From positions 1-52,355 of the forward strand of contig JAVJQW010000002.1 in the NCBI GenBank assembly GCA_040218735.1: DNA of 52,355 nt, given 5' to 3'. Each line of letters begins with the position of its first letter. Positions within the stretch are counted from its first letter, which is position 1. The stretch comes from Deltaproteobacteria bacterium. Lineage in GTDB: Bacteria; Myxococcota; Kuafuiibacteriia; Kuafuiibacteriales; Kuafuiibacteriaceae. The translations under genes and the position numbers were made by a program. The notes under the pieces were generated by a model that saw only the letters and a program-made list of their open reading frames with translations, made no database searches and was not told where the DNA came from. This document shows, one piece after another, positions 1-52,355 of the stretch.

Positions 1-623
1 GCGCCCGCCGGCGCATCCTCGGCGGGTTTCGACCGCGGACGACTCGTCTTTCCGTTCTTCCTGCTCTCCAGCTTCTTCACGTACAGCGCGAGCGCCGCTT
101 CGAAGATCTCTCCGATGTCCGTCCCAGGCGGGGTGAGCTCCTTGGCTCGATCCAAGAGCGCCTTCGCTTCGGCGCTCCCGTCGAATCGAAAAGCGAACGT
201 GTCGGGCGTCGCCGCCTCGACACGGTCTTCGCAGCTCTTCGCGCCGGGGAACTCGGTCGCGATCAGCATTTCGACCTCGGCCTTGGACTTGTTCCGCGCC
301 TGCTCGACGAGGCTGTGGGCGTTGTCGTCGTTCATGAACTTCGAGAGCTTCGCGATGCCGGTCATGTGCAGCTCCCCGGTCGCGAGCAGCTCGAACAGCT
401 CGGGCACCCGCCGCGCGGCGCGCACCACGGCGACGCGCCGGCACGCCTGGTCCTCGGTCAGCCCGAGCCCCTCGACGCAGAACCGAAACAGCGAGCTAAA
501 GCCCCGCTCGACGTAGAGCTTGCGCCGCTCGATCTCCGCCATGAACCGGAGCGCCTGCACACCGCTCTTCAGCTCCGCCTGAAGCGCTTCGCGAAGTCCG
601 CTCAGGAGATCGTTCTGGGTCAT
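1..623 (-). CDS. DUF222-like / HNH-endonuclease family repeat-element protein, N-terminal part (3' end runs off window)
   Basis: Manual translation from ATG at 623: MTQNDLLSGLREALQAELKSGVQALRFMAEIERRKLYVERGFSSLFRFCVEGLGLTEDQACRRVAVVRAARRVPELFELLATGELHMTGIAKL...KSKAEVEMLIA; open to position 1. The 'AEIERRKLY...GFSSLFxFC...LGLTE..A.RR' motif matches the multicopy HNH proteins of Myxococcota/Bdellovibrionota. The HNH domain itself lies outside the window. Confidence 0.8.
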   Translation of the reverse strand, partial: MTQNDLLSGLREALQAELKSGVQALRFMAEIERRKLYVERGFSSLFRFCVEGLGLTEDQACRRVAVVRAARRVPELFELLATGELHMTGIAKLSKFMNDDNAHSLVEQARNKSKAEVEMLIATEFPGAKSCEDRVEAATPDTFAFRFDGSAEAKALLDRAKELTPPGTDIGEIFEAALALYVKKLESRKNGKTSRPRSKPAEDAPAG

Positions 624-689
624 GCAAGATAGGTTGCAAGCGTTCGGGCTCATGTATCGACGGTATCATCGAGCCCTCGAAACGCGATT
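614..689. repeat. 76-bp direct repeat, copy 1 (first codons and upstream region of the HNH-type gene)
   Basis: tctgggtcatgcaagataggttgcaagcgttcgggctcatgtatcgacggtatcatcgagccctcgaaacgcgatt aligns ungapped to 52276-52351 with 5 mismatches. Confidence 0.95.
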
Positions 690-1313
690 GAGCAGGCCTC
701 GAGGACGAGCCTCTGAGATCTGCGAGGACGCACGATACAGACCGTCAGCGTCCGAAGACGAGTCCAAGCTCGAAAACTTCGAAACGGACTGCGTTCGTCG
801 AGGAGATGGCCCGGACAGGGCCTTTGATTCCGTCAACCCCCAAGAGAGAAAAAGAAACCGCTTCTGCAACTCAACTTGCGCGACCGGCCATCCCCCTTGA
901 CCAGCCGGCGAATCTCGCCGGTTCATCGCAGCCCTCGACCGCCGCCGGCGCAATTAACCGACGCTCAATCCGGTCGTCTTGTGAACGCGTCGAAGGCGGC
1001 GTGGGCGACTCGCGTGCGAGGCCGCGAAGATCCATCTGGCGGATGACCGCGCCGCGAGCGCGACATGGGGAGCATGGCGAGTGCCGCCGACCATCGAGCG
1101 GATCCGACCGCCGTCCTCCTGCCAACATGGAGCGCGGGCCGGCGGGGTACCAGCGTAGGGCGATGGTTCCGGGGTGCGTCGGGCGCGTCATGCCCCGCCT
1201 ACGGCCTTTCCAGGCGAGCAGATCCACTAAGTCAACGGCATTGCGGCTGGTGCCAGCGTTCCGAAGTCCGTTCCGAGTTTTCGCGAGCGCGCTTTGCGTC
1301 TGGAATGCTGGCG

Positions 1314-1757
1314 CTAGGTTCGCATCGCGTTCAGCGTCGCGCGGCGCCGTACCTTGGCGCGCCGCGCGACCTTCGGTGTCACCGGGTGCGCGCGGCAGTG
1401 GATGACGTTGTAGCTACACGTGATCTCCTCGCCCGGCAGGATGTCGCGCACCGCGCGGACGTGCGCGTGCGGTCCGTTCGGGAGGATGACCTCCGTGTTC
1501 GGATCGTCCGAGTGGTTCGTGTAGCGATCGTTGTCGCCCGAGAGCACGAGTAGGCCGAGCTCCGGGAAGTACTCCGAGTACACGTCGAGGAAGCTCACGA
1601 CTGCGGCCGGGAGGCTCGCGAGGTCGCGCTCTTCGATCAGTTTGTCGAGCAGAGGCTCGAACCTCCAAAGCGTCGTTCCGCTTTCGATGTGCTCCTCGGC
1701 GAAGAGGCCGAGTCCGTGGATGGGGCTCTGTTGAACAGAGGTTCTAACGAGTAGCAA
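1314..1757 (-). CDS. SET-domain protein (putative protein-lysine methyltransferase)
   Basis: SPIHGLGLFA, NHSDDPN and RDILPGEEITCSY SET motifs; TTG start with GAGG just upstream. Confidence 0.9.
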   Translation of the reverse strand: MLLVRTSVQQSPIHGLGLFAEEHIESGTTLWRFEPLLDKLIEERDLASLPAAVVSFLDVYSEYFPELGLLVLSGDNDRYTNHSDDPNTEVILPNGPHAHVRAVRDILPGEEITCSYNVIHCRAHPVTPKVARRAKVRRRATLNAMRT

Positions 1758-1856
1758 TCAACCTCGATGTCGAGCCAAAGCGCTCCGTTTGTAAAGAGGG
1801 GGCGGATCAGATCGTCTCGGGGCGTCGTACGTTGAAGCTCCGAACGAGGATCCCGC

Positions 1857-4800
1857 GTGCGCCGAACCCAACTCCTGCCGCTCACCCTCCTGCTCGCCTG
1901 CCTCCCGGAGGAGGAACCGGTCGACCTCCCGCCGCCGCCGCCCGAGCCGGTCCTCGTCACCGCGGGCGGCCACATCGACGCACCGCCCGAACCGGAGCGT
2001 GACCCCGTCGCCGCCCGCGCTCGCCTCGACGCCCTCCGCGCCGCCATCCCGGAACAGACCCCGGCCGCGTTCCTGGAGAGCGCCGAGTCCGCCGCCGGAC
2101 AGCAGCACCACAAGGAAGCGCGCGACGCCTTCCGCGGGCTCTTCCTCCACCACCCCCAGCACGAGTCCGCGCCGAGCGCGTTGGAGCGCGCCACCCGCGC
2201 GTCCTTCCAGCTCGGCGAGCACCAAGCCGGCCTCGACTTCTACGAGGACGGCCTCGAGCTCGTGCGCGGCACCCTCGCCGAAGCGCGCCTCCTCCGAGTC
2301 CTCGGCGCCCTCTACCTGGAGGTCCCGCACTGGGGCACCGAGAAGGCCGGCGAATTCCACCGCGCGCGCTACGAGCAGGGCACCTACCGCTACACCTACC
2401 GGCGCGATCGGCGCACCGCGGTTCGCCGCCTGGAGGCCGCGCGCGCCGCCTTCACGAAGCTCGGCGCCACGACGGAGCTCTACGACACGCAGCTCGATCT
2501 CATCCTCGCGCTCGGACGTTTCACTCCCTACGACAGCGGCTGGGGTTACTGGTACGACGCGTGGGACGACGGGGTCGACGACGACCGCGTCGACGAACAC
2601 GGCGCCGACGAACGCGCCGGGCACTACGGGCGCTCGATCCTCTTCCGCAGCGAGCCGCGCGGCGTCCCGGTCGACGCCCAAGGTCGAGTCGTCTTCACGG
2701 AGCGCCCCGAGGTCTACGCCGCCGAGCTCGACACCACCGCGAAGATCAAGTTCCTCGCGCACGAGCTCTCTAGGATCCAAGGCGCCGAAACCCACGCCGC
2801 CGTCGCGCTCTACCACCAGGCGCTCATGTTCGAATCACGCCACGGCGCGAACCGGCTGCTGCGTCTCAGCGGTTGGTGGTGGAACGGCCGCACGCCCTAC
2901 AAGGCGACGATCGACGAGACTCCGCTCTATGAGCTCGACGACGACCAGGTGCTCGGCCTGATCGCCACGCACATCGGGCGCTACCGCGTGCCGAAGAACG
3001 AGTCGACGCTCGCGCTCCTCGACCGCGTCCTGTCCGAGTACGGCGAGGAAGACATCGTGCAAGACGCGCTCATCGCGCGCGCGACCTTCTTCCAGTCGCG
3101 ACAGCAGTACGACCGCGCGGCCGACGCCTACGACCACTACCTGGAGCGGTTCCCGAAGGGGCGCCTCGTGGGCAGCGCGCGGAGCGGGCGCGCGCTCCTC
3201 GCGCGCACGGAGGCCGTCGTGGTCGGGACCAGCGTGCAGCCCGCGGGCTCCACGGCGAACGTCGAGGTCTCGCACCGCAACGTCACCACGCTCTACGGAC
3301 GCGCCGAGCTCTACGATCCCCGCGCGCTGCTCGAAGCGTTCGAGTCGGCGTGGCGGGGCGACGCCGAGCCCGGCTTCTACCCCTCGAACCTCGCCTACTA
3401 CCTGTACGCCAACCAGGGTCGCGTCGAGCGCGCGCGGCGCGGCGAGCCGGAGGACTTCGTCGCCACGGTGAAGGACGACGGGACGCGGCGCTTCGCGAAG
3501 TCGAACGTGGACGTGCCGATCGAGGACGCCGGGTTCTGGGTCGTGCGGTTCTTCGCGGACGAGGCGCGGACGCAGCAGCTCGGACGCGGCGTGGTCATGC
3601 TGACCGACACGGCGATCGTCGAGAAGGGGACGCCGAAGGGGCCGATCGCCTGGGTCGTCGACGCACGCACCGGGCAGCCGATCGAGGGTGCGAAGGTGCG
3701 CGTCTTCGACTTCTGGCGTGACTACAAAGAAGGCAAGTCACACCGTCGCTACCTCGAGAGCACCGCGACGACGAACGCCGATGGCATCGCGCGGGTGAAG
3801 CGGCGCAACTACCAGCGTGTGCTCTCCGTCGAGCACGGGGATCGCTTCGCCTTCACGGGCGACGGCTTCTACTACAGCTACGCGCCGTCGAGCTTCGGGA
3901 GCGCGAACGTCGGGCTCGTCTACACGGATCGACCCGTCTACCGGCCCGAGAACGAGGTGCACCTCATGGCCTGGGCGCGCCACCGTCGAAACGGCGAGTT
4001 CCTCCCTGCGAAGGACGTGCGGTCGATCCAGATCAACGTCTACGACCCGAAGGGCGCGCAGGTCTTCACCGGTAAGGCGAAGGCGGACGGCGGCGGCGCA
4101 GAGTTCTCCTATCCGATCCCCGAGGACGCCGCGCTCGGCCTATACCGCGTCAACGTCTACGCGGACGGTGCGTGGGTGCAGGGCCAGGGCCAGTTCCGCG
4201 TCGAGGAGTACAAGGCGCCCGAGATCGAGGTATCGGTGTCCGTCGGCGACGGTCCGGCGCGGCTCGGGACGAAGATCCCCGTCCGCATCGAGGCGAGTTA
4301 CCTCTTCGGCGGCCCGGCCGCGGGCGCGAAGGTGCACTACAAGATCCACCGCGCGGATCACGACCACCGCTACGTCGCGCCCGGGCCGTGGGACTGGCTC
4401 TACGGTCCGGGGTACGGACGTTGCTACTACGCGTACCGCTGGTTCGATTGGTGGGGCGCGTGGGGCCCGCGACCGTGGGTCTGGTACCCGTGGTGGGGGC
4501 CGGCGCCGGAGCCCAAGAAGGAGCTGGTGCTCGAAGGCCGCGGGACGCTCGGGGCCGACGGCACGATCGCGGTGTCGATCGACACGACGCGCGCGAAGGC
4601 GCTCTACGGCGAGAAGGATCAGCGCTTCACCGTCGAGGCCGAGGTGACCGATTCGACGCGTCGGACGATCGTCGGCGCGGGCGCGATCGTCGCGACGCGG
4701 CACGCGTTCTTCGTGTCGATGGCGACGGACCGTGGCTACTACCGCCCTGGCGAGACGATGACGCTCGAGGCCAGCGCGCTCAGGTTCGATGACTCACCGA

Positions 4801-7800
4801 TCGTCGACCGCGCGGGGCGTTTCGAGATCAGCCGCATCCGTTTCACGGGGGGCAACGGGGACTCGGTCGTCGAGAGGCCCGTGTTCTCTTCGCGCGCGAC
4901 GACCGACGAGCGCGGGATGGCGCGGGTGAAGTGGGACGTCGCCGAGCCCGGGCAGTATCGACTCACGTTCACGGCGGAGGACGAGGACGGTGAAGAGGTG
5001 CTCGGGAGCGCCGTGGTCTGGGTCTACGGCGCGCGCCTCGATGCGTCCGAAGCGCGCTTCAACCACCTGGAGATCATCACGGACAAACGTACCTACGCGG
5101 TGGGTGAGACGGCGCGGCTGTTGATCGCTTCGAACGTCGAGGGCGCCAAGATCCTCTTCTCCGACTTCGTGGATGGCGGCGCGCTGGAGAAGCCGCGGGT
5201 GCTCGCGTTGAAGGGGAAGACGACGGTGGTCGAGGTCCCGATCACGGAGCGTCACGTGCCGAACTTCTTCGTCGAGGCGTTGGTGGTCGGTGAGGGGCGG
5301 TTCTCCGAGGAGGTCCGCGAGATCATCGTCCCGCCGCCTGCGGCGAGCCTCGACATCGAGCTGAAGCCGGCGGCGAGCGAGGCGAGGGCGGGGGCGCCGT
5401 CGTCGCTGGAGATCGTCACACGCGGCGCGGACGGTGCGCCGGTGTCGGCGCACGTCGCGGTGTCGGTGTTCGATCGTTCCGTGCTCTACATCCAGCCCGA
5501 GCTCACGCCGGATCCGCGCGTGGTCTTCTGGGGGCAGAAGCGTCACCACCGTGCGTCGTCGGCCAACAGCCTCGCGGTGCGATTGGGGCCGTTCGAGGCG
5601 CCGTCGAGCCCCGCGCAGCAGGCGACCTGGGCGTTGAACGCAGCGCAGCGGAGCGCGGAGCGGCTGGGCGCGAAGGCCGCGACCGCCAAGCTCGACGTCG
5701 CCGACGAGAAGGCGGAGGAAGAGCGACCGCGCGGCGAGGCGGAGGCCTTCGGCGACAAGGACGCGAACAAGGAGCTCGGGCGACGCGAAGGGAAGAAGCG
5801 ACAATTCGCGGCGAACGAGGACACGCCCAGCGACGACGCGGTCGGCGCGGAGGGCGCCGACGGAACGACCGCCGAGCCTCGCGTCCGGAAGAACTTCGCC
5901 GACACGGCGGCGTGGCGCGTCGTGAAGACCGGCGCGGACGGGCGCGCGAAGATCGACTGGACGTTCCCGGACAACCTCACGACGTGGCGGGTCAAGGCGA
6001 TCGGCGCGACGGATGCGACGCGCGTCGGCCAGGCGTCGACCTCGATCGTCACGACCAAGAAGCTCCTCGTCCAGCTACAGGCGCCGCGGTTCTTCCGCGA
6101 GCGCGACGAGGTGTTGATCACCGGCGTCGTACACAACCGCCTCCCCGAAGCGCACGACGTGAAGGTGAAGCTCGACGTCACCGAGCAATACCTGTTGCTG
6201 CAGGGCCCGGCCGAGACGGTCGTCGAGGTGCCGGCCGGTGAGCACCGTCGTGTCGACTTCCGCGTGAAGGTGCAGGGCGAAGGTCGCGCACGCGTTCGGG
6301 TGTCGGCGTTGACCGGCGTCGAGTCCGACGCGAAGGAGCTCGACTTCCCGGTGCTCGTGCACGGGTTCGAGAAGACGGACGCGGCGGTCGGCAGCATCCC
6401 GTTCGGCACGGGGACCGAGGAGCGCTCGGTCGTCGTGCGGGTGCCCGAGGACCGCCGCCCCGAACAGACCGAGCTCGTCATCCGCGCGGCGCCCTCGCTC
6501 GCGACCGCGATGATCGACGCGCTGCCGTTCCTGCTCGACTACCCGTACGGGTGCACCGAGCAGACGATGAGCCGCTTCGTCCCGGCGGTGGTCACCAAGA
6601 AGACGCTCCAGCAGACCGGCGGCGTCGCGCTGCAGGAGCTCGCGAAGATCCGCGCGAGCCTCGACCCGCAGAAGCTCGACCCGGACGGGGAGGGTTACGA
6701 CGCGCGGCGCGCGCACGAGTACGCGCACCTGTTCGCCAACCCCGTCTACAGCGACGCGAAGATGAACGACATCATCCGCGCTGGCCTCGCGCGAATCGCG
6801 AAGTTGCAGCGGCCGGACGGCGGCTGGGGTTGGTGGGGCGGCGACCACAGCTCGGTCTACACGACGGCGTACGTGCTGTGGGGCCTCGCCGAGGCGCGCG
6901 ACGCGGACACGGCGATCGACGCGTCGATGCTCGCACGCGGTGTGGCGGCGCTCGTTCGGCTGACGCCGGAGCACATCCGTCGCTACGAGACAAAGGGCTG
7001 GGTCTCGGACACCGACGCCTTCCTCGCGTATGTGCTCGCCCGTCACGGTCGGCCGAACCGCGAGCTGACGGGGTTGCTCTACGAACGTCGCGGTCAGCTG
7101 AGTGTCTACGGCAAGAGCCTGCTCGCGCTCGCGCTGTGGCGCGCGGGCGAGAAGGACGACGCGCGGGTGGTGCTCCGCAACGCAGCGCAGTTCATGAAGG
7201 AAGACCCGGAGAATCAGACGGCGTGGCTCGACACGCCGCGCGGCGGGTGGTGGTACTGGTGGAACAACGACATCGAGTCGAACGCGACGTACCTGCGCGC
7301 GCTCGTCACGATTCGGCCGCACGATCCGAGCGCGCCCAAGATCGTGAAGTGGCTGCTCGCCAACCGGCAGAACGGCTACTACTGGCGGTCGACGCGCGAT
7401 ACGGCGATCACCATCTCCTCGTTCGGGCACTACCTACGCGCGCGGCGGGTGAGCGACACGGACTACGACCTCGAGATCCTCGTGGACGGCGAGGTCGCGA
7501 AGACGGTGCACATCGACCACACCAACCTGCTCACCTTCGACGGCGAGGTGCGCCTGCGCGGCGACGCGCTGAGCTCGGGTGAGCACACGATCACGTTCCG
7601 CAGGAAGGGCAAAGGCGCGGTCTACTTCAACACGTACCTCACCTACTTCACGACGGAGGAGGACGCGCCGCCGTCCGGCTTGGAGATCCGCGTGGCGCGT
7701 CGCTACTTCCTCCTCGAACGCGACGATCGCGAGCACACCGTGCACGACGACCAGGGGGGGAAGCAGGCGATGCGGGAAGTCGCGTACCGCAAGGTGCCGC

Positions 7801-8159
7801 TCGAGACCGGGGCGCGCGTCGACAGCGGGGATCTCATCCTCGTCGAGCTCGAGCTCGAATCGAAGAACGACTACACGTTCCTCGCGTTCGAGGATCCGAA
7901 GCCGGCCGGGATGGAGCCGGTCGCGCTCCGAAGCGGGACGGTCTACGGCGAAGCCGTGACCAACATGGAACTCAGGGATGACCGCGTCGTGTTCTTTTTG
8001 AGACACCTTCAGCAGGGCAGGTTGCGCATCGACTATCGCCTACGTGCCGAGATTCCCGGTGAGTTCCACGCGATGCCCACCCGTGGGTTCGCGATGTACG
8101 CGCCCGAGCTACGAGCGACTTCTTCTGAGATGCGAATCGGGGTCGATGGATCAAAGTGA
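1857..8159 (+). CDS. Bacterial alpha-2-macroglobulin family lipoprotein (TPR-like N-terminus, MG domains, thioester domain)
   Basis: Lipobox LLAC; YTDRPVYRP (MG2), F..EEYK.P, VRKNFADTAAW, FPDNLTTW, thioester motif YPYGCTEQ, C-terminal YRLRAEIPGEF...MYAPE. Confidence 0.95.
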   Translation: MRRTQLLPLTLLLACLPEEEPVDLPPPPPEPVLVTAGGHIDAPPEPERDPVAARARLDALRAAIPEQTPAAFLESAESAAGQQHHKEARDAFRGLFLHHPQHESAPSALERATRASFQLGEHQAGLDFYEDGLELVRGTLAEARLLRVLGALYLEVPHWGTEKAGEFHRARYEQGTYRYTYRRDRRTAVRRLEAARAAFTKLGATTELYDTQLDLILALGRFTPYDSGWGYWYDAWDDGVDDDRVDEHGADERAGHYGRSILFRSEPRGVPVDAQGRVVFTERPEVYAAELDTTAKIKFLAHELSRIQGAETHAAVALYHQALMFESRHGANRLLRLSGWWWNGRTPYKATIDETPLYELDDDQVLGLIATHIGRYRVPKNESTLALLDRVLSEYGEEDIVQDALIARATFFQSRQQYDRAADAYDHYLERFPKGRLVGSARSGRALLARTEAVVVGTSVQPAGSTANVEVSHRNVTTLYGRAELYDPRALLEAFESAWRGDAEPGFYPSNLAYYLYANQGRVERARRGEPEDFVATVKDDGTRRFAKSNVDVPIEDAGFWVVRFFADEARTQQLGRGVVMLTDTAIVEKGTPKGPIAWVVDARTGQPIEGAKVRVFDFWRDYKEGKSHRRYLESTATTNADGIARVKRRNYQRVLSVEHGDRFAFTGDGFYYSYAPSSFGSANVGLVYTDRPVYRPENEVHLMAWARHRRNGEFLPAKDVRSIQINVYDPKGAQVFTGKAKADGGGAEFSYPIPEDAALGLYRVNVYADGAWVQGQGQFRVEEYKAPEIEVSVSVGDGPARLGTKIPVRIEASYLFGGPAAGAKVHYKIHRADHDHRYVAPGPWDWLYGPGYGRCYYAYRWFDWWGAWGPRPWVWYPWWGPAPEPKKELVLEGRGTLGADGTIAVSIDTTRAKALYGEKDQRFTVEAEVTDSTRRTIVGAGAIVATRHAFFVSMATDRGYYRPGETMTLEASALRFDDSPIVDRAGRFEISRIRFTGGNGDSVVERPVFSSRATTDERGMARVKWDVAEPGQYRLTFTAEDEDGEEVLGSAVVWVYGARLDASEARFNHLEIITDKRTYAVGETARLLIASNVEGAKILFSDFVDGGALEKPRVLALKGKTTVVEVPITERHVPNFFVEALVVGEGRFSEEVREIIVPPPAASLDIELKPAASEARAGAPSSLEIVTRGADGAPVSAHVAVSVFDRSVLYIQPELTPDPRVVFWGQKRHHRASSANSLAVRLGPFEAPSSPAQQATWALNAAQRSAERLGAKAATAKLDVADEKAEEERPRGEAEAFGDKDANKELGRREGKKRQFAANEDTPSDDAVGAEGADGTTAEPRVRKNFADTAAWRVVKTGADGRAKIDWTFPDNLTTWRVKAIGATDATRVGQASTSIVTTKKLLVQLQAPRFFRERDEVLITGVVHNRLPEAHDVKVKLDVTEQYLLLQGPAETVVEVPAGEHRRVDFRVKVQGEGRARVRVSALTGVESDAKELDFPVLVHGFEKTDAAVGSIPFGTGTEERSVVVRVPEDRRPEQTELVIRAAPSLATAMIDALPFLLDYPYGCTEQTMSRFVPAVVTKKTLQQTGGVALQELAKIRASLDPQKLDPDGEGYDARRAHEYAHLFANPVYSDAKMNDIIRAGLARIAKLQRPDGGWGWWGGDHSSVYTTAYVLWGLAEARDADTAIDASMLARGVAALVRLTPEHIRRYETKGWVSDTDAFLAYVLARHGRPNRELTGLLYERRGQLSVYGKSLLALALWRAGEKDDARVVLRNAAQFMKEDPENQTAWLDTPRGGWWYWWNNDIESNATYLRALVTIRPHDPSAPKIVKWLLANRQNGYYWRSTRDTAITISSFGHYLRARRVSDTDYDLEILVDGEVAKTVHIDHTNLLTFDGEVRLRGDALSSGEHTITFRRKGKGAVYFNTYLTYFTTEEDAPPSGLEIRVARRYFLLERDDREHTVHDDQGGKQAMREVAYRKVPLETGARVDSGDLILVELELESKNDYTFLAFEDPKPAGMEPVALRSGTVYGEAVTNMELRDDRVVFFLRHLQQGRLRIDYRLRAEIPGEFHAMPTRGFAMYAPELRATSSEMRIGVDGSK

Positions 8160-10309
8160 ACGGCGGTTCTCTCGTCGCTCAACCCCGGATCTCTCGTGAC
8201 CGAAAGAGCAGGCAGGTGTCATCGCCGCCTCGCATTCTGTTCGTCGACGACGAGCTCCAAGTTCGCAACGCCTTCCTCCGCCGCTTCCGCGGACGGGGCT
8301 GGGACGTGCAGGTCGCGTCGGGCGCGGAGGAAGCGCTCCGCGTCCTCCGCACCGACGAGTTCGAAGTGCTCGTCACCGACCTACGCATGCCGAAGGTCGA
8401 CGGTCTCACGCTCATCGCGCGCGCGCGGAAGGTACGTCCGAACCTCGGCTGCCTGATCGTTACGGGCATGCCGGATCTCGATCTCAACAGCGATGTCGCG
8501 CGTGACTCCGCGATCGTCGGCATCCTCCCCAAGCCGTGGAACGTCGACGAGATCGCGGCGTCGATCGAACACGCACGTGCGGTCTATCGCGAGCGATCGG
8601 GCCAAACCCTCGAGGGCGCCGCCCAAGACGCCACGCACAGCCTCCTCCTCGTGGAAGACAACGAGGGCGACGCGGTCCTCGTGAGTCGATACCTGCGCTC
8701 CGCGCGGTGCGAAGTCACGGTCGCGAGGCGGTTGTCGGAGGCGCTGGACCTGGTCCGCTCCGAGAACTTCGATGTCGTCCTCTCCGACCTCTCGCTCCCC
8801 GACGCGCGCGGGCTCGACTGCGTTCGCCGCCTCACCGCCGCGGCCCAGGAGTCGGCGGTCGTCGTGCTGACCGGACTCGAGGACGAAACGATCGCCACGC
8901 GCGCGCTGCAGTTGGGTGCGCAGGACTACATGACGAAGGACGAGCTTCGTCCCGAGAGCCTTCGCCGGGTGATCCGGTACGCGGTCGAACGCAAACGCAC
9001 CGAGCAGCGCATGCGTGCGCTCGCGTCGCGTGACGCGCTCACCGGGCTCTCGAACCGGGCGACCTTCCAGGAGCGGCTCAACGAAGCCCTCGCGCGCTCC
9101 GAGCGGAGCCAGGAACCCGTCGCGCTCTTGTTCGTGGACCTCGATCGATTCAAGGCGATCAACGACACGTTCGGTCACGCCGCCGGCGACACCGTGGTGC
9201 GCGACGTCGCATCCCGACTGAGCGAAGCGGTTCGCGAGTACGACGTCGTCGCGCGCCTCGGCGGCGACGAGTTTGCCGTGTTGCTCGCCGAGCTCGACGA
9301 TCCGCTGACTCCGCAGCGTGTCGCGGACCGCATCCTCGACGCGCTCGCGCTCCCCATCCCGCTCGGCGACGCGACGGTCGCCATCTCGGCGAGCATCGGC
9401 ATCGCGACCTCACCCGACGCGGGGCGTACGTCGGAGCAGCTGGTGAAGTCCGCCGACTTCGCGATGTACGCGGCGAAGCGCGCGGGACGAAACGGCTACC
9501 GCTCGTTCAACGAGGTCGACGATCCGCGCTCGACGCGTCGTCACCAGCTCCTCAACGACCTGCGCGCGTCCCTCGACGACCAGCGCTTCGTGCTGCACTA
9601 CCAGCCGCAGTTCCGCGTCGAGAACCACGAGCCGGTCGGCGCCGAAGTGTTGCTCCGCTGGCAGCGGCAAGACGGGACGCTCGTCCCGCCCGGTGAGTTC
9701 ATACCGTTGCTCGAGGACAGCGGACTGATCGTCGACGTCGGTGCGTTCGTGATGCGCGAGGCGTGTCAGACCCTCGCCGCCTGGAGGCGTGACGGCGCGC
9801 CCGACTGCCGCATCGCCGTGAACCTGTCGCCGAAGCAGTTCGAATCCGATGGTCTGGTCGACGTCGTGCAGCGCGCCCTCGCGGACGCCGACTTGGATCC
9901 GTCCGCGCTGGAGCTCGAGATCACGGAGTCGCTGCTGATGCGCGACACCGCACGAACGTCGAACACCCTCGGCGCGCTCGCGGAGTTGGGGGTGCGGATC
10001 GCGCTCGACGACTTCGGCACGGGGTACTCTTCGCTCGCGTACCTCGAACGCTTCGACGTCGACGTGTTGAAGATCGATCGTTCGTTCGTTCAGCCGCTCG
10101 ACAAGAGCGCCGTGTCGGCGGGCTCCGTCGCCGGCGCGATCGTGAGCCTCGGTCACCAGCTCGGACTCGAAGTGATCGCCGAGGGCGTCGAGACCGTGCG
10201 CCAGCTCGACGCGCTGCGGTGGGAGGGCTGCGACGTGGTGCAGGGCTACCTCCTGGGGCGCCCCGCCGCCGACTGGCGACCCCCGCGCCTCGCCGCCCGT
10301 GTGGCCTGA
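8156..10309 (+). CDS. Response-regulator diguanylate cyclase/phosphodiesterase (REC-REC-GGDEF-EAL)
   Basis: Two REC domains (FVDDE...TDLRMP; LVEDN...SDLSLP), RxxD I-site (REYD) plus GGDEF, EVLLRW and DDFGTGYSS; the true start may be slightly downstream. Confidence 0.95.
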   Translation: MNGGSLVAQPRISRDRKSRQVSSPPRILFVDDELQVRNAFLRRFRGRGWDVQVASGAEEALRVLRTDEFEVLVTDLRMPKVDGLTLIARARKVRPNLGCLIVTGMPDLDLNSDVARDSAIVGILPKPWNVDEIAASIEHARAVYRERSGQTLEGAAQDATHSLLLVEDNEGDAVLVSRYLRSARCEVTVARRLSEALDLVRSENFDVVLSDLSLPDARGLDCVRRLTAAAQESAVVVLTGLEDETIATRALQLGAQDYMTKDELRPESLRRVIRYAVERKRTEQRMRALASRDALTGLSNRATFQERLNEALARSERSQEPVALLFVDLDRFKAINDTFGHAAGDTVVRDVASRLSEAVREYDVVARLGGDEFAVLLAELDDPLTPQRVADRILDALALPIPLGDATVAISASIGIATSPDAGRTSEQLVKSADFAMYAAKRAGRNGYRSFNEVDDPRSTRRHQLLNDLRASLDDQRFVLHYQPQFRVENHEPVGAEVLLRWQRQDGTLVPPGEFIPLLEDSGLIVDVGAFVMREACQTLAAWRRDGAPDCRIAVNLSPKQFESDGLVDVVQRALADADLDPSALELEITESLLMRDTARTSNTLGALAELGVRIALDDFGTGYSSLAYLERFDVDVLKIDRSFVQPLDKSAVSAGSVAGAIVSLGHQLGLEVIAEGVETVRQLDALRWEGCDVVQGYLLGRPAADWRPPRLAARVA

Positions 10310-10431
10310 GCGCGCTGCGTCCGGGAGAACCCCGGCCACCCGCCACCGATCCAGCCTCTAAGTCAGCGAAAATCCCGAGTGTCGTCGGTTCTGTAGCTTT
10401 CTGTACCGACGGTCAGTCATGGTGGTCGGGC

Positions 10432-11265
10432 ATGAGGTCGCACTTCGCCCCGCCCGTTGCCGAAAATGATCGCGACGTGGCCGCTTCACCTCTCTCGCGA
10501 ACGTTGGTCCTCGCCTGGCTCGCCGGCGCCGCGTGCACGCCGCTCGGTGCGTTGCAGCCGTACGACGTCGACCGCATCGAGGACGACATCGAGGCGCCGT
10601 CGGGTGAGCTCGAGACGACGGACTCACTCGGCCTCGCGTACATGATCTTCGCGACGCGCGCGGTGCTCGCTGGCGTGTCCGTCGCGTCCGCGGAGCTGCC
10701 CGGCCTCAACCGCTCACCGCTGTTCGATCAGGAGGACGTCGTCCAGTGCCGAAGCGAAGCGGAGAACGGCTTCGAGATCGACTACGCGTGCCTGCCGGAC
10801 AAGTCGGGTCGGCTGCGCGTCACGGCCGCGAGCGGCTTCGCGAACGAGAACGGCGACTACCGCCTCGGCCTCGAGGGCCTCTCGGTCGTCCCGGGCCTCT
10901 CGATCGACGCCAACGCCGACATGCGCGTCGAAGGCGTCGCCAACCCCACGATGACCGAACGAACGACCGTCGCGCCGCTCGGGTTCGTGAACGAAATGCC
11001 CGAGCGCTTCCGCGCGGTGGAGCAGACGGCGTTCGTGATCGACAATACGCGGGGCAAGGAGAAGCTCACGTTCGTGACGATCATCCTCGAGGACACCTAC
11101 GCGTGGACCGTGACCGACAGCCGCCGCGACGGCGAGCTCGGTTACACGATCCGCGATCGCCGAAACGTCTGGGACTGCACGTCCGAGGTCGACGGCACCT
11201 CCATTCTCTCCAGCGAATGTCGCACGCCGGTCGGGCAGGGTGACTTCGCGGTGCTGAGGTTCTGA
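10432..11265 (+). CDS. Hypothetical lipoprotein
   Basis: Hydrophobic stretch ending LAGAAC; good codon bias; stop overlaps next start (TGATG). Start uncertain (10432 ATG or 10477 GTG). Confidence 0.7.
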   Translation: MRSHFAPPVAENDRDVAASPLSRTLVLAWLAGAACTPLGALQPYDVDRIEDDIEAPSGELETTDSLGLAYMIFATRAVLAGVSVASAELPGLNRSPLFDQEDVVQCRSEAENGFEIDYACLPDKSGRLRVTAASGFANENGDYRLGLEGLSVVPGLSIDANADMRVEGVANPTMTERTTVAPLGFVNEMPERFRAVEQTAFVIDNTRGKEKLTFVTIILEDTYAWTVTDSRRDGELGYTIRDRRNVWDCTSEVDGTSILSSECRTPVGQGDFAVLRF

Positions 11266-13028
11266 TGAAGAAGCTGGTCTATCTCGCCCTGGCGTTGTCT
11301 TGGGGGTGCACGGACGTCCGGCTGTGGAAGCCGGGCGAGCTCGAGCGCATCTCCGTCGAGTTGGAGCGGCCCACGCCGGTCGAGCCGACCCAGACGTGGG
11401 GCTTCGTGCCGAAGCCCGGGGAGACGATCCGCTACCGGGTCGGTGACGTCTTCTGCACGAACCCTTCGAAGGAGCTCACCGTCCCGTTCAAGCTCCTCAT
11501 CATCATGGACTACTCCGGGTCGATGGATCAGAGCGACCCGCAGGGGCTGCGCATCCAGGCGGTGCAGCAGCTCGTGAATCGCTACGCGGGGGATCGCTCG
11601 GTGTACTTCGGCTTCCTGCGCTTCGGCACGACGGTGTACCCGCTCGACGGCCTCGGCCAGGAGTTCACGAACGATCCGAACCGCATCCAGTCCGCGCTGA
11701 CCGCGCTCGCCGCGAACAACACCGTCCCGCAGGGCGCGACGAACTATCAGGAGTCGCTCGAGTGGGCGTGGGACGCGATCGACGAGGACATGCGCAAGGA
11801 GGATCAGATCCCGGGGACGCGCTACGGGATCATCTTCGTCACCGACGGTCGTCCGAACGAGCCCGAGGGCGGCAACGAAGACCAGGCGCTGCAGGCGAAC
11901 GTCCCGAAGGTCCACGACCGCATCACGGGCTGCTACGGCTACAAGTCGTTCCAGCCGCTCAACACGATGATCGAGTGGCTCAACACGTACTTCATCAACG
12001 TGGGCGGGCCGGATCCGGCGGCGTCGGATCTGCTGCGGCGCATGGCGGAGGGCACCGGCACGCAGGCGTGTGACCCGGACAACTGGGGCCACGGTCTGTA
12101 CACCGAGGTGACGAACGCGGGCGACCTCGACTTCCAGCTCGACCTTCCGACGCTGCGCAAGGTGTTCGTGAACCGAAGCGGCTTCAACTTCATCCACCAC
12201 CACCTCAAGGCTTCGTACAAGGACGGCGAGATGGTGATGGCGCGCGACTCCGACGGCGACGGCCTGCCGGACTTCGAGGAGAGCATGGCGCCGAACGCGG
12301 CCGACATTCACTCCAGCAGCATGTTCTCCTCGGACACGGACGGCGACGGGATCAGCGACCTCGTCGAGTACGCGTTGGGGATGGCGAGCAACGACCCGGC
12401 GCCGCTGACGATCTACGAGCGCCCGCCCGTCGACCCGACGCTCGCGCAAGACGGCATGCTCGTGCAGCTCGGGAAGCTCACGCCCTCGGAGTTCGACACG
12501 GACGGCGACGGGCTGACCGACGCCGAGGAGGACTTCATCGGGACCGACCACCTCGTGGTCGACACGGATCGCGACGGTGTCTCGGACTACGTCGAGCTCC
12601 GCTACGGCCTGAACCCGAACGACCCGACGGACGCCGCGCTCGACGGCGACGGCGACGGCTTCGACAGCAAGGCGGAGATCGAGATGGGCATGGACCCGCA
12701 CCACCGCGAGCCCGACTGGTTCCGCGAGGCGTACGCTTACCAGGTGCACCGCGGCCAGGAGTTCCAGGTCGAGGATCCGGTCGCGGGTGGCTCGCCGAAG
12801 GTACGCAGCTGCTACAACTTCAACATCTCGAACGTGCTGTTCCGCCGGCCGCTCCTCGCGGACGGGACGGAGGGCAACTACAACGTGTTCGAGCTCGCGT
12901 TCATCGACCAGACGCGGCTCCCGATCAGCGAGTTCGACTACATCTCACGCCGCGAGACGGTGAAGGCGGTCCCCGAAGACGACAAACCCGCCTACTACTT
13001 CCGTCGTCAGTTCCCGGAGACGTGGTGA
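11265..13028 (+). CDS. VWA-domain lipoprotein with thrombospondin type-3-like DxDGDG repeats (MtsD-like)
   Basis: Lipobox SWGC; MIDAS DYSGS...T...TDG; repeated DSDGDG/DTDGDG/DTDRDG; C-terminal CYNFNISNV resembles myxobacterial Mts proteins. Confidence 0.85.
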   Translation: MKKLVYLALALSWGCTDVRLWKPGELERISVELERPTPVEPTQTWGFVPKPGETIRYRVGDVFCTNPSKELTVPFKLLIIMDYSGSMDQSDPQGLRIQAVQQLVNRYAGDRSVYFGFLRFGTTVYPLDGLGQEFTNDPNRIQSALTALAANNTVPQGATNYQESLEWAWDAIDEDMRKEDQIPGTRYGIIFVTDGRPNEPEGGNEDQALQANVPKVHDRITGCYGYKSFQPLNTMIEWLNTYFINVGGPDPAASDLLRRMAEGTGTQACDPDNWGHGLYTEVTNAGDLDFQLDLPTLRKVFVNRSGFNFIHHHLKASYKDGEMVMARDSDGDGLPDFEESMAPNAADIHSSSMFSSDTDGDGISDLVEYALGMASNDPAPLTIYERPPVDPTLAQDGMLVQLGKLTPSEFDTDGDGLTDAEEDFIGTDHLVVDTDRDGVSDYVELRYGLNPNDPTDAALDGDGDGFDSKAEIEMGMDPHHREPDWFREAYAYQVHRGQEFQVEDPVAGGSPKVRSCYNFNISNVLFRRPLLADGTEGNYNVFELAFIDQTRLPISEFDYISRRETVKAVPEDDKPAYYFRRQFPETW

Positions 13029-14020
13029 TGAAGAAGCTGTCGCCCCTGTTCCTGTTGTTGGCCGCGTGCATCGACACGACCCCGACGAACCCGTCGGCGG
13101 TCGGCGAGGATCCGACGAACGAGGATCCGATGATGATGTCGATGGAGGAGGAGATGACGCCGCCGATCTTCGAGTGCGAGCCGCTCGACGACTCGGGCTG
13201 CGTGGATCAGCAGTCGTGCGTCTGGGACACGAAGGACAACTCCGCGGTGTGCCGAACGCTCGAGATCAACCTCGGCATCGAGGAGGCGTGTAGCCCCGGC
13301 TCGTTCGAGTGCAGCAACGGCATGACCTGCGCGGCGCTCCCCAAGGACGAGGGCGCGAGCTGCTACCGCGTCTGCGACCCGACGGACGAAGCGGCGTGCG
13401 CAGGGCTGCCCGGCTCCTCGCCGAACTACATGTGCATGGGTCTGCGCGGTTACGACTACGGCGTCTGCGTCGGCGCGGGCGTGCAGTGCGACCCGAACCA
13501 GGATCCGTGCGGCGACGACGAAGCGTGCTCGATCCGCGGCGGCCAGCCGGTGTGCATCCCGGCGGGCGAGACGGAGGTCGGCGGCGACTGCTCGTACGAG
13601 CTGTGTGAGAAGGGCCTCGTCTGCGCGAACCTCGCGGACCGCCCGTTCCCCACGTGCCTGTCGCCGTGTGACACCGCGATCGGGACGTGCGGCGAGGAGA
13701 ACGAGGTCTGCACCGGCCTGGAGGGCTTCAACTTCGGCGTGTGTCAGCTCTCGATGGCGTCCTGCAACCCGCTCGTCGACGACTGCGGGAGCGACCGCAC
13801 GTGCTCGATCTCCGGCACCAACGTCCGCTGCGTCCCCACGGGCCCCGTCGCGATCGGCGGCGACTGCACGAACGACACCTGCGCCGAGGGCGGCGTGTGC
13901 GTGAAGATCGTGGACCGCGTCCCGACGTGCATGGAGCCGTGTGATCTCACGTTCCCCGAGTGCGCGACCGCGGGGTTCGAGTGCAGCAGCATCGGCCTGG
14001 ACTTCGGCGTCTGCCTCTAG
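13028..14020 (+). CDS. Cys-rich repeat lipoprotein
   Basis: Lipobox LAAC; repeated C-x-P-x3-4-C...GGDC...C modules; TGATG coupling to the upstream gene. Confidence 0.85.
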   Translation: MKKLSPLFLLLAACIDTTPTNPSAVGEDPTNEDPMMMSMEEEMTPPIFECEPLDDSGCVDQQSCVWDTKDNSAVCRTLEINLGIEEACSPGSFECSNGMTCAALPKDEGASCYRVCDPTDEAACAGLPGSSPNYMCMGLRGYDYGVCVGAGVQCDPNQDPCGDDEACSIRGGQPVCIPAGETEVGGDCSYELCEKGLVCANLADRPFPTCLSPCDTAIGTCGEENEVCTGLEGFNFGVCQLSMASCNPLVDDCGSDRTCSISGTNVRCVPTGPVAIGGDCTNDTCAEGGVCVKIVDRVPTCMEPCDLTFPECATAGFECSSIGLDFGVCL

Positions 14021-14907
14021 GTCTCGACCGGGATCAACGCACCAAGGTCCGGAGGCGCCACGTGCGGGAGCGTTCTTCGGAACGCCGAGACCGCGGTGCG
14101 TAGCGCCGATGCGCTCGCGAAGCGGTCCTTCGGATCGCGGGCGAGGCAGCGTGCGACGATCGCCGCGGCGTCGGGCGCCAGCGTGTCGAGCTCCGGCGGC
14201 GCGGCGAGCCGGATCAGATCCAAGGTCTCGGGCACCGACGTGCCGTCGTACGGTCGGCGGCCGAGCACCAGCTCGTGGAGCAAGACGCCGAAGCCGAACT
14301 GATCGCTGCTCGCGCTGAGCGCCTCGTTCGCGGCCTGCTCGGGGGACATGTACGCGTACTTCCCTTTGCGGATGTCGGGGCGCGTCTGCTCGATCATGTT
14401 CGTCGCCTTCACGATGCCGAAGTCCGCGAGCTTCACTTCGCCGGCGCGCGAGAGGAGGACGTTCGAGGGGCTCACGTCGCGGTGCACGAGGCCGAGCTCG
14501 ACGCCCCGCTCGTCGCGCGCGGTGTGGACGTACTCGAGCGCGAGCGCGATCTCCTCCGCGATCAACCAGGCGTGCGGCTCGGGGACATCGGTGAGGGAGG
14601 TGAGGTCCGCGCCGTCCACGTACTCCAGGCACACGAAGTACGAGCCGTCGGCCGAGCCGAGATCGTAGGTCTGGACGAGGTTTCTGTGCCGGAGCCGAGC
14701 TCCGAGCTTCGCTTCCTCGATCAGCAAGCGCTCCCACCGGCCTTCGCCGCGGAACGGCACGCGCAGGCGCTTCAGCGCGACGTGCCGTTCGAACCCGCTC
14801 GCGCCGTGGTGCACGCCCAGGAAGACCTCGGCCATCCCGCCCCGGCCGAGCCGCGACAGCACGCGGTAGGGCCCCAGTCGCGTCGGCTCTGCGTCGGCGA
14901 AGCTCAA
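14017..14907 (-). CDS. Hanks-type Ser/Thr protein kinase (catalytic domain only)
   Basis: LGRGGMAEV, VALK, HRDVSPSN, DFG, GKYAYMSPE, SDQF motifs. Confidence 0.95.
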   Translation of the reverse strand: MSFADAEPTRLGPYRVLSRLGRGGMAEVFLGVHHGASGFERHVALKRLRVPFRGEGRWERLLIEEAKLGARLRHRNLVQTYDLGSADGSYFVCLEYVDGADLTSLTDVPEPHAWLIAEEIALALEYVHTARDERGVELGLVHRDVSPSNVLLSRAGEVKLADFGIVKATNMIEQTRPDIRKGKYAYMSPEQAANEALSASSDQFGFGVLLHELVLGRRPYDGTSVPETLDLIRLAAPPELDTLAPDAAAIVARCLARDPKDRFASASALRTAVSAFRRTLPHVAPPDLGALIPVET

Positions 14908-14942
14908 GGTGCGCCTTCGAGTGTACTATCGAAGGCGACCCC

Positions 14943-16289
<1,347 letters not shown>

Positions 16290-17010
16290 TGTTGTCGCGG
16301 CTCCCGGCGTCGTAGGCCGCGCTCGCGATGCGCTCCGCTGCGAGGTCGCCGTCGAGCAACGCGCCGATGTCTTCGTCCGACAGCACGTCCGTCACACCGT
16401 CGGTGCACAACAGCAGCGTGTCGCCGACCGCGAGCGCCTCCGACCTCAGGTCGGGGTCGCGCTTCGGCGTCTCGATCCCGAGCGCGCGCGTGATGACGTG
16501 CGCGTGGAGGAACTTCTCCTTTGGCGGCACGTCGGCGCCCGACGCACGCAGCTCTTCGTACAGCGAGTGGTCGCGCGTGAGGCACTCGATCTTCGACGCG
16601 CGCCGCCGGTACACGCGGCTGTCGCCGACGTGCGCAACGACGACGCGGTCTTCGATCGTCTGCACCATCGCGACCGTCGATCCCATCTGCGCGAGCGGAC
16701 CGACACGCGCCGCTTTGATCCGCGCGTCCGCGAGGCGAATCGCCGCGGCGACCACGTTCTCCTCGGGCGGCCGCGCGTAGTCGACGTCACTCGGCAGAAA
16801 GAGGTTGTCCCCGCGGGCGAGGCACGAGGCGAACCCGACGAGCGTCTCGATCGTGATCCGGCTCGCGACCTCGCCCCCCTCGTATCCGCCCATCCCGTCC
16901 GCGACCGCGAACAGCCCGAGCCCGGGCCGCGCGCAGCAGGCGTCTTCGTTGGAGGCCCGTCGTCCTTCGGTGGTGGTCCAGTCGAATGTCAGTTCCATGC
17001 CCCCTACAGG

Positions 17011-17027
17011 AGCGAACCGTGGACCGG
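17011..17027 (-). promoter_or_regulatory. Candidate sigma-54 (-24/-12) promoter of the PP2C gene
   Basis: Minus strand CCGGTCCACGGTTCGCT has exact GG-N10-GC spacing, 13 nt before the ATG; imperfect to the TGGCAC/TTGC consensus. Confidence 0.4.
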
Positions 17028-17086
17028 AGGTAGGGGGGCCATTTCACTCGGCGGGGTGGGGCGCGCACCCCCCTTCGCGGCGAGGG

Positions 17087-17101
17087 AGGCGGTCGGACCG
17101 C
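17087..17101 (-). terminator. Hairpin just downstream of the TonB receptor stop
   Basis: ggcggtc-g-gaccgcc inverted repeat; no U-tract. Confidence 0.3.
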
Positions 17102-17113
17102 CGTGTCTACCCC

Positions 17114-19381
17114 TCACTCGAAGGTGTGTTTGTAGCCGAGATAGATCTGGAGCGGCTGCCCGGGACGCGCGCCGAACGGGCGTCGAGACGCGATGTAGGC
17201 GGTGTTCGTGACGTTGAAGGCCTGCACGTAGAGGCGTCCTCCGAACAGTCGGTAGTACGCCGACGCGTCGATGATGACTGCGCGATCCGTCGCGTGGATG
17301 TCCTCGAGCGGGCCGTCGTCGGCGCGGTCGCGCATACGGTCGATGTAGCGCGCGGTCACGTTGAGCCCGAAGTCCGGGCGCGTCGCCGCGACGGTCGCGG
17401 CGAGCTGGTGTCGCGGTACGTACGGGAGCTCGTATCCGGCGAGGACGTTGCCCCACTGCGGGAACCCGGAGTCGAAGTCGGTGAGGAACTCCGAGAACGT
17501 GAGTGTGTAGGTCAGCTCGCCGCTGACGTCGAAGCCGAGCGGGGCGTGTGTGCCGTGGCTCGCGACGGCCTCCAGGCCGTACACCCACGCGGCGCCGCCG
17601 TTGAACTGGTCGGTGGTCATCGCGTCCGTGCAGCCGCTCGAGAACGTGCAGGTCCCGCTGATGTTCTGGTAGTCGTTGAAGAAGCCGATCACCTCGGCGC
17701 GCGCACGCGCGAGCTTCACCCGGGCGCCGGCTTCGTAGTTGAGGCTCTTCTCCGGGAGGGTGTCGTCGCTGGCGCCCGGCGTGACCGGGCTGAAGCCCTG
17801 GTGCACGCCGGCGATCACGCTGAGCCATCGCGTCGGCGAGTACGAGGCACCGATCCCAGGGAGGAGAACGGCGGTCTCGTTGTCGATGTCGCGTCGCTCG
17901 GGGACCGTCGACACGAAGGAGGTTTGGATCAGCTCGGCGCGGAGACCGGGCGTGAGGAGGAGGTCGCCGATCTCGATCTCGTCGAGGATGTGGAACGCAA
18001 ACGCGAGCGCACGGCCTTCGTTGTCGGTGACGGTCGCGATGTCGGAGGCGAGGACGGTGGTGCCGTTGAGCATGTCGTACGTGCCCTCGTCGTGGTCACG
18101 TCGGATCGAGTCCTGGTGAACACGGAGGCCGGCGACGATGTCCTGATTCACGAGGTAGAACAGCTGGGGCGCGCGCCACCGCGCCGTGGCCTGGACGCCG
18201 GTCGACACGAAGTCGCGCGCGTTCGTGCCGATGAGGAGCGCGCCGCTCGCGTCCTGTTCACCTCGGAGCACGGCGAGCCGCACCGCGTCTTCACCGCTGT
18301 CCTCGGCCTTGAGCAGGCTTCCGAGGTCGACGCCGGCGAGCCCGTTGAGCTTCTTCCACGCCCGCGAGAAGTCGTGCCGATAACCCGTGACGCGGACCTC
18401 GACCCGGTCGGTCTGCAGCAGGTACGACAGCGTGGCCTGCGTGCGCCACCAGTCCATGTTGCCGAGCTGACTTGCAGCGTACCTGCGGTACGGAGTCGCA
18501 TCGAAGTCGCCATCGCTCAGGCCGAGGTAGGTCTCGTTCGACTCCTCGTCGGCGTAACCGAGCTTTACCTCCAAGCGGTGCGCGTATTCGTCGCTCCGGT
18601 TGGTCCCGACGTACGCCTTCAGCATGACTTCGTTCTTCGCGAAGCCGGTGTCGCCGCCGCCGTCCAGCTCCTTGAATCCGTCGGTCTGAAGGTGAACGCC
18701 CTCGACGAGCACCCCCCAGTGCTCGGCGCCGTATCCGGTCGCCGCGTGGAGCTTTTGGTATCGGTTCACGCCGTACGCGGCGTCCACGTAGCCCTGTACG
18801 CCCGGGTCGATCCGGCGCGTTCGGAGATCGAGCGCGCCGCCGATCGTGTTCGGGCCGTACACGATCGAGGCGGGCCCTTTGAAGACGTCGACGCCGACCA
18901 ACCGGGTGACGATCGGAAAGTAGTACGCGGCGGGCGCGGAGTAGGGCGCTGGGCCGAGCAGGACGCCGTCCTCCATGAGTGCGACCTTCGCGCTTCGATC
19001 GGAGTTGGCGCCGCGCAGGCCGATGTTCGGACGGAGGCCGTAGCCGTCCTCGCCGCGGACGTACACGCCGGGCACCTGCATGAGCACGCGGTGGATGTCG
19101 TCGTACTCGAACTGTTCGAGGGCCACGTCGTCGACGCGGTAGGCGGAGCCCGCGATGCGCGCACGCTCCGCCGACGTGCCGTGGACGATCACCTCTTCGA
19201 TCTCGCCCTCGTCATCCGGCTCGGAGGGAGGAGCCGCGGTGACCTCGAGCGAGACGTCCGGGAGCACTTCGTCGAAGACGAAGTCTGCCGGGGTCGAAGT
19301 CTCGGTCTGGCTGACGGTCGACGTGTGCGTCGTCGTGCCGGTCGCGACCTGTCCGGCGAGGGTCAGCAAGAGGAGGAACAT
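17114..19381 (-). CDS. TonB-dependent receptor (FecA-like)
   Basis: EEVIVHG TonB-box-like segment; plug motifs VPGV...EDGYGLRPNIGLRG, KGPASIVYGP; C-terminal NVTN...GYKHTF beta strand. Confidence 0.95.
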   Translation of the reverse strand: MFLLLLTLAGQVATGTTTHTSTVSQTETSTPADFVFDEVLPDVSLEVTAAPPSEPDDEGEIEEVIVHGTSAERARIAGSAYRVDDVALEQFEYDDIHRVLMQVPGVYVRGEDGYGLRPNIGLRGANSDRSAKVALMEDGVLLGPAPYSAPAAYYFPIVTRLVGVDVFKGPASIVYGPNTIGGALDLRTRRIDPGVQGYVDAAYGVNRYQKLHAATGYGAEHWGVLVEGVHLQTDGFKELDGGGDTGFAKNEVMLKAYVGTNRSDEYAHRLEVKLGYADEESNETYLGLSDGDFDATPYRRYAASQLGNMDWWRTQATLSYLLQTDRVEVRVTGYRHDFSRAWKKLNGLAGVDLGSLLKAEDSGEDAVRLAVLRGEQDASGALLIGTNARDFVSTGVQATARWRAPQLFYLVNQDIVAGLRVHQDSIRRDHDEGTYDMLNGTTVLASDIATVTDNEGRALAFAFHILDEIEIGDLLLTPGLRAELIQTSFVSTVPERRDIDNETAVLLPGIGASYSPTRWLSVIAGVHQGFSPVTPGASDDTLPEKSLNYEAGARVKLARARAEVIGFFNDYQNISGTCTFSSGCTDAMTTDQFNGGAAWVYGLEAVASHGTHAPLGFDVSGELTYTLTFSEFLTDFDSGFPQWGNVLAGYELPYVPRHQLAATVAATRPDFGLNVTARYIDRMRDRADDGPLEDIHATDRAVIIDASAYYRLFGGRLYVQAFNVTNTAYIASRRPFGARPGQPLQIYLGYKHTFE

Positions 19382-19388
19382 CGTCGTC

Positions 19389-20738
19389 TCAGTGGTGCGC
19401 GGTCAGCTGCACCGGAGCCCCGGTCGGTCCGGGCATGAGCCACGCCGCATAGGGGACATCGTGGCCGACTCGCCGCACGTCGATCGCGGGATCCACGAGG
19501 AGCTGCGAGCGGCGTCCGTTCAGGGAGACGAGCGCCTCTGCACGAACCTCGACCGGGCCGAGTCCACGCCGTTCGAAGTCGGCGGCGACGTGTTGTCCGA
19601 GTTGGAGGATCATGTCCGGCTGCGACGACATCTCACTGACCTGCCGCCATGCGAGGTAGCGGTGCGGTGTCACCTGCCAGCGTCGATCCGTCAACGTATT
19701 GCGGACGTGGTACGTCACGGCGCCGTTCTTCTCGCGCACCATGACCTTCCAGGACCAGCGCATCCCGCGTTCGTTCCACAGGACGTCGCCATCGAGCAGG
19801 TAGTGGCGCAGCGGGACGGCGACCTGGAACGCGCAGTAGGCCACGACGATAGCGGTGGCGAGCCGACCCGGACGCGGCGTGGGGGCCTCGGCGAAGGACG
19901 GTGCGTTCCGAAGGATCCTGCGCGGCCAGCTCGGGTCGAAGAAGATCGTCGTCGCGACGATCATGATCGTCGGGAACATCCCGATGTCGAAGAACACCTG
20001 GGTCATCGCGTGGAACCCGAGCACCGCGAGGTACGCGAGGCCGCGCGTCCTTCGGATCGACAGCCACAACGGGATCGTCAGGTCGTAGAGGAAGCCGACC
20101 CAGCTCAACAGGTACGCGACCCAGAGCTTGCCGAGCCAGGACCCGATGAACGGGAGGTCGGTGCGGGAGCTCAGCCAGATGTTCAGCGGCTGAGCGTGCA
20201 GCAGCCAGTCGGCGTTCAGCTTCGCGAGCGCGGCGTAGAAGTAGACGACGCCGACCTGGAATCGCAGCAGCGACACCATCCAGCGCGGGACGGTGCTGCG
20301 CCTCAGCTCGGGCCGACGTCGAGCGTCGATCGAGAACGCGGCGTGCGCGGGGAGGACGGCGAGCAGCCCGCAGAGGAGGAAGACCAGGTAGTAGTGGTTG
20401 AGGTAGTTGGTCTGGTCCATCAGCTGGACGTAGGTCCACCCCAGCCCGAACGCGACGATGCTGAATCGGTAGTACAGGCCGAGCGCGACGCACAGGGCGA
20501 GCACGGCGAGGACGGCGTGGTGCAGGTACAGGCCCGTCGGCCCCCAGACCCGCACCCACTCGAAGCCCGGGTACTTGAAGAAGAAGCTCGGCTCGACGTA
20601 GACGATCTCGATCCAGCCGGACGCCATGAAGCGCACCAGGCCGGCGCACATCATCACGCCGAAGAGGATGCGGAGGGCGGCGATCGACGCGATGTCGACC
20701 GGAGCCGTCCAGCGCTCGCCGAGCCGCCGTTCAGTCAT
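19389..20738 (-). CDS. HTTM-domain / vitamin K-dependent gamma-carboxylase-like membrane protein
   Basis: LRILFG, DQTNYLNHYYL, VYFYAALAKLNADWL, IGMFP, WSWKVM, QPDMILQ, SLNGR; ATG at 20738 overlaps the upstream stop. Confidence 0.9.
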   Translation of the reverse strand: MTERRLGERWTAPVDIASIAALRILFGVMMCAGLVRFMASGWIEIVYVEPSFFFKYPGFEWVRVWGPTGLYLHHAVLAVLALCVALGLYYRFSIVAFGLGWTYVQLMDQTNYLNHYYLVFLLCGLLAVLPAHAAFSIDARRRPELRRSTVPRWMVSLLRFQVGVVYFYAALAKLNADWLLHAQPLNIWLSSRTDLPFIGSWLGKLWVAYLLSWVGFLYDLTIPLWLSIRRTRGLAYLAVLGFHAMTQVFFDIGMFPTIMIVATTIFFDPSWPRRILRNAPSFAEAPTPRPGRLATAIVVAYCAFQVAVPLRHYLLDGDVLWNERGMRWSWKVMVREKNGAVTYHVRNTLTDRRWQVTPHRYLAWRQVSEMSSQPDMILQLGQHVAADFERRGLGPVEVRAEALVSLNGRRSQLLVDPAIDVRRVGHDVPYAAWLMPGPTGAPVQLTAHH

Positions 20739-21888
20739 TGTCGCCGGCGCCCTCCTGCGGGACATCGAGGTTCAGCACGGATACGAAGCGACTCTTCAGC
20801 TCGTCCGTGACCTTCTTGACTGCGGCGTGGATCGGCATCGCTTCGTTCGGGTTGGACTGAAGCATCGTGCGCAGGTCCGGGTCTCCGGCCGCCGCGGCGA
20901 TCGCTGCTTCCGCATCAGCCACCATCTGGTCGGCGAGATCGCCCGCGTTCGACGCGCGCAGGTAGTCATCGAAGCCGACGCCTTCGCCCGCCGTGAGGCC
21001 CGCGAGGAAGCCCTGGAGGTTGGCGTGCACGGCGGCGCGCGAGAAGTCGGCGAAGCGGAACTCCAGCGTCTCGGGGCACACCTCGGTCGTGCAGTCGGGG
21101 TGCAGCCCGAGCGGCGTCGCGAGCTTTTTGTCCTTGGTCGTCAGCTCGAGATAGAACATCGCCGCGAACAGGTCGTTGAGGGCCTCACGCTCGCTGCGAT
21201 ACGGGGAGTCGTCGTCGCCGGGCCGGGCGAACGCGTCAGCGAACCCGTCTGTCGCCCAGGCGTCCCTCAGCTGCGTCGCGTCCGCGACCACCTTCGTCGC
21301 CATCACGCGCGCGAGCGCCGCTCGACGCGCGTCGACCTCACCGGCGATCGCGTCCCACTGGCCCTCGGAGTTGATGCCGAGGACCGGCGAGCACGTGTTC
21401 TCGGGCGAGTCGTAGAACAGCAGGTACTCGATGGCGTCGAGGCCGTAGCTGTTGACGAGCTTGCCGTCGAAGTAACTCGGCGCTTCGAAGCCGTTCGCGA
21501 CGATCTCCTGGTCGACGCGGCACGTGTTCGACGTCGGCCAAGAGTAGATCTCGTCGCGTAGGTTGCGACCGTCGATGACCTTGCTGCTCTGACCGGCGGG
21601 GCCGACCTGAAACACCTCGGCCTGCTGCCACATCGCCATCACGTCGCGCCACGCCGCACGTGCTTCATCGCGTGCGGTGGTCGACGTGGGGTCCGCGGCG
21701 TACGCGGCGGTGGCCGACTCGAGGCCGACCGCCGCCGTCACGACGCGCTCGTAGATGGGCAGGATCGCATTGTCGGCGACGCCGGCGAGCACGGCCTTGC
21801 GGTCGAACCCCTGGGGGTCATCGCCGCCGTTGCCGGGTTTCGAACACGCCGCGCTCAACAGTGCGACCAAGAGGACCTTACGTCGCAT
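20731..21888 (-). CDS. Imelysin-family lipoprotein
   Basis: Lipobox LSAAC; ARAAW...WQ.AE...GP, IYSWP, GLDAIEYLL, C-terminal GDND. Confidence 0.88.
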   Translation of the reverse strand: MRRKVLLVALLSAACSKPGNGGDDPQGFDRKAVLAGVADNAILPIYERVVTAAVGLESATAAYAADPTSTTARDEARAAWRDVMAMWQQAEVFQVGPAGQSSKVIDGRNLRDEIYSWPTSNTCRVDQEIVANGFEAPSYFDGKLVNSYGLDAIEYLLFYDSPENTCSPVLGINSEGQWDAIAGEVDARRAALARVMATKVVADATQLRDAWATDGFADAFARPGDDDSPYRSEREALNDLFAAMFYLELTTKDKKLATPLGLHPDCTTEVCPETLEFRFADFSRAAVHANLQGFLAGLTAGEGVGFDDYLRASNAGDLADQMVADAEAAIAAAAGDPDLRTMLQSNPNEAMPIHAAVKKVTDELKSRFVSVLNLDVPQEGAGDND

Positions 21889-21891
21889 CAC

Positions 21892-23385
21892 CTACCAGCC
21901 GTTCTCCCCGACCATGTCGCCGAGGTTGTCCGAGGCGAAGCCCATCGCGCTACCGATCATCGCGCGGGCGTCCCGCAGGTCCGTCTTGTACTGCTCGATG
22001 TCCGCCGAGCCCGGGAGCACCGGCGCGTCGCGCAGCAGCGCGTGGAGCATTTCGAACTGAGCGTCCGTCAGCGACGAGTGCCGGCTGAATTGGAACGCGA
22101 GCGCGAAGCCCTTCATCTCGCTCCAGTGTTTGGCGTGGTCGTAGAAGTTGTACTCGGACGTGCCGAACGCCTCCATGTCCTGCAGCGTGTCGTTGATGTA
22201 GTGGACCACGGTGGCGGCGATCGCCGCCTCCCAGGCGGTCAGCGCCTTGTCACGCTCCACGACGAGCGCCGCCATCTTCTCGGTGTCGAGCGCGCCGCCG
22301 GCGGTGGCGATGATGTGTCGCCCCGCCGTGAAGGCGTCGATCGCGTCCTTGGTGAAGTCGGTCGCGACGACCGCGCCGCGGTCGCGTTTGCCCGCGTTCT
22401 GCGCGTGCCCGAAGACGTACTCGCTGAGGAGATCGATCGAACCGTCACCGTCCGTATCGTGGTACCCGCTCGACCACCCTTCGCGGCCGCCCGCGGCGGC
22501 GATCTCGTCGTCGTCGTACATCGCGTAGTCGTGCGAGGCGCCGAAGTAGCCGAAGCCCTCGTCCCACTGGTGCTCGAGCGCGGTGTAGGGCGAGTCGCCG
22601 TCGGCCATCGTGTTGTCGGTGCGCAGGCCCTTACCGTCCGTGTCGTCGTCCAGGTAGTCGTCAGCGCCCTGCGAGTAGGCGATCGCGCCGGTGAGGAACT
22701 TCTGGAGGAGCTGCGAGTAGTCCAGCCCCTCCGGCGAGACGTAGACCTCGCTGATCGCGTTGCCGTCCGGGTCGACCGGGATGTCACCGGCCGCGCGTCG
22801 AGCGGCGAGCGTGTCCAGCTCGGCGAACCACAGGCGCACCAGGCTCTCCGGCGTGGTGACGCTCGCGTCGTCCCATCCTCGGAACGCCATGGTCCAGTCC
22901 TCGTGCTGACCGGCCTCGTCGTTGCCGGCGATCTTGCCGATGAGGTTCGCGCTGCCGATCTCGCCGTAGGTCGTCTGCAGCGCGGCGGGCGTGGTGTCGA
23001 TGCCGTGCGTCTCGCCGCCGGCCGAGGCCGCGTCGAACTCGAGGTAGAACTCGAGCTCGGCCATGACGTCGCCGGTCGTGGGTGTGAACGTGCCCATGTC
23101 GATGCGGTCCGTCAGGCCCGACACGCGGTTCTTCATGTCCACGATGAGGACGTGCCGCAGCGTCTGTCCGCTGTGGACGACGCTCGATGCACCCGCCTCG
23201 AAGCGGCTCTCGAAGGTGTAGGTCGTCGGAGGATCCGTCGGGTCGACCGTGGAGCCGCCGTCCCGCGTCACGCCACCGTCGCGATCGATCGTGGTGTCAT
23301 CCCCATCGTCGTCGTCGCCGCTGCAAGCGAATCCGGCCGCGAGGGCGCCTGTGAGGAGCAGTCGGAGTGCACACGTCTTGTTCAT
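21892..23385 (-). CDS. DUF4856-domain lipoprotein
   Basis: Lipobox GFAC; SSV.HSGQT.R, GLDYSQLLQK.L.GA, EHQWDEGFGYFG, KHWSEMKGF motifs. Confidence 0.85.
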   Translation of the reverse strand: MNKTCALRLLLTGALAAGFACSGDDDDGDDTTIDRDGGVTRDGGSTVDPTDPPTTYTFESRFEAGASSVVHSGQTLRHVLIVDMKNRVSGLTDRIDMGTFTPTTGDVMAELEFYLEFDAASAGGETHGIDTTPAALQTTYGEIGSANLIGKIAGNDEAGQHEDWTMAFRGWDDASVTTPESLVRLWFAELDTLAARRAAGDIPVDPDGNAISEVYVSPEGLDYSQLLQKFLTGAIAYSQGADDYLDDDTDGKGLRTDNTMADGDSPYTALEHQWDEGFGYFGASHDYAMYDDDEIAAAGGREGWSSGYHDTDGDGSIDLLSEYVFGHAQNAGKRDRGAVVATDFTKDAIDAFTAGRHIIATAGGALDTEKMAALVVERDKALTAWEAAIAATVVHYINDTLQDMEAFGTSEYNFYDHAKHWSEMKGFALAFQFSRHSSLTDAQFEMLHALLRDAPVLPGSADIEQYKTDLRDARAMIGSAMGFASDNLGDMVGENGW

Positions 23386-23408
23386 GCTCCAGATGCTGTA
23401 CTGCTTTT

Positions 23409-23433
23409 GATTTTGAGAATCAATCGCATTATC
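23409..23433. promoter_or_regulatory. Fur-box-like operator
   Basis: AT-rich GATTTTGAGAATCAATCGCATTATC in a GC-rich genome; resembles overlapping GATAATGATAATCATTATC; directly upstream of an iron-uptake-type operon. Confidence 0.75.
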
Positions 23434-23484
23434 GGTGCGATCGCGCGGCTTGACTCGATCGCGTCCCCTCAGTACCCGGGCGTC

Positions 23485-24177
23485 ATGAAGGCTCTCCCCC
23501 TGTGTTTGGCCATCGTCTCGTTGCTCGCTACGGCGTCCGCCCGCGCGGACGAGGCCACGCTCGCCCGAGGTGGGCTGCTCTACGACAACTGGTCGAAAGT
23601 CGTGAGCAAGAAGCCCCCGGCGAAGCCGAACCCGGCCTATCCGAAGACCGGCAAGTACTTCGGGAAGGATGGCGCGGACTACCGGTGCAAGGAGTGCCAC
23701 GGCTGGGACTACCGCGGGAAGGACGGCGCGTACGCTTCAGGGAAACACGCGACGGGCATCGCGGGCATCCGGGCCGCGGCGAAGCGACCCGAAGCGAAGA
23801 TCGTCAAGGTGCTGAAGGACTCGACGCACGGCTACGGGGACCTGCTCTCGGACGCGGACCTCGCGGCGCTGGCCGCGTTTGTGTCCAAGGGCCAGGTCGA
23901 CATGGACCGCGTCATCGATCGCAAGACCAAGAAGGCCCGCGGGAAGGCCGCGCGGGGCAAGCCGGTCTTCGAGACCATCTGCGCGAAGTGCCACGGCGTC
24001 GACGGTAAGGGGGAGCCGAAGATGGACGCCCTCGGTCCGCTCGCACGCGGCAATCCGTGGGAGACGCTCCACAAGATCCTCAACGGGCAGCCGGACTCCG
24101 AGATGCCGGCGCTCCGCGCGCTCGACCGCCAGGTCGCGCTGGACGTCCTGACCTACGCGCAGACGCTGCCCGACTGA
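23485..24177 (+). CDS. Di-heme cytochrome c
   Basis: Signal peptide; CKECH and CAKCH heme motifs; GGLLYDNW; C-terminal MP ligand. Confidence 0.9.
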   Translation: MKALPLCLAIVSLLATASARADEATLARGGLLYDNWSKVVSKKPPAKPNPAYPKTGKYFGKDGADYRCKECHGWDYRGKDGAYASGKHATGIAGIRAAAKRPEAKIVKVLKDSTHGYGDLLSDADLAALAAFVSKGQVDMDRVIDRKTKKARGKAARGKPVFETICAKCHGVDGKGEPKMDALGPLARGNPWETLHKILNGQPDSEMPALRALDRQVALDVLTYAQTLPD

Positions 24178-26616
24178 TCAGAACCGCATCGGCACGTACG
24201 TCCCGACCAGCTGCGCGTTGTTCTCGTACACCACGCCGAGCAGGAAGTTCTCCACGCCCGAGTCCGTCTCCACGGCGATCGCGTTGTCCCGGACGTAGCC
24301 GTCGCTGAGGCGCATGAAGGCCGACGCCAAGCCGTAGATCGCGACGTCGCAGTTCTTCGCCTCGAACGCGTCGATCTCGAGCTCGCCGAAGTTCTCCTGA
24401 CCGAATCCGACGCGTCCCTCCTCTCCGCAGTCGATCGCCACACCGGTGAGATCGGCGATACCGCGCCAGTCGGCGGTGACCGCGTAGCGCGCGTCCGTGA
24501 TGCGCACGTTCGAGCCGGTGATCCGGCCGTCGTAGTACACGCCGACGCCGCGAATTCGCGCGTTGTCGACCGCGAAGTCGTCGATCGTCACCTTCGCGCT
24601 CTGCGTGACGTCGAGGCCCCAGCCACGGATGTCATGGATATGGACCCGGCGAAAGGCGACCTCGGCGTCGCACCCCACCTCGACGCCAAAGTACGGGCTC
24701 GCGCTCTCGTTGCCGAGCAGCTCGGCGTCGGTGATGCGCAGCATCCCCGTCCGTATCTCTTCCGAGCAGTCGTTTTGGCTCTCGAGCTCACCGTCGTCGA
24801 TCGCGAGGGCCGACGTCAGCGCGCCCTCCACGTGGATACGATCCAGCACAGCCGAAGCGCCGGAACGGATTTCGATCCCGACGCTGTTCTCGTCCGACGA
24901 CGCGCCGCGCGCGATGCCGACGAGCCGGACGTGGTCGGCGTCGATGGACGCGCGGCTCTCCACGAGCAGGCCCCAGCGCGCGCTGTTCGCGATGTCGACG
25001 TGGTCCAACGTCAGCGTCGCTGCCGAACCTGCGTTGACCGCCATGCCGTGCCAGCCGCGGTCCGGCTCGGTCGCGACGTCGCGGATCAACACGTTGCGGA
25101 GGGTTGCCGCCGACGACACGAACCAGCCGGCGCTCGTGATGACCCGTGCGATCCAGCTGTGCTCGACGAAGACCGTACTGTTGTTCGTCGCGAAGATGGC
25201 GCGCCCGTCGCGCTCATCGAGCGCGACGCTGTCTTCGATCACCGCGTAGTCGAGCGTGACTTCGGCGCTGTCGACGCGGACGGTGCTCCCGGTGGCTTGG
25301 GTGAAGAGCGCGCGCGTGACCGTCGTCGACGCGCCGGACTGCGCGCGCACGGCGGAACCGCCGACGCGCTCGACCACGACGTCGTCGAGCGTCGCCACGA
25401 CGTCCCCGTCGAAGCTGAACGCGTCGTCCGCGCCGTCACGGATGACGACGTTCGTCGCCACCACGGTCCCGGCGTTCGCGGCCACCGCCACGCCGAGGGC
25501 GTCGTCCACCACGACGCGGTTCAACGTGATGTCCGCGCCGCCGATAAACGGGACCCGCAGACCGCCGCCCCGCGAGAAGATCGCACGGTCCGCGACGATC
25601 TTGGCGGCGCCAGACGCCGAGACCGCTCCGCGCTGCACGGTGACGTCCATGAACGCGAGCTCGGACGCTGCGCCGTTCACCGCCCAGGGCCCGCCGAGCT
25701 GGATCGTGGACTGTTCCGCACACGCGCCGACGAACTGCACCAGGCCGGTCAAGGAGCGCGCCGGATCGATGTGGGTCCCACGGCGGAGCGCGATCGCGAC
25801 CGAGGCGGGCGCGCCGTCGAGCGCGGCGTCGATCGTACGGAACGGATCCTCGCGGGTCCCGACGCCGTCCGGACCCGCGTCGGGGTCGACGTAGCGGACC
25901 GGCCGATCGTTGGGGACCGTGTCGGGCCAGCCGCTGGTCGGGCACGCCACGCCGACATCGCCGCAGTCGGCGTCCGCGATGAACTGATGGCCCGCGCAGT
26001 CACGCGTCGGCGGACGGCACGCGGAGATCCCGTCCACGTCGACGGTCAGCCAACCGTCCGGGCAGGTGCCGAAGTCAGGGGCCTCGGGGGGCATCGGTGG
26101 GGTGGGCGCCTGCGGCGAGGTCGGTTCGGGGCAGGTCGCGGAGCAGCTGTCGTTCGCCGCGTCGCTCTCGGTCGCGAAGCACCCGCCCGCCATCGCGCAC
26201 GACGCAACGGAGTCTCCGGCGATTCGGAACGCGGCGAGCTCGTCGTCGAGGGTGTCGCGCGGCGCCCAGGTCGAAAGGCCACTGGCGCCGACCGTCGCCG
26301 AGAAGAGTTGGTCGGGGAGGGGGAGGCGGCGGTTGTTCGCTTCGCCACGCGCGTCGGTGAGTGGACCGGGCCGGAGGCCGAGCTCGTCGAGCGTGCGCGC
26401 GTAGTAGAGCACGGAGATGTCCGTGTTCGTGGCGATCCCGACGCGGTCGGGACGTCCGTCGGGGTACACGAAGGCTTCGACGCGTACGCCGCCAGCCGGG
26501 AGCGCCAGCCCGACGAGCATCGATCGGGTGCCTTCGTCCGCTTCGGGGAACGTGGCCGAGCGCTGCGCGTGGCACGCGCCGAGCAGGACCAGTAGGGGCG
26601 CGAAGACGCGGCGCAC
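24178..26616 (-). CDS. Right-handed beta-helix repeat lipoprotein
   Basis: Lipobox LLGAC; Cys/Pro-rich linker; YVDP...GT...PF.TI..AL motif preceding parallel beta-helix repeats. Confidence 0.8.
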   Translation of the reverse strand: MRRVFAPLLVLLGACHAQRSATFPEADEGTRSMLVGLALPAGGVRVEAFVYPDGRPDRVGIATNTDISVLYYARTLDELGLRPGPLTDARGEANNRRLPLPDQLFSATVGASGLSTWAPRDTLDDELAAFRIAGDSVASCAMAGGCFATESDAANDSCSATCPEPTSPQAPTPPMPPEAPDFGTCPDGWLTVDVDGISACRPPTRDCAGHQFIADADCGDVGVACPTSGWPDTVPNDRPVRYVDPDAGPDGVGTREDPFRTIDAALDGAPASVAIALRRGTHIDPARSLTGLVQFVGACAEQSTIQLGGPWAVNGAASELAFMDVTVQRGAVSASGAAKIVADRAIFSRGGGLRVPFIGGADITLNRVVVDDALGVAVAANAGTVVATNVVIRDGADDAFSFDGDVVATLDDVVVERVGGSAVRAQSGASTTVTRALFTQATGSTVRVDSAEVTLDYAVIEDSVALDERDGRAIFATNNSTVFVEHSWIARVITSAGWFVSSAATLRNVLIRDVATEPDRGWHGMAVNAGSAATLTLDHVDIANSARWGLLVESRASIDADHVRLVGIARGASSDENSVGIEIRSGASAVLDRIHVEGALTSALAIDDGELESQNDCSEEIRTGMLRITDAELLGNESASPYFGVEVGCDAEVAFRRVHIHDIRGWGLDVTQSAKVTIDDFAVDNARIRGVGVYYDGRITGSNVRITDARYAVTADWRGIADLTGVAIDCGEEGRVGFGQENFGELEIDAFEAKNCDVAIYGLASAFMRLSDGYVRDNAIAVETDSGVENFLLGVVYENNAQLVGTYVPMRF

Positions 26617-26723
26617 ACTTCGACTCTGCCAGGCTGCGTCCCCCAACAGAAGGGGCTTCGGAAATGTCCCACGGATGTTCCACCGATGAATTCGACAGCC
26701 CGCGCGCCCTACCATCCGGCGCC

Positions 26724-27989
26724 ATGACACACATCTTTCGCCACGCGGCGCCGATCGCGCTCCTCGTGCTCGTTGTCGCGTGCTCCGACGAGCCGTTGGA
26801 CGCCGGCGACGGGATGGTCCGAGATGCGGGCACGACCGTTGTCGCGGACGGCGGCGGCCAGGACCGCGACGCCGGCGAGCCCGCGGTCGACGCCGGGGTC
26901 GCGCGCGACGGCGGTTCGGTGCGGGACGGCGGGACCTCGACGTCCACGGTTCCGCTCGGGACGATCGACCTCGGCACGATCTCGACGGGCGCCGACGGGC
27001 GCACACCGCCGATCGAGTTCGAGCTCCCCGCCGACACCGTCAGCTTCATGGTCGTGACGGAAGCGGCGCCCGAGGCGTTCGTCGTCGTCTACACCCTCGA
27101 AGGCCCGGACGGCCCGCTCGTCACGAACGACGAGTCCACGCTCACGCCGCTCGAGCGCCTCCTGCTGGGACCCTTCGCCGCGCAGTTCAAGAGCCCGAAC
27201 CGCGTCGTGCAGGACAGCGGCATCGCGGCGGCGCTGTTCCCGAACAACCCGGGCGTCTCGGTGAGCGGGGGCACGTACACGATGCGGATCGCCGGGCTGG
27301 TGCCCCAAGGGCAGCAGGGCCAACCGTACGTCGGGGACATCGATGTCGAGATCCTCTTCCGCACCCAGGTGCCGTCGTCCGGGCGCCTCGACGTATCGCT
27401 GTACTTCACCGGTGCGGGGGGTATCGACGCCGCTTCCGCTCCGACCGCACCGTTGATCCAAGACGCGCTCGTGGATCTGGGGGAGATCTATGCGACCGCC
27501 GGCATCACCATCGGCGCCATCGCGTACCACGACGTCGACGCCCGCTTCCGCACGATCGAGGTCGCGCTCAGCGGTGGCGCCGGGCCGCTCGAAGAAATGT
27601 TCGAGGCGACCCAAGGGCCCGGGCTGCACTTCTTCTTCGTGGACCGGTTCGAATCGCCCATCCCGGGCGGTGCGATCGGTGGGATCGCGGGGGGGCTGCC
27701 CGGACCGCCGCTGCGTCCATCTACCCTCAACAGCGGCGTCGCCGTCGCCCTCGAGCCCGCGAACGAGGACCCTGCCGTGTTGGCGCACGTGATGGCGCAC
27801 GAGGGCGGCCACTGGCTCGGGCTGTTCCACACGTCGGAGATCACCGGCAGCGAGGATCAGCACCCGGAGACGCCGTCGGGCGAGGCCGGCAACCTGCACC
27901 TGATGTACCCGGCCGTCGGCGGCGGGACGATGATCTCACCGTCGCAGGCGCGTGTGATGCGACTGCACGCCGAGACGATCGCGCAGTGA
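26724..27989 (+). CDS. Zinc metalloprotease lipoprotein (metzincin, M43-like)
   Basis: Lipobox VVAC; HEGGHWLGLFH (HExxHxxGxxH) and Met-turn LMYP. Confidence 0.85.
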   Translation: MTHIFRHAAPIALLVLVVACSDEPLDAGDGMVRDAGTTVVADGGGQDRDAGEPAVDAGVARDGGSVRDGGTSTSTVPLGTIDLGTISTGADGRTPPIEFELPADTVSFMVVTEAAPEAFVVVYTLEGPDGPLVTNDESTLTPLERLLLGPFAAQFKSPNRVVQDSGIAAALFPNNPGVSVSGGTYTMRIAGLVPQGQQGQPYVGDIDVEILFRTQVPSSGRLDVSLYFTGAGGIDAASAPTAPLIQDALVDLGEIYATAGITIGAIAYHDVDARFRTIEVALSGGAGPLEEMFEATQGPGLHFFFVDRFESPIPGGAIGGIAGGLPGPPLRPSTLNSGVAVALEPANEDPAVLAHVMAHEGGHWLGLFHTSEITGSEDQHPETPSGEAGNLHLMYPAVGGGTMISPSQARVMRLHAETIAQ

Positions 27990-28005
27990 ACGAGGAGCGT
28001 ACGAA

Positions 28006-28524
28006 ATGATGAGCCTGACGCTGATGATGACCCTGATCGCGACGCCACCGGCGGCCGTCGAACACGAGCCCCAGCTCGTCCGAATCCTGTCCTACGTCGA
28101 CGTCGCAGTGACGCGCGAGGCCCTCGACGCGGTGGCTGCGACGCCGCAGGCACTCGAGGCGATCGCCCGCGATCCCCGACTCGCACGGTACCCGCGGATG
28201 CGCGCCGCAAGTGCGCTCGGCCACTACGCCGAAGCCGGTCGCGCGCTGGTGGGGCTGCTCGAAACGCCCGAGCTCGACCGCGCCGTACGCATCCAGGCGA
28301 TGTCGTCGTTGACGTACGTGGATGGGGCGCGGGCGATCGATCGCCTGCGGTCGCGGCTCGGTGACGCCGACCCGGAGCTGAGGGCGGCGGCCGTGCGCAA
28401 CCTGGGCCGTATCGACGCGCCGCGGGCGCAAGCTGTCTTGCGCGACCGACTCGAGCGTGGCGTGGAGCGCGTCCCGTGGGTTGCGGCGGAGCTGTCGCGC
28501 GTCGTCGCGCGCCGAGCGAATTGA
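28006..28524 (+). CDS. HEAT-repeat protein, probably exported
   Basis: N-terminal hydrophobic segment; LGDADPELRAAAVRNLG-type HEAT repeats. Confidence 0.75.
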   Translation: MMSLTLMMTLIATPPAAVEHEPQLVRILSYVDVAVTREALDAVAATPQALEAIARDPRLARYPRMRAASALGHYAEAGRALVGLLETPELDRAVRIQAMSSLTYVDGARAIDRLRSRLGDADPELRAAAVRNLGRIDAPRAQAVLRDRLERGVERVPWVAAELSRVVARRAN

Positions 28525-28549
28525 TCGACCGCCCGTCTGTCGTTGATCT

Positions 28550-30100
28550 CTAGTTGCAGGCGGCGCCTTGGAGGAGCTCGATCGGGTGCTGCTCCGGGTT
28601 CTCCTCGGTCGGCTCGGCCGCCACGAGGCACTGGCCGGCTTCCACGACGACCTCTGCGTTCGCCGCCTGCGAGGACAGCGAGAACCGACCGCGGAGCACC
28701 TCGAAGACCGACGCCGGGCCGCGCGACGGCTCGTCGTCGCCGGTCGTCGGCGCGTCCGAGATGCCCGCGAGGCGAATCGCCGGGTTGCTGTCGCCGTCGA
28801 GGCGCATCTGGATGCGGTCGGAGCTCAGGCCGGCCGGGATCTCCATCTCGTCGGCGAGGCTCGTGACGTCGAGGTCGATGACCAGGTCGATCAGCGGGCG
28901 CACCGCGAGGATGAAGCCGTCTTCGCTGCCGGTCAGCTCGGCGTCGAGCGAGCGACCGTTGCTGGCGTTGAGGTCCATCGAAAAGGTCTGCGCACCGTCG
29001 ATCTTCATCGTCATCGCGTCGTCGTAGCCGAGGTTCTCGACCTTGATCGTGTCACTCGCGTCGAGCGTCACCTTGCCGTGCGCGCCGGGGATGTGCAGCT
29101 CCATCGCGCCGTCGAACGGGCTGGGCTCGGTCTCGCAGATCGTCTCGCCGTCGGGGCCCGTCGTGCAGATCGTCGAACCGCCGATCGCGCCGAGCGGGAG
29201 CGACACGTCGATCGCGCCGCTGTCGGTCTCCATGACCAGCGTCTGGTTGTTGCCGTCGATGCGCATCGAAGAGAGCGGCGACGCCACGCCGACGTTCACC
29301 GAGAGCGCCTCGCCTTCGATGTTCATCGCGACCTTCACCGGCGCGAGGATCGACGTCGCGACCGTGTAGTCGAGCTCGCGGTTCTCGCGGATCTCGAAGC
29401 GCACCTTGCCGCTCAGCTCACCGTCGAGCCCCTCGATCGGCTCGCCGAGGATCGACGAGATGATCTCGGCCGACCGCACGGCCGCGCCGATGTCGAGCTG
29501 CGTCGCGAGCTGCCTTCGGTACAGCTCGAGCGTCACCGGACGGAGCGCCGCGGCGCCGACCAGGAGCGCGACGTCGATGTCACCCTCGGTACGCTGCGTC
29601 AGCTCGAGGCGAATCGGGTCCGCGGCGAGGCGCGTCGCGCAGTCGGCGTCGATGATGGGGTCGCCGGCGTCGTCCGTGCCGTTCGCGCAGAACGCTTCGG
29701 CCTTCAGGCTCAGCACGACCTTCGTCGGATCGCTCGTCTCGACGTTGGTCTCGTTCAGGACCCGCTCGGCCATCATGTCGGCCATCGCGGTCGCGCGCTC
29801 TTCGAGCGTCTGGGGGTCGGGCTGCTCGCAGTTGCCTTCGGGGTCGCAGGGGATGGCGCCGTCGCCGTTCAACAGGCCGCCGAAGAAGTCGGAGCTCTCC
29901 AGGAACAGGCTGCTCTTTGCGACCCCCACGCTCATCGCGCGGAGGTTTGCGTTCGCGGCCGTCAGGGCGCTGCTGGATTCGATGGGGAGGAGAGGCTTGG
30001 GCTCGATGTGACCGTCGTCGTCGCCAGGGCCCGGGCAGGCGAGGAGGGTCGCCGCACCGGCGACGAGGAGTGTGCTGCGGAGTATCGCGCTTCGAATCAT
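28550..30100 (-). CDS. Hypothetical lipoprotein
   Basis: MIRSAIL...LLAC lipobox; strong coding bias. Confidence 0.8.
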   Translation of the reverse strand: MIRSAILRSTLLVAGAATLLACPGPGDDDGHIEPKPLLPIESSSALTAANANLRAMSVGVAKSSLFLESSDFFGGLLNGDGAIPCDPEGNCEQPDPQTLEERATAMADMMAERVLNETNVETSDPTKVVLSLKAEAFCANGTDDAGDPIIDADCATRLAADPIRLELTQRTEGDIDVALLVGAAALRPVTLELYRRQLATQLDIGAAVRSAEIISSILGEPIEGLDGELSGKVRFEIRENRELDYTVATSILAPVKVAMNIEGEALSVNVGVASPLSSMRIDGNNQTLVMETDSGAIDVSLPLGAIGGSTICTTGPDGETICETEPSPFDGAMELHIPGAHGKVTLDASDTIKVENLGYDDAMTMKIDGAQTFSMDLNASNGRSLDAELTGSEDGFILAVRPLIDLVIDLDVTSLADEMEIPAGLSSDRIQMRLDGDSNPAIRLAGISDAPTTGDDEPSRGPASVFEVLRGRFSLSSQAANAEVVVEAGQCLVAAEPTEENPEQHPIELLQGAACN

Positions 30101-30114
30101 CGGGCCGGCGTAGG

Positions 30115-30131
30115 AGCAACCGGCGGGCCAA
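30115..30131 (-). promoter_or_regulatory. Sigma-54 (-24/-12) promoter
   Basis: Minus strand TTGGCCCGCCGGTTGCT, close to consensus TGGCACG-N4-TTGC, 15 nt from the GC to the ATG at 30100. Confidence 0.7.
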
Positions 30132-30224
30132 CGCCCGAGACACCGAGGATTCGTCCGGACCGAGTCGCGGACGCGACAGTCGCGCCGGCTCGCCTGTGCC
30201 GGCGCGGCACGATCCGCGATCGCG

Positions 30225-30674
<450 letters not shown>

Positions 30675-30679
30675 GAGTC

Positions 30680-31459
30680 CTAGTTGCAGTTCGAGCGGTC
30701 GGCGATGTTGGCCAGCGCCGACAGAATGAGATCACGAGATTCCGCGAGGTCGTCGAGGTCGTTGATGGTCGAGCCCTCGGAGGTCAGCGGCGGCATCCCG
30801 TTGTAGTTGCGGGTGAGGCCGTCGAGTTGCTCCTTGGTGAACACGTGGACCTCGGCGCCGATGCGCTCGAGGCCCGCCGCGACCTGCGGATAGGTGGAGA
30901 AGACCGGGAGGTTCGTCGAGAGCACCGTCGGCGCCTCCGCGAACGGGGCGTCCGTCGCGATGATCACCTGGATGACGTCCGCCGCCGGGTCGGCGTCGAC
31001 CACGCTCTGCAGGGCGTCGAGCAGGTTCTCCTCGGTCTCCGCGTTGCGGACCTGGCGCGTGAGGTTCTGCTCGTTCGCGCCCGCCTCGATCGCCTGCTCG
31101 AAGGCACCTTGCACCGCGATCGGGCTGGTCATGCGGCGGCTCAACCCATCCGGGAACCAACGCACGTCGTTCACGAACGCGACGACGTAGTACTCGACGA
31201 ACACCGGCGTGTCCTGGCTGTCCGTCTCCGGGAACGACGCCGCGAACGCCTGCAGCTGACTCGCGAGGTCCTCCAGGAACCGAACCATGGAGCCCGAGAC
31301 GTCGATGACGAAGTAGACCTGGTAGGTCCGCGGCGTCTCGTCGACGAGGCACCCGCCGTCCCGCGGCGCCTCCACGGTGACGAGCGGCGTCGTCTCGCCG
31401 GTGCAGCCGGCCACCGCGAGCGCGGCGGTCAGCGCGATGATGGGTGCTCGGTGGTCCAC
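30680..31459 (-). CDS. VWA-domain lipoprotein
   Basis: Lipobox VAGC; MIDAS DVSGS...TDA. Confidence 0.8.
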   Translation of the reverse strand: MDHRAPIIALTAALAVAGCTGETTPLVTVEAPRDGGCLVDETPRTYQVYFVIDVSGSMVRFLEDLASQLQAFAASFPETDSQDTPVFVEYYVVAFVNDVRWFPDGLSRRMTSPIAVQGAFEQAIEAGANEQNLTRQVRNAETEENLLDALQSVVDADPAADVIQVIIATDAPFAEAPTVLSTNLPVFSTYPQVAAGLERIGAEVHVFTKEQLDGLTRNYNGMPPLTSEGSTINDLDDLAESRDLILSALANIADRSNCN

Positions 31460-31464
31460 GTCCC

Positions 31465-32439
31465 TTACTCTTGGGTCTCCAGCCAGCGCTCGCAGTCGAT
31501 CGCCGCCATACATCCACTACCGGCGGCGGTGATGGCCTGGCGGTAGACATGATCCTGCACGTCGCCGCACGCAAACACTCCGGGCAACGACGTACGGGAA
31601 GAACCCTTCTCCACCTTCAGATACCCGGTGTCCTCCAGGTCCAGCTGACCCTGGAACAACTCGGTGTTGGGTTTGTGACCGATGGCCACGAAGAAGCCGT
31701 CGCACTCCATCTCGCGCTGCTCGCCGGTGTTCGTGTCCTCGAGCTTCAGGCCGGTCAGGCCACCTGGCGCGCCGGGCTTCTCGGGCCGGGTCCCGAGCGC
31801 CTCGACCACCTGCGTGTTCCAGATGAAGTCGATCTTCGGGTTCTTCTCCGCGCGGTCGGCCATGACCTTCGAAGCGCGGAGCGCCTCGCGGCGGTGGATG
31901 ATCGTCACCGACTTCGCGAACTTGGTGAGGAACGTGGCCTCCTCCATCGCGGTGTCGCCGCCGCCGACGACCACGACCTTCTTGTCGCGGAAGAACGCGC
32001 CGTCGCAGGTCGCGCACGCCGAGACGCCGTAACCCATCAGCTCGCGCTCGCCGGGGATCTCGAGGAGCTTGGCGACCGCGCCGGTCGCGACGATCAGGGC
32101 CTCGCACTCGTAGGTGGGGGTGCCTTCGACCTCCAGCACGAACGGGCGCTTCGACAGGTCCGCCTTGGTGACGAAGCCGTGCACGATCTTGGTCCCGAAC
32201 CGCTCCGCCTGCTTGCGGAACTTGTCCATGAGCTCCGGCCCCATGATCCCCTCCGGGAAGCCGGGGTAGTTCTCGACGTCGGTCGTGATCATGAGCTGCC
32301 CGCCCGGGAGGACGGACTGGTTGCCCGGGATGAAGCCGCCCTCGATGAGGACGGGCTCGAGGTTCGCGCGCGACGCGTACAGCGCCGCGGTGTAGCCGGC
32401 CGGACCGCTGCCGATGATGATGACCTTCGCCTTCTCCAC
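31465..32439 (-). CDS. trxB: Thioredoxin-disulfide reductase
   Basis: GSGPAGYTA, GGQL..TT.VENYPGF, CATC, GGGDTA.EE, GDV.D..YRQAITAAG; GTG start with GGAG upstream. Confidence 0.97.
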   Translation of the reverse strand: MEKAKVIIIGSGPAGYTAALYASRANLEPVLIEGGFIPGNQSVLPGGQLMITTDVENYPGFPEGIMGPELMDKFRKQAERFGTKIVHGFVTKADLSKRPFVLEVEGTPTYECEALIVATGAVAKLLEIPGERELMGYGVSACATCDGAFFRDKKVVVVGGGDTAMEEATFLTKFAKSVTIIHRREALRASKVMADRAEKNPKIDFIWNTQVVEALGTRPEKPGAPGGLTGLKLEDTNTGEQREMECDGFFVAIGHKPNTELFQGQLDLEDTGYLKVEKGSSRTSLPGVFACGDVQDHVYRQAITAAGSGCMAAIDCERWLETQE

Positions 32440-32550
32440 GATTCGGCTCCGGTAGCATCGCAGGACGCACACGATCAATCACTTGGGGCGCGCGCGATCA
32501 CGTTCGGCGGCGACGTTGTCGCACCGCCGCCCAGTCCCCATGCTGAAGGG

Positions 32551-33027
32551 GTGAAGAAGGCTCTCGTCCTCGGCGCTCTCGCCCTCGCGCTCGCCCCGGA
32601 AGCCGCCCACGCGGCGAATTCCGTCGGCCTCGGTGTCGGGGCTGGCGTCGCGGTCCCGCACGGTCAGGCCCTGCGGACGGACGCGGCGCTCAACTGGGGC
32701 TTCCACGTCGACATCCCGATCCTCGACTCCTTCGCGATCTCCCCGTCCACGTACCTGTACCGCGTGAACGGCGCCTCGGCGACGGACGTCTCCGTCAACT
32801 TCAAGTTCGTGATCCCGCTCGGCCGCCTCGACCTCTACGGCGGCGTCACCGCGGGCCTGACCAACATCGACCGCATCGAACCCCACGTCGGCGCCCTCGC
32901 GGGCGTGGAGCTGGTGCTCGTCAGCAACCTCGACCTCTTCGTCCAGGCGAGCTACCGGACGATGCTCCAAGAGGGCGACGACACCCGCGACCTGATGGTG
33001 TTCGCCGGCCCGGTGTTTCGGTTCTAG
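32551..33027 (+). CDS. Small outer-membrane beta-barrel protein
   Basis: Signal peptide (AAHA), alternating amphipathic strands, C-terminal Phe. Confidence 0.75.
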   Translation: MKKALVLGALALALAPEAAHAANSVGLGVGAGVAVPHGQALRTDAALNWGFHVDIPILDSFAISPSTYLYRVNGASATDVSVNFKFVIPLGRLDLYGGVTAGLTNIDRIEPHVGALAGVELVLVSNLDLFVQASYRTMLQEGDDTRDLMVFAGPVFRF

Positions 33028-33047
33028 GCTGAGCCTCCGGCTACACG

Positions 33048-33272
33048 GTGCGATTCGGCGAGGACGCTACGGAGATCGCGAAGAGCGCCGAGGGTTACGA
33101 CGTCGCCGCGTTGTCGCGCGCGGTGGAGGACGCGCGGCGCCGGCACCCCGACGTGGTCGCCGTGACCGTCGCGAGCGAGGACCGCGTGCCCTACCAGGCG
33201 CTGATCACCGTCATGGACACGTGCCTCGGGCACGGCTTCGACGGCATCGTCGTCGACGGCATCGACAGCTGA
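33048..33272 (+). pseudogene. ExbD/TolR-like periplasmic-domain fragment without TM anchor
   Basis: VTVASEDRVPYQALITVMD...GF matches the ExbD C-terminal domain; only 74 aa, no N-terminal TM or ExbB neighbour. Confidence 0.55.
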
Positions 33273-33372
33273 CGCATTTTGTCGGGAAGGGTCGCGCTGC
33301 GGCGGCCACTCACGGGTGGAGTACGACGCGAACGTCGCCCCGCTCGGCCCGCGAGCCCAATCCGATCCCCCC

Positions 33373-33927
33373 TCAACGGTCGAGCGGGGCGTCGCACGTG
33401 TCTCTCAGCGCGCAGTCCGCGCACGCGCCGCCGCGCCAGATGGTCTCGTAGTAGGCCTGGACGTCGTCGAGCATCTGCTCGTCTTCGGTGACGACGCCGA
33501 GCTCGAAGTTGCGCTTCTTCGATGAGCGCACGCCGAGCCCCGCGCCCGTCCAGTTCGCCGAGCCGAGGTAGAGGAAGCGGCCGTCGACGATGACCGCTTT
33601 GAAGTGCACGCGCGGGCACAGTCGAAGCTCGAGGCCGCCCTCGAGGAGGTCGGGCTCCTCGTCGAACGCTTCGCGGAACGGGCGCGACGGGAGCTCGGCG
33701 TGGAGGATGCGCAGCTCGACGCCGCGGCGGGCGAGCGAGGCGAGCACCGAGAGCATCGATTCGTAGCGACGTCCGCGGGTGCCTTCGACCATGAGGGATT
33801 TCAGGTTGGCGGTGGCGATCCACACGCTGACCTGAGCGTGGAGGACCTCCTCGATCACCCGCTCGTAGTGCCCCCGTCCGCCGATGAGGCGAAGCGGCAC
33901 GGCGCGCTCGGGGGTCGCGAAATCCAC
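33373..33927 (-). CDS. Phospholipase D-like domain protein (single HKD)
   Basis: HFKAVIVD...GSANWT...NFELG; C-terminal CADC...C. Confidence 0.88.
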   Translation of the reverse strand: MDFATPERAVPLRLIGGRGHYERVIEEVLHAQVSVWIATANLKSLMVEGTRGRRYESMLSVLASLARRGVELRILHAELPSRPFREAFDEEPDLLEGGLELRLCPRVHFKAVIVDGRFLYLGSANWTGAGLGVRSSKKRNFELGVVTEDEQMLDDVQAYYETIWRGGACADCALRDTCDAPLDR

Positions 33928-34037
33928 GGCGAATCACCGTGGCACCGGCCGGTGGGGCCCGCAAGAATTCGGGCTGTTGGGCCTCGCGTAAGAGAACTGT
34001 AAGAGAGCGCTGGGGCCTCGGTCGCTAGGGTGGAACC

Positions 34038-34958
34038 ATGGCGACGCGGATCGACTTCCAAGGAATGGACCCCTACCTCCTCGAGATGCTGGACCCCTTC
34101 AGGGCCGGCTTCGAGATCTCGGCGGAGGAGCTGCCGGAGGAGGCCGCACAGATCCTCCAGGAGCGGCAAGCCGAGTTCGGCGACACGATCGACTCCAAGG
34201 AGGAGCTGCGCTCGCTCTTCGAGGCGCTGCAGGCGACGGGCGCGGCACCCGAGGGGCTCGAGCTCCCGGCCGGCAACGAGTTGCAGAACCTCTCCTCGGC
34301 CGAGATGCTCCAGCTGCTGATCGACTGGGTGGCGAACGGCGGCCCGCAGCGCGAGAAGCAGAACCAGGCACCGCGGATGCACCCCGGGCTGCCCGCGCAG
34401 ACCGCGCCGATCCAGGCGGCGCCCGCGTGGAACCCGGCGACCTCCGGAGGTGGCGGCGGCGGGCACGGCGGCGGCGGCCACACACACGGCGGCGGTTCGG
34501 CGCCGACGTCCACGGCGCCCGCCGGGACGGTGCAGACCGACGTTCGTCCGCCGAACGGTGAGACGGTCATGCCGCTGCCCGAGCAGTACATGGACCTGAA
34601 CGACCACGACTTCGGCGAGGACCGCGGCACCCACGCGCACGCGGGTGAGGACTGGGGCGCGCCGACGGGCACGCCGATCTACGCGGCGGCGGACGGCGAG
34701 ATTGCATCGATCGGTCCGAACGGCGCCTACGGCAACCTCGTCACGGTCCGCCACGACGACGGCACCGAGACGCGCTACGCGCACATGAGCGCGTTCGGTC
34801 AGGGCCTCGAGGTCGGCGACCGCGTCGGCGCGGGGACGGTGCTCGGCGCCGTCGGCAACACGGGCCGCAGCACCGGCCCGCACCTGCACTTCGAAGTGCG
34901 CCAGAACGGTCAGCCCGTGCCGCCGAACGAGTGGCTGCAGGGCGCGACGTACGCGTAG
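34038..34958 (+). CDS. M23 family metallopeptidase
   Basis: HAGED (HxxxD), YAHM, GNTGRSTGPHLHFEV. Confidence 0.9.
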   Translation: MATRIDFQGMDPYLLEMLDPFRAGFEISAEELPEEAAQILQERQAEFGDTIDSKEELRSLFEALQATGAAPEGLELPAGNELQNLSSAEMLQLLIDWVANGGPQREKQNQAPRMHPGLPAQTAPIQAAPAWNPATSGGGGGGHGGGGHTHGGGSAPTSTAPAGTVQTDVRPPNGETVMPLPEQYMDLNDHDFGEDRGTHAHAGEDWGAPTGTPIYAAADGEIASIGPNGAYGNLVTVRHDDGTETRYAHMSAFGQGLEVGDRVGAGTVLGAVGNTGRSTGPHLHFEVRQNGQPVPPNEWLQGATYA

Positions 34959-34972
34959 GGGCGTTCGCGTCC

Positions 34973-35707
34973 TCAGGCCGCCAGGCGCGCCCAGACGCCG
35001 AACACGAGCTGGTCGATGTACGTCGCGTCGGCTTCTGCGCGTTCGGCGGTGAGGCGGGCGTCGAGGGTGTCGATGTCGACGTCTTCGGCGTCGACGCCGC
35101 TCGCGACGATCTTCGGCAGCATCCACCGGACGACGTCGGCGAGCGGGTGGTCCGTGGTGGGCGTGTGGACGAGCGCCTCCGCGCGAACGTCCGGCTGCAA
35201 CCCAGCCTGCGTGAAGACGCGGTAGAGATCGAAGCCGAAGTCGCGCGGCGTCTCCTTCGGCAGCGCGCCCCAGATCCAGTCGCGCACTTGGACGTGGAGG
35301 GGGAGCGGCGCGGAGCTCAGGGGCGGCATCGACACGTCGATCTCCTGGAACGCGATCACCCCGCCCGGGCGGACGTGGCTCGCGAGCCGTTTCACGGCGG
35401 CGACGGGATCGGCTTGGTACATGAGCACACGTCGACCGATCGCGGCGTCGAACGGCTCGTTCCATTCGAACGAATCGATCGTCGCGGCGACGAAGTCGAT
35501 GTTGTCGTGTCGTCGGTGCTCGCGCGCGAAGTCCACCCGGTCCGCTTCGCGGTCGAACGCGACGACGGATCCTTCGTCACCGACCAGCTCCGCCGCGAGC
35601 GCGGAGACCTTGCCGTGCCCGCAGCCCACGTCGAGGATACGCATGCCCGGTCCGAGCCCCGCGTCGAGGAGGAGGCGTCGCAGCATCTCGGCGGTCACGT
35701 CCGACAT
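34973..35707 (-). CDS. Class I SAM-dependent methyltransferase
   Basis: ILDVGCGHG, FDAAIGR, RPGG motifs. Confidence 0.9.
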   Translation of the reverse strand: MSDVTAEMLRRLLLDAGLGPGMRILDVGCGHGKVSALAAELVGDEGSVVAFDREADRVDFAREHRRHDNIDFVAATIDSFEWNEPFDAAIGRRVLMYQADPVAAVKRLASHVRPGGVIAFQEIDVSMPPLSSAPLPLHVQVRDWIWGALPKETPRDFGFDLYRVFTQAGLQPDVRAEALVHTPTTDHPLADVVRWMLPKIVASGVDAEDVDIDTLDARLTAERAEADATYIDQLVFGVWARLAA

Positions 35708-35786
35708 GGCGCCATGACAGCGTGTCCGCCCGGCGACCGCAATGCGGTGCCTTGACGCGGAACGGCCCCGGCGCGAGGTTGACGCC

Positions 35787-36329
35787 GTGAGGTGGTCGGT
35801 CGTCGTCGCGCTGCTCGGGCTCGTGGCCTGCGGTGGTAGTGCGCCGTCCGAGACGCTCGACGAGGGCGTGCCGAAGGCGTACTTCGACGGCGCGTGGCGC
35901 TACACCCGCACGTACGAGGGGACTGGGTTCGCCCCGCTCCGGCGCCATGTCCGCGTCACGATGCAGGAGCAGCTCGTCCTCTTCTACGAAGACGGGAGCG
36001 ACCACCGCGTCGTCTGGGCGCTCGGCATCGACGAACACACGCCGACGGATCGAGACTGCGACGAACGCCCGCTGACGTCGGTCATCGAGGACTACGCGTT
36101 GGGGTGCCCGTGGTACCTGCGGCCGAACGTGGTCCTCGATCCGCGCTCCGAGCTCTACGTCCTCGAGCTGTCGGATCCGCGGGTGACGGAGGAGGTGTCC
36201 GTGGAGCCGACTTCGTGGGAGCTCACGGACGATCACATGCTGTTCGTGCAGGACGTCGGGGTCGGCTTCCTGCACGACAGGGCGCCGCGCCTCGTCACCG
36301 TGCGCCACGACTTCGAACGCATCGACTGA
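35787..36329 (+). CDS. Hypothetical lipoprotein
   Basis: Lipobox LVAC after a GTG start. Confidence 0.65.
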   Translation: MRWSVVVALLGLVACGGSAPSETLDEGVPKAYFDGAWRYTRTYEGTGFAPLRRHVRVTMQEQLVLFYEDGSDHRVVWALGIDEHTPTDRDCDERPLTSVIEDYALGCPWYLRPNVVLDPRSELYVLELSDPRVTEEVSVEPTSWELTDDHMLFVQDVGVGFLHDRAPRLVTVRHDFERID

Positions 36330-36333
36330 GCCG

Positions 36334-36822
36334 GTGGACATCCTCACCACCGAGCGCCTGGTGCTGAGACCCCAGCGCGCGGACGACGCTCCCTTCGTCC
36401 TCGCCCTCATGAACGACCCGGACTGGATCCGCTATATCGGCGACCGCGGGGTGCGCACCGTCGAAGACGCCAGGCGGTACATCCTCGACGGCGCCGTTCG
36501 GATGTACGCCGAGCACGGCCTCGGCTTGTACCTGGTGGAGGCCGCGGGGGAGCCGGTCGGGCTGTGTGGCCTCATCCACCGCGACTTCCTCCCCGACCCG
36601 GACCTCGGGTTTGCGTTCGCGGCGGCGCACCGTCGTCGCGGTTACGCGCGCGAGGCGAGTGAAGCGGTGCTGGCCGCGGCGCCCGCGCGGGTCGCGGCGA
36701 TCGTTACCGCGGACAACGAAGCATCGATTGCGCTGCTGGTATCGCTCGGGTTCACGCACCAGGGGCCCTTCGAATACCCCGGCGGCGACACGGTGCAGCT
36801 CTACTCGAGAACGAGCGCTTGA
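36334..36822 (+). CDS. GNAT (RimJ/RimL-type) N-acetyltransferase
   Basis: TERLVLR, DLGFAF...RRGYAREA, N.ASI.LL..LGF. Confidence 0.92.
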   Translation: MDILTTERLVLRPQRADDAPFVLALMNDPDWIRYIGDRGVRTVEDARRYILDGAVRMYAEHGLGLYLVEAAGEPVGLCGLIHRDFLPDPDLGFAFAAAHRRRGYAREASEAVLAAAPARVAAIVTADNEASIALLVSLGFTHQGPFEYPGGDTVQLYSRTSA

Positions 36823-36856
36823 ACATGCCCTCGCCGTGTGTGTACGAGGCGATGGC

Positions 36857-37891
36857 GTGACGTTCGTCGTCTACATCGTCGTGACGCTCGTCTCCGTCGC
36901 GCTCGTCTACAAGGGCAGTCAGCTCCTCGAGACGGCGGCCGAGCGGCTCGCGGTGCACTACCGCCTCCCGGACATCGTCACGGGCGCGATCGTCGTGGCG
37001 GTCGGGTCGAGTTTCCCGGAGCTGTCGACCACCGTGATCGCGACGCTGCGTCACGGTGAGTTCGAGCTCGGCGTCTCGGCGATCGTCGGCTCCGCGATCT
37101 TCAACATCCTCGTCATTCCGGGCCTCGCCGGCCTCGCGTCGAAGCAGCAGCTCGAGAGCAACCGCGACCTCGTCTACAAAGAGGCGCAGTTCTACATGCT
37201 GAGCGTCGCGGTGCTCCTCATCGCGTTTGCGTTCGCGGTCATCTACAACCCGACGAAGGGCGCCGACACCGAAGCGCTCACGGGCACGATGACCCGCGGC
37301 ATCGCGCTCATCCCGCTCGGGCTCTACGTCCTCTACGTCTTCGTGCAGTGGCAGGACACGATGGACTACGAGGCGGAGCACGTCCCGTCCGAAGTCGTCG
37401 CGTGGAAGGAGTGGCTGCGACTCCTCCTGAGCCTCGCGTTGATCCTCGTCGCGGTGGAGGGGCTGGTGACGTCGGCGCTCTTCTTCGGCGAGGCGCTCGG
37501 CACGCCGACCTACCTGTGGGGCATCACGGTCATCGCGGCGGGGACGAGCGTGCCCGACGCCTTCGTGAGTGTGCAGGCCGCCAAGCGCGGCAAGGCCGTC
37601 ACGGCGCTCGCCAACGTCCTGGGGAGCAACATCTTCGACCTGCTGGTGTGTGTCCCGGTCGGCGTGATGTTGGCGGGGACCACGGCCATCAACTTCTCGG
37701 TGGCGACGCCGATGATGGCGATCCTCACGCTGGCCACGCTCGCGCTGTTCCTGATGATGCGGACGGGGATGCGAATCACGCGGGCCGAGGCGTGGTTGCT
37801 GCTCGGGTTGTACGCGGCGTTCGTGGTGTGGATCAGCCTGGAGTCGCTCGGGACGATCGACACCGTCGTGAGCTTGCCGCCGGCCGAATGA
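36857..37891 (+). CDS. Sodium:calcium antiporter (CaCA family)
   Basis: Alpha repeats GSSFPE/GSAIFN and GTSVPD/GSNIFD; many TM helices. Confidence 0.92.
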   Translation: MTFVVYIVVTLVSVALVYKGSQLLETAAERLAVHYRLPDIVTGAIVVAVGSSFPELSTTVIATLRHGEFELGVSAIVGSAIFNILVIPGLAGLASKQQLESNRDLVYKEAQFYMLSVAVLLIAFAFAVIYNPTKGADTEALTGTMTRGIALIPLGLYVLYVFVQWQDTMDYEAEHVPSEVVAWKEWLRLLLSLALILVAVEGLVTSALFFGEALGTPTYLWGITVIAAGTSVPDAFVSVQAAKRGKAVTALANVLGSNIFDLLVCVPVGVMLAGTTAINFSVATPMMAILTLATLALFLMMRTGMRITRAEAWLLLGLYAAFVVWISLESLGTIDTVVSLPPAE

Positions 37892-37910
37892 ACGGCGTAC
37901 TCCCATCGGC

Positions 37911-38300
37911 ATGATGGGAAAGTTCCTCGGCCCGTTCGAGAAGCAGGCGTACGCGCTGATGCGGATCGTGACGGGGTTTCTGTTCTCGTTTCACGGCGCG
38001 CAGAAGGTGTTCGGGATCTTCGCGGACGGGACGCCTTCGATCGGTTCGCAGATCTGGATCGGCGGCGTCATCGAGCTGGTGTGCGGTGTGTTGATCGGGA
38101 TCGGTTTGTTCACGCGCCCGGCGGCGTTCCTGTCGAGCGGGACGATGGCGGTCGCGTACGCGCAGTTCCACTGGAAGTTTGCGTTCGACGAGAAGTTCCT
38201 GCCCGCGCTCAACAAGGGTGAGCTGGCGGTGGTCTATGCGTTTGTCTTCCTGTTCATCGCGTGCCGTGGCGGCGGCATCTGGAGCGTGAAGCGATCGTGA
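37911..38300 (+). CDS. DoxX family membrane protein
   Basis: RIVTGFLF..HG.QK, GLFTRPAAF, NKGELA. Confidence 0.92.
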   Translation: MMGKFLGPFEKQAYALMRIVTGFLFSFHGAQKVFGIFADGTPSIGSQIWIGGVIELVCGVLIGIGLFTRPAAFLSSGTMAVAYAQFHWKFAFDEKFLPALNKGELAVVYAFVFLFIACRGGGIWSVKRS

Positions 38301-39157
38301 TTCACCTGGTGATCGGCCCCGTCGGCGCCGGCAAGTCGACGTTTGCGAAGGAGCTCGCGGAGCGCCACGGCGCGGTGCGCCTCACGCTCGACGCGTGGAT
38401 GGCGCGCCTGTACGGCGACGACGAGCGACCCGCGGATCGCATCGGCTGGTACCTGGAGCGGATGGAGCGGTGCCTCGCGCAGATCCAGGAGGTCGCGGCG
38501 CAGGTGCTCGCGGTCGGTCGACCGGTGGTGCTCGAGGTCGGGCTCGTGCAGCGCGAGGAACGCGAGCGCTTCTACGGGTGGGTCGACGCCCACGCCTTCG
38601 ATCTGAGCATCTACGTGATCGACGCGCCGCGCGACGTCCGCCGCGAGCGCGTCCTCGCGCGCAACGAGGAGAAGGGCGAGACGTTCTCGGTGGTCGTCCC
38701 GCCGGAGTTCTTCGAGATCGCGAGCGACGCCTGGCAGCCGCCGGACGAACAGGAGCAAACAGATCGCACGATGGTGTTCATGCACACCGCCGACCCGGAT
38801 TATTCCGGGCTGCCGGATGACTCGGCCGAACGCGCGACGCTCGTCGCAGCGAAGATCGCGGACTGGATGAACGACGGCGGGGCGATCCTCGCGTCCTCGG
38901 TGACGCCCACGGAGGAGCAGGTCGAGGACATCCGCCGGCGGGCCGACGAGATGATCGATTTCTTCGACGCGCTCGGGCCCGAGATCTTCAGCCCCCCGCA
39001 CTGGGACCTGGAGAAGGTTCGTCGCGCCGCCGTCGCCGTTCGCGACCTCCCCGCCTCGGCGGACGAAGCGACGCTCCGGTCGACGCTGCGTGCGTCACTT
39101 CTCGCGTTCGGAATCAGCGACGCGCAGCTCGACGCTGCGTTGAAGACTGCGCCCTGA
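38297..39157 (+). CDS. P-loop kinase-like (AAA_33) protein with extra C-terminal domain
   Basis: GPVGAGKST Walker A, D.WM..LY, R.RV..RN; about 120 extra C-terminal residues. Confidence 0.8.
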   Translation: MIHLVIGPVGAGKSTFAKELAERHGAVRLTLDAWMARLYGDDERPADRIGWYLERMERCLAQIQEVAAQVLAVGRPVVLEVGLVQREERERFYGWVDAHAFDLSIYVIDAPRDVRRERVLARNEEKGETFSVVVPPEFFEIASDAWQPPDEQEQTDRTMVFMHTADPDYSGLPDDSAERATLVAAKIADWMNDGGAILASSVTPTEEQVEDIRRRADEMIDFFDALGPEIFSPPHWDLEKVRRAAVAVRDLPASADEATLRSTLRASLLAFGISDAQLDAALKTAP

Positions 39158-39161
39158 GTGG

Positions 39162-40055
39162 TCAGTCGGTGATCCGCAGGCCGAACCACCACGACGTCCG
39201 CACCTGGTTGTAGCGCAGCAGCGTCTCCCCGAAGCCGTGGAAGATCTGCGTGTAGAAGTGCGGCGTCGCCTTCCACCAGGTCACGTACTCGCTGTCGATC
39301 GCTTTGCCGGGCGCCCAGGTCAGGCCCGCGAGGACGCCGCCGCGGAAGGGGGTGGACCACGGGTAGCCGCCCTTGTGCGCTTCGACTTCGAGTTGGAGTC
39401 GGCCCGCGAACGTTTCGCCCGTGCTCACCACGGCGATGAGTTTGCCGTAGCCGAGGTAGTCGGCGATGTCGTTGTTCATCCCGAGCTGGATGTCGGGCAC
39501 GACCCAGACGCGAGGGTAGAGGGTGACGCTCGGGCCGGTGCGTCCCGCTTTCCACTTGAGCTTGGCTTCGACGTACGCGCGGTTCCAGGAGCGCGATCGA
39601 CTCCCGGCGGTGCCGTTCGACTCGTGCTCGAGCAGGCCGAAGTTGGTGCGCACGAGGGGACCCCACCCTTGGTACCAGGTGAGGAAAACCTCCGGTTTGT
39701 AGTTGCTCTCCTCGAACGGCGAGCCGGAGGCGTAGAGCTGCCAGATCGACTTCTGCGTGAACCCGAACCACGGCATGACGCGACCGAAGATGGCGGCCTC
39801 CTGTGGCTCGGCGCAGTCGAACGAGCCGAGGTCGCGAACCCAGAGCGCGTAGCGCACGGAGATCTGGAACTTCACCGTGTCCGCGAAGGCCTCCTTCGCC
39901 TGGTCGTCGTAGAAGTTCACGAACGTGAAGTAGCTCGGCTGGTACTTACACAGGAGGCGGCCGGCGGTGCTGATGATGCTGGACTCGGCGGTCGACGAGG
40001 TGGTCGTCGAGGTCGCGCCGAGGAGGGCAGTCAGGACAATCGAGGCGGTCACCAC
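39162..40055 (-). CDS. pldA: Outer-membrane phospholipase A1
   Basis: KFQIS, SPFEESNYKPE, catalytic HESNG, SRSWNR, GFGETL..YN motifs. Confidence 0.88.
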   Translation of the reverse strand: MVTASIVLTALLGATSTTTSSTAESSIISTAGRLLCKYQPSYFTFVNFYDDQAKEAFADTVKFQISVRYALWVRDLGSFDCAEPQEAAIFGRVMPWFGFTQKSIWQLYASGSPFEESNYKPEVFLTWYQGWGPLVRTNFGLLEHESNGTAGSRSRSWNRAYVEAKLKWKAGRTGPSVTLYPRVWVVPDIQLGMNNDIADYLGYGKLIAVVSTGETFAGRLQLEVEAHKGGYPWSTPFRGGVLAGLTWAPGKAIDSEYVTWWKATPHFYTQIFHGFGETLLRYNQVRTSWWFGLRITD

Positions 40056-40142
40056 GCGCGGAATCTAGGGCAGGCCGTGCCCCGCCGATAGGCGCGGTGA
40101 TTCGTCGTTGATCTGCCGCGATCCGCCTCCTATCAAGCCGAC

Positions 40143-40859
40143 ATGACCGAGACCGTCACGCTCTACCAATTTGAGCTCTGTCCGTACTGCCACAAGGTTC
40201 GCGCGGGGCTCGACCTGAAGGGGATCGGGTACGAGCGCGTCGACGTGAGCCCGATGAACAAGAAGGAGCTCCCCAAGCTGCCGGAGGATGCGCCGAAGAA
40301 GGTGCCGGTGCTGAAGGTCGGCGATCGGATCGTCTACGACTCGACGGACATCCTCGAGTACCTCGACGAGGTGAAGCCGGAGCAGGTCCCGTTCATCCCG
40401 AAGGAGGAGGCGGCGGCGGCGAAGAGCCGTGAGATCGAGCAGTGGGTCGACGACGAGCTGACGTTCTCGATGCCCACCGTCATCTACGGCACGTGGGGTG
40501 AGGCCGCGAAGGCCGCCCAGGTCACCGCGCGTACGTCGAACTTCGGCCTGATGGAGAACCTCGCGGTGCGCGCGGGCGGCTCGCTGATCATGCACCAGGT
40601 CGCCAAGCGCATCCTCGCCAAGCGCAACAAGACCGACGCCCACGCCTGGATGGCGGAGAACCTCGACAAGGTCGAAGCGTGGCTCGGCGACGCCGACTTC
40701 CTCGGCGGCGACGCCCCGGACCTCGCCGACGCCGCCGTGCACGGCGCCGTGACCTGCATGGCCGAGTTCCCGGCGTTCGCCAACGTACAGAAGCGCCCGA
40801 AGCTCCTCGCCTGGTACCAACGCGTCGCCGACCTGCGCGCCCAGAACCGGCCGAACTAG
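40143..40859 (+). CDS. Glutathione S-transferase family protein (glutaredoxin-like CPYC; mPGES-2-like)
   Basis: YQFELCPYCHKVR, KVPVL, DSTDI, FLGG..PDLAD. Confidence 0.88.
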   Translation: MTETVTLYQFELCPYCHKVRAGLDLKGIGYERVDVSPMNKKELPKLPEDAPKKVPVLKVGDRIVYDSTDILEYLDEVKPEQVPFIPKEEAAAAKSREIEQWVDDELTFSMPTVIYGTWGEAAKAAQVTARTSNFGLMENLAVRAGGSLIMHQVAKRILAKRNKTDAHAWMAENLDKVEAWLGDADFLGGDAPDLADAAVHGAVTCMAEFPAFANVQKRPKLLAWYQRVADLRAQNRPN

Positions 40860-40868
40860 GCCGTTATC

Positions 40869-40931
40869 GGCGAGCAAGCTCGCCTGCGGGCCCTTCGCTC
40901 GCCTTCGGCTCGCTGCGCGGCCCTTCGGGCC
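40869..40931. repeat. Cluster of short GC hairpins between convergent genes (REP-like element or bidirectional terminator)
   Basis: ggcgagc-aa-gctcgcc, gcc-ttc-ggc and ggccc-ttc-gggcc inverted repeats in 63 bp. Confidence 0.5.
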
Positions 40932-40946
40932 TTTGCCAATACCCAA

Positions 40947-42296
40947 CTAACTCAACAACTCACCGATCGGCGTCGTTGTGGTGCCCTCCGCGGTTCCGAA
41001 CGACGGGCGCATGTCGCCCATCGCGCGCAGCACCGTCAGCAGCACGTCCGAGGTGTTGCGGCGGTTGTTGCTGCGGTAGTGGCGGCCCGGGTTGAACGCG
41101 CCGGCGGCGCGGCCCGCCATGATGATCGGGAACTCGTCGTTGGAGTGCGTGTAGCCCTCCGACAGCTCCGTCGTGCCGAGGACCAACGTGTTGTCCAAGA
41201 GGTTGCCTTCGCCGTCCGGCGTCGCGCGGAGGCGCTGCAAGAAGACCGCGAGCTGCTCCATCTTGAAGATCGTCGCGGCGTGCACCGTGGGTTGCGGCTC
41301 GGCGCCGCCCGCGCGCTCGTCGTGGCAGATCTGGTGGAAGCTGTTCTGCGCGCCGACCATCCAGTAACGCGTGCCCGCGCCCGCGGTGCTGAACAGGACC
41401 GACGCCACCCGCGTGAGGTCACACGCCAGCGCCATCGCGACCAGCTCGCTCATCACCGCGTTCTTCTCGCGGATCTGCTCGTTGCCCTCGACGTCCGGGT
41501 AGTTCGGGTTCGGAATGTCAGGGCGCGTGCACGTCGCCGCCGACGCGCTCAGGCGCTGCTCCAACGCACGCACGCTCTCGAAGTGCTGCTCCAACCGCAC
41601 GCGATCGCGCGCGCCGACGCGCCCCTGAAGCGAAGTGATGTCGCCGAGCACCGCGTCGAGCACCGAGCGGCGCGCGCCGTCGATCTGCGCGTCGCCGGGC
41701 ATCCCGAACAGACGGTTGTACACGCGGATCGGCGCGTACTCCGAAGCGTTCACGTTGTTCGGCCCGTTGTGGGAGAGGTGCTGGAACGTCGTCCCCTCGT
41801 CCGTCCCGCGGAAGCGACAGATGCCGACCTCCAACGAACGGTACGGCGTCACACACTCCGGATCCGCCGCGAAGTGATCCGCGACGACCTGGTCGATCGA
41901 CGGCTGCGCGAACGTCGACACGATCGTGTCGCGCGTCGGTCCGATCAGGTGGTACCGCGCGCCCGTCAGCATCCCCGTCATGCCCGAGTGGTGCGGGTGC
42001 GTCGCCGTCTTGATCTCGAACCCCGAGACCGGCGCGACGTACGGCCGCAACCCGTCCGCCACCAGCGGCGCCATCTCGGAGCGCGGCATCCAGTCGACAC
42101 CCTCGCCGATCGGTGTCCAGTGCGCGCGCCGCACGCCGTTGCCCCAGAACCAGAGCACGAACCGCTTCGGCGGCACCGACCCGTCGGCGAACGCACGACC
42201 GGTGCGATCCATCATCGCGTCGAGCACCGGCAGGCCCACCGACACCGCGGTGCCCTGCAGCACCCCGCGGAGGAACGTCCTTCGCTTCAGCCGCAT
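40947..42296 (-). CDS. DUF1552-domain protein (Tat-exported)
   Basis: RRTFLRG...LP.L.AM; PKRF...GNG; SIDQ; RRSVLD; ALACDLTRV; LLDNT. Confidence 0.9.
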   Translation of the reverse strand: MRLKRRTFLRGVLQGTAVSVGLPVLDAMMDRTGRAFADGSVPPKRFVLWFWGNGVRRAHWTPIGEGVDWMPRSEMAPLVADGLRPYVAPVSGFEIKTATHPHHSGMTGMLTGARYHLIGPTRDTIVSTFAQPSIDQVVADHFAADPECVTPYRSLEVGICRFRGTDEGTTFQHLSHNGPNNVNASEYAPIRVYNRLFGMPGDAQIDGARRSVLDAVLGDITSLQGRVGARDRVRLEQHFESVRALEQRLSASAATCTRPDIPNPNYPDVEGNEQIREKNAVMSELVAMALACDLTRVASVLFSTAGAGTRYWMVGAQNSFHQICHDERAGGAEPQPTVHAATIFKMEQLAVFLQRLRATPDGEGNLLDNTLVLGTTELSEGYTHSNDEFPIIMAGRAAGAFNPGRHYRSNNRRNTSDVLLTVLRAMGDMRPSFGTAEGTTTTPIGELLS

Positions 42297-43936
42297 CACT
42301 GCTCCACCCCCGCGTAGCGGAAGCCGTCGCTCCGCACGATCGCCACCACCAGCTCCGTGAACGAGAAGTCCGAAGCCTCGAACGCGTCGGCCAGCTCGTA
42401 GAGCACCGCCACCTCACCGCGCGTCTCGAGGTGACCCGACGCGTAGCGGTACGTCATCTGCGCCATACAGGCCGCGACCTCGCGCCGCTCGCGCAGGATG
42501 CCGCCGAGGCCCTTCGCGTCCTTGAACGGGAGCCCGTCGAGCGAGCCGCGGGTGTCGACCGCGATCCCGTTGTCCGTGGTGCGGTACGCGCCGATCGCGT
42601 CGAACGCCTCCAGCGCGAACCCGAGCGGGTCCATGCGGTTGTGGCAGCCCGCGCACGTCGGCTCGGCGAGGTGGAGCCGCTCCAGACGTTGACGCAGCGT
42701 CTCGGGACCGACGTTCGGATCCTGCGCCGGGATCGTCGTGTTCACCGTCGGCGGCGGCGCCGGGATGTCCTGACACAACAGCGACTGCCGAACGAAGCGT
42801 CCGCGGAGCGTGGGCGAGGTCAGCGTCGCGTGTGCGTTCAGCGCGAGGAAGGCGCCCGAGGTGAGGATGCCCGCGCGCGGCGAGTTCTCGGCGAACTGCA
42901 CCTTCACGAACTCCTCGCCGACGAACGAAGCCGGCACCTGGTACAGCCGCGCGAGCTCCGGGTTCACGAAGGTGGTGTCCGTGTCGAAGATCGTCCGGAG
43001 GTCGGCGTCGCGCTCGAAGACGATGTCGTCGATCATCAACAGCAGCTCCTGACGCATCGACTCCCCAAGCGTCGGCGACATCTGCGGGAACAGCGCCGGG
43101 TCCTTGTCGATCGTGTCGAGCCGCTCGAGCTTCAGGTGCTCGGAGAAGAACGCGAGCAGCGCGTCGCGCGCGCGGGGGTCCGCGAGGAGGCGTCGCGCCT
43201 CGCGCTCGATCCCCGCGGCCGAGTCGAGCGTGCCGTCCGCCGCCGCAGCGAGGAGCGCGTCGTCGGGCGTCGACGACCACAGGAAGTACGACAGGCGCGC
43301 CGCCATCTCGTAGCCGTCGTAGCGGAGGCGCCCGCCCTCCGGGACGCCGACGTCCACGCGGAAGAGGAACTGCGGCGACATCAACAGGCCCGCGGTCGTC
43401 ATCTCGAGCGCCGCCCACACACTCCCGAGGCGATCCTCGACGTCCGCGATCACCGCCGACCATCGATCGAGCTGCTCCACGTCGAGCGGCCGTCGGAACA
43501 CCTGTCCGCCGAAGCGCTCCAGGAACGCACGCACACACGGGTCGGCGGCGTCGGCCGGCGCGCACCCGACGAACCCTTCGCGCCGGTCCGGCGTGAACAC
43601 CTGCGCGGCGAGGTCGCGCGCCGCGGCTTCGTACTGCTCCGCCGCGCGCGGTCCGATCGTGAGGTTGGACGCGCCGACGGTCGTGAAGCTGTGCAGCGGT
43701 GTGTCGACCTCGAGGTCCTCTGGCACGTCGACCGGCCCGAGCAGGTCGCGCACGGAGTTTCGGTACTGGCGCAGCGTGAGGCGGTGCAGCCGCGCTTCGG
43801 CCGGCGCAAACTCGGGGACGTACGGCTCGTCGGGCGGAGGCGGCGTCGGGTCGTCCGGGACAGGGGGCGGCGCCTCGGCCGGACCGGTGCAGCTCGCGAC
43901 CACGAGTGACACGAGCAACGTATGTATCCGCGCCAT
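42296..43936 (-). CDS. DUF1592/DUF1588/DUF1585-domain lipoprotein with CxxCH
   Basis: RLT..QY.NSVRDL, SPQFLFR, RLSYFLWSS.PD, RAGIL, SPTLRG, CAGCH..MDPLGF.LE.FDAIG. Confidence 0.92.
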   Translation of the reverse strand: MARIHTLLVSLVVASCTGPAEAPPPVPDDPTPPPPDEPYVPEFAPAEARLHRLTLRQYRNSVRDLLGPVDVPEDLEVDTPLHSFTTVGASNLTIGPRAAEQYEAAARDLAAQVFTPDRREGFVGCAPADAADPCVRAFLERFGGQVFRRPLDVEQLDRWSAVIADVEDRLGSVWAALEMTTAGLLMSPQFLFRVDVGVPEGGRLRYDGYEMAARLSYFLWSSTPDDALLAAAADGTLDSAAGIEREARRLLADPRARDALLAFFSEHLKLERLDTIDKDPALFPQMSPTLGESMRQELLLMIDDIVFERDADLRTIFDTDTTFVNPELARLYQVPASFVGEEFVKVQFAENSPRAGILTSGAFLALNAHATLTSPTLRGRFVRQSLLCQDIPAPPPTVNTTIPAQDPNVGPETLRQRLERLHLAEPTCAGCHNRMDPLGFALEAFDAIGAYRTTDNGIAVDTRGSLDGLPFKDAKGLGGILRERREVAACMAQMTYRYASGHLETRGEVAVLYELADAFEASDFSFTELVVAIVRSDGFRYAGVEQ

Positions 43937-44046
43937 CGCAGGCATCCTGACACGACCGCGCCCCGGACCGAACCGAGGCCTTCTGTACTCGGTCCTCTGA
44001 CCGATGCGACCTTGACCCCCTCGCCAGCCTCGCCGAACAAGGAGGG

Positions 44047-45165
44047 GTGCGTCGCGCGCTCTGGATGCTCCTGTTGGCCGGATGCACGGCGCCGGCCGCC
44101 GTCGAGCCCGGCCTCCGCGACGCGGGCCCCGCCGACCCCTGTCTCGCGAGTGATCTCGACGGCGACGGCTTCGGCACCCACGACAGCTGCGCGGTGACGG
44201 ACTGCGACGACGACAACCAAGGTGTGTTCCCCGGCGCGCCCGAAGCGTGCAACGGCCTCGACGAGGACTGCGACGGCGACGTGGACGAAGACCTCGGCGA
44301 AGGATCCTGTGGCGCCGGGCCGTGTCGCCGCGTCGTCCCGTTCTGCGTCGACGGCCAACCCGCCGCGTGCACGCCGGCGCCCCCTTCGGACGAAGTGTGC
44401 AACGGCCTCGACGACGACTGCGACGGCGAGACGGACGAAGGCCTCGTCGGTGAGCTGTGCGGCGTCGGCGCGTGTGTCGCGCGCGCGCAGTGCAACGGCG
44501 GTGCGTGGGCTGCGTGTGTCCCGGCGCCGCCGGGTGAGGAGTCATGCAACCGGATCGACGACGACTGCGACGGCGAGGTCGACGAAGGCTTCGGCAGCGT
44601 CGTCGTGGAGAGCACGTACTCGATCATGATCGGCGAGCACCCGCAGTGCGACGGGACGAGCCAACGCATCGGCTCCGATTGCAACGCAGCTTTCCACCGG
44701 TTCTGCGCGGACCAAGGCTGCAGCACGTCGGGGTTCGGTCCGCTCGAAAACTTCGGCGACGTCGCCGTCGCGGGGTGCGTCCGCGCGACGCCGTTCGACC
44801 TCGAGTACAGCGCGCTCGCCGGCTTCCACCCCGGGTGCAACGGCGTCGCCCAGCGGATCGGTCCCGAGTGCAACGCGGCGATGCATCGCTACTGCGCCGA
44901 CCGCGGGTTCGTGAGTGGCTTCGGGCCGGCGGAGCAGGGGGCGTCGACGGCGCTCGTGCAGTGTGTGAGCGCCGACGTCGCGACGGTCGTGCAGACGACG
45001 TACACGGCGTTGTCCCAGCAGCACGGCGGGTGCACGGCGCAGTCGCGTATCGGCCCGGACTGCAACGCGGCGATCAACCGGTTCTGTCGCGGTCAGGGGC
45101 ACGTGACGGGGTGGGGGCCGATCGAGAACTCGGGCGACGTCGCGGTCGTGACCTGCATTCGCTGA
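44047..45165 (+). CDS. Lipoprotein with CNG.DDDCDG metal-binding repeats and three C-terminal Cys repeats
   Basis: Lipobox LAGC; three E.CN..D.DCDG..DE repeats; three RIG..CNAA..R.C repeats. Confidence 0.85.
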   Translation: MRRALWMLLLAGCTAPAAVEPGLRDAGPADPCLASDLDGDGFGTHDSCAVTDCDDDNQGVFPGAPEACNGLDEDCDGDVDEDLGEGSCGAGPCRRVVPFCVDGQPAACTPAPPSDEVCNGLDDDCDGETDEGLVGELCGVGACVARAQCNGGAWAACVPAPPGEESCNRIDDDCDGEVDEGFGSVVVESTYSIMIGEHPQCDGTSQRIGSDCNAAFHRFCADQGCSTSGFGPLENFGDVAVAGCVRATPFDLEYSALAGFHPGCNGVAQRIGPECNAAMHRYCADRGFVSGFGPAEQGASTALVQCVSADVATVVQTTYTALSQQHGGCTAQSRIGPDCNAAINRFCRGQGHVTGWGPIENSGDVAVVTCIR

Positions 45166-45210
45166 AGACGGATTGACCGGATCCGCGCGACGACCGAGGC
45201 TCCGCGTCCC

Positions 45211-45489
45211 GTGGCGACGGTTCAGCTCACACGGCACCTCTTTCGCTTCTTCCCGGATCTGGAGAAGCAGGACATCGTCGTCGAAGCGTCGACGGTGGCC
45301 GAAGTGGTCGAGCGGCTCGAAGCGATGGCGCCGGGGATCGCGTTTTATCTGTGCGACGAGCGCGGCCGGCTGCGGCAACACGTGAACATCTTCGTCGACG
45401 AAGCGCGCGTCGACGATCGGCGAACGTTGAGCGACGCCGTGGGCGAGGACTCGCGTGTCTTCATCGCGCAGGCGTTGAGTGGAGGTTGA
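45211..45489 (+). CDS. MoaD/ThiS-family ubiquitin-like protein
   Basis: TVAEVV..LE...PG, LRQHVNIFV, C-terminal ALSGG. Confidence 0.92.
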   Translation: MATVQLTRHLFRFFPDLEKQDIVVEASTVAEVVERLEAMAPGIAFYLCDERGRLRQHVNIFVDEARVDDRRTLSDAVGEDSRVFIAQALSGG

Positions 45490-45490
45490 G

Positions 45491-46645
45491 ATGTCGGATC
45501 GGATCTTGGTCGGGACCCGCAAGGGGACGTTCTTCGCAGGGAAGGCAAACGGTCGCTGGAAGCCGAGCCTCGGTGGGCACGCCGGCGCGGGCGTGAACTT
45601 CGTCGCGCGCGACCCGAACACGGGGACGCTGTGGGCGGCGCTCGGTCACGGTCACTGGGGTGCGAAGCTGTCGCGTTCGACGGACGACGGGAAGACGTGG
45701 TCCGACGCGAATCAGATCACCTACCCGGAGGGCGCGCGTTACCTGTCGCCGCCCGCGCCGGACGAGGACGCGTCGAAGGCCGTCGTGAAGAAGGACGCGA
45801 TCGTCCTCAAGCTGTGGGTCCTCGCGTTCGGGCCGACCGGCAAGATGTACGTGGGCACGATCCCCGGCGGGTTGTTCGTGAGCGAGGACGGCGGCGAATC
45901 GTTCGAGCTCAACCGTCCGCTGTGGAACCACGAGTCGCGCGGCGGGGATCTGTTCGAAGGCGAGGGCACGGGCACCACGCACTGGTTCGGCACACCCGCC
46001 GCCGAAGGCGACTTCGCGCCCGGCATCCACTCCGTCGTCACGGACCCGACGAACCCCGACCGCGTGCTCGTCGCGATCTCCACCGCCGGCGTGCTCGAGA
46101 CACTCGACGGCGGCAAGACCTGGAAGGGCCGCAACGTGGGCATGACGAACGACTACCTGCCGGACCCGGCGGCGGAGTGGGGCCACGACCCGCACTTCGT
46201 AGCGCTGTGCCCGGCGCAGCCGAACCATGTCTGGCAGCAGAACCACTGCGGCGTCTTCTACAGCGCGGACGGAACGGCGAGCTGGAAGAAGGTCAGCGCG
46301 CCGGAGGAAGGCGTGCACTTCGGGTTCCCGGTGGCGACGGACGACAACGACGGCAAGACGGCGTGGCTCGTGCCGGGGCTGTCGGATCAGCAGCGCACCA
46401 CGGTCGACGGTGGCTTGTTCGTCGCGCGGACGCAGGACGGAGGCGAGACGTGGGAGGCGCTCCGCGAGGGGCTCCCGCAGGAGCACGCGTACGACGTCGT
46501 GTATCGGCACGCGCTTCACGCGAGCGGCGATCGCGTCGCGTTCGGGAGCACGACCGGCAACCTGTACGTGAGCGAAGACCGCGGCGAGAGCTGGCAGTGC
46601 GTCGCGAACAACCTGCCGCCGATCTACTCGGTGCGGTTCGGCTAA
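45491..46645 (+). CDS. BNR/Asp-box beta-propeller protein
   Basis: ILVGTRKG; Asp boxes STDDGKTW, SEDGGESF, TLDGGKTW, TQDGGETW, SEDRGESW; QQNHCG; GGAGG RBS. Confidence 0.9.
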   Translation: MSDRILVGTRKGTFFAGKANGRWKPSLGGHAGAGVNFVARDPNTGTLWAALGHGHWGAKLSRSTDDGKTWSDANQITYPEGARYLSPPAPDEDASKAVVKKDAIVLKLWVLAFGPTGKMYVGTIPGGLFVSEDGGESFELNRPLWNHESRGGDLFEGEGTGTTHWFGTPAAEGDFAPGIHSVVTDPTNPDRVLVAISTAGVLETLDGGKTWKGRNVGMTNDYLPDPAAEWGHDPHFVALCPAQPNHVWQQNHCGVFYSADGTASWKKVSAPEEGVHFGFPVATDDNDGKTAWLVPGLSDQQRTTVDGGLFVARTQDGGETWEALREGLPQEHAYDVVYRHALHASGDRVAFGSTTGNLYVSEDRGESWQCVANNLPPIYSVRFG

Positions 46646-48120
46646 GCGACGGGAACGCCGTTCATCGCGTCGCGCGCTTCGGCGAGGCGCGCTTCACTCT
46701 CGGCTTTGACATCGACGAGGGCCACGGCGATCGCGTCGAGGCTCTGGCCGGCGTAGAGGTCCGTCGCGATCGCGCGGAGGTCGTAGGCGCTGACCGAGGC
46801 GACCTCGTGATTGCGGAAGCCGTTGGCGTAACCGAGCACGTCGAGGTGCGCGACGACGCCTTCCGCGATGTCCTCCGGGATGTCGTAGTCGGGCGCGACG
46901 CGACGGATGTCCTCGGCCGTGAGGAGCGAGAGAGCCTCGCCGTCGTGTTCGATCTCGCGGTCCTCCATCGCCGAGGCGAGCATCTGGATCGCGCGGCGTG
47001 TCTCGAGGCGATCCCGTTCGCCGCGCGCCGCGGTGACGGTGGCGTCGAAGGACTCTCCGCCGTCGATCGACTCGGCGATCGTGCGGAGGTCGATCACCGA
47101 CACGGTGTTCGCGCGGGGGTTGCGCGCGCCGTTTGCGTACCCGAGCACGTCGATCGCGTCTGCGATTCGATCGAGCGCGTGCGCGGGGAGGCCCAGCTCG
47201 CTGCCGATCTCGACGACGTCGCTCGCGGTGAGGAAGAAGCGCCGGTCGCCGTCCTCGTCGAGGAACGCCGGGTGCTCCTCGAGGGACGCCGTGCCGAGGT
47301 GGCAGATCGTCTCGAAGGTGTCCGCTTCGATCTGCCCGACCGCTTCGCGCATCAGCTCCGCGTTCCTCCAACCCATGAGCTGATCGAACGGGTTCGTCGC
47401 AGGCGCGCCGCGACCGCCGGGGTGAATCTCGAAGTGCAGGTGCGGGGCGGTGCCGGCGGCGTTGCCGGTGTCGCCGAGCCCGCCGACGTGGGTGCCCGCG
47501 GGGATCGTCGCGCCCACCGCGAGGTCCGGCGCGTGAAACTCGAGGTGCGCGTAGTAGAACGCTGCGCCGGTCTCGGCGTCCTGGAGCCACACCCAGTTGC
47601 CGCCTTTGCCGCCCGAGCCGAAGTCGATCACGACGCTGTCGACCGGCGCGACGAGCGGTGCGCCCTCGGGTCCGAAGATGTCGATGCCGTGGTGCCCGCT
47701 GGTGTGCCGCGCGTCGCTCGGGCGTGAGCCGGTGTAGTCGCTCTCGTGGCTGGGGTCGGCGGCCTGGTCGAAGACGTTCCAGTGCGCGTCGTAGCCGATG
47801 TTGTAGTGGTCGCCGTCGACGATGAAGGTGTTGCCGGGCGGCGTGAGCGCGGCGGCGTCGGCGGCGCACGTCGGGTGGGCGCCGGTGTCCGCGGCGGCCA
47901 CTCCGGCGCCGAGCGGAGCGAGCACGCCGAACGCGAGCCCGCTGACGGCCGCGCGCGCGGCGATCGAGCGGCGGCCGACGCGGTGCCTTCGCGCGCGGTC
48001 ACTCGCCTTGAACGGGGAGAGCAGCCGCCCACGCCCGATACGACGTCGCGCGCGGTTTTGCGTCGGAGCGTTTGTCTCGGAGGTCGTGATCGCCGCGGGG
48101 GCACGTCTGAGGACACGCAT
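46642..48120 (-). CDS. M23 family metallopeptidase with duplicated C-terminal domain
   Basis: HHGID, YYAHL, GDTGNA...PHLHFEIHP; two DVLGYANG repeats; GGAGG RBS. Confidence 0.88.
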   Translation of the reverse strand: MRVLRRAPAAITTSETNAPTQNRARRRIGRGRLLSPFKASDRARRHRVGRRSIAARAAVSGLAFGVLAPLGAGVAAADTGAHPTCAADAAALTPPGNTFIVDGDHYNIGYDAHWNVFDQAADPSHESDYTGSRPSDARHTSGHHGIDIFGPEGAPLVAPVDSVVIDFGSGGKGGNWVWLQDAETGAAFYYAHLEFHAPDLAVGATIPAGTHVGGLGDTGNAAGTAPHLHFEIHPGGRGAPATNPFDQLMGWRNAELMREAVGQIEADTFETICHLGTASLEEHPAFLDEDGDRRFFLTASDVVEIGSELGLPAHALDRIADAIDVLGYANGARNPRANTVSVIDLRTIAESIDGGESFDATVTAARGERDRLETRRAIQMLASAMEDREIEHDGEALSLLTAEDIRRVAPDYDIPEDIAEGVVAHLDVLGYANGFRNHEVASVSAYDLRAIATDLYAGQSLDAIAVALVDVKAESEARLAEARDAMNGVPVA

Positions 48121-48183
48121 CGTCCTCCATGGAACCAACGCGCCCCGCGAAGTGCACTTACGCGCGGGGAGTAAGCGGTGGGT

Positions 48184-49482
48184 TCAGAGCGAGGCGAACG
48201 CTTCGCGCGTGAGGTTTCGGTGTCCGTCGGCGGTGACGAGCACGTTGTCTTCGATGCGAATCCCGCCGAACGGCTTCAGCGCCTCCACGCGATCCCAGTC
48301 GACGTCGTTCCCGCCGTCGCCGTCCTTCAGCTGACCCAGGAGCGTGTCGATGAAATAGAGCCCCGGTTCGATCGTGAACACCTGGCCTTCGGCGATCTTG
48401 CTGGTGTTGCGGAGGAACGGGTTGTCCTCGCGCGGTTGGCTCAGGCGCATCCCGACGTCGTGCACTTGCACGCCGAGGGAGTGCCCGAGCCCGTGCGGGA
48501 AGAGCTTGCGGGTCACGCCGAGCTCCACGGCCGACTCTGCGCTGCCGCGGTACAGGCCCGTCTCGACGAGCAGCGCGCCCATCAACGCGTGCGCGCGATC
48601 GTGCAGCGCTTCGTACTGCATCCCGACCGCGACCGCGTCGACGACCGCGCGCTGCAGGTGGTCCATCCGTTCGATCAGCTCCGCGAACGGCTCCGCGCCG
48701 GGGATCTTCGCGGCGTAGGTGCGCGTGATGTCGGAGCAGTATCCGCGGTGCACGGCGCCCGCGTCGATGAGGAGCGAACGCGACGTGTCCACGGTGCGGT
48801 AGTGGATGTGGTGGAGGATCGCCGCGGCGTCGTTGAGCGCGACGATGTTCTTGTACGGGCACTGCGGATCGTCGAGGCCGGTCGCAGCGAGGTACGCGAG
48901 GTGAATCGCGAGCTCGGACTTCTCACCGGCGAGGAAGGCGTCGCGCGCGGCGACGTGCCCGCGCGCCGCGATGCGGCTCGCCTCCGCCATGCACTCGATC
49001 TCGTACGCGGTCTTGATGGTGCGGCGCTCGTGGAGCATCTCGACGACCGGCGTCGGGTTCGCGTCGGCGCCGAGCGCAGTGGCGATCGCCGCGTCGTGAC
49101 CGACGAACGCGATCCGCCCGCCGCGGACCATCTCGGCGACCTCGTCGAAGGACGACGCTTCGACCACCTCGATCCCGGTGCGGATGAGGTCCCAGTCCGG
49201 CTCTTCGGGGCGCTCCCAGAAGCTGTCGCTGCGCACCACGGCGAGGCGCGGTTTGTCGCCCTTGGTAACGAGGACCGTCGTGTCGGGCCAGTCGACCTTC
49301 GCCCAGTGCTCGACCGCCGGGACGGGGCGGAACGGCCAGTCCTGATCGTCGAACGACGACTTCAGCACGAGGCGCCCGCCGTGAATGGCGAGTTTGTCGT
49401 AGCCGGTTGCGTCGAGGAGCGCGTGGGCGTGGTCGGTCAGGGCGGCGACGTGGTCGCGGTAGAGGTTTTGGAGCGCGGTCAT
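48184..49482 (-). CDS. pepQ: Xaa-Pro dipeptidase (prolidase)
   Basis: FDDQDWPF, LIDAGA...CSDITRT, PHGLGH.LG.QVHDVG, TIEPGLYFI, GGIRIEDNV. Confidence 0.93.
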   Translation of the reverse strand: MTALQNLYRDHVAALTDHAHALLDATGYDKLAIHGGRLVLKSSFDDQDWPFRPVPAVEHWAKVDWPDTTVLVTKGDKPRLAVVRSDSFWERPEEPDWDLIRTGIEVVEASSFDEVAEMVRGGRIAFVGHDAAIATALGADANPTPVVEMLHERRTIKTAYEIECMAEASRIAARGHVAARDAFLAGEKSELAIHLAYLAATGLDDPQCPYKNIVALNDAAAILHHIHYRTVDTSRSLLIDAGAVHRGYCSDITRTYAAKIPGAEPFAELIERMDHLQRAVVDAVAVGMQYEALHDRAHALMGALLVETGLYRGSAESAVELGVTRKLFPHGLGHSLGVQVHDVGMRLSQPREDNPFLRNTSKIAEGQVFTIEPGLYFIDTLLGQLKDGDGGNDVDWDRVEALKPFGGIRIEDNVLVTADGHRNLTREAFASL

Positions 49483-49558
49483 CCGCGGCAGCATCGATGT
49501 GCGACCGGGGCGGGTCAAGCGGTTGCCAACCGCGCCGCCGGCTGTTCGAGTAGGCGCC

Positions 49559-50128
49559 ATGAAGGCCTTCTTCAAGCGCTTCGCGCTGGCCGTGTTCGTG
49601 GTGTTCGTCGTTCTGTACGCGCTCGCCGCGAGCTACTACCTCCCGCGCACCGCGCTGGTCCACGTGACCGGGACGGAGATCAAGCGGCAGGACCTCCAGT
49701 CCAAGGACGGTTCGAAGCAGACGTCCGACGTGCGCTACGTGATGACGAGCCGCGTCGACGACGGCAAGGCGATGGTCTTCAAGAACGAGGACACCGGTTG
49801 GGGGTGGCCGCCGTACTTCAAGTTCGACTCCGGCGACCTGGCCGGCGAGGCGATGAACCTGTCGAAGGACGACGACAAATCGATCGTCCTCGTCACCTAC
49901 TATGGCTGGCGCACGAACCTACTCAGCATGTTCCCGAACGTCGTGTCACTGGAGGAGGTCGGGGAGGGGCACGAGCACATCCCGGTGTTCAACATCGCGT
50001 TCCTGATCTTCTCGATCGTGTTCTTCATCGTGTTGTTCGTGTACGCGCGGAGGCTCGCGCGTTGGCGGCCCGGCAAGAAGAAGGCCGAGGCGGCCCCCGA
50101 GGCCCCCGCCGAAGACGCCTCGCTTTAG
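49559..50128 (+). CDS. DUF1523 family membrane protein
   Basis: NEDTGWGWPPYFKFDS.DL and YGWR...S.FPN motifs; two TM segments. Confidence 0.88.
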   Translation: MKAFFKRFALAVFVVFVVLYALAASYYLPRTALVHVTGTEIKRQDLQSKDGSKQTSDVRYVMTSRVDDGKAMVFKNEDTGWGWPPYFKFDSGDLAGEAMNLSKDDDKSIVLVTYYGWRTNLLSMFPNVVSLEEVGEGHEHIPVFNIAFLIFSIVFFIVLFVYARRLARWRPGKKKAEAAPEAPAEDASL

Positions 50129-50163
50129 GGAAGGCCCGAGGATCCGCCGCGCGTTGGCGGTTC

Positions 50164-50955
50164 ATGACCACGATCCTGCGTCCGACCCTCTTCACGGTGG
50201 CGACCTGCTTCGCCGCCCAGACGGCGGTGGGGGCCTCCCCCGGCTACGTCGCGTCGGAGTACGGCGCGAAGACCGTCTTCGAGGCCATGGAGGAGGGCAC
50301 GCCGGGCGCGCCCGTGCGTTCTGTCGCGCAGCAGCTGTCGTCGAAGCGGCGCTCGAAACACTTCGACAGGGTGTTCGACGACACCGACCGCAAGGCGTTC
50401 CGACGGCTACGGCGCCTCGCGAAGACGCACGGCAAGAAGTCCGGTCGGGTGTTGCGCCGGTTCCCGCCGGTGATGCCGAGTGACCTCGACGTCCTCGGCG
50501 CCCACGGTGTCGGGCGCATCGCGCCGTACCTCGTTGCGAGCGGGCTGAAGCCGACCAAGGTCGCGAAGTACTCGCTGCTGGGGCCCAAGAAGAAGAAGCG
50601 GCGGCACGAGATCACGCGCGTCGCGGATCGTTCGAACGCGTACGTGCGGGTGCAGGACGGCAAGCTGCGCGACGCCTACGTGTGGGCGCACACCGTCGAG
50701 GTCGAGCGCAGCGTCTACGAGACGAAGGACCACATGCTCTTCGTCTACGCGGACGACGGGCGCCTCGACCGGATGTACCGCCTCTCCGAGACCCGTATGG
50801 GGCTCGCGTTGTCGCGCGTGGATCTGACGTGGGGCCCGAACCACGTGACGGGGATCGGTCTTCGCGTGGCCGAGGGGAGCATCGACGACGATCCGATCAC
50901 GTTCTACCGATTGGAACGCCTCGACGCCCCGACGATCGTCGCCGCGCGGAGGTGA
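50164..50955 (+). CDS. Hypothetical exported basic protein
   Basis: Signal-like N-terminus; good codon bias; Lys/Arg-rich. Confidence 0.7.
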   Translation: MTTILRPTLFTVATCFAAQTAVGASPGYVASEYGAKTVFEAMEEGTPGAPVRSVAQQLSSKRRSKHFDRVFDDTDRKAFRRLRRLAKTHGKKSGRVLRRFPPVMPSDLDVLGAHGVGRIAPYLVASGLKPTKVAKYSLLGPKKKKRRHEITRVADRSNAYVRVQDGKLRDAYVWAHTVEVERSVYETKDHMLFVYADDGRLDRMYRLSETRMGLALSRVDLTWGPNHVTGIGLRVAEGSIDDDPITFYRLERLDAPTIVAARR

Positions 50956-50959
50956 CGTC

Positions 50960-51877
50960 GTGCTGCTGCTTCTCCTCGCCGCGAACCTGGGATTCTCCGC
51001 TGGCGTCGAGCCGCTCGACATCGGCGGTCCGGCCGCGGAGCACTCCGCGTCGTCGTGCGGTTCGTGTCACGAGGCGGAGCTCGCGGAGTGGTCGAAGAGT
51101 CGTCACCGGCGCTCGGTCACCAACCGAATCTTCGTCGCGGGGTACGCCGTGGAGTCCGAGGCGCGGTGCATACGCTGTCACGCACCGCTCCCCGAGCAGG
51201 GCGCGGAGGTCGCGCGCGTCCGCCACGACCTCACGGCGCTCCCGACCAAGGCGCTCGCGCGGGAGGGCGTCACCTGCGCCACGTGCCACGTGCGCGACGG
51301 CGAAGCGCACGGCAACGACGCGCTGCAGTCCGACGCGCTGTGCGGCTCGTGCCACGAGTTCACGTTCCACGAGAAGCAGCGCGGGCGCCTCGTGCTCACG
51401 GATCTCCCGATACAGTCGACGTTCTCCGAGTGGCGCAGCTACGCCGCGGCAGGCGGCGAGGGGTCGTGCATTTCCTGCCACATGAAGAACGGCCACGACA
51501 TCCGCGGTGCGCACGACGTCTCGACGTTGCGCGCGGCGCTCCGGATCACCCAGCACCACGACGCGCTCGTGTTCGAGAGCGTGGGGGTCGGGCACGACTT
51601 CCCGACCGGCGACGTGTTCCGCCACGTCACGGTGGAGCTGTCCGACGGGCGCGAGTGGCGCGAGGTCGCGCGGTTCGGTCGGCGGTACGCGCCCGCGCCG
51701 AATGGCGACGGTGGCTATTCGATGGTGCTGGAAGCGAACACCGCGCTTCGTGTCGGTGAGCCGCGGGTCGTCCCGTTTGCGGCGACGGACCAGGCCTACC
51801 GCGTTCGGTACCGGTACAACCGCGAGGGAACGGAGCGCGTCGACATCGCGGTGGCTAGGCTGAGGCCGGTCGGGTAG
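50960..51877 (+). CDS. Multiheme cytochrome c (5 CxxCH, c554-like)
   Basis: CGSCH, CIRCH, CATCH, CGSCH, CISCH; W..S.H and GH.FPTG motifs. Confidence 0.9.
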   Translation: MLLLLLAANLGFSAGVEPLDIGGPAAEHSASSCGSCHEAELAEWSKSRHRRSVTNRIFVAGYAVESEARCIRCHAPLPEQGAEVARVRHDLTALPTKALAREGVTCATCHVRDGEAHGNDALQSDALCGSCHEFTFHEKQRGRLVLTDLPIQSTFSEWRSYAAAGGEGSCISCHMKNGHDIRGAHDVSTLRAALRITQHHDALVFESVGVGHDFPTGDVFRHVTVELSDGREWREVARFGRRYAPAPNGDGGYSMVLEANTALRVGEPRVVPFAATDQAYRVRYRYNREGTERVDIAVARLRPVG

Positions 51878-51984
51878 CGACCGGTCCGAAGACCGTGCCA
51901 AGCGCGGGCCGCGAAGCGGACCGTGCGTCATGGCCTCTAGGCTCAATGCCGTTCACTTCGCAGACGGGCCTGACTCGACCCCCA

Positions 51985-52285
51985 TCAGGCGGCGAGGGGC
52001 GCCTCGACGGAAGGCAGCGCGCCGGCGACGCGGAGCGACTCGTCCCACGTGCGCCGTTTCGCCGGGCTGGTGAGGGAGGGGGTCCGCGGACCGCAGTGCT
52101 CCGAAGGAGGGCCGCGCTCTCGAAACATCGGCTGGTATCGCTCTCACGAACTGCCCTCCGCACGTGCCGGTGGCGCCGGATGCGTTTCAGGCCGAGTAGG
52201 CTCCGGAATCGAGCCTGGCCTGGTCCGGGTGGAGCGGCGCTCGTGAACCCTCCGATCGATGAGGGCGTGACCCGCTCTGGGTCAT
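51985..52285 (-). pseudogene. Probable internally deleted, decayed copy of the left-end HNH-type gene
   Basis: Same ATG ACC CAG start context as 623; that frame stops after about 32 codons; another frame reads HVRRAVRESDTSRCF, like the 'HVRRAVWERD..RC.F' lead-in of HNH domains. Confidence 0.5.
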
Positions 52286-52351
52286 GCAAGACAGGTTGCA
52301 AGCGTTCGGGCTCATGCATCGAAGGTGTCATCGAGCCCTCGCAACGCGATT
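52276..52351. repeat. 76-bp direct repeat, copy 2
   Basis: 71/76 identical to 614-689, same orientation, offset 51,662 bp. Confidence 0.95.
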
Positions 52352-52355
52352 TGGC

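Follow-up and report, generated by a model that had tools for sequence, protein, structure and literature searches.

The window, by which we mean the whole 52,355-nucleotide stretch that was analysed, is the complete contig C5 of a myxococcotal genome (G000; 11.6 Mb in 70 contigs, high GC), and both of its ends fall inside copies of a repeat of ~1.8 kb. On the minus strand an open reading frame starts from an ATG at 621–623 and runs past the window start, in agreement with an earlier reading made from the letters alone (the sequence-only reading), which had placed a gene there from 623 to beyond position 1. The same reading had reported that the start of this gene and the sequence upstream of it recur at 52276–52351 with 5 mismatches in 76 positions. 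We obtained the same count, and the match extends over 611–689, which aligns with 52273–52351 in the same orientation at 92% identity, with 5 mismatches over 614–689. A 101-nt probe (window 600–700) found 29 places in the 11.6-Mb genome at E ≤ 0.001, and the recurrence is beyond chance. The features at the two ends of the window are collected in Table 1.

Table 1. Features of the two element copies at the ends of the window and of the sequence next to them
Feature	Position	Strand	Remark
Left copy, first 207 of 320 codons of the HNH gene	1..623	-	ATG 621–623; rest lost at contig start
Left copy, non-coding upstream region of ~600 bp	624..1221	-	No codon periodicity
Left copy, right terminal inverted repeat, 22 nt	1222..1243	-	3 mismatches to the commonest form
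10 bp beside the right inverted repeat of the left copy, expected duplication site	1244..1253	.	Expected from the complete copies
Separate double-hairpin repeat of ~85 nt, bounded by CTAG	51855..51941	-	Adjoins the right copy; not part of the element
Right copy, 10-bp target-site copy beside the left inverted repeat	51934..51943	.	Contains CTAG
Right copy, left terminal inverted repeat	51944..51965	+	2 mismatches
Right copy, non-coding sequence downstream of the gene	51966..52143	-	Matches reference ~30–208
Right copy, HNH gene remnant (last ~43 codons and stop)	52144..52272	-	Ends in ARAEGSS and stop, as intact copies do
Right copy, deletion junction 52272/52273, first four codons and 70 nt of leader	52273..52355	-	To contig end

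As the reference unit we took a fully internal copy of 1,799 bp identified by BLAST (C29:143932–145730); BLAST with this copy yielded a second complete copy (C33:76221–78009) and ~60 fragments of the unit scattered through the genome, with 15–26 copies aligned at each unit position. The two window copies do share one orientation, as had been claimed, but the repeat is far longer than the segment first described, the left copy spanning 1–1243 and the right copy beginning at 51944. The left copy corresponds to reference 546–1799 (window 1 to 1243/1244). In the right copy, reference 2–335 is fused directly to 1156–1238, after which the contig ends, and the missing stretch (reference 336–1155) takes with it codons ~5–277 of the HNH gene. 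What is left of the gene is a 3' remnant that lies with the left inverted repeat in 51944–52273 and a start (ATG 52283–52285) of which four codons survive, joined out of frame. With this internal deletion the right copy is a dead derivative of the element. Its coding region had been described as diverged; it is in fact missing, and the apparent contrast between a conserved leader and a poorly conserved gene arose because most of the right copy's gene is deleted.

The repeat occupies 40 of the 140 contig ends of the assembly (96.5% complete, with breaks at repeats), which accounts for its presence at both ends of C5. As had been suspected, the assembly broke within the repeat at both window ends, and the ~1.8-kb HNH element is the biggest single source of fragmentation in this assembly. 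The deletion junction of the right copy is also found at the ends of contigs C57 and C49. The last 126 nt of C5 are identical to these ends, and the 126–141 identical terminal bases common to the three contigs are probably an assembly-graph overlap. Since C5 and C57 have different flanks, and their left parts differ at about one in ten positions by alignment count, the data suggest at least two copies of an internally deleted, non-autonomous derivative. Internally deleted copies that retain both ends are present both in G000 and in the closed genome of a relative, G133. A 12-nt identity between the flank of the right window copy and the start of contig C6 was not counted as a duplication, because the two halves are incompatible as parts of one copy (6 mismatches in 80 nt, and the deletion in one half only); the C5 flank in question is also the junction of the ~85-nt double-hairpin repeat, which has 54 matches across the genome.

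The element ends in terminal inverted repeats of 22 nt (commonest form CAATGCCGTTCACTTAGCGGAC, for example at C4:162292–162313), present at 23 left and 24 right ends in G000, and the similarity between the two ends continues, more weakly, for ~10–15 nt past them. Shared boundaries, for which the sequence-only reading had proposed a search, do exist, and these repeats mark them ~600 bp beyond the segment that had been noted. The 10 nt outside each end form a near-palindrome, GGSYTAGnCC, in which over 47 ends the T, A and G of the TAG are found 36, 36 and 35 times, respectively. The corresponding site at 1244..1253 in the window is non-canonical and lacks TAG, and its partner flank is cut off by the contig start. 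In three copies both ends are on the same contig: their flanks are identical at 10 of 10 positions for C29 and 9 of 10 for C33, and there is no duplication at C18, where the copy is also internally deleted and may be a recombinant. Two further 10/10 flank pairs were found across contigs (C45–C32 and C53–C58), each joining a contig end to a contig start. Altogether 3 exact 10/10 matches occur among 552 left-by-right pairs, against 0.08 expected; 0 of 2000 column shuffles reached this number, and none of the 529 left–left and right–right control pairs reached 9/10. Complete copies are thus bordered by a 10-bp target duplication, another feature that had been proposed as a check. The element, which lies at dozens of unrelated intergenic sites, therefore carries two marks of a classical insertion sequence, namely terminal inverted repeats and a target-site duplication of fixed length (10 bp). 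Among the G000 copies, conservation of the inverted repeats does not exceed that of neutral sites (majority fraction 0.91 and 0.87, compared with 0.905 for non-coding DNA).

Full-length copies encode a protein of 320 codons, and the stop is conserved in nearly all copies. The HNH domain lies beyond the left edge of the window and was located in full-length copies elsewhere in G000, so that the prediction of an HNH domain in the extended gene was borne out. Diversity among copies is 3-periodic only at reference 209–1168 (0.169 at wobble positions, 0.053 and 0.058 in the other phases), and this single HNH gene is the sole 3-periodic stretch of the element. A second open reading frame in the 600-bp upstream region was considered and rejected, as the region has no codon periodicity and its long open reading frames are high-GC artefacts. 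The mean dN/dS was 0.25 (10 pairs from five complete copies), and the gene is under purifying selection across copies. Variants common to several copies occupy 0.45 of wobble sites against 0.13–0.15 of other sites; for copy-specific (singleton) variants the fractions are 0.27 and 0.15. A stronger constraint on shared than on copy-specific variants would be expected if propagation needs the protein and copies partly decay after insertion.

No transposase of a known class (DDE, DEDD, HUH, or serine or tyrosine recombinase) was found in the element among Pfam, NCBIfam and structure matches, and with ~60 fragments in the genome and no recognisable transposase, the earlier description of a dispersed, multicopy, transposase-free selfish element is upheld. 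For the protein that the element does encode, Pfam returned no match at E ≤ 1 with the full-length 320-residue sequence (PF02720 and PF01844 included), and none with the 207-residue fragment in the window. NCBIfam gave a weak match to the HNH part of IscB only (NF040563, E 0.002, 17.3 bits against a 175-bit cut-off). Sequence searches found 130 relatives, of which the named ones are HNH endonucleases or McrA-like proteins. Among 37 homologues, 27 match PF01844, 15 match HNH_5 and 4 match PF02720 (DUF222) weakly (best E 1.7e-4), and one Atlas cluster is 23% DUF222. The assignment to a DUF222-like HNH family was therefore correct as to HNH; kinship with DUF222 itself is distant at best. Six residues (Cys-227, Cys-237, His-247, Cys-266, His-269 and Asn-270) are invariant in the 37 homologues, and the HNH catalytic and zinc residues are intact. 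The family is very large, with 10,997 clusters (50% identity) found by a profile search at E ≤ 1e-30.

An AlphaFold model of the protein (pLDDT 89.1) was compared with known structures by VIA-align, which matched residues ~19–126 to the DNA-binding domains of ParB, KorB and Spo0J (Z 7.0–5.9), residues ~143–192 to ribbon-helix-helix proteins (Z 4.5–5.2) and residues ~203–282 to HNH nucleases, among them GVE2, McrA, IscB and Cap5 (Z 6.5–6.0), all of these Z values being middling. No RNase-H-like (DDE) fold was among the VIA-align matches; Foldseek found nothing in the PDB at E ≤ 1e-3, and a PDB sequence search returned nothing meaningful. From the model, the protein is predicted to have a ParB-like helix-turn-helix domain, followed by a dimer module resembling ribbon-helix-helix proteins and, at the C terminus, an HNH nuclease. 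When modelled as a homodimer it scored 0.69, compared with 0.00 for the best of three controls, a score attained by 20 of 30 proteins with a solved structure of two identical chains and by 1 of 23 whose solved structure has a single chain. Contact agreement among the dimer runs was at least 93%, the partner pLDDT was at least 75, and the modelled interface consists of the N-terminal helix together with the strand and helices of the ribbon-helix-helix module. The modelling supports a symmetric homodimer, a pass that may reflect likeness to solved ribbon-helix-helix dimers.

The sequence-only reading had regarded the segment upstream of the gene as conserved in the manner of a cis-acting end or an associated RNA, and this part of it failed. 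The ~600–630-bp region has a diversity of 0.15–0.16 in all three phases (0.159, compared with 0.169 at wobble positions) and evolves at the synonymous-site rate; several copies lack ~90–190 bp of it, and clear conservation at the gene start is limited to ~20 nt around the ATG. A search of Rfam with a complete copy at E ≤ 1 gave one unrelated sRNA match (19 bits against a 70-bit cut-off), the predicted fold of the region is non-significant (z −1.1), no promoter-like site was found in it, and terminator-like sites are at chance level. These results bear on the proposal that the leader encodes a guide or structural RNA acting with the HNH protein, as omega RNA does with IscB. It would fit the retention of a ~600-nt 5' non-coding region in both the G000 elements and those of a distant relative (G137), in which the first ~340 nt of the leader vary less than wobble sites, and it could draw on the weak NCBIfam match to IscB. 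There are further likenesses to ISC elements, which are transposase-free and multicopy and carry one HNH-nuclease gene behind a long 5' non-coding region, and the modelled HNH fold superposes on the IscB structures 9nvu (Z 6.3) and 9liq (Z 5.4). Unlike IscB, however, the modelled protein has no RuvC domain, let alone one split by HNH, no full-length profile match to IscB was obtained, and no omega/HEARO RNA was found upstream. Elements of the IS200/605 type moreover are not known to have inverted repeats or target duplications, and the present element has both. With a neutrally evolving, partly deletable leader in G000, we consider such a guide-RNA system highly improbable.

Given inverted repeats and a target duplication but no recognisable transposase in the element, the main alternative to self-mobilisation is that a conventional transposase, which is unlinked, unassembled or has different ends, moves the element in trans as a non-autonomous cassette. 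The HNH protein would then be a passenger, or else a nuclease that serves retention or homing by cutting empty sites, the role proposed for TnpB and IscB in IS200/605 elements. DDE transposases, for example those of the IS4/IS231 group, typically act on elements with inverted repeats and leave a 10–11-bp duplication of a symmetric target, and we know of no HNH enzyme with strand-transfer activity. The likeness to the IS4 family (IS231, IS10 and the MIC231 cassettes) goes further, since that family combines short inverted repeats and 9–12-bp duplications of symmetric targets with deleted or cargo-carrying derivatives. G000 does contain a few DDE transposase genes: one of the IS1182 family (C57:93–1574) with a broken copy in C16, one of the IS701 family in C36 and two rve matches, with Transposase_mut, ISL3 and DDE_3 all below cut-off. 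The IS1182-type element also targets CTAG, and the assembly is incomplete at repeats.

Against a transposase acting in trans, the IS1182-family and IS701-family genes were rejected as partners, as neither has the ends of the HNH element. The IS1182-type ends directly adjoin CTAG, with at most 4 bp common to both sides rather than 10, and differ in sequence from those of the HNH element. A separate foldback repeat of ~1 kb shares the left-end sequence of the IS1182-type element and likewise inserts at CTAG. In the 70 contigs of G000, every match to the inverted repeat with no more than 4 mismatches in 22 is an end of the HNH element; even when 5 mismatches are allowed there is no other carrier, in particular no IS4-type element with the same ends, and hence, as far as this 70-contig assembly goes, no resident autonomous insertion sequence of which the HNH element would be a MITE. 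Purifying selection across copies, which the diversity pattern indicates, is also hard to square with a mere passenger.

Relatives in the phylum provide a further comparison. At the DNA level the element is confined to G000, except for one piece of 75% identity within the genus; of the 151 genomes of the phylum, 21 have the protein family in multiple copies. In G137, which belongs to a different family, all five two-ended elements (2.0–2.1 kb, 88–96% identical) are flanked by direct duplications of 10–11 nt. Their inverted repeats are ~17 nt long and of different sequence, their duplicated targets are GGGC...GCCC-like (three different words were seen), and 3-periodicity marks one gene in them, preceded by a ~600-nt leader. 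A 14-nt inverted repeat has 38 occurrences in the closed genome G133, compared with 0 for a control pattern; all 12 pairs in plus/minus arrangement are 1.64–1.86 kb apart, and all 12 enclose an HNH element, three of which are internally deleted. It follows that this closed genome has no element with the same ends and another gene. The plan of gene plus ends recurs in these two distant lineages with different ends, and this recurrence, like the G133 result, counts against a transposase acting in trans, which we judge rather unlikely while treating it as the most serious alternative.

The age of the copies is a different matter. Their median pairwise identity in G000 is 0.897 (best pair 0.98), and the copies are old. 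At the C29 locus no empty site was found: the site was occupied in four of four metagenomes from four studies, with no joint skipping the element. Among five related genomes the G001 contig stops 390 nt short of this locus, and the others have no synteny on the right flank. The summed depth of metagenome contigs is tens of times higher over the element than over its flanks, a value that is not a copy number. As the copies are old and C29 is occupied throughout, there is no sign of recent mobility in the species. The sequence-only reading had made itself depend on more than these two copies, on defined ends or insertion polymorphism, and on an HNH domain in the extended gene; many copies, defined ends and the domain were found, but no insertion polymorphism at C29, the single site tested. 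In G003, the closest family-level relative, copies are 98–99% identical, which implies recent spread in a relative; there the left end adjoins YTAG, and neither in G003 nor in G045 was an inverted repeat found within the DNA examined.

Old copies, ~10% diverged yet mostly intact, at a site fixed across four metagenomes are what would be expected of an immobile paralogous family, dispersed long ago and maintained by the host because it is of use to the cell, for instance in defence or by providing recombination hot spots. The 13E12 repeats of Mycobacterium tuberculosis, inversion hot spots according to an excerpt of one study (PMC13157036), offer a parallel. The inverted repeats, target duplications, target specificity and deletion derivatives are, however, marks of transposition, the G003 copies imply recent spread, and PADLOC assigned none of three family members to a defence family. 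We therefore hold a host-maintained family to be distinctly improbable.

Old copies and inverted repeats without visible constraint would also suit an HNH homing-endonuclease gene that invaded an older miniature inverted-repeat element and spreads by cleavage and recombinational repair, the repeats and duplications being inherited from the older element. In the model the protein does resemble a site-specific nuclease, having DNA-binding domains and HNH, and free-standing HNH homing endonucleases likewise are selfish genes with a sequence-specific DNA-binding module joined to HNH. Homing, however, is a recombinational transfer of the gene to one cognate allele and creates neither inverted repeats nor duplications, and the element is found at dozens of sites rather than at a single conserved host site, intron or intein. 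A gene-less version of the element was not found, and no G133 inverted-repeat pair is closer than 1.64 kb. A short form of ~980 bp in G000, if the right half in C49 belongs to it, keeps both gene ends, which makes it a deletion derivative and not an ancestor. An invaded miniature element seems to us quite improbable.

Returning to self-mobilisation, we propose that the element is an insertion-sequence-like transposon that moves autonomously by means of the HNH nuclease it encodes, a reading we put at about an even chance; the mobilising step is one that we infer. The enzyme that mobilises the element would thus be the HNH protein: its dimer would bind the inverted repeats and cut at the element tips, the palindromic target would be cut with a 10-bp stagger, and ligation and fill-in by the host would yield the duplication. 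HNH enzymes hydrolyse DNA, and for this reason joining is putatively left to host repair, possibly by end-joining; Ku is present in G000, which is compatible with end-joining and is not evidence for it. Several observations count against autonomy, namely the age of the copies, the unconstrained inverted repeats, the C18 copy without a duplication, and G003 and G045 without inverted repeats. We know of no HNH (beta-beta-alpha-metal) nuclease that performs transposition. In a full-text literature search no transposon encoding an HNH protein and bearing inverted repeats and target duplications came up, nor did the term "HNH transposase".

Two kinds of known repeat remain to be compared with the element. 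Casposons have inverted repeats and 14–15-bp duplications and often carry an HNH gene, as described in part of one paper (PMC4046053), but they are 8–20 kb long and encode Cas1 and a polymerase, whereas the present element is 1.8 kb long with one gene and encodes neither. The REP13E12/DUF222-HNH repeats of mycobacteria and other Actinobacteria are closer: like the element, they are multicopy repeats of ~1.3–1.8 kb, and their one open reading frame encodes a protein that is helical in its N-terminal region and has an HNH motif at the C-terminal end. Excerpts of two papers describe DUF222/13E12 HNH repeats as multicopy and as inversion hot spots (PMC10589994, PMC13157036). The element differs from them in that its protein matches neither PF01844 nor, in its N-terminal part, the PF02720 of DUF222 proteins, and in its 22-nt inverted repeats and 10-bp duplication, neither of which was found described for 13E12 repeats in the portions of the literature that the search covered.

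The first M. tuberculosis genome already revealed multicopy DUF222-like HNH genes, and to our knowledge their spread has never been explained. We tentatively suggest, at a shade under an even chance, that the element represents a new class of prokaryotic transposon, in which a dimeric HNH nuclease with ParB-type and ribbon-helix-helix modules would take the place of the transposase: it would cut the element out at the inverted repeats and cleave a palindromic target with a 10–11-bp stagger, host repair then joining the ends; this would explain the spread of the HNH-signature/DUF222-like family and, more distantly, of 13E12 repeats. The element may thus show how a very large HNH gene family spreads, and the family offers defined ends, a 10-bp palindromic target, a single small modelled protein, deletion derivatives and replicate families. 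Should the HNH protein suffice on its own, it would constitute a new catalytic class of transposase, and thousands of genes now called "HNH endonuclease" would have to be re-annotated as mobile-element genes.

Both copies of the HNH element in the window are intergenic, and the genes around them resemble, by eye from their translations, the proteins listed in the table. The flank of the right copy (window 51934-51943) has 12 identical nucleotides in common with the flank of the right end that lies near the start of contig C6 in the same genome (C6:777-788). The window's right copy and the C6 right end cannot be halves of a single element copy. At length ≥70 nt in 44 of its 54 matches in the genome, a double-hairpin repeat of ~85 nt lies no more than 110 nt outside 7 of the 47 HNH-element ends, and on two contigs (C38 and C70) it stands in place of the first ~24 nt of the HNH element.

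Coordinates of repeats and of genes neighbouring the HNH-element copies in the Deltaproteobacteria bacterium genome
Feature	Location	Remarks
IS1182-family element and ~1 kb foldback repeat	C57:1-1731; C16:79948-80836; C64:127059-128032	~12-20 other places in the genome
~85-nt double-hairpin repeat	window 51855-51941	CTAG at both borders; 54 matches genome-wide
Gene, minus strand	window 1314-1757	looks like a SET-domain protein
Gene, plus strand	window 1857-8159	looks like an alpha-2-macroglobulin-like protein, 2100 aa
Gene, plus strand	window 51000-51877	looks like a protein with several Cys-x-x-Cys-His motifs

About a dozen further contig ends of this genome are due to an IS1182-family element, whose 494-aa transposase matches NF033551 (E 8.5e-93), and to a foldback repeat of ~1 kb with inverted arms of ~400 nt. 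The left-end sequence of the IS1182-family element is common to both, and both insert at CTAG.

Within the 320-residue HNH protein itself (P0001), the H-N-H motif has Glu in place of its middle Asn at residue ~260 (consensus ...NLRLRC...) in the copies of this genome and in P0011, their closest relative. Its catalytic His and final Asn are retained.

The related 1.9 kb element of the closed genome G133 (loci L042, L059 and L066-L075) always lies within (CGACCS)n-type hexanucleotide tracts of the same strand, the length of which varies on each side; either this microsatellite is the target of the element, or the tracts are part of its ends. Genome G003 carries six copies (L038, L057 and L076-L079) that are 98-99% identical, and this sequence identity implies that the element spread there recently. 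YTAG adjoins the left end in five of the six, and no inverted repeat was found at these copies within the DNA scanned. To the right of some copies lies shared sequence that could represent a further insertion sequence.

The ends of the elements from our genome, from G133/G137 and from G003, which differ otherwise, have a CGT(T)CAC-like core in common. YTAG, which resembles the centre of the target, also lies inside the inverted repeat of our element, 12 nt from the tip. These resemblances may be due to chance, or they may reflect the motif recognized by the helix-turn-helix of the HNH protein.

What the first reader, a model, noticed from the sequence alone, without database searches (positions are those of the whole stretch)
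17114..23433. Fur-controlled uptake operon containing a vitamin K-dependent carboxylase-like enzyme
Seen: four tightly packed co-oriented genes (DUF4856 lipoprotein, imelysin lipoprotein, HTTM protein, TonB receptor) behind a Fur-like box. The HTTM protein keeps segments matching eukaryotic gamma-glutamyl carboxylase: NYLNHYYL, AKLNADW (with a Lys at the position of the proposed catalytic lysine) and WSWKVM. Known: imelysin-like proteins and FecA-type receptors act in iron uptake; to my knowledge bacterial HTTM function is unestablished. Inference: a quinone-dependent enzyme could modify (e.g. Glu-carboxylate) the very acidic partner lipoproteins or receptor N-terminus to build metal sites, or process the imported ligand.
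Basis: partly seen in the sequence, partly recalled or inferred. Interest (0 to 1): 0.7.

Follow-up and report, generated by a model that had tools for sequence, protein, structure and literature searches.

The report
Iron operon pairing imelysin with carboxylase-like enzyme
An iron-regulated uptake operon pairs a periplasmic imelysin lipoprotein with a membrane enzyme related to the human vitamin K-dependent carboxylase, and the imelysin's conserved Asp-rich C-terminal tail looks like that enzyme's docking site or substrate.

Summary
Four tightly packed minus-strand genes (DUF4856 lipoprotein, imelysin lipoprotein, HTTM/GGCX-like membrane protein, TonB-dependent receptor) lie behind a Fur-type box at 23409-23433.

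The HTTM protein is a clear homologue of human gamma-glutamyl carboxylase. It keeps the catalytic Lys218, His160 and Asn159 equivalents and most of the vitamin K pocket. Three Glu/substrate-holding residues are changed and the C-terminal third of the human enzyme is absent.

- **Core pair:** imelysin sits beside HTTM on the same strand in 76 of 80 related loci. This holds in two operon types, one with a TonB receptor and one with a di-haem oxidoreductase. DUF4856 (36 of 80) and the receptor (65 of 80) are optional.
- **Tail:** all 77 complete HTTM-adjacent imelysins end in DxD or DxDGD. Imelysins not next to HTTM lack this ending.
- **Predicted complex:** score 0.85 against 0.00 for the best control. 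The imelysin C-terminal helix and tail lie against the lumenal domain and active-site residues.
- **Iron control:** supported by a genome-wide box motif next to iron genes, conserved boxes in relatives, and published Fur/iron induction of a like-named gene cluster in Riemerella.

Best reading: a menaquinol-dependent enzyme modifies, probably carboxylates, the imelysin tail. This is inferred, not shown.

The parts
23409..23433 (.). Fur-type operator: an imperfect 25-bp palindrome, GATTTTGAGAATCAATCGCATTATC on the plus strand. It lies in the 99-bp gap between the DUF4856 gene and a divergent cytochrome c gene.
   Evidence: It matches 14 of 19 positions of the E. coli Fur consensus. It has 4 mismatches to the genome's own 25-mer consensus. 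The genome holds 10 sites with 7 or fewer mismatches against 0.55 expected. Flanking genes at the other sites are mostly iron genes.
21892..23385 (-). DUF4856 lipoprotein, 497 aa, pI 4.2. The first gene of the operon and an optional member of the module.
   Evidence: Pfam PF16148, 56.7 bits. Cys21 follows a signal peptide. Conserved motifs are ALEHxWDEGFGYFG and HAKHWSE. Found in 36 of 80 related loci. The AF2 model (pLDDT 87.8) is all-helical with no clear solved relative.
20731..21891 (-). Imelysin-family lipoprotein, 386 aa, pI 4.35. The predicted partner or substrate of the HTTM enzyme.
   Evidence: Pfam PF09375, 114.7 bits. Cys16 is invariant. The motif reads GLDAIEYLLF, with Asp in place of the His of GxHxxE. 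Adjacent to HTTM on the same strand in 76 of 80 loci. Predicted complex 0.85 against a best control of 0.00.
20734..20760 (-). Codons for the imelysin extreme C-terminal tail, PQEGAGDND-COOH (residues 378-386). D384, N385 and D386 are conserved.
   Evidence: D384 and D386 are invariant and N385 nearly so in 21 of 21 sequences. All 77 complete HTTM-adjacent imelysins end in DxD or DxDGD. So do 8 of 8 in an independent Bacteroidota sample, against 0 of 3 imelysins next to a di-haem oxidoreductase with no HTTM seen within the 1.5-kb flanks. Tail residues 377-385 are in the predicted interface.
19389..20765 (-). HTTM / vitamin K-dependent carboxylase-like inner-membrane protein, 458 aa, or 449 aa from the second Met. 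It has a transmembrane catalytic domain and a periplasmic 'lumenal' domain.
   Evidence: PF05090, 288.8 bits, and PF22777, 139.5 bits. Human GGCX E = 2.3e-37. The AF2 model (pLDDT 80, pTM 0.81) matches only GGCX structures, TM 0.78-0.80, E about 1e-22. K182, H124 and N123 are invariant in 17 of 17 sequences.
17114..19381 (-). TonB-dependent outer-membrane receptor, 755 aa. No N-terminal signalling domain was detected.
   Evidence: Plug, 44.9 bits, and barrel, 104.3 bits. Below every NCBIfam equivalog or subfamily cut-off. Nearest solved relative is FecA, E = 1.3e-14. Present in 65 of 80 related loci.

Best explanation
This is a Fur-repressed, TonB-dependent metal (most likely iron) acquisition operon. 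[quoted passage not shown]

**Shown by computation**
- The genes, their domains and their tight packing.
- A Fur-type box that belongs to a genome-wide iron-gene motif.
- Retention of the catalytic Lys, the Asn-His pair and most of the naphthoquinone pocket.
- Menaquinone (MenD) and VKOR genes in the genome.
- Near-obligate imelysin-HTTM adjacency in two operon architectures and several phyla.
- An invariant Asp-x-Asp(-Gly-Asp) extreme C-terminus found on every HTTM-adjacent imelysin examined and on none of the other imelysins examined.
- A confident predicted complex. The imelysin C-terminal helix packs on the periplasmic 'lumenal' sheet, as a propeptide does on the exosite. The interface also includes the tail (377-385) and active-site residues 122-124 and 260-264.

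**Inferred**
- The enzyme binds menaquinol, deprotonates it with Lys182 and oxygenates it to a strong base.
- It uses that base to modify the docked tail, most likely by carboxylating an Asp. MloH does this on a small molecule and GGCX does it on Glu.
- The result is a malonate-like chelating group, so the mature imelysin binds the incoming metal in the periplasm more tightly.
- DUF4856 (possibly a capture or shuttle lipoprotein) and the TonB receptor deliver the ligand across the outer membrane.
For: - **Domains and homology:**
- **Conserved residues, human to this protein:** K218 to K182, H160 to H124, N159 to N123, V210 to V174, A214 to A178, D222 to D186, W223 to W187, D263 to D228, G259 to G224, F286 to F251, F294 to F259, F299 to F264. 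I counted these by hand from the alignment. All are invariant in 17 of 17 sequences. Their roles come from passages in PMC12589487 and PMC12647623.
- **Cofactor supply:** MenD scores 384 bits against a 244-bit cut-off. There are two VKOR matches.
- **Synteny:** imelysin is adjacent on the same strand in 76 of 80 loci and present in 78 of 80.
- **Second architecture:** imelysin-1, di-haem oxidoreductase, imelysin-2, HTTM. It occurs in this genome. The oxidoreductase and HTTM-adjacent imelysin are seen in L068, L083 and L085, with the upstream imelysin-1 confirmed in L083 and L085. It also occurs in Polyangium sp. 6x1 and on a Chondrinema litorale plasmid.
- **Tail:** 77 of 77. 8 of 8 against 0 of 3 in a sample of 61 Bacteroidota-phylum genomes. 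Imelysin-1 lacks the tail in all 5 operons checked: L090 and L083, L085 and L107, Chondrinema.
- **Complex:** score 0.85 in each of 3 runs, best of 3 controls 0.00. That mark was reached by 58 of 80 solved complexes and 2 of 110 mismatched pairs; these counts hold only roughly because my own alignments were used. The runs share at least 88% of contacts and the partner's pLDDT is at least 85. No HTTM-imelysin complex was among the solved structures matched.
- **Interface conservation:** conserved HTTM residues are enriched in the interface, 21 of 53 against 103 of 405, p = 0.024.
- **Iron control:**, and PMC5609570 Table 4.
- **Precedent for Asp carboxylation by a bacterial homologue:** MloH (passages).
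Against: - No chemistry was observed. Everything past binding is inference.
- By sequence alignment, three human residues that hold the Glu substrate differ: N158 to L122, Y395 to M335, R436 to E378. K217 is A181 and M401 is V341.
- The model is of low confidence exactly at 120-122 and 325-348, near the active site.
- The protein lacks the human C-terminal region beyond about residue 500.
- The tool gives no coordinates. That the tail, rather than another part of the imelysin, touches residues 122-124 and 260-264 is my inference.
- Conserved imelysin residues are not significantly enriched in the interface (7 of 43 against 29 of 343, p = 0.089).
- The 80 loci are those most similar to this HTTM, so the adjacency figures describe close orthologues (42-60% identity).
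- I could not establish whether IPPA-type imelysins carry the same tail in genomes without HTTM.
- From recall, not from any call: the Leptospira orthologue was reported to epoxidise vitamin K without carboxylating the tested substrates.
- The metal or ligand is not identified. The receptor fits no specific NCBIfam model.
Confidence: 0.45

Rival explanations
1. A quinol-linked redox module with no covalent modification. The HTTM protein couples the menaquinol pool to the metal held by the imelysin. It could reduce Fe(III) carried on the Asp-rich tail next to the quinol site, or supply or consume an oxidant much as the di-haem oxidoreductase does in classical imelysin operons. The tail acts as a metal-carrying arm, not a substrate.
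For: The quinone pocket and the deprotonating Lys are conserved, while part of the Glu site is changed. HTTM sits in operons with a di-haem oxidoreductase. In type A operons it occupies the place that oxidoreductase holds elsewhere. DxDGD resembles metal- or Ca-binding loops (my recall). The complex places the tail region and quinol-site residues in one interface.
Against: N123, H124 and F264, equivalents of the human residues that hold the substrate carboxylate and CO2, are invariant. That is not required for simple electron transfer. HTTM and the di-haem oxidoreductase co-occur in type B operons, so they are not simple substitutes. No HTTM-family reductase came up in my literature searches.
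Confidence: 0.22
2. The enzyme gamma-carboxylates Glu residues in the acidic bodies of the DUF4856 or imelysin lipoproteins, or in the receptor N-terminus, to build Gla-type metal sites.
For: All three proteins are acidic: pI 4.2-4.8 with 22-42 Glu each. The Asn-His pair that binds the Glu carboxylate in GGCX is kept. Imelysin residues outside the tail (30-32, 224-225, 262-265) also lie in the predicted interface.
Against: DUF4856 is present in only 36 of 80 loci and the receptor in 65 of 80. The conserved tail has no conserved Glu. Y395, which positions the Glu side chain and stacks on the residue just upstream of it, and R436 are not conserved. No propeptide-like element was found in DUF4856 or the receptor, and their C-termini never carry the tail (0 of 36 and 0 of 59).
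Confidence: 0.1
3. The enzyme acts on the imported small molecule, or on a secreted chelator, as MloH acts on a biosynthetic intermediate. The imelysin only presents that ligand.
For: The one characterised bacterial homologue works on a small molecule. The receptor's ligand is unknown.
Against: No biosynthetic genes are conserved in the 80 loci beyond the four families. Strict co-variation of a protein tail with HTTM and a confident protein-protein model point to a protein partner.
Confidence: 0.08
4. A non-catalytic role. The HTTM protein is an inner-membrane dock, chaperone or conduit that receives metal-loaded imelysin, as a functional analogue of EfeU. The catalytic residues are relics.
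For: It is the only inner-membrane protein in the operon, and no permease or ABC transporter is encoded there. The predicted interface is large, 152-164 contacts.
Against: The catalytic Lys, the Asn-His pair and the pocket aromatics are invariant across 17 sequences of 51-59% identity and in the 46%-identical paralogue. That argues for selection on chemistry. The GGCX fold has no known channel (one search matched only GGCX).
Confidence: 0.1

Closest known systems
[quoted passage not shown] PDB 9bvk, 9l6q, 9wf3)
   Same: Same fold over the whole bacterial protein: TM 0.78-0.80, E about 1e-22, about 26% identity. Sequence E = 2.3e-37. The catalytic Lys, the Asn-His pair, D263, W223 and the Phe cage of the quinone/CO2 pocket are kept. 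The active side faces the compartment equivalent to the ER lumen. The predicted partner binds through a helix on the lumenal domain plus an acidic stretch, like propeptide plus Gla domain.
   Different: 458 aa against 758 aa, with no equivalent of the human C-terminal region. N158, Y395, R436, K217 and M401 are replaced. The predicted partner is an imelysin lipoprotein with a C-terminal Asp-rich tail, not an N-terminal propeptide followed by Glu. The quinone would be menaquinone from the cell's own pathway. Activity is untested.
MloH, the vitamin K-dependent carboxylase orthologue of malonomycin biosynthesis (Law et al. 2018; known to me only through passages in PMC12647623, PMC12186529 and a bioRxiv preprint)
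   Same: A bacterial HTTM-family enzyme reported to carboxylate an aspartyl residue. It is the precedent for Asp rather than Glu as the substrate.
   Different: MloH acts on a polyketide-peptide intermediate inside a biosynthetic cluster and is fused to an extra domain. Here the context is an iron-regulated uptake operon and the candidate substrate is a protein. I did not compare the sequences.
Riemerella anatipestifer RAYM_09779-09794 (TonB-dependent receptor, 'vitamin K-dependent gamma-carboxylase', imelysin lipoprotein, hypothetical protein)
   Same: The same gene names in the same order. All four are listed as induced by iron restriction and by fur deletion (PMC5609570, Table 4, passages seen).
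   Different: The paper lists them without comment on function. I did not fetch those sequences, so orthology is inferred from names and from the same arrangement in 8 Bacteroidota-phylum genomes.
Classical Fur-regulated imelysin operons (P. aeruginosa PA4370-4373 / IcmP, V. cholerae VC1264-1266, Leptospira LruB operon) and EfeUOB
   Same: Imelysin lipoproteins under iron/Fur control, often next to a TonB receptor and a di-haem oxidoreductase (PMC3143127, passages; PMC13066512, passages). This genome's second cluster has exactly that core.
   Different: The passages I read describe no HTTM gene in those operons. A term search of PMC3143127 found 0 occurrences each of 'HTTM' and 'carboxylase'. 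Here HTTM is added (type B) or stands where the oxidoreductase would be (type A). The adjacent imelysin has lost the His of GxHxxE and carries the DxD tail.
Leptospira vitamin K-dependent carboxylase orthologue (Rishavy et al. 2005; recalled, not seen in any call)
   Same: A bacterial GGCX homologue, reported to retain vitamin K epoxidase activity.
   Different: As I recall, no carboxylation of the tested substrates was found and no partner was identified. Not checked here.

Membership tests
HTTM / vitamin K-dependent carboxylase (GGCX) family | HTTM transmembrane domain and VKGC lumenal domain above Pfam gathering scores | tested here: met
   PF05090, 288.8 bits against 27.7. PF22777, 139.5 bits against 27.7.
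HTTM / vitamin K-dependent carboxylase (GGCX) family | GGCX three-dimensional fold | tested here: met
   The AF2 model (pLDDT 80, pTM 0.81) has 16 matches with E of 0.001 or less, all human GGCX, with query TM 0.66-0.80. The next match has E = 0.16.
HTTM / vitamin K-dependent carboxylase (GGCX) family | Catalytic base Lys218 and the residues that position it (W223, D263) | tested here: met
   K182, W187 and D228 are aligned and invariant in 17 of 17 sequences. Their roles come from passages.
HTTM / vitamin K-dependent carboxylase (GGCX) family | Naphthoquinone and CO2 pocket (H160, V210, A214, G259, F286, F294, F299, M401, N290) | tested here: met
   Seven of nine are identical and invariant: H124, V174, A178, G224, F251, F259, F264. 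M401 is V341 and N290 is T255.
HTTM / vitamin K-dependent carboxylase (GGCX) family | Glu-substrate pocket (N158, N159, H160, Y395, R436) | tested here: inconclusive
   N159 and H160 are kept (N123, H124). N158 is L122, Y395 is M335 and R436 is E378 by sequence alignment. The model is of low confidence at 120-122 and 325-348, so the structural equivalence is not settled.
HTTM / vitamin K-dependent carboxylase (GGCX) family | Propeptide-binding exosite and C-terminal region of the animal enzyme | tested here: not met
   The protein ends at residue 458, aligned to about human residue 504. Nothing corresponds to the human C-terminal ~250 residues. The lumenal sheet is instead predicted to bind the imelysin C-terminal helix.
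HTTM / vitamin K-dependent carboxylase (GGCX) family | Vitamin K hydroquinone- and O2-dependent carboxylase or epoxidase activity | not testable with these tools
   Only the cofactor supply could be checked: MenD and VKOR are present.
Imelysin (Peptidase_M75) family | Pfam domain above cut-off, and a lipoprotein signal | tested here: met
   PF09375, 114.7 bits against 23.5. Cys16 is invariant after a hydrophobic leader.
Imelysin (Peptidase_M75) family | GxHxxE motif (His and Glu of the putative functional site) | tested here: not met
   The motif reads GLDAIE. Glu155 is kept in at least 90% of sequences, but His is Asp here and varies in relatives. This is the 'GxxxxE' variant described for IPPA-type proteins (PMC3143127).
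DUF4856 | Pfam domain above cut-off | tested here: met
   PF16148, 56.7 bits against 22.3, covering residues 187-483.
TonB-dependent receptor; FecA / siderophore subfamilies | Plug and 22-strand barrel domains; subfamily cut-offs | tested here: inconclusive
   Plug and barrel are met. TIGR01783 scores 102 bits against 223.5, and the FecA equivalog 68 bits against 1100, so neither is met. No signalling-domain hit.
Fur regulon (Fur box) | An operator resembling the Fur consensus in the promoter, shared with other iron genes | tested here: met
   14 of 19 positions match. The 25-mer motif occurs 10 times against 0.55 expected. Iron genes flank 6 of the 8 regions that hold those sites. One weaker site lies beside a Fur-family gene. 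Fur binding itself is not testable here.

The most novel reading that the evidence does not exclude
Bacteria use a vitamin K (menaquinone)-dependent carboxylase to mature a metal-uptake protein. The enzyme recognises the imelysin C-terminal helix as an exosite and carboxylates Asp in the invariant DxD(GD)-COOH tail, creating a malonate-type 'claw' that binds iron in the periplasm. This would be the first protein substrate of a bacterial GGCX homologue. It would also be a new post-translational modification in iron acquisition and the likely ancestral job of the enzyme family that animals later used for blood clotting.
Probability: 0.35. Interest if true: 0.9.

Novelty: new variant of a known kind. 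Interest (0 to 1): 0.74.

Why it matters
Bacterial homologues of the blood-clotting carboxylase have been known for about twenty years. Only one, a small-molecule biosynthetic enzyme, has a function that came up in what I read, and none has a known protein substrate. Imelysin proteins are also widespread, iron-regulated and mechanistically unexplained.

This work links the two families and names a specific, testable candidate substrate: a C-terminal tail whose last three to five residues are conserved. It also gives a predicted interface and identifies the regulatory signal. One mass-spectrometry comparison of wild type against an HTTM deletion in a tractable non-pathogenic relative would decide the question. 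If positive, it would explain both families at once and indicate what the ancestral carboxylase did.

Tried and rejected
- **DUF4856 as a divergent imelysin.** Profile-profile comparison found only the signal peptides. It has no solved relative by sequence or Foldseek (best E = 0.27). VIA-align's best Z of 8.2 is to generic helical bundles, and no imelysin is listed. The result is inconclusive and I did not pursue it.
- **Divergent di-haem cytochrome c (23485-24177) as a conserved partner.** 0 of 80 loci had a tblastn hit at E of 1e-5 or less. Rejected as part of the module.
- **Simple promoter and terminator scan of 16800-23700.** One promoter-like site inside the HTTM gene and no terminator, no better than shuffled sequence. 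Uninformative.
- **13-mer core of the box alone.** At 2 mismatches there were 20 sites against about 47 expected, so no enrichment. Only the 25-mer is informative.
- **RNA evidence.** No RNA holder was listed.
- **Does IPPA (PDB 3pf0) carry the tail?** The paper says its last six residues (384-389) were disordered. The profile alignment stops 8 residues before the chain end. A search with the last 60 residues of a tailed imelysin found no imelysin. Unresolved.
- **Literature searches with no hits.** 'HTTM' with 'imelysin' gave 0 papers and 'DUF4856' gave 0. 'HTTM domain' with 'iron', and 'HTTM' with 'TonB-dependent', each gave only an unrelated preprint on DUF complexes. So I found no paper in the searchable library that links HTTM with imelysin. 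Subscription journals and supplementary files were not searched.
- **First attempts at family scans.** They failed on a coordinate slip (stop codon or wrong frame) and were corrected.

Full report
**1. What is in the window**

The window is 65-71% G+C. It lies in an 11.6-Mb, 70-contig genome. Four minus-strand ORFs fill 17114-23385.

- A 497-aa protein starts at the ATG at 23385. Its leader ends ...LTGALAAGFAC and is followed by SGDDDDGDD.
- A 386-aa protein has the leader ...LLSAAC.
- A 458-aa polytopic membrane protein follows.
- A 755-aa protein is last.

Pfam names them DUF4856 (56.7 bits), imelysin/Peptidase_M75 (114.7), HTTM (288.8) plus VKGC lumenal domain (139.5), and TonB-dependent receptor Plug plus barrel. 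The stop of one gene and the start of the next are 0 nt apart, overlapping by 35 nt (8 nt from the second Met, the start used by the database copy P0001), and 7 nt apart.

**2. The Fur-like box**

The 99-bp gap upstream of the DUF4856 gene holds GATAATGCGATTGATTCTC, read on the minus strand.

In the whole genome only 33 strand-hits are as good or better. Many of those are GATGAT-type coding repeats. The better AT-rich hits share a longer imperfect palindrome, GATTTTGAGAATSATTCTCAAAATC.

With that 25-mer the genome holds 10 sites with 7 or fewer mismatches, against 0.55 expected from base composition. The window site (23409-23433, 4 mismatches) ties for second. This consensus was derived from the same genome, so the count is partly circular.

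The independent check is what lies next to the sites. The 10 sites fall in 8 regions, and 6 of those regions flank iron-type genes:
- a TonB receptor with HmuY;
- DUF3450 with ExbB;
- a ferritin-like gene;
- another TonB receptor;
- this operon;
- a second imelysin-HTTM operon.

Two sites with 8 mismatches flank other iron-related genes. One flanks an NRPS with a terminal reductase plus a class III aminotransferase, which I recall as myxochelin-like. The other flanks a TonB receptor with a PepSY_TM protein, and that site also abuts one of the genome's two Fur-family genes.

I then looked upstream of related clusters in other genomes, in the 260 nt before the first cluster gene. The best match to the 19-mer has 5 or fewer mismatches in 31 of 72 assessable loci. 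It is the single best window of the whole locus in 31 of 72 (the two counts are separate measures).

In Riemerella anatipestifer, a receptor / 'vitamin K-dependent gamma-carboxylase' / imelysin / hypothetical-protein cluster is listed among genes induced by iron restriction and by fur deletion (PMC5609570, Table 4; passages only). Iron/Fur control is therefore well supported, though untested in this organism.

**3. The HTTM protein is a true GGCX homologue with a mostly intact catalytic centre**

phmmer against PDB sequences finds only human GGCX, with E = 2.3e-37. An AlphaFold2 model built on 17 sequences has pLDDT 80 and pTM 0.81. It is of low confidence at 120-122 and 325-348. It matches only GGCX structures, with query TM up to 0.80 and E down to 1e-21; the next hit has E = 0.16.

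I transferred the residue roles described in two 2025 structure papers onto the alignment by hand. I saw passages of these papers, not whole texts: PMC12589487 and PMC12647623.

Conserved, and invariant in 17 of 17 orthologues of 51-59% identity:
- K218 to K182, the base that deprotonates the hydroquinone;
- H160 to H124 and N159 to N123, which bind the substrate carboxylate;
- W223 to W187 and D263 to D228, next to the Lys;
- V210, A214, G259, F286, F294 and F299, the quinone/CO2 cage.

Changed:
- N158 to L122;
- Y395 to M335, which orients the Glu side chain and stacks on the residue before it;
- R436 to E378, by sequence alignment only;
- K217 to A181, M401 to V341 and N290 to T255.

The protein stops at about human residue 504, so the human C-terminal third is missing. 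The genome has MenD (384 bits) and two VKOR homologues but no futalosine-pathway MqnA. Menaquinone and a possible epoxide reductase are therefore available.

My reading is that the quinol-activating half of the active site is under selection, while the substrate half has been remodelled.

**4. The conserved unit is imelysin plus HTTM**

The 80 most similar were kept. They are mostly Myxococcota MAGs, with some Binatia, Terriglobales, SAR324 and Bacteroidota. I ran tblastn with the window's proteins against them:

| Feature | Loci (of 80) |
|---|---|
| Imelysin gene present | 78 |
| Imelysin adjacent to HTTM, same strand | 76 |
| TonB receptor | 65 |
| DUF4856 | 36 |
| Divergent cytochrome c | 0 |

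The main gene orders are DUF4856-imelysin-HTTM-receptor (27), imelysin-HTTM-receptor (18) and HTTM-imelysin-receptor (13).

This genome's second HTTM gene is 46% identical with its motifs intact. It ends a different operon behind another copy of the box. That operon reads: a 449-aa protein with no Pfam family, imelysin-1 (with GYHAIEFLLW), a di-haem oxidoreductase (PF06537), imelysin-2, then HTTM. This is the classical Fur-regulated imelysin operon described for Pseudomonas, Vibrio and Leptospira (PMC3143127; PMC13066512) with an HTTM gene added.

The same type B order recurs in several places:
- In L068, L083 and L085 the di-haem oxidoreductase lies just upstream of the HTTM-adjacent imelysin. 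The upstream imelysin-1 is confirmed in L083 and L085.
- It recurs in Polyangium sp. 6x1.
- On an annotated Chondrinema litorale plasmid it is followed by a TonB receptor.

Two architectures sharing only the imelysin-HTTM pair point to the imelysin as the enzyme's partner.

**5. A tail that marks the HTTM-adjacent imelysin**

Aligning 21 HTTM-adjacent imelysins shows that, beyond the Pfam domain, all end ...GDND-COOH (Myxococcota type A) or ...DNDGD-COOH (Bacteroidota). D384 and D386 are invariant and N385 nearly so.

- Across the 80 loci, all 77 complete neighbour imelysins end in DxD or DxDGD. 73 end strictly in D[N/A]D(GD).
- None of 36 DUF4856, 59 receptor or 77 HTTM C-termini do.
- Within type B operons only imelysin-2, the one next to HTTM, has the tail. 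Imelysin-1 lacks it in all 5 operons checked.

I also drew an independent sample of 61 Bacteroidota-phylum genomes, in which 12 had an imelysin match. Eight were DUF4856-imelysin-HTTM, and all eight imelysins end D(N/A)DGD. Three were imelysin plus di-haem oxidoreductase with no HTTM within the 1.5-kb flanks, and none has the tail. One was a weak hit. A Pseudoalteromonas imelysin next to a di-haem oxidoreductase also lacks it.

The tail has no conserved Glu.

Open point: I could not see the last residues of the IPPA crystal construct. Whether IPPA-type proteins in HTTM-less gamma-proteobacteria carry the tail is unknown.

**6. Predicted complex**

HTTM (alignment A1) was folded with imelysin (A2). 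The score was 0.85 in each of three runs, and the best of three controls scored 0.00. That mark was reached by 58 of 80 solved complexes and 2 of 110 mismatched pairs. These counts hold only roughly, because my own alignments were used. The runs share at least 88% of contacts, and the partner's pLDDT is at least 85. The model supports binding; it does not show it.

The lowest-error contacts join the imelysin C-terminal helix (359-374) to the lumenal sheet of HTTM (347-351, 412-420). The interface also lists imelysin tail residues 377-385. On the HTTM side it lists 122-124 (Leu-Asn-His of the active site), 196-203 (the region aligned to the human 'cap') and 260-264 (around the Phe299 equivalent).

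No coordinates are returned. That the tail is what reaches the active-site residues is my inference from its being the only extended segment.

Conserved HTTM positions are enriched in the interface: 21 of 53 against 103 of 405, p = 0.024. For imelysin the trend is not significant: 7 of 43 against 29 of 343, p = 0.089.

The layout parallels GGCX with its substrates, where a helix binds an exosite and an acidic stretch enters the catalytic pocket. Here the polarity is C-terminal, and the partner is unrelated to Gla proteins.

**7. Mechanism and rivals**

Most likely (0.45):
- The enzyme binds menaquinol, deprotonates it with K182 and reacts it with O2 to generate the strong base.
- It uses that base on the docked tail, probably to carboxylate an Asp.
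- Aspartyl carboxylation by a bacterial family member has a precedent in MloH.
- Replacement of the residues that fit a Glu side chain is consistent with a shorter substrate.
- The product would be a chelating group on a protein family already tied to iron.

Rivals:
- a quinol-linked redox complex with no modification (0.22);
- Glu carboxylation of the acidic protein bodies or the receptor, as first proposed (0.10);
- action on a small-molecule ligand (0.08);
- a non-catalytic dock or conduit (0.10).

The imported ligand is unknown. The receptor reaches no NCBIfam subfamily cut-off, and its nearest solved relative is FecA at E = 1.3e-14.

**8. Novelty**

Bacterial GGCX homologues are known, and RefSeq annotates such clusters. 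The Riemerella table lists one as Fur-regulated. A 2025 paper notes broad conservation of the active centre in bacteria.

I found no paper in the searchable library that links HTTM to imelysin. Subscription journals and supplements were not covered.

Three things appear to be new:
- the near-obligate imelysin-HTTM pairing across two operon types;
- the invariant C-terminal tail;
- the predicted exosite-plus-tail complex.

I rate it a new variant of a known kind. The enzyme family and the imelysin systems are both known, while their coupling and the candidate protein substrate are not.

Noticed in passing
window 23485-24177 (+): A 230-aa secreted cytochrome c with two CxxCH motifs (CKECH, CAKCH; PF00034 and PF13442) is transcribed divergently from the same 99-bp region that holds the Fur-type box, so it may be co-regulated. 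It has no counterpart in the 80 related loci.
   Followed up: partly
G000:C9, locus L090 about 4048-10320 (minus strand): A second Fur-box operon in the same genome reads: a 449-aa protein with no Pfam family, imelysin-1, di-haem oxidoreductase (PF06537), imelysin-2 ending FSDNDGD, and an HTTM paralogue of 46% identity. The 449-aa first gene is unexplained.
   Followed up: partly
G000 genome-wide (C42:447299-447351, C9:107916, C59:28763, C8:203862, C4:57104, C4:64224, C61:233417-233630, C61:427385): A 25-bp palindromic Fur-type motif marks a putative iron regulon: TonB receptor with HmuY, ExbB, ferritin-like, NRPS-reductase with aminotransferase, receptor with PepSY_TM, and a Fur-family gene. 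Two regions on C61 flank genes with no obvious iron link (an FMN_bind protein and a Kelch-repeat protein).
   Followed up: partly
window about 22420-22470 (DUF4856 residues about 306-322, HDTDGDGSIDLLSE): Myxococcota-type DUF4856 proteins carry an inserted DxDxDG-like loop of about 20 residues, reminiscent of calcium-binding loops (my recall). It is absent from the three Bacteroidota orthologues in the alignment.
   Followed up: no
locus L122 (Chondrinema litorale plasmid NZ_CP111045.1, 479329-490333): An annotated hybrid operon, imelysin, di-haem oxidoreductase, imelysin, HTTM, TonB-dependent receptor, joins the two architectures in one transcription unit on a 524-kb non-mobilizable plasmid.
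   Followed up: partly
window 16258-16998 (-) and 24178-27006 (-): A PP2C-type phosphatase gene lies 115 nt downstream of the receptor on the same strand, with no terminator-like site between them. A 942-aa right-handed beta-helix protein lies beyond the cytochrome c gene. Neither was examined for conservation.
   Followed up: no
loci L072, L078, L084 (upstream of imelysin-HTTM, opposite strand): Three related loci without DUF4856 have a DUF5122 beta-propeller protein divergently upstream of the imelysin gene. It may be an alternative accessory protein.
   Followed up: no
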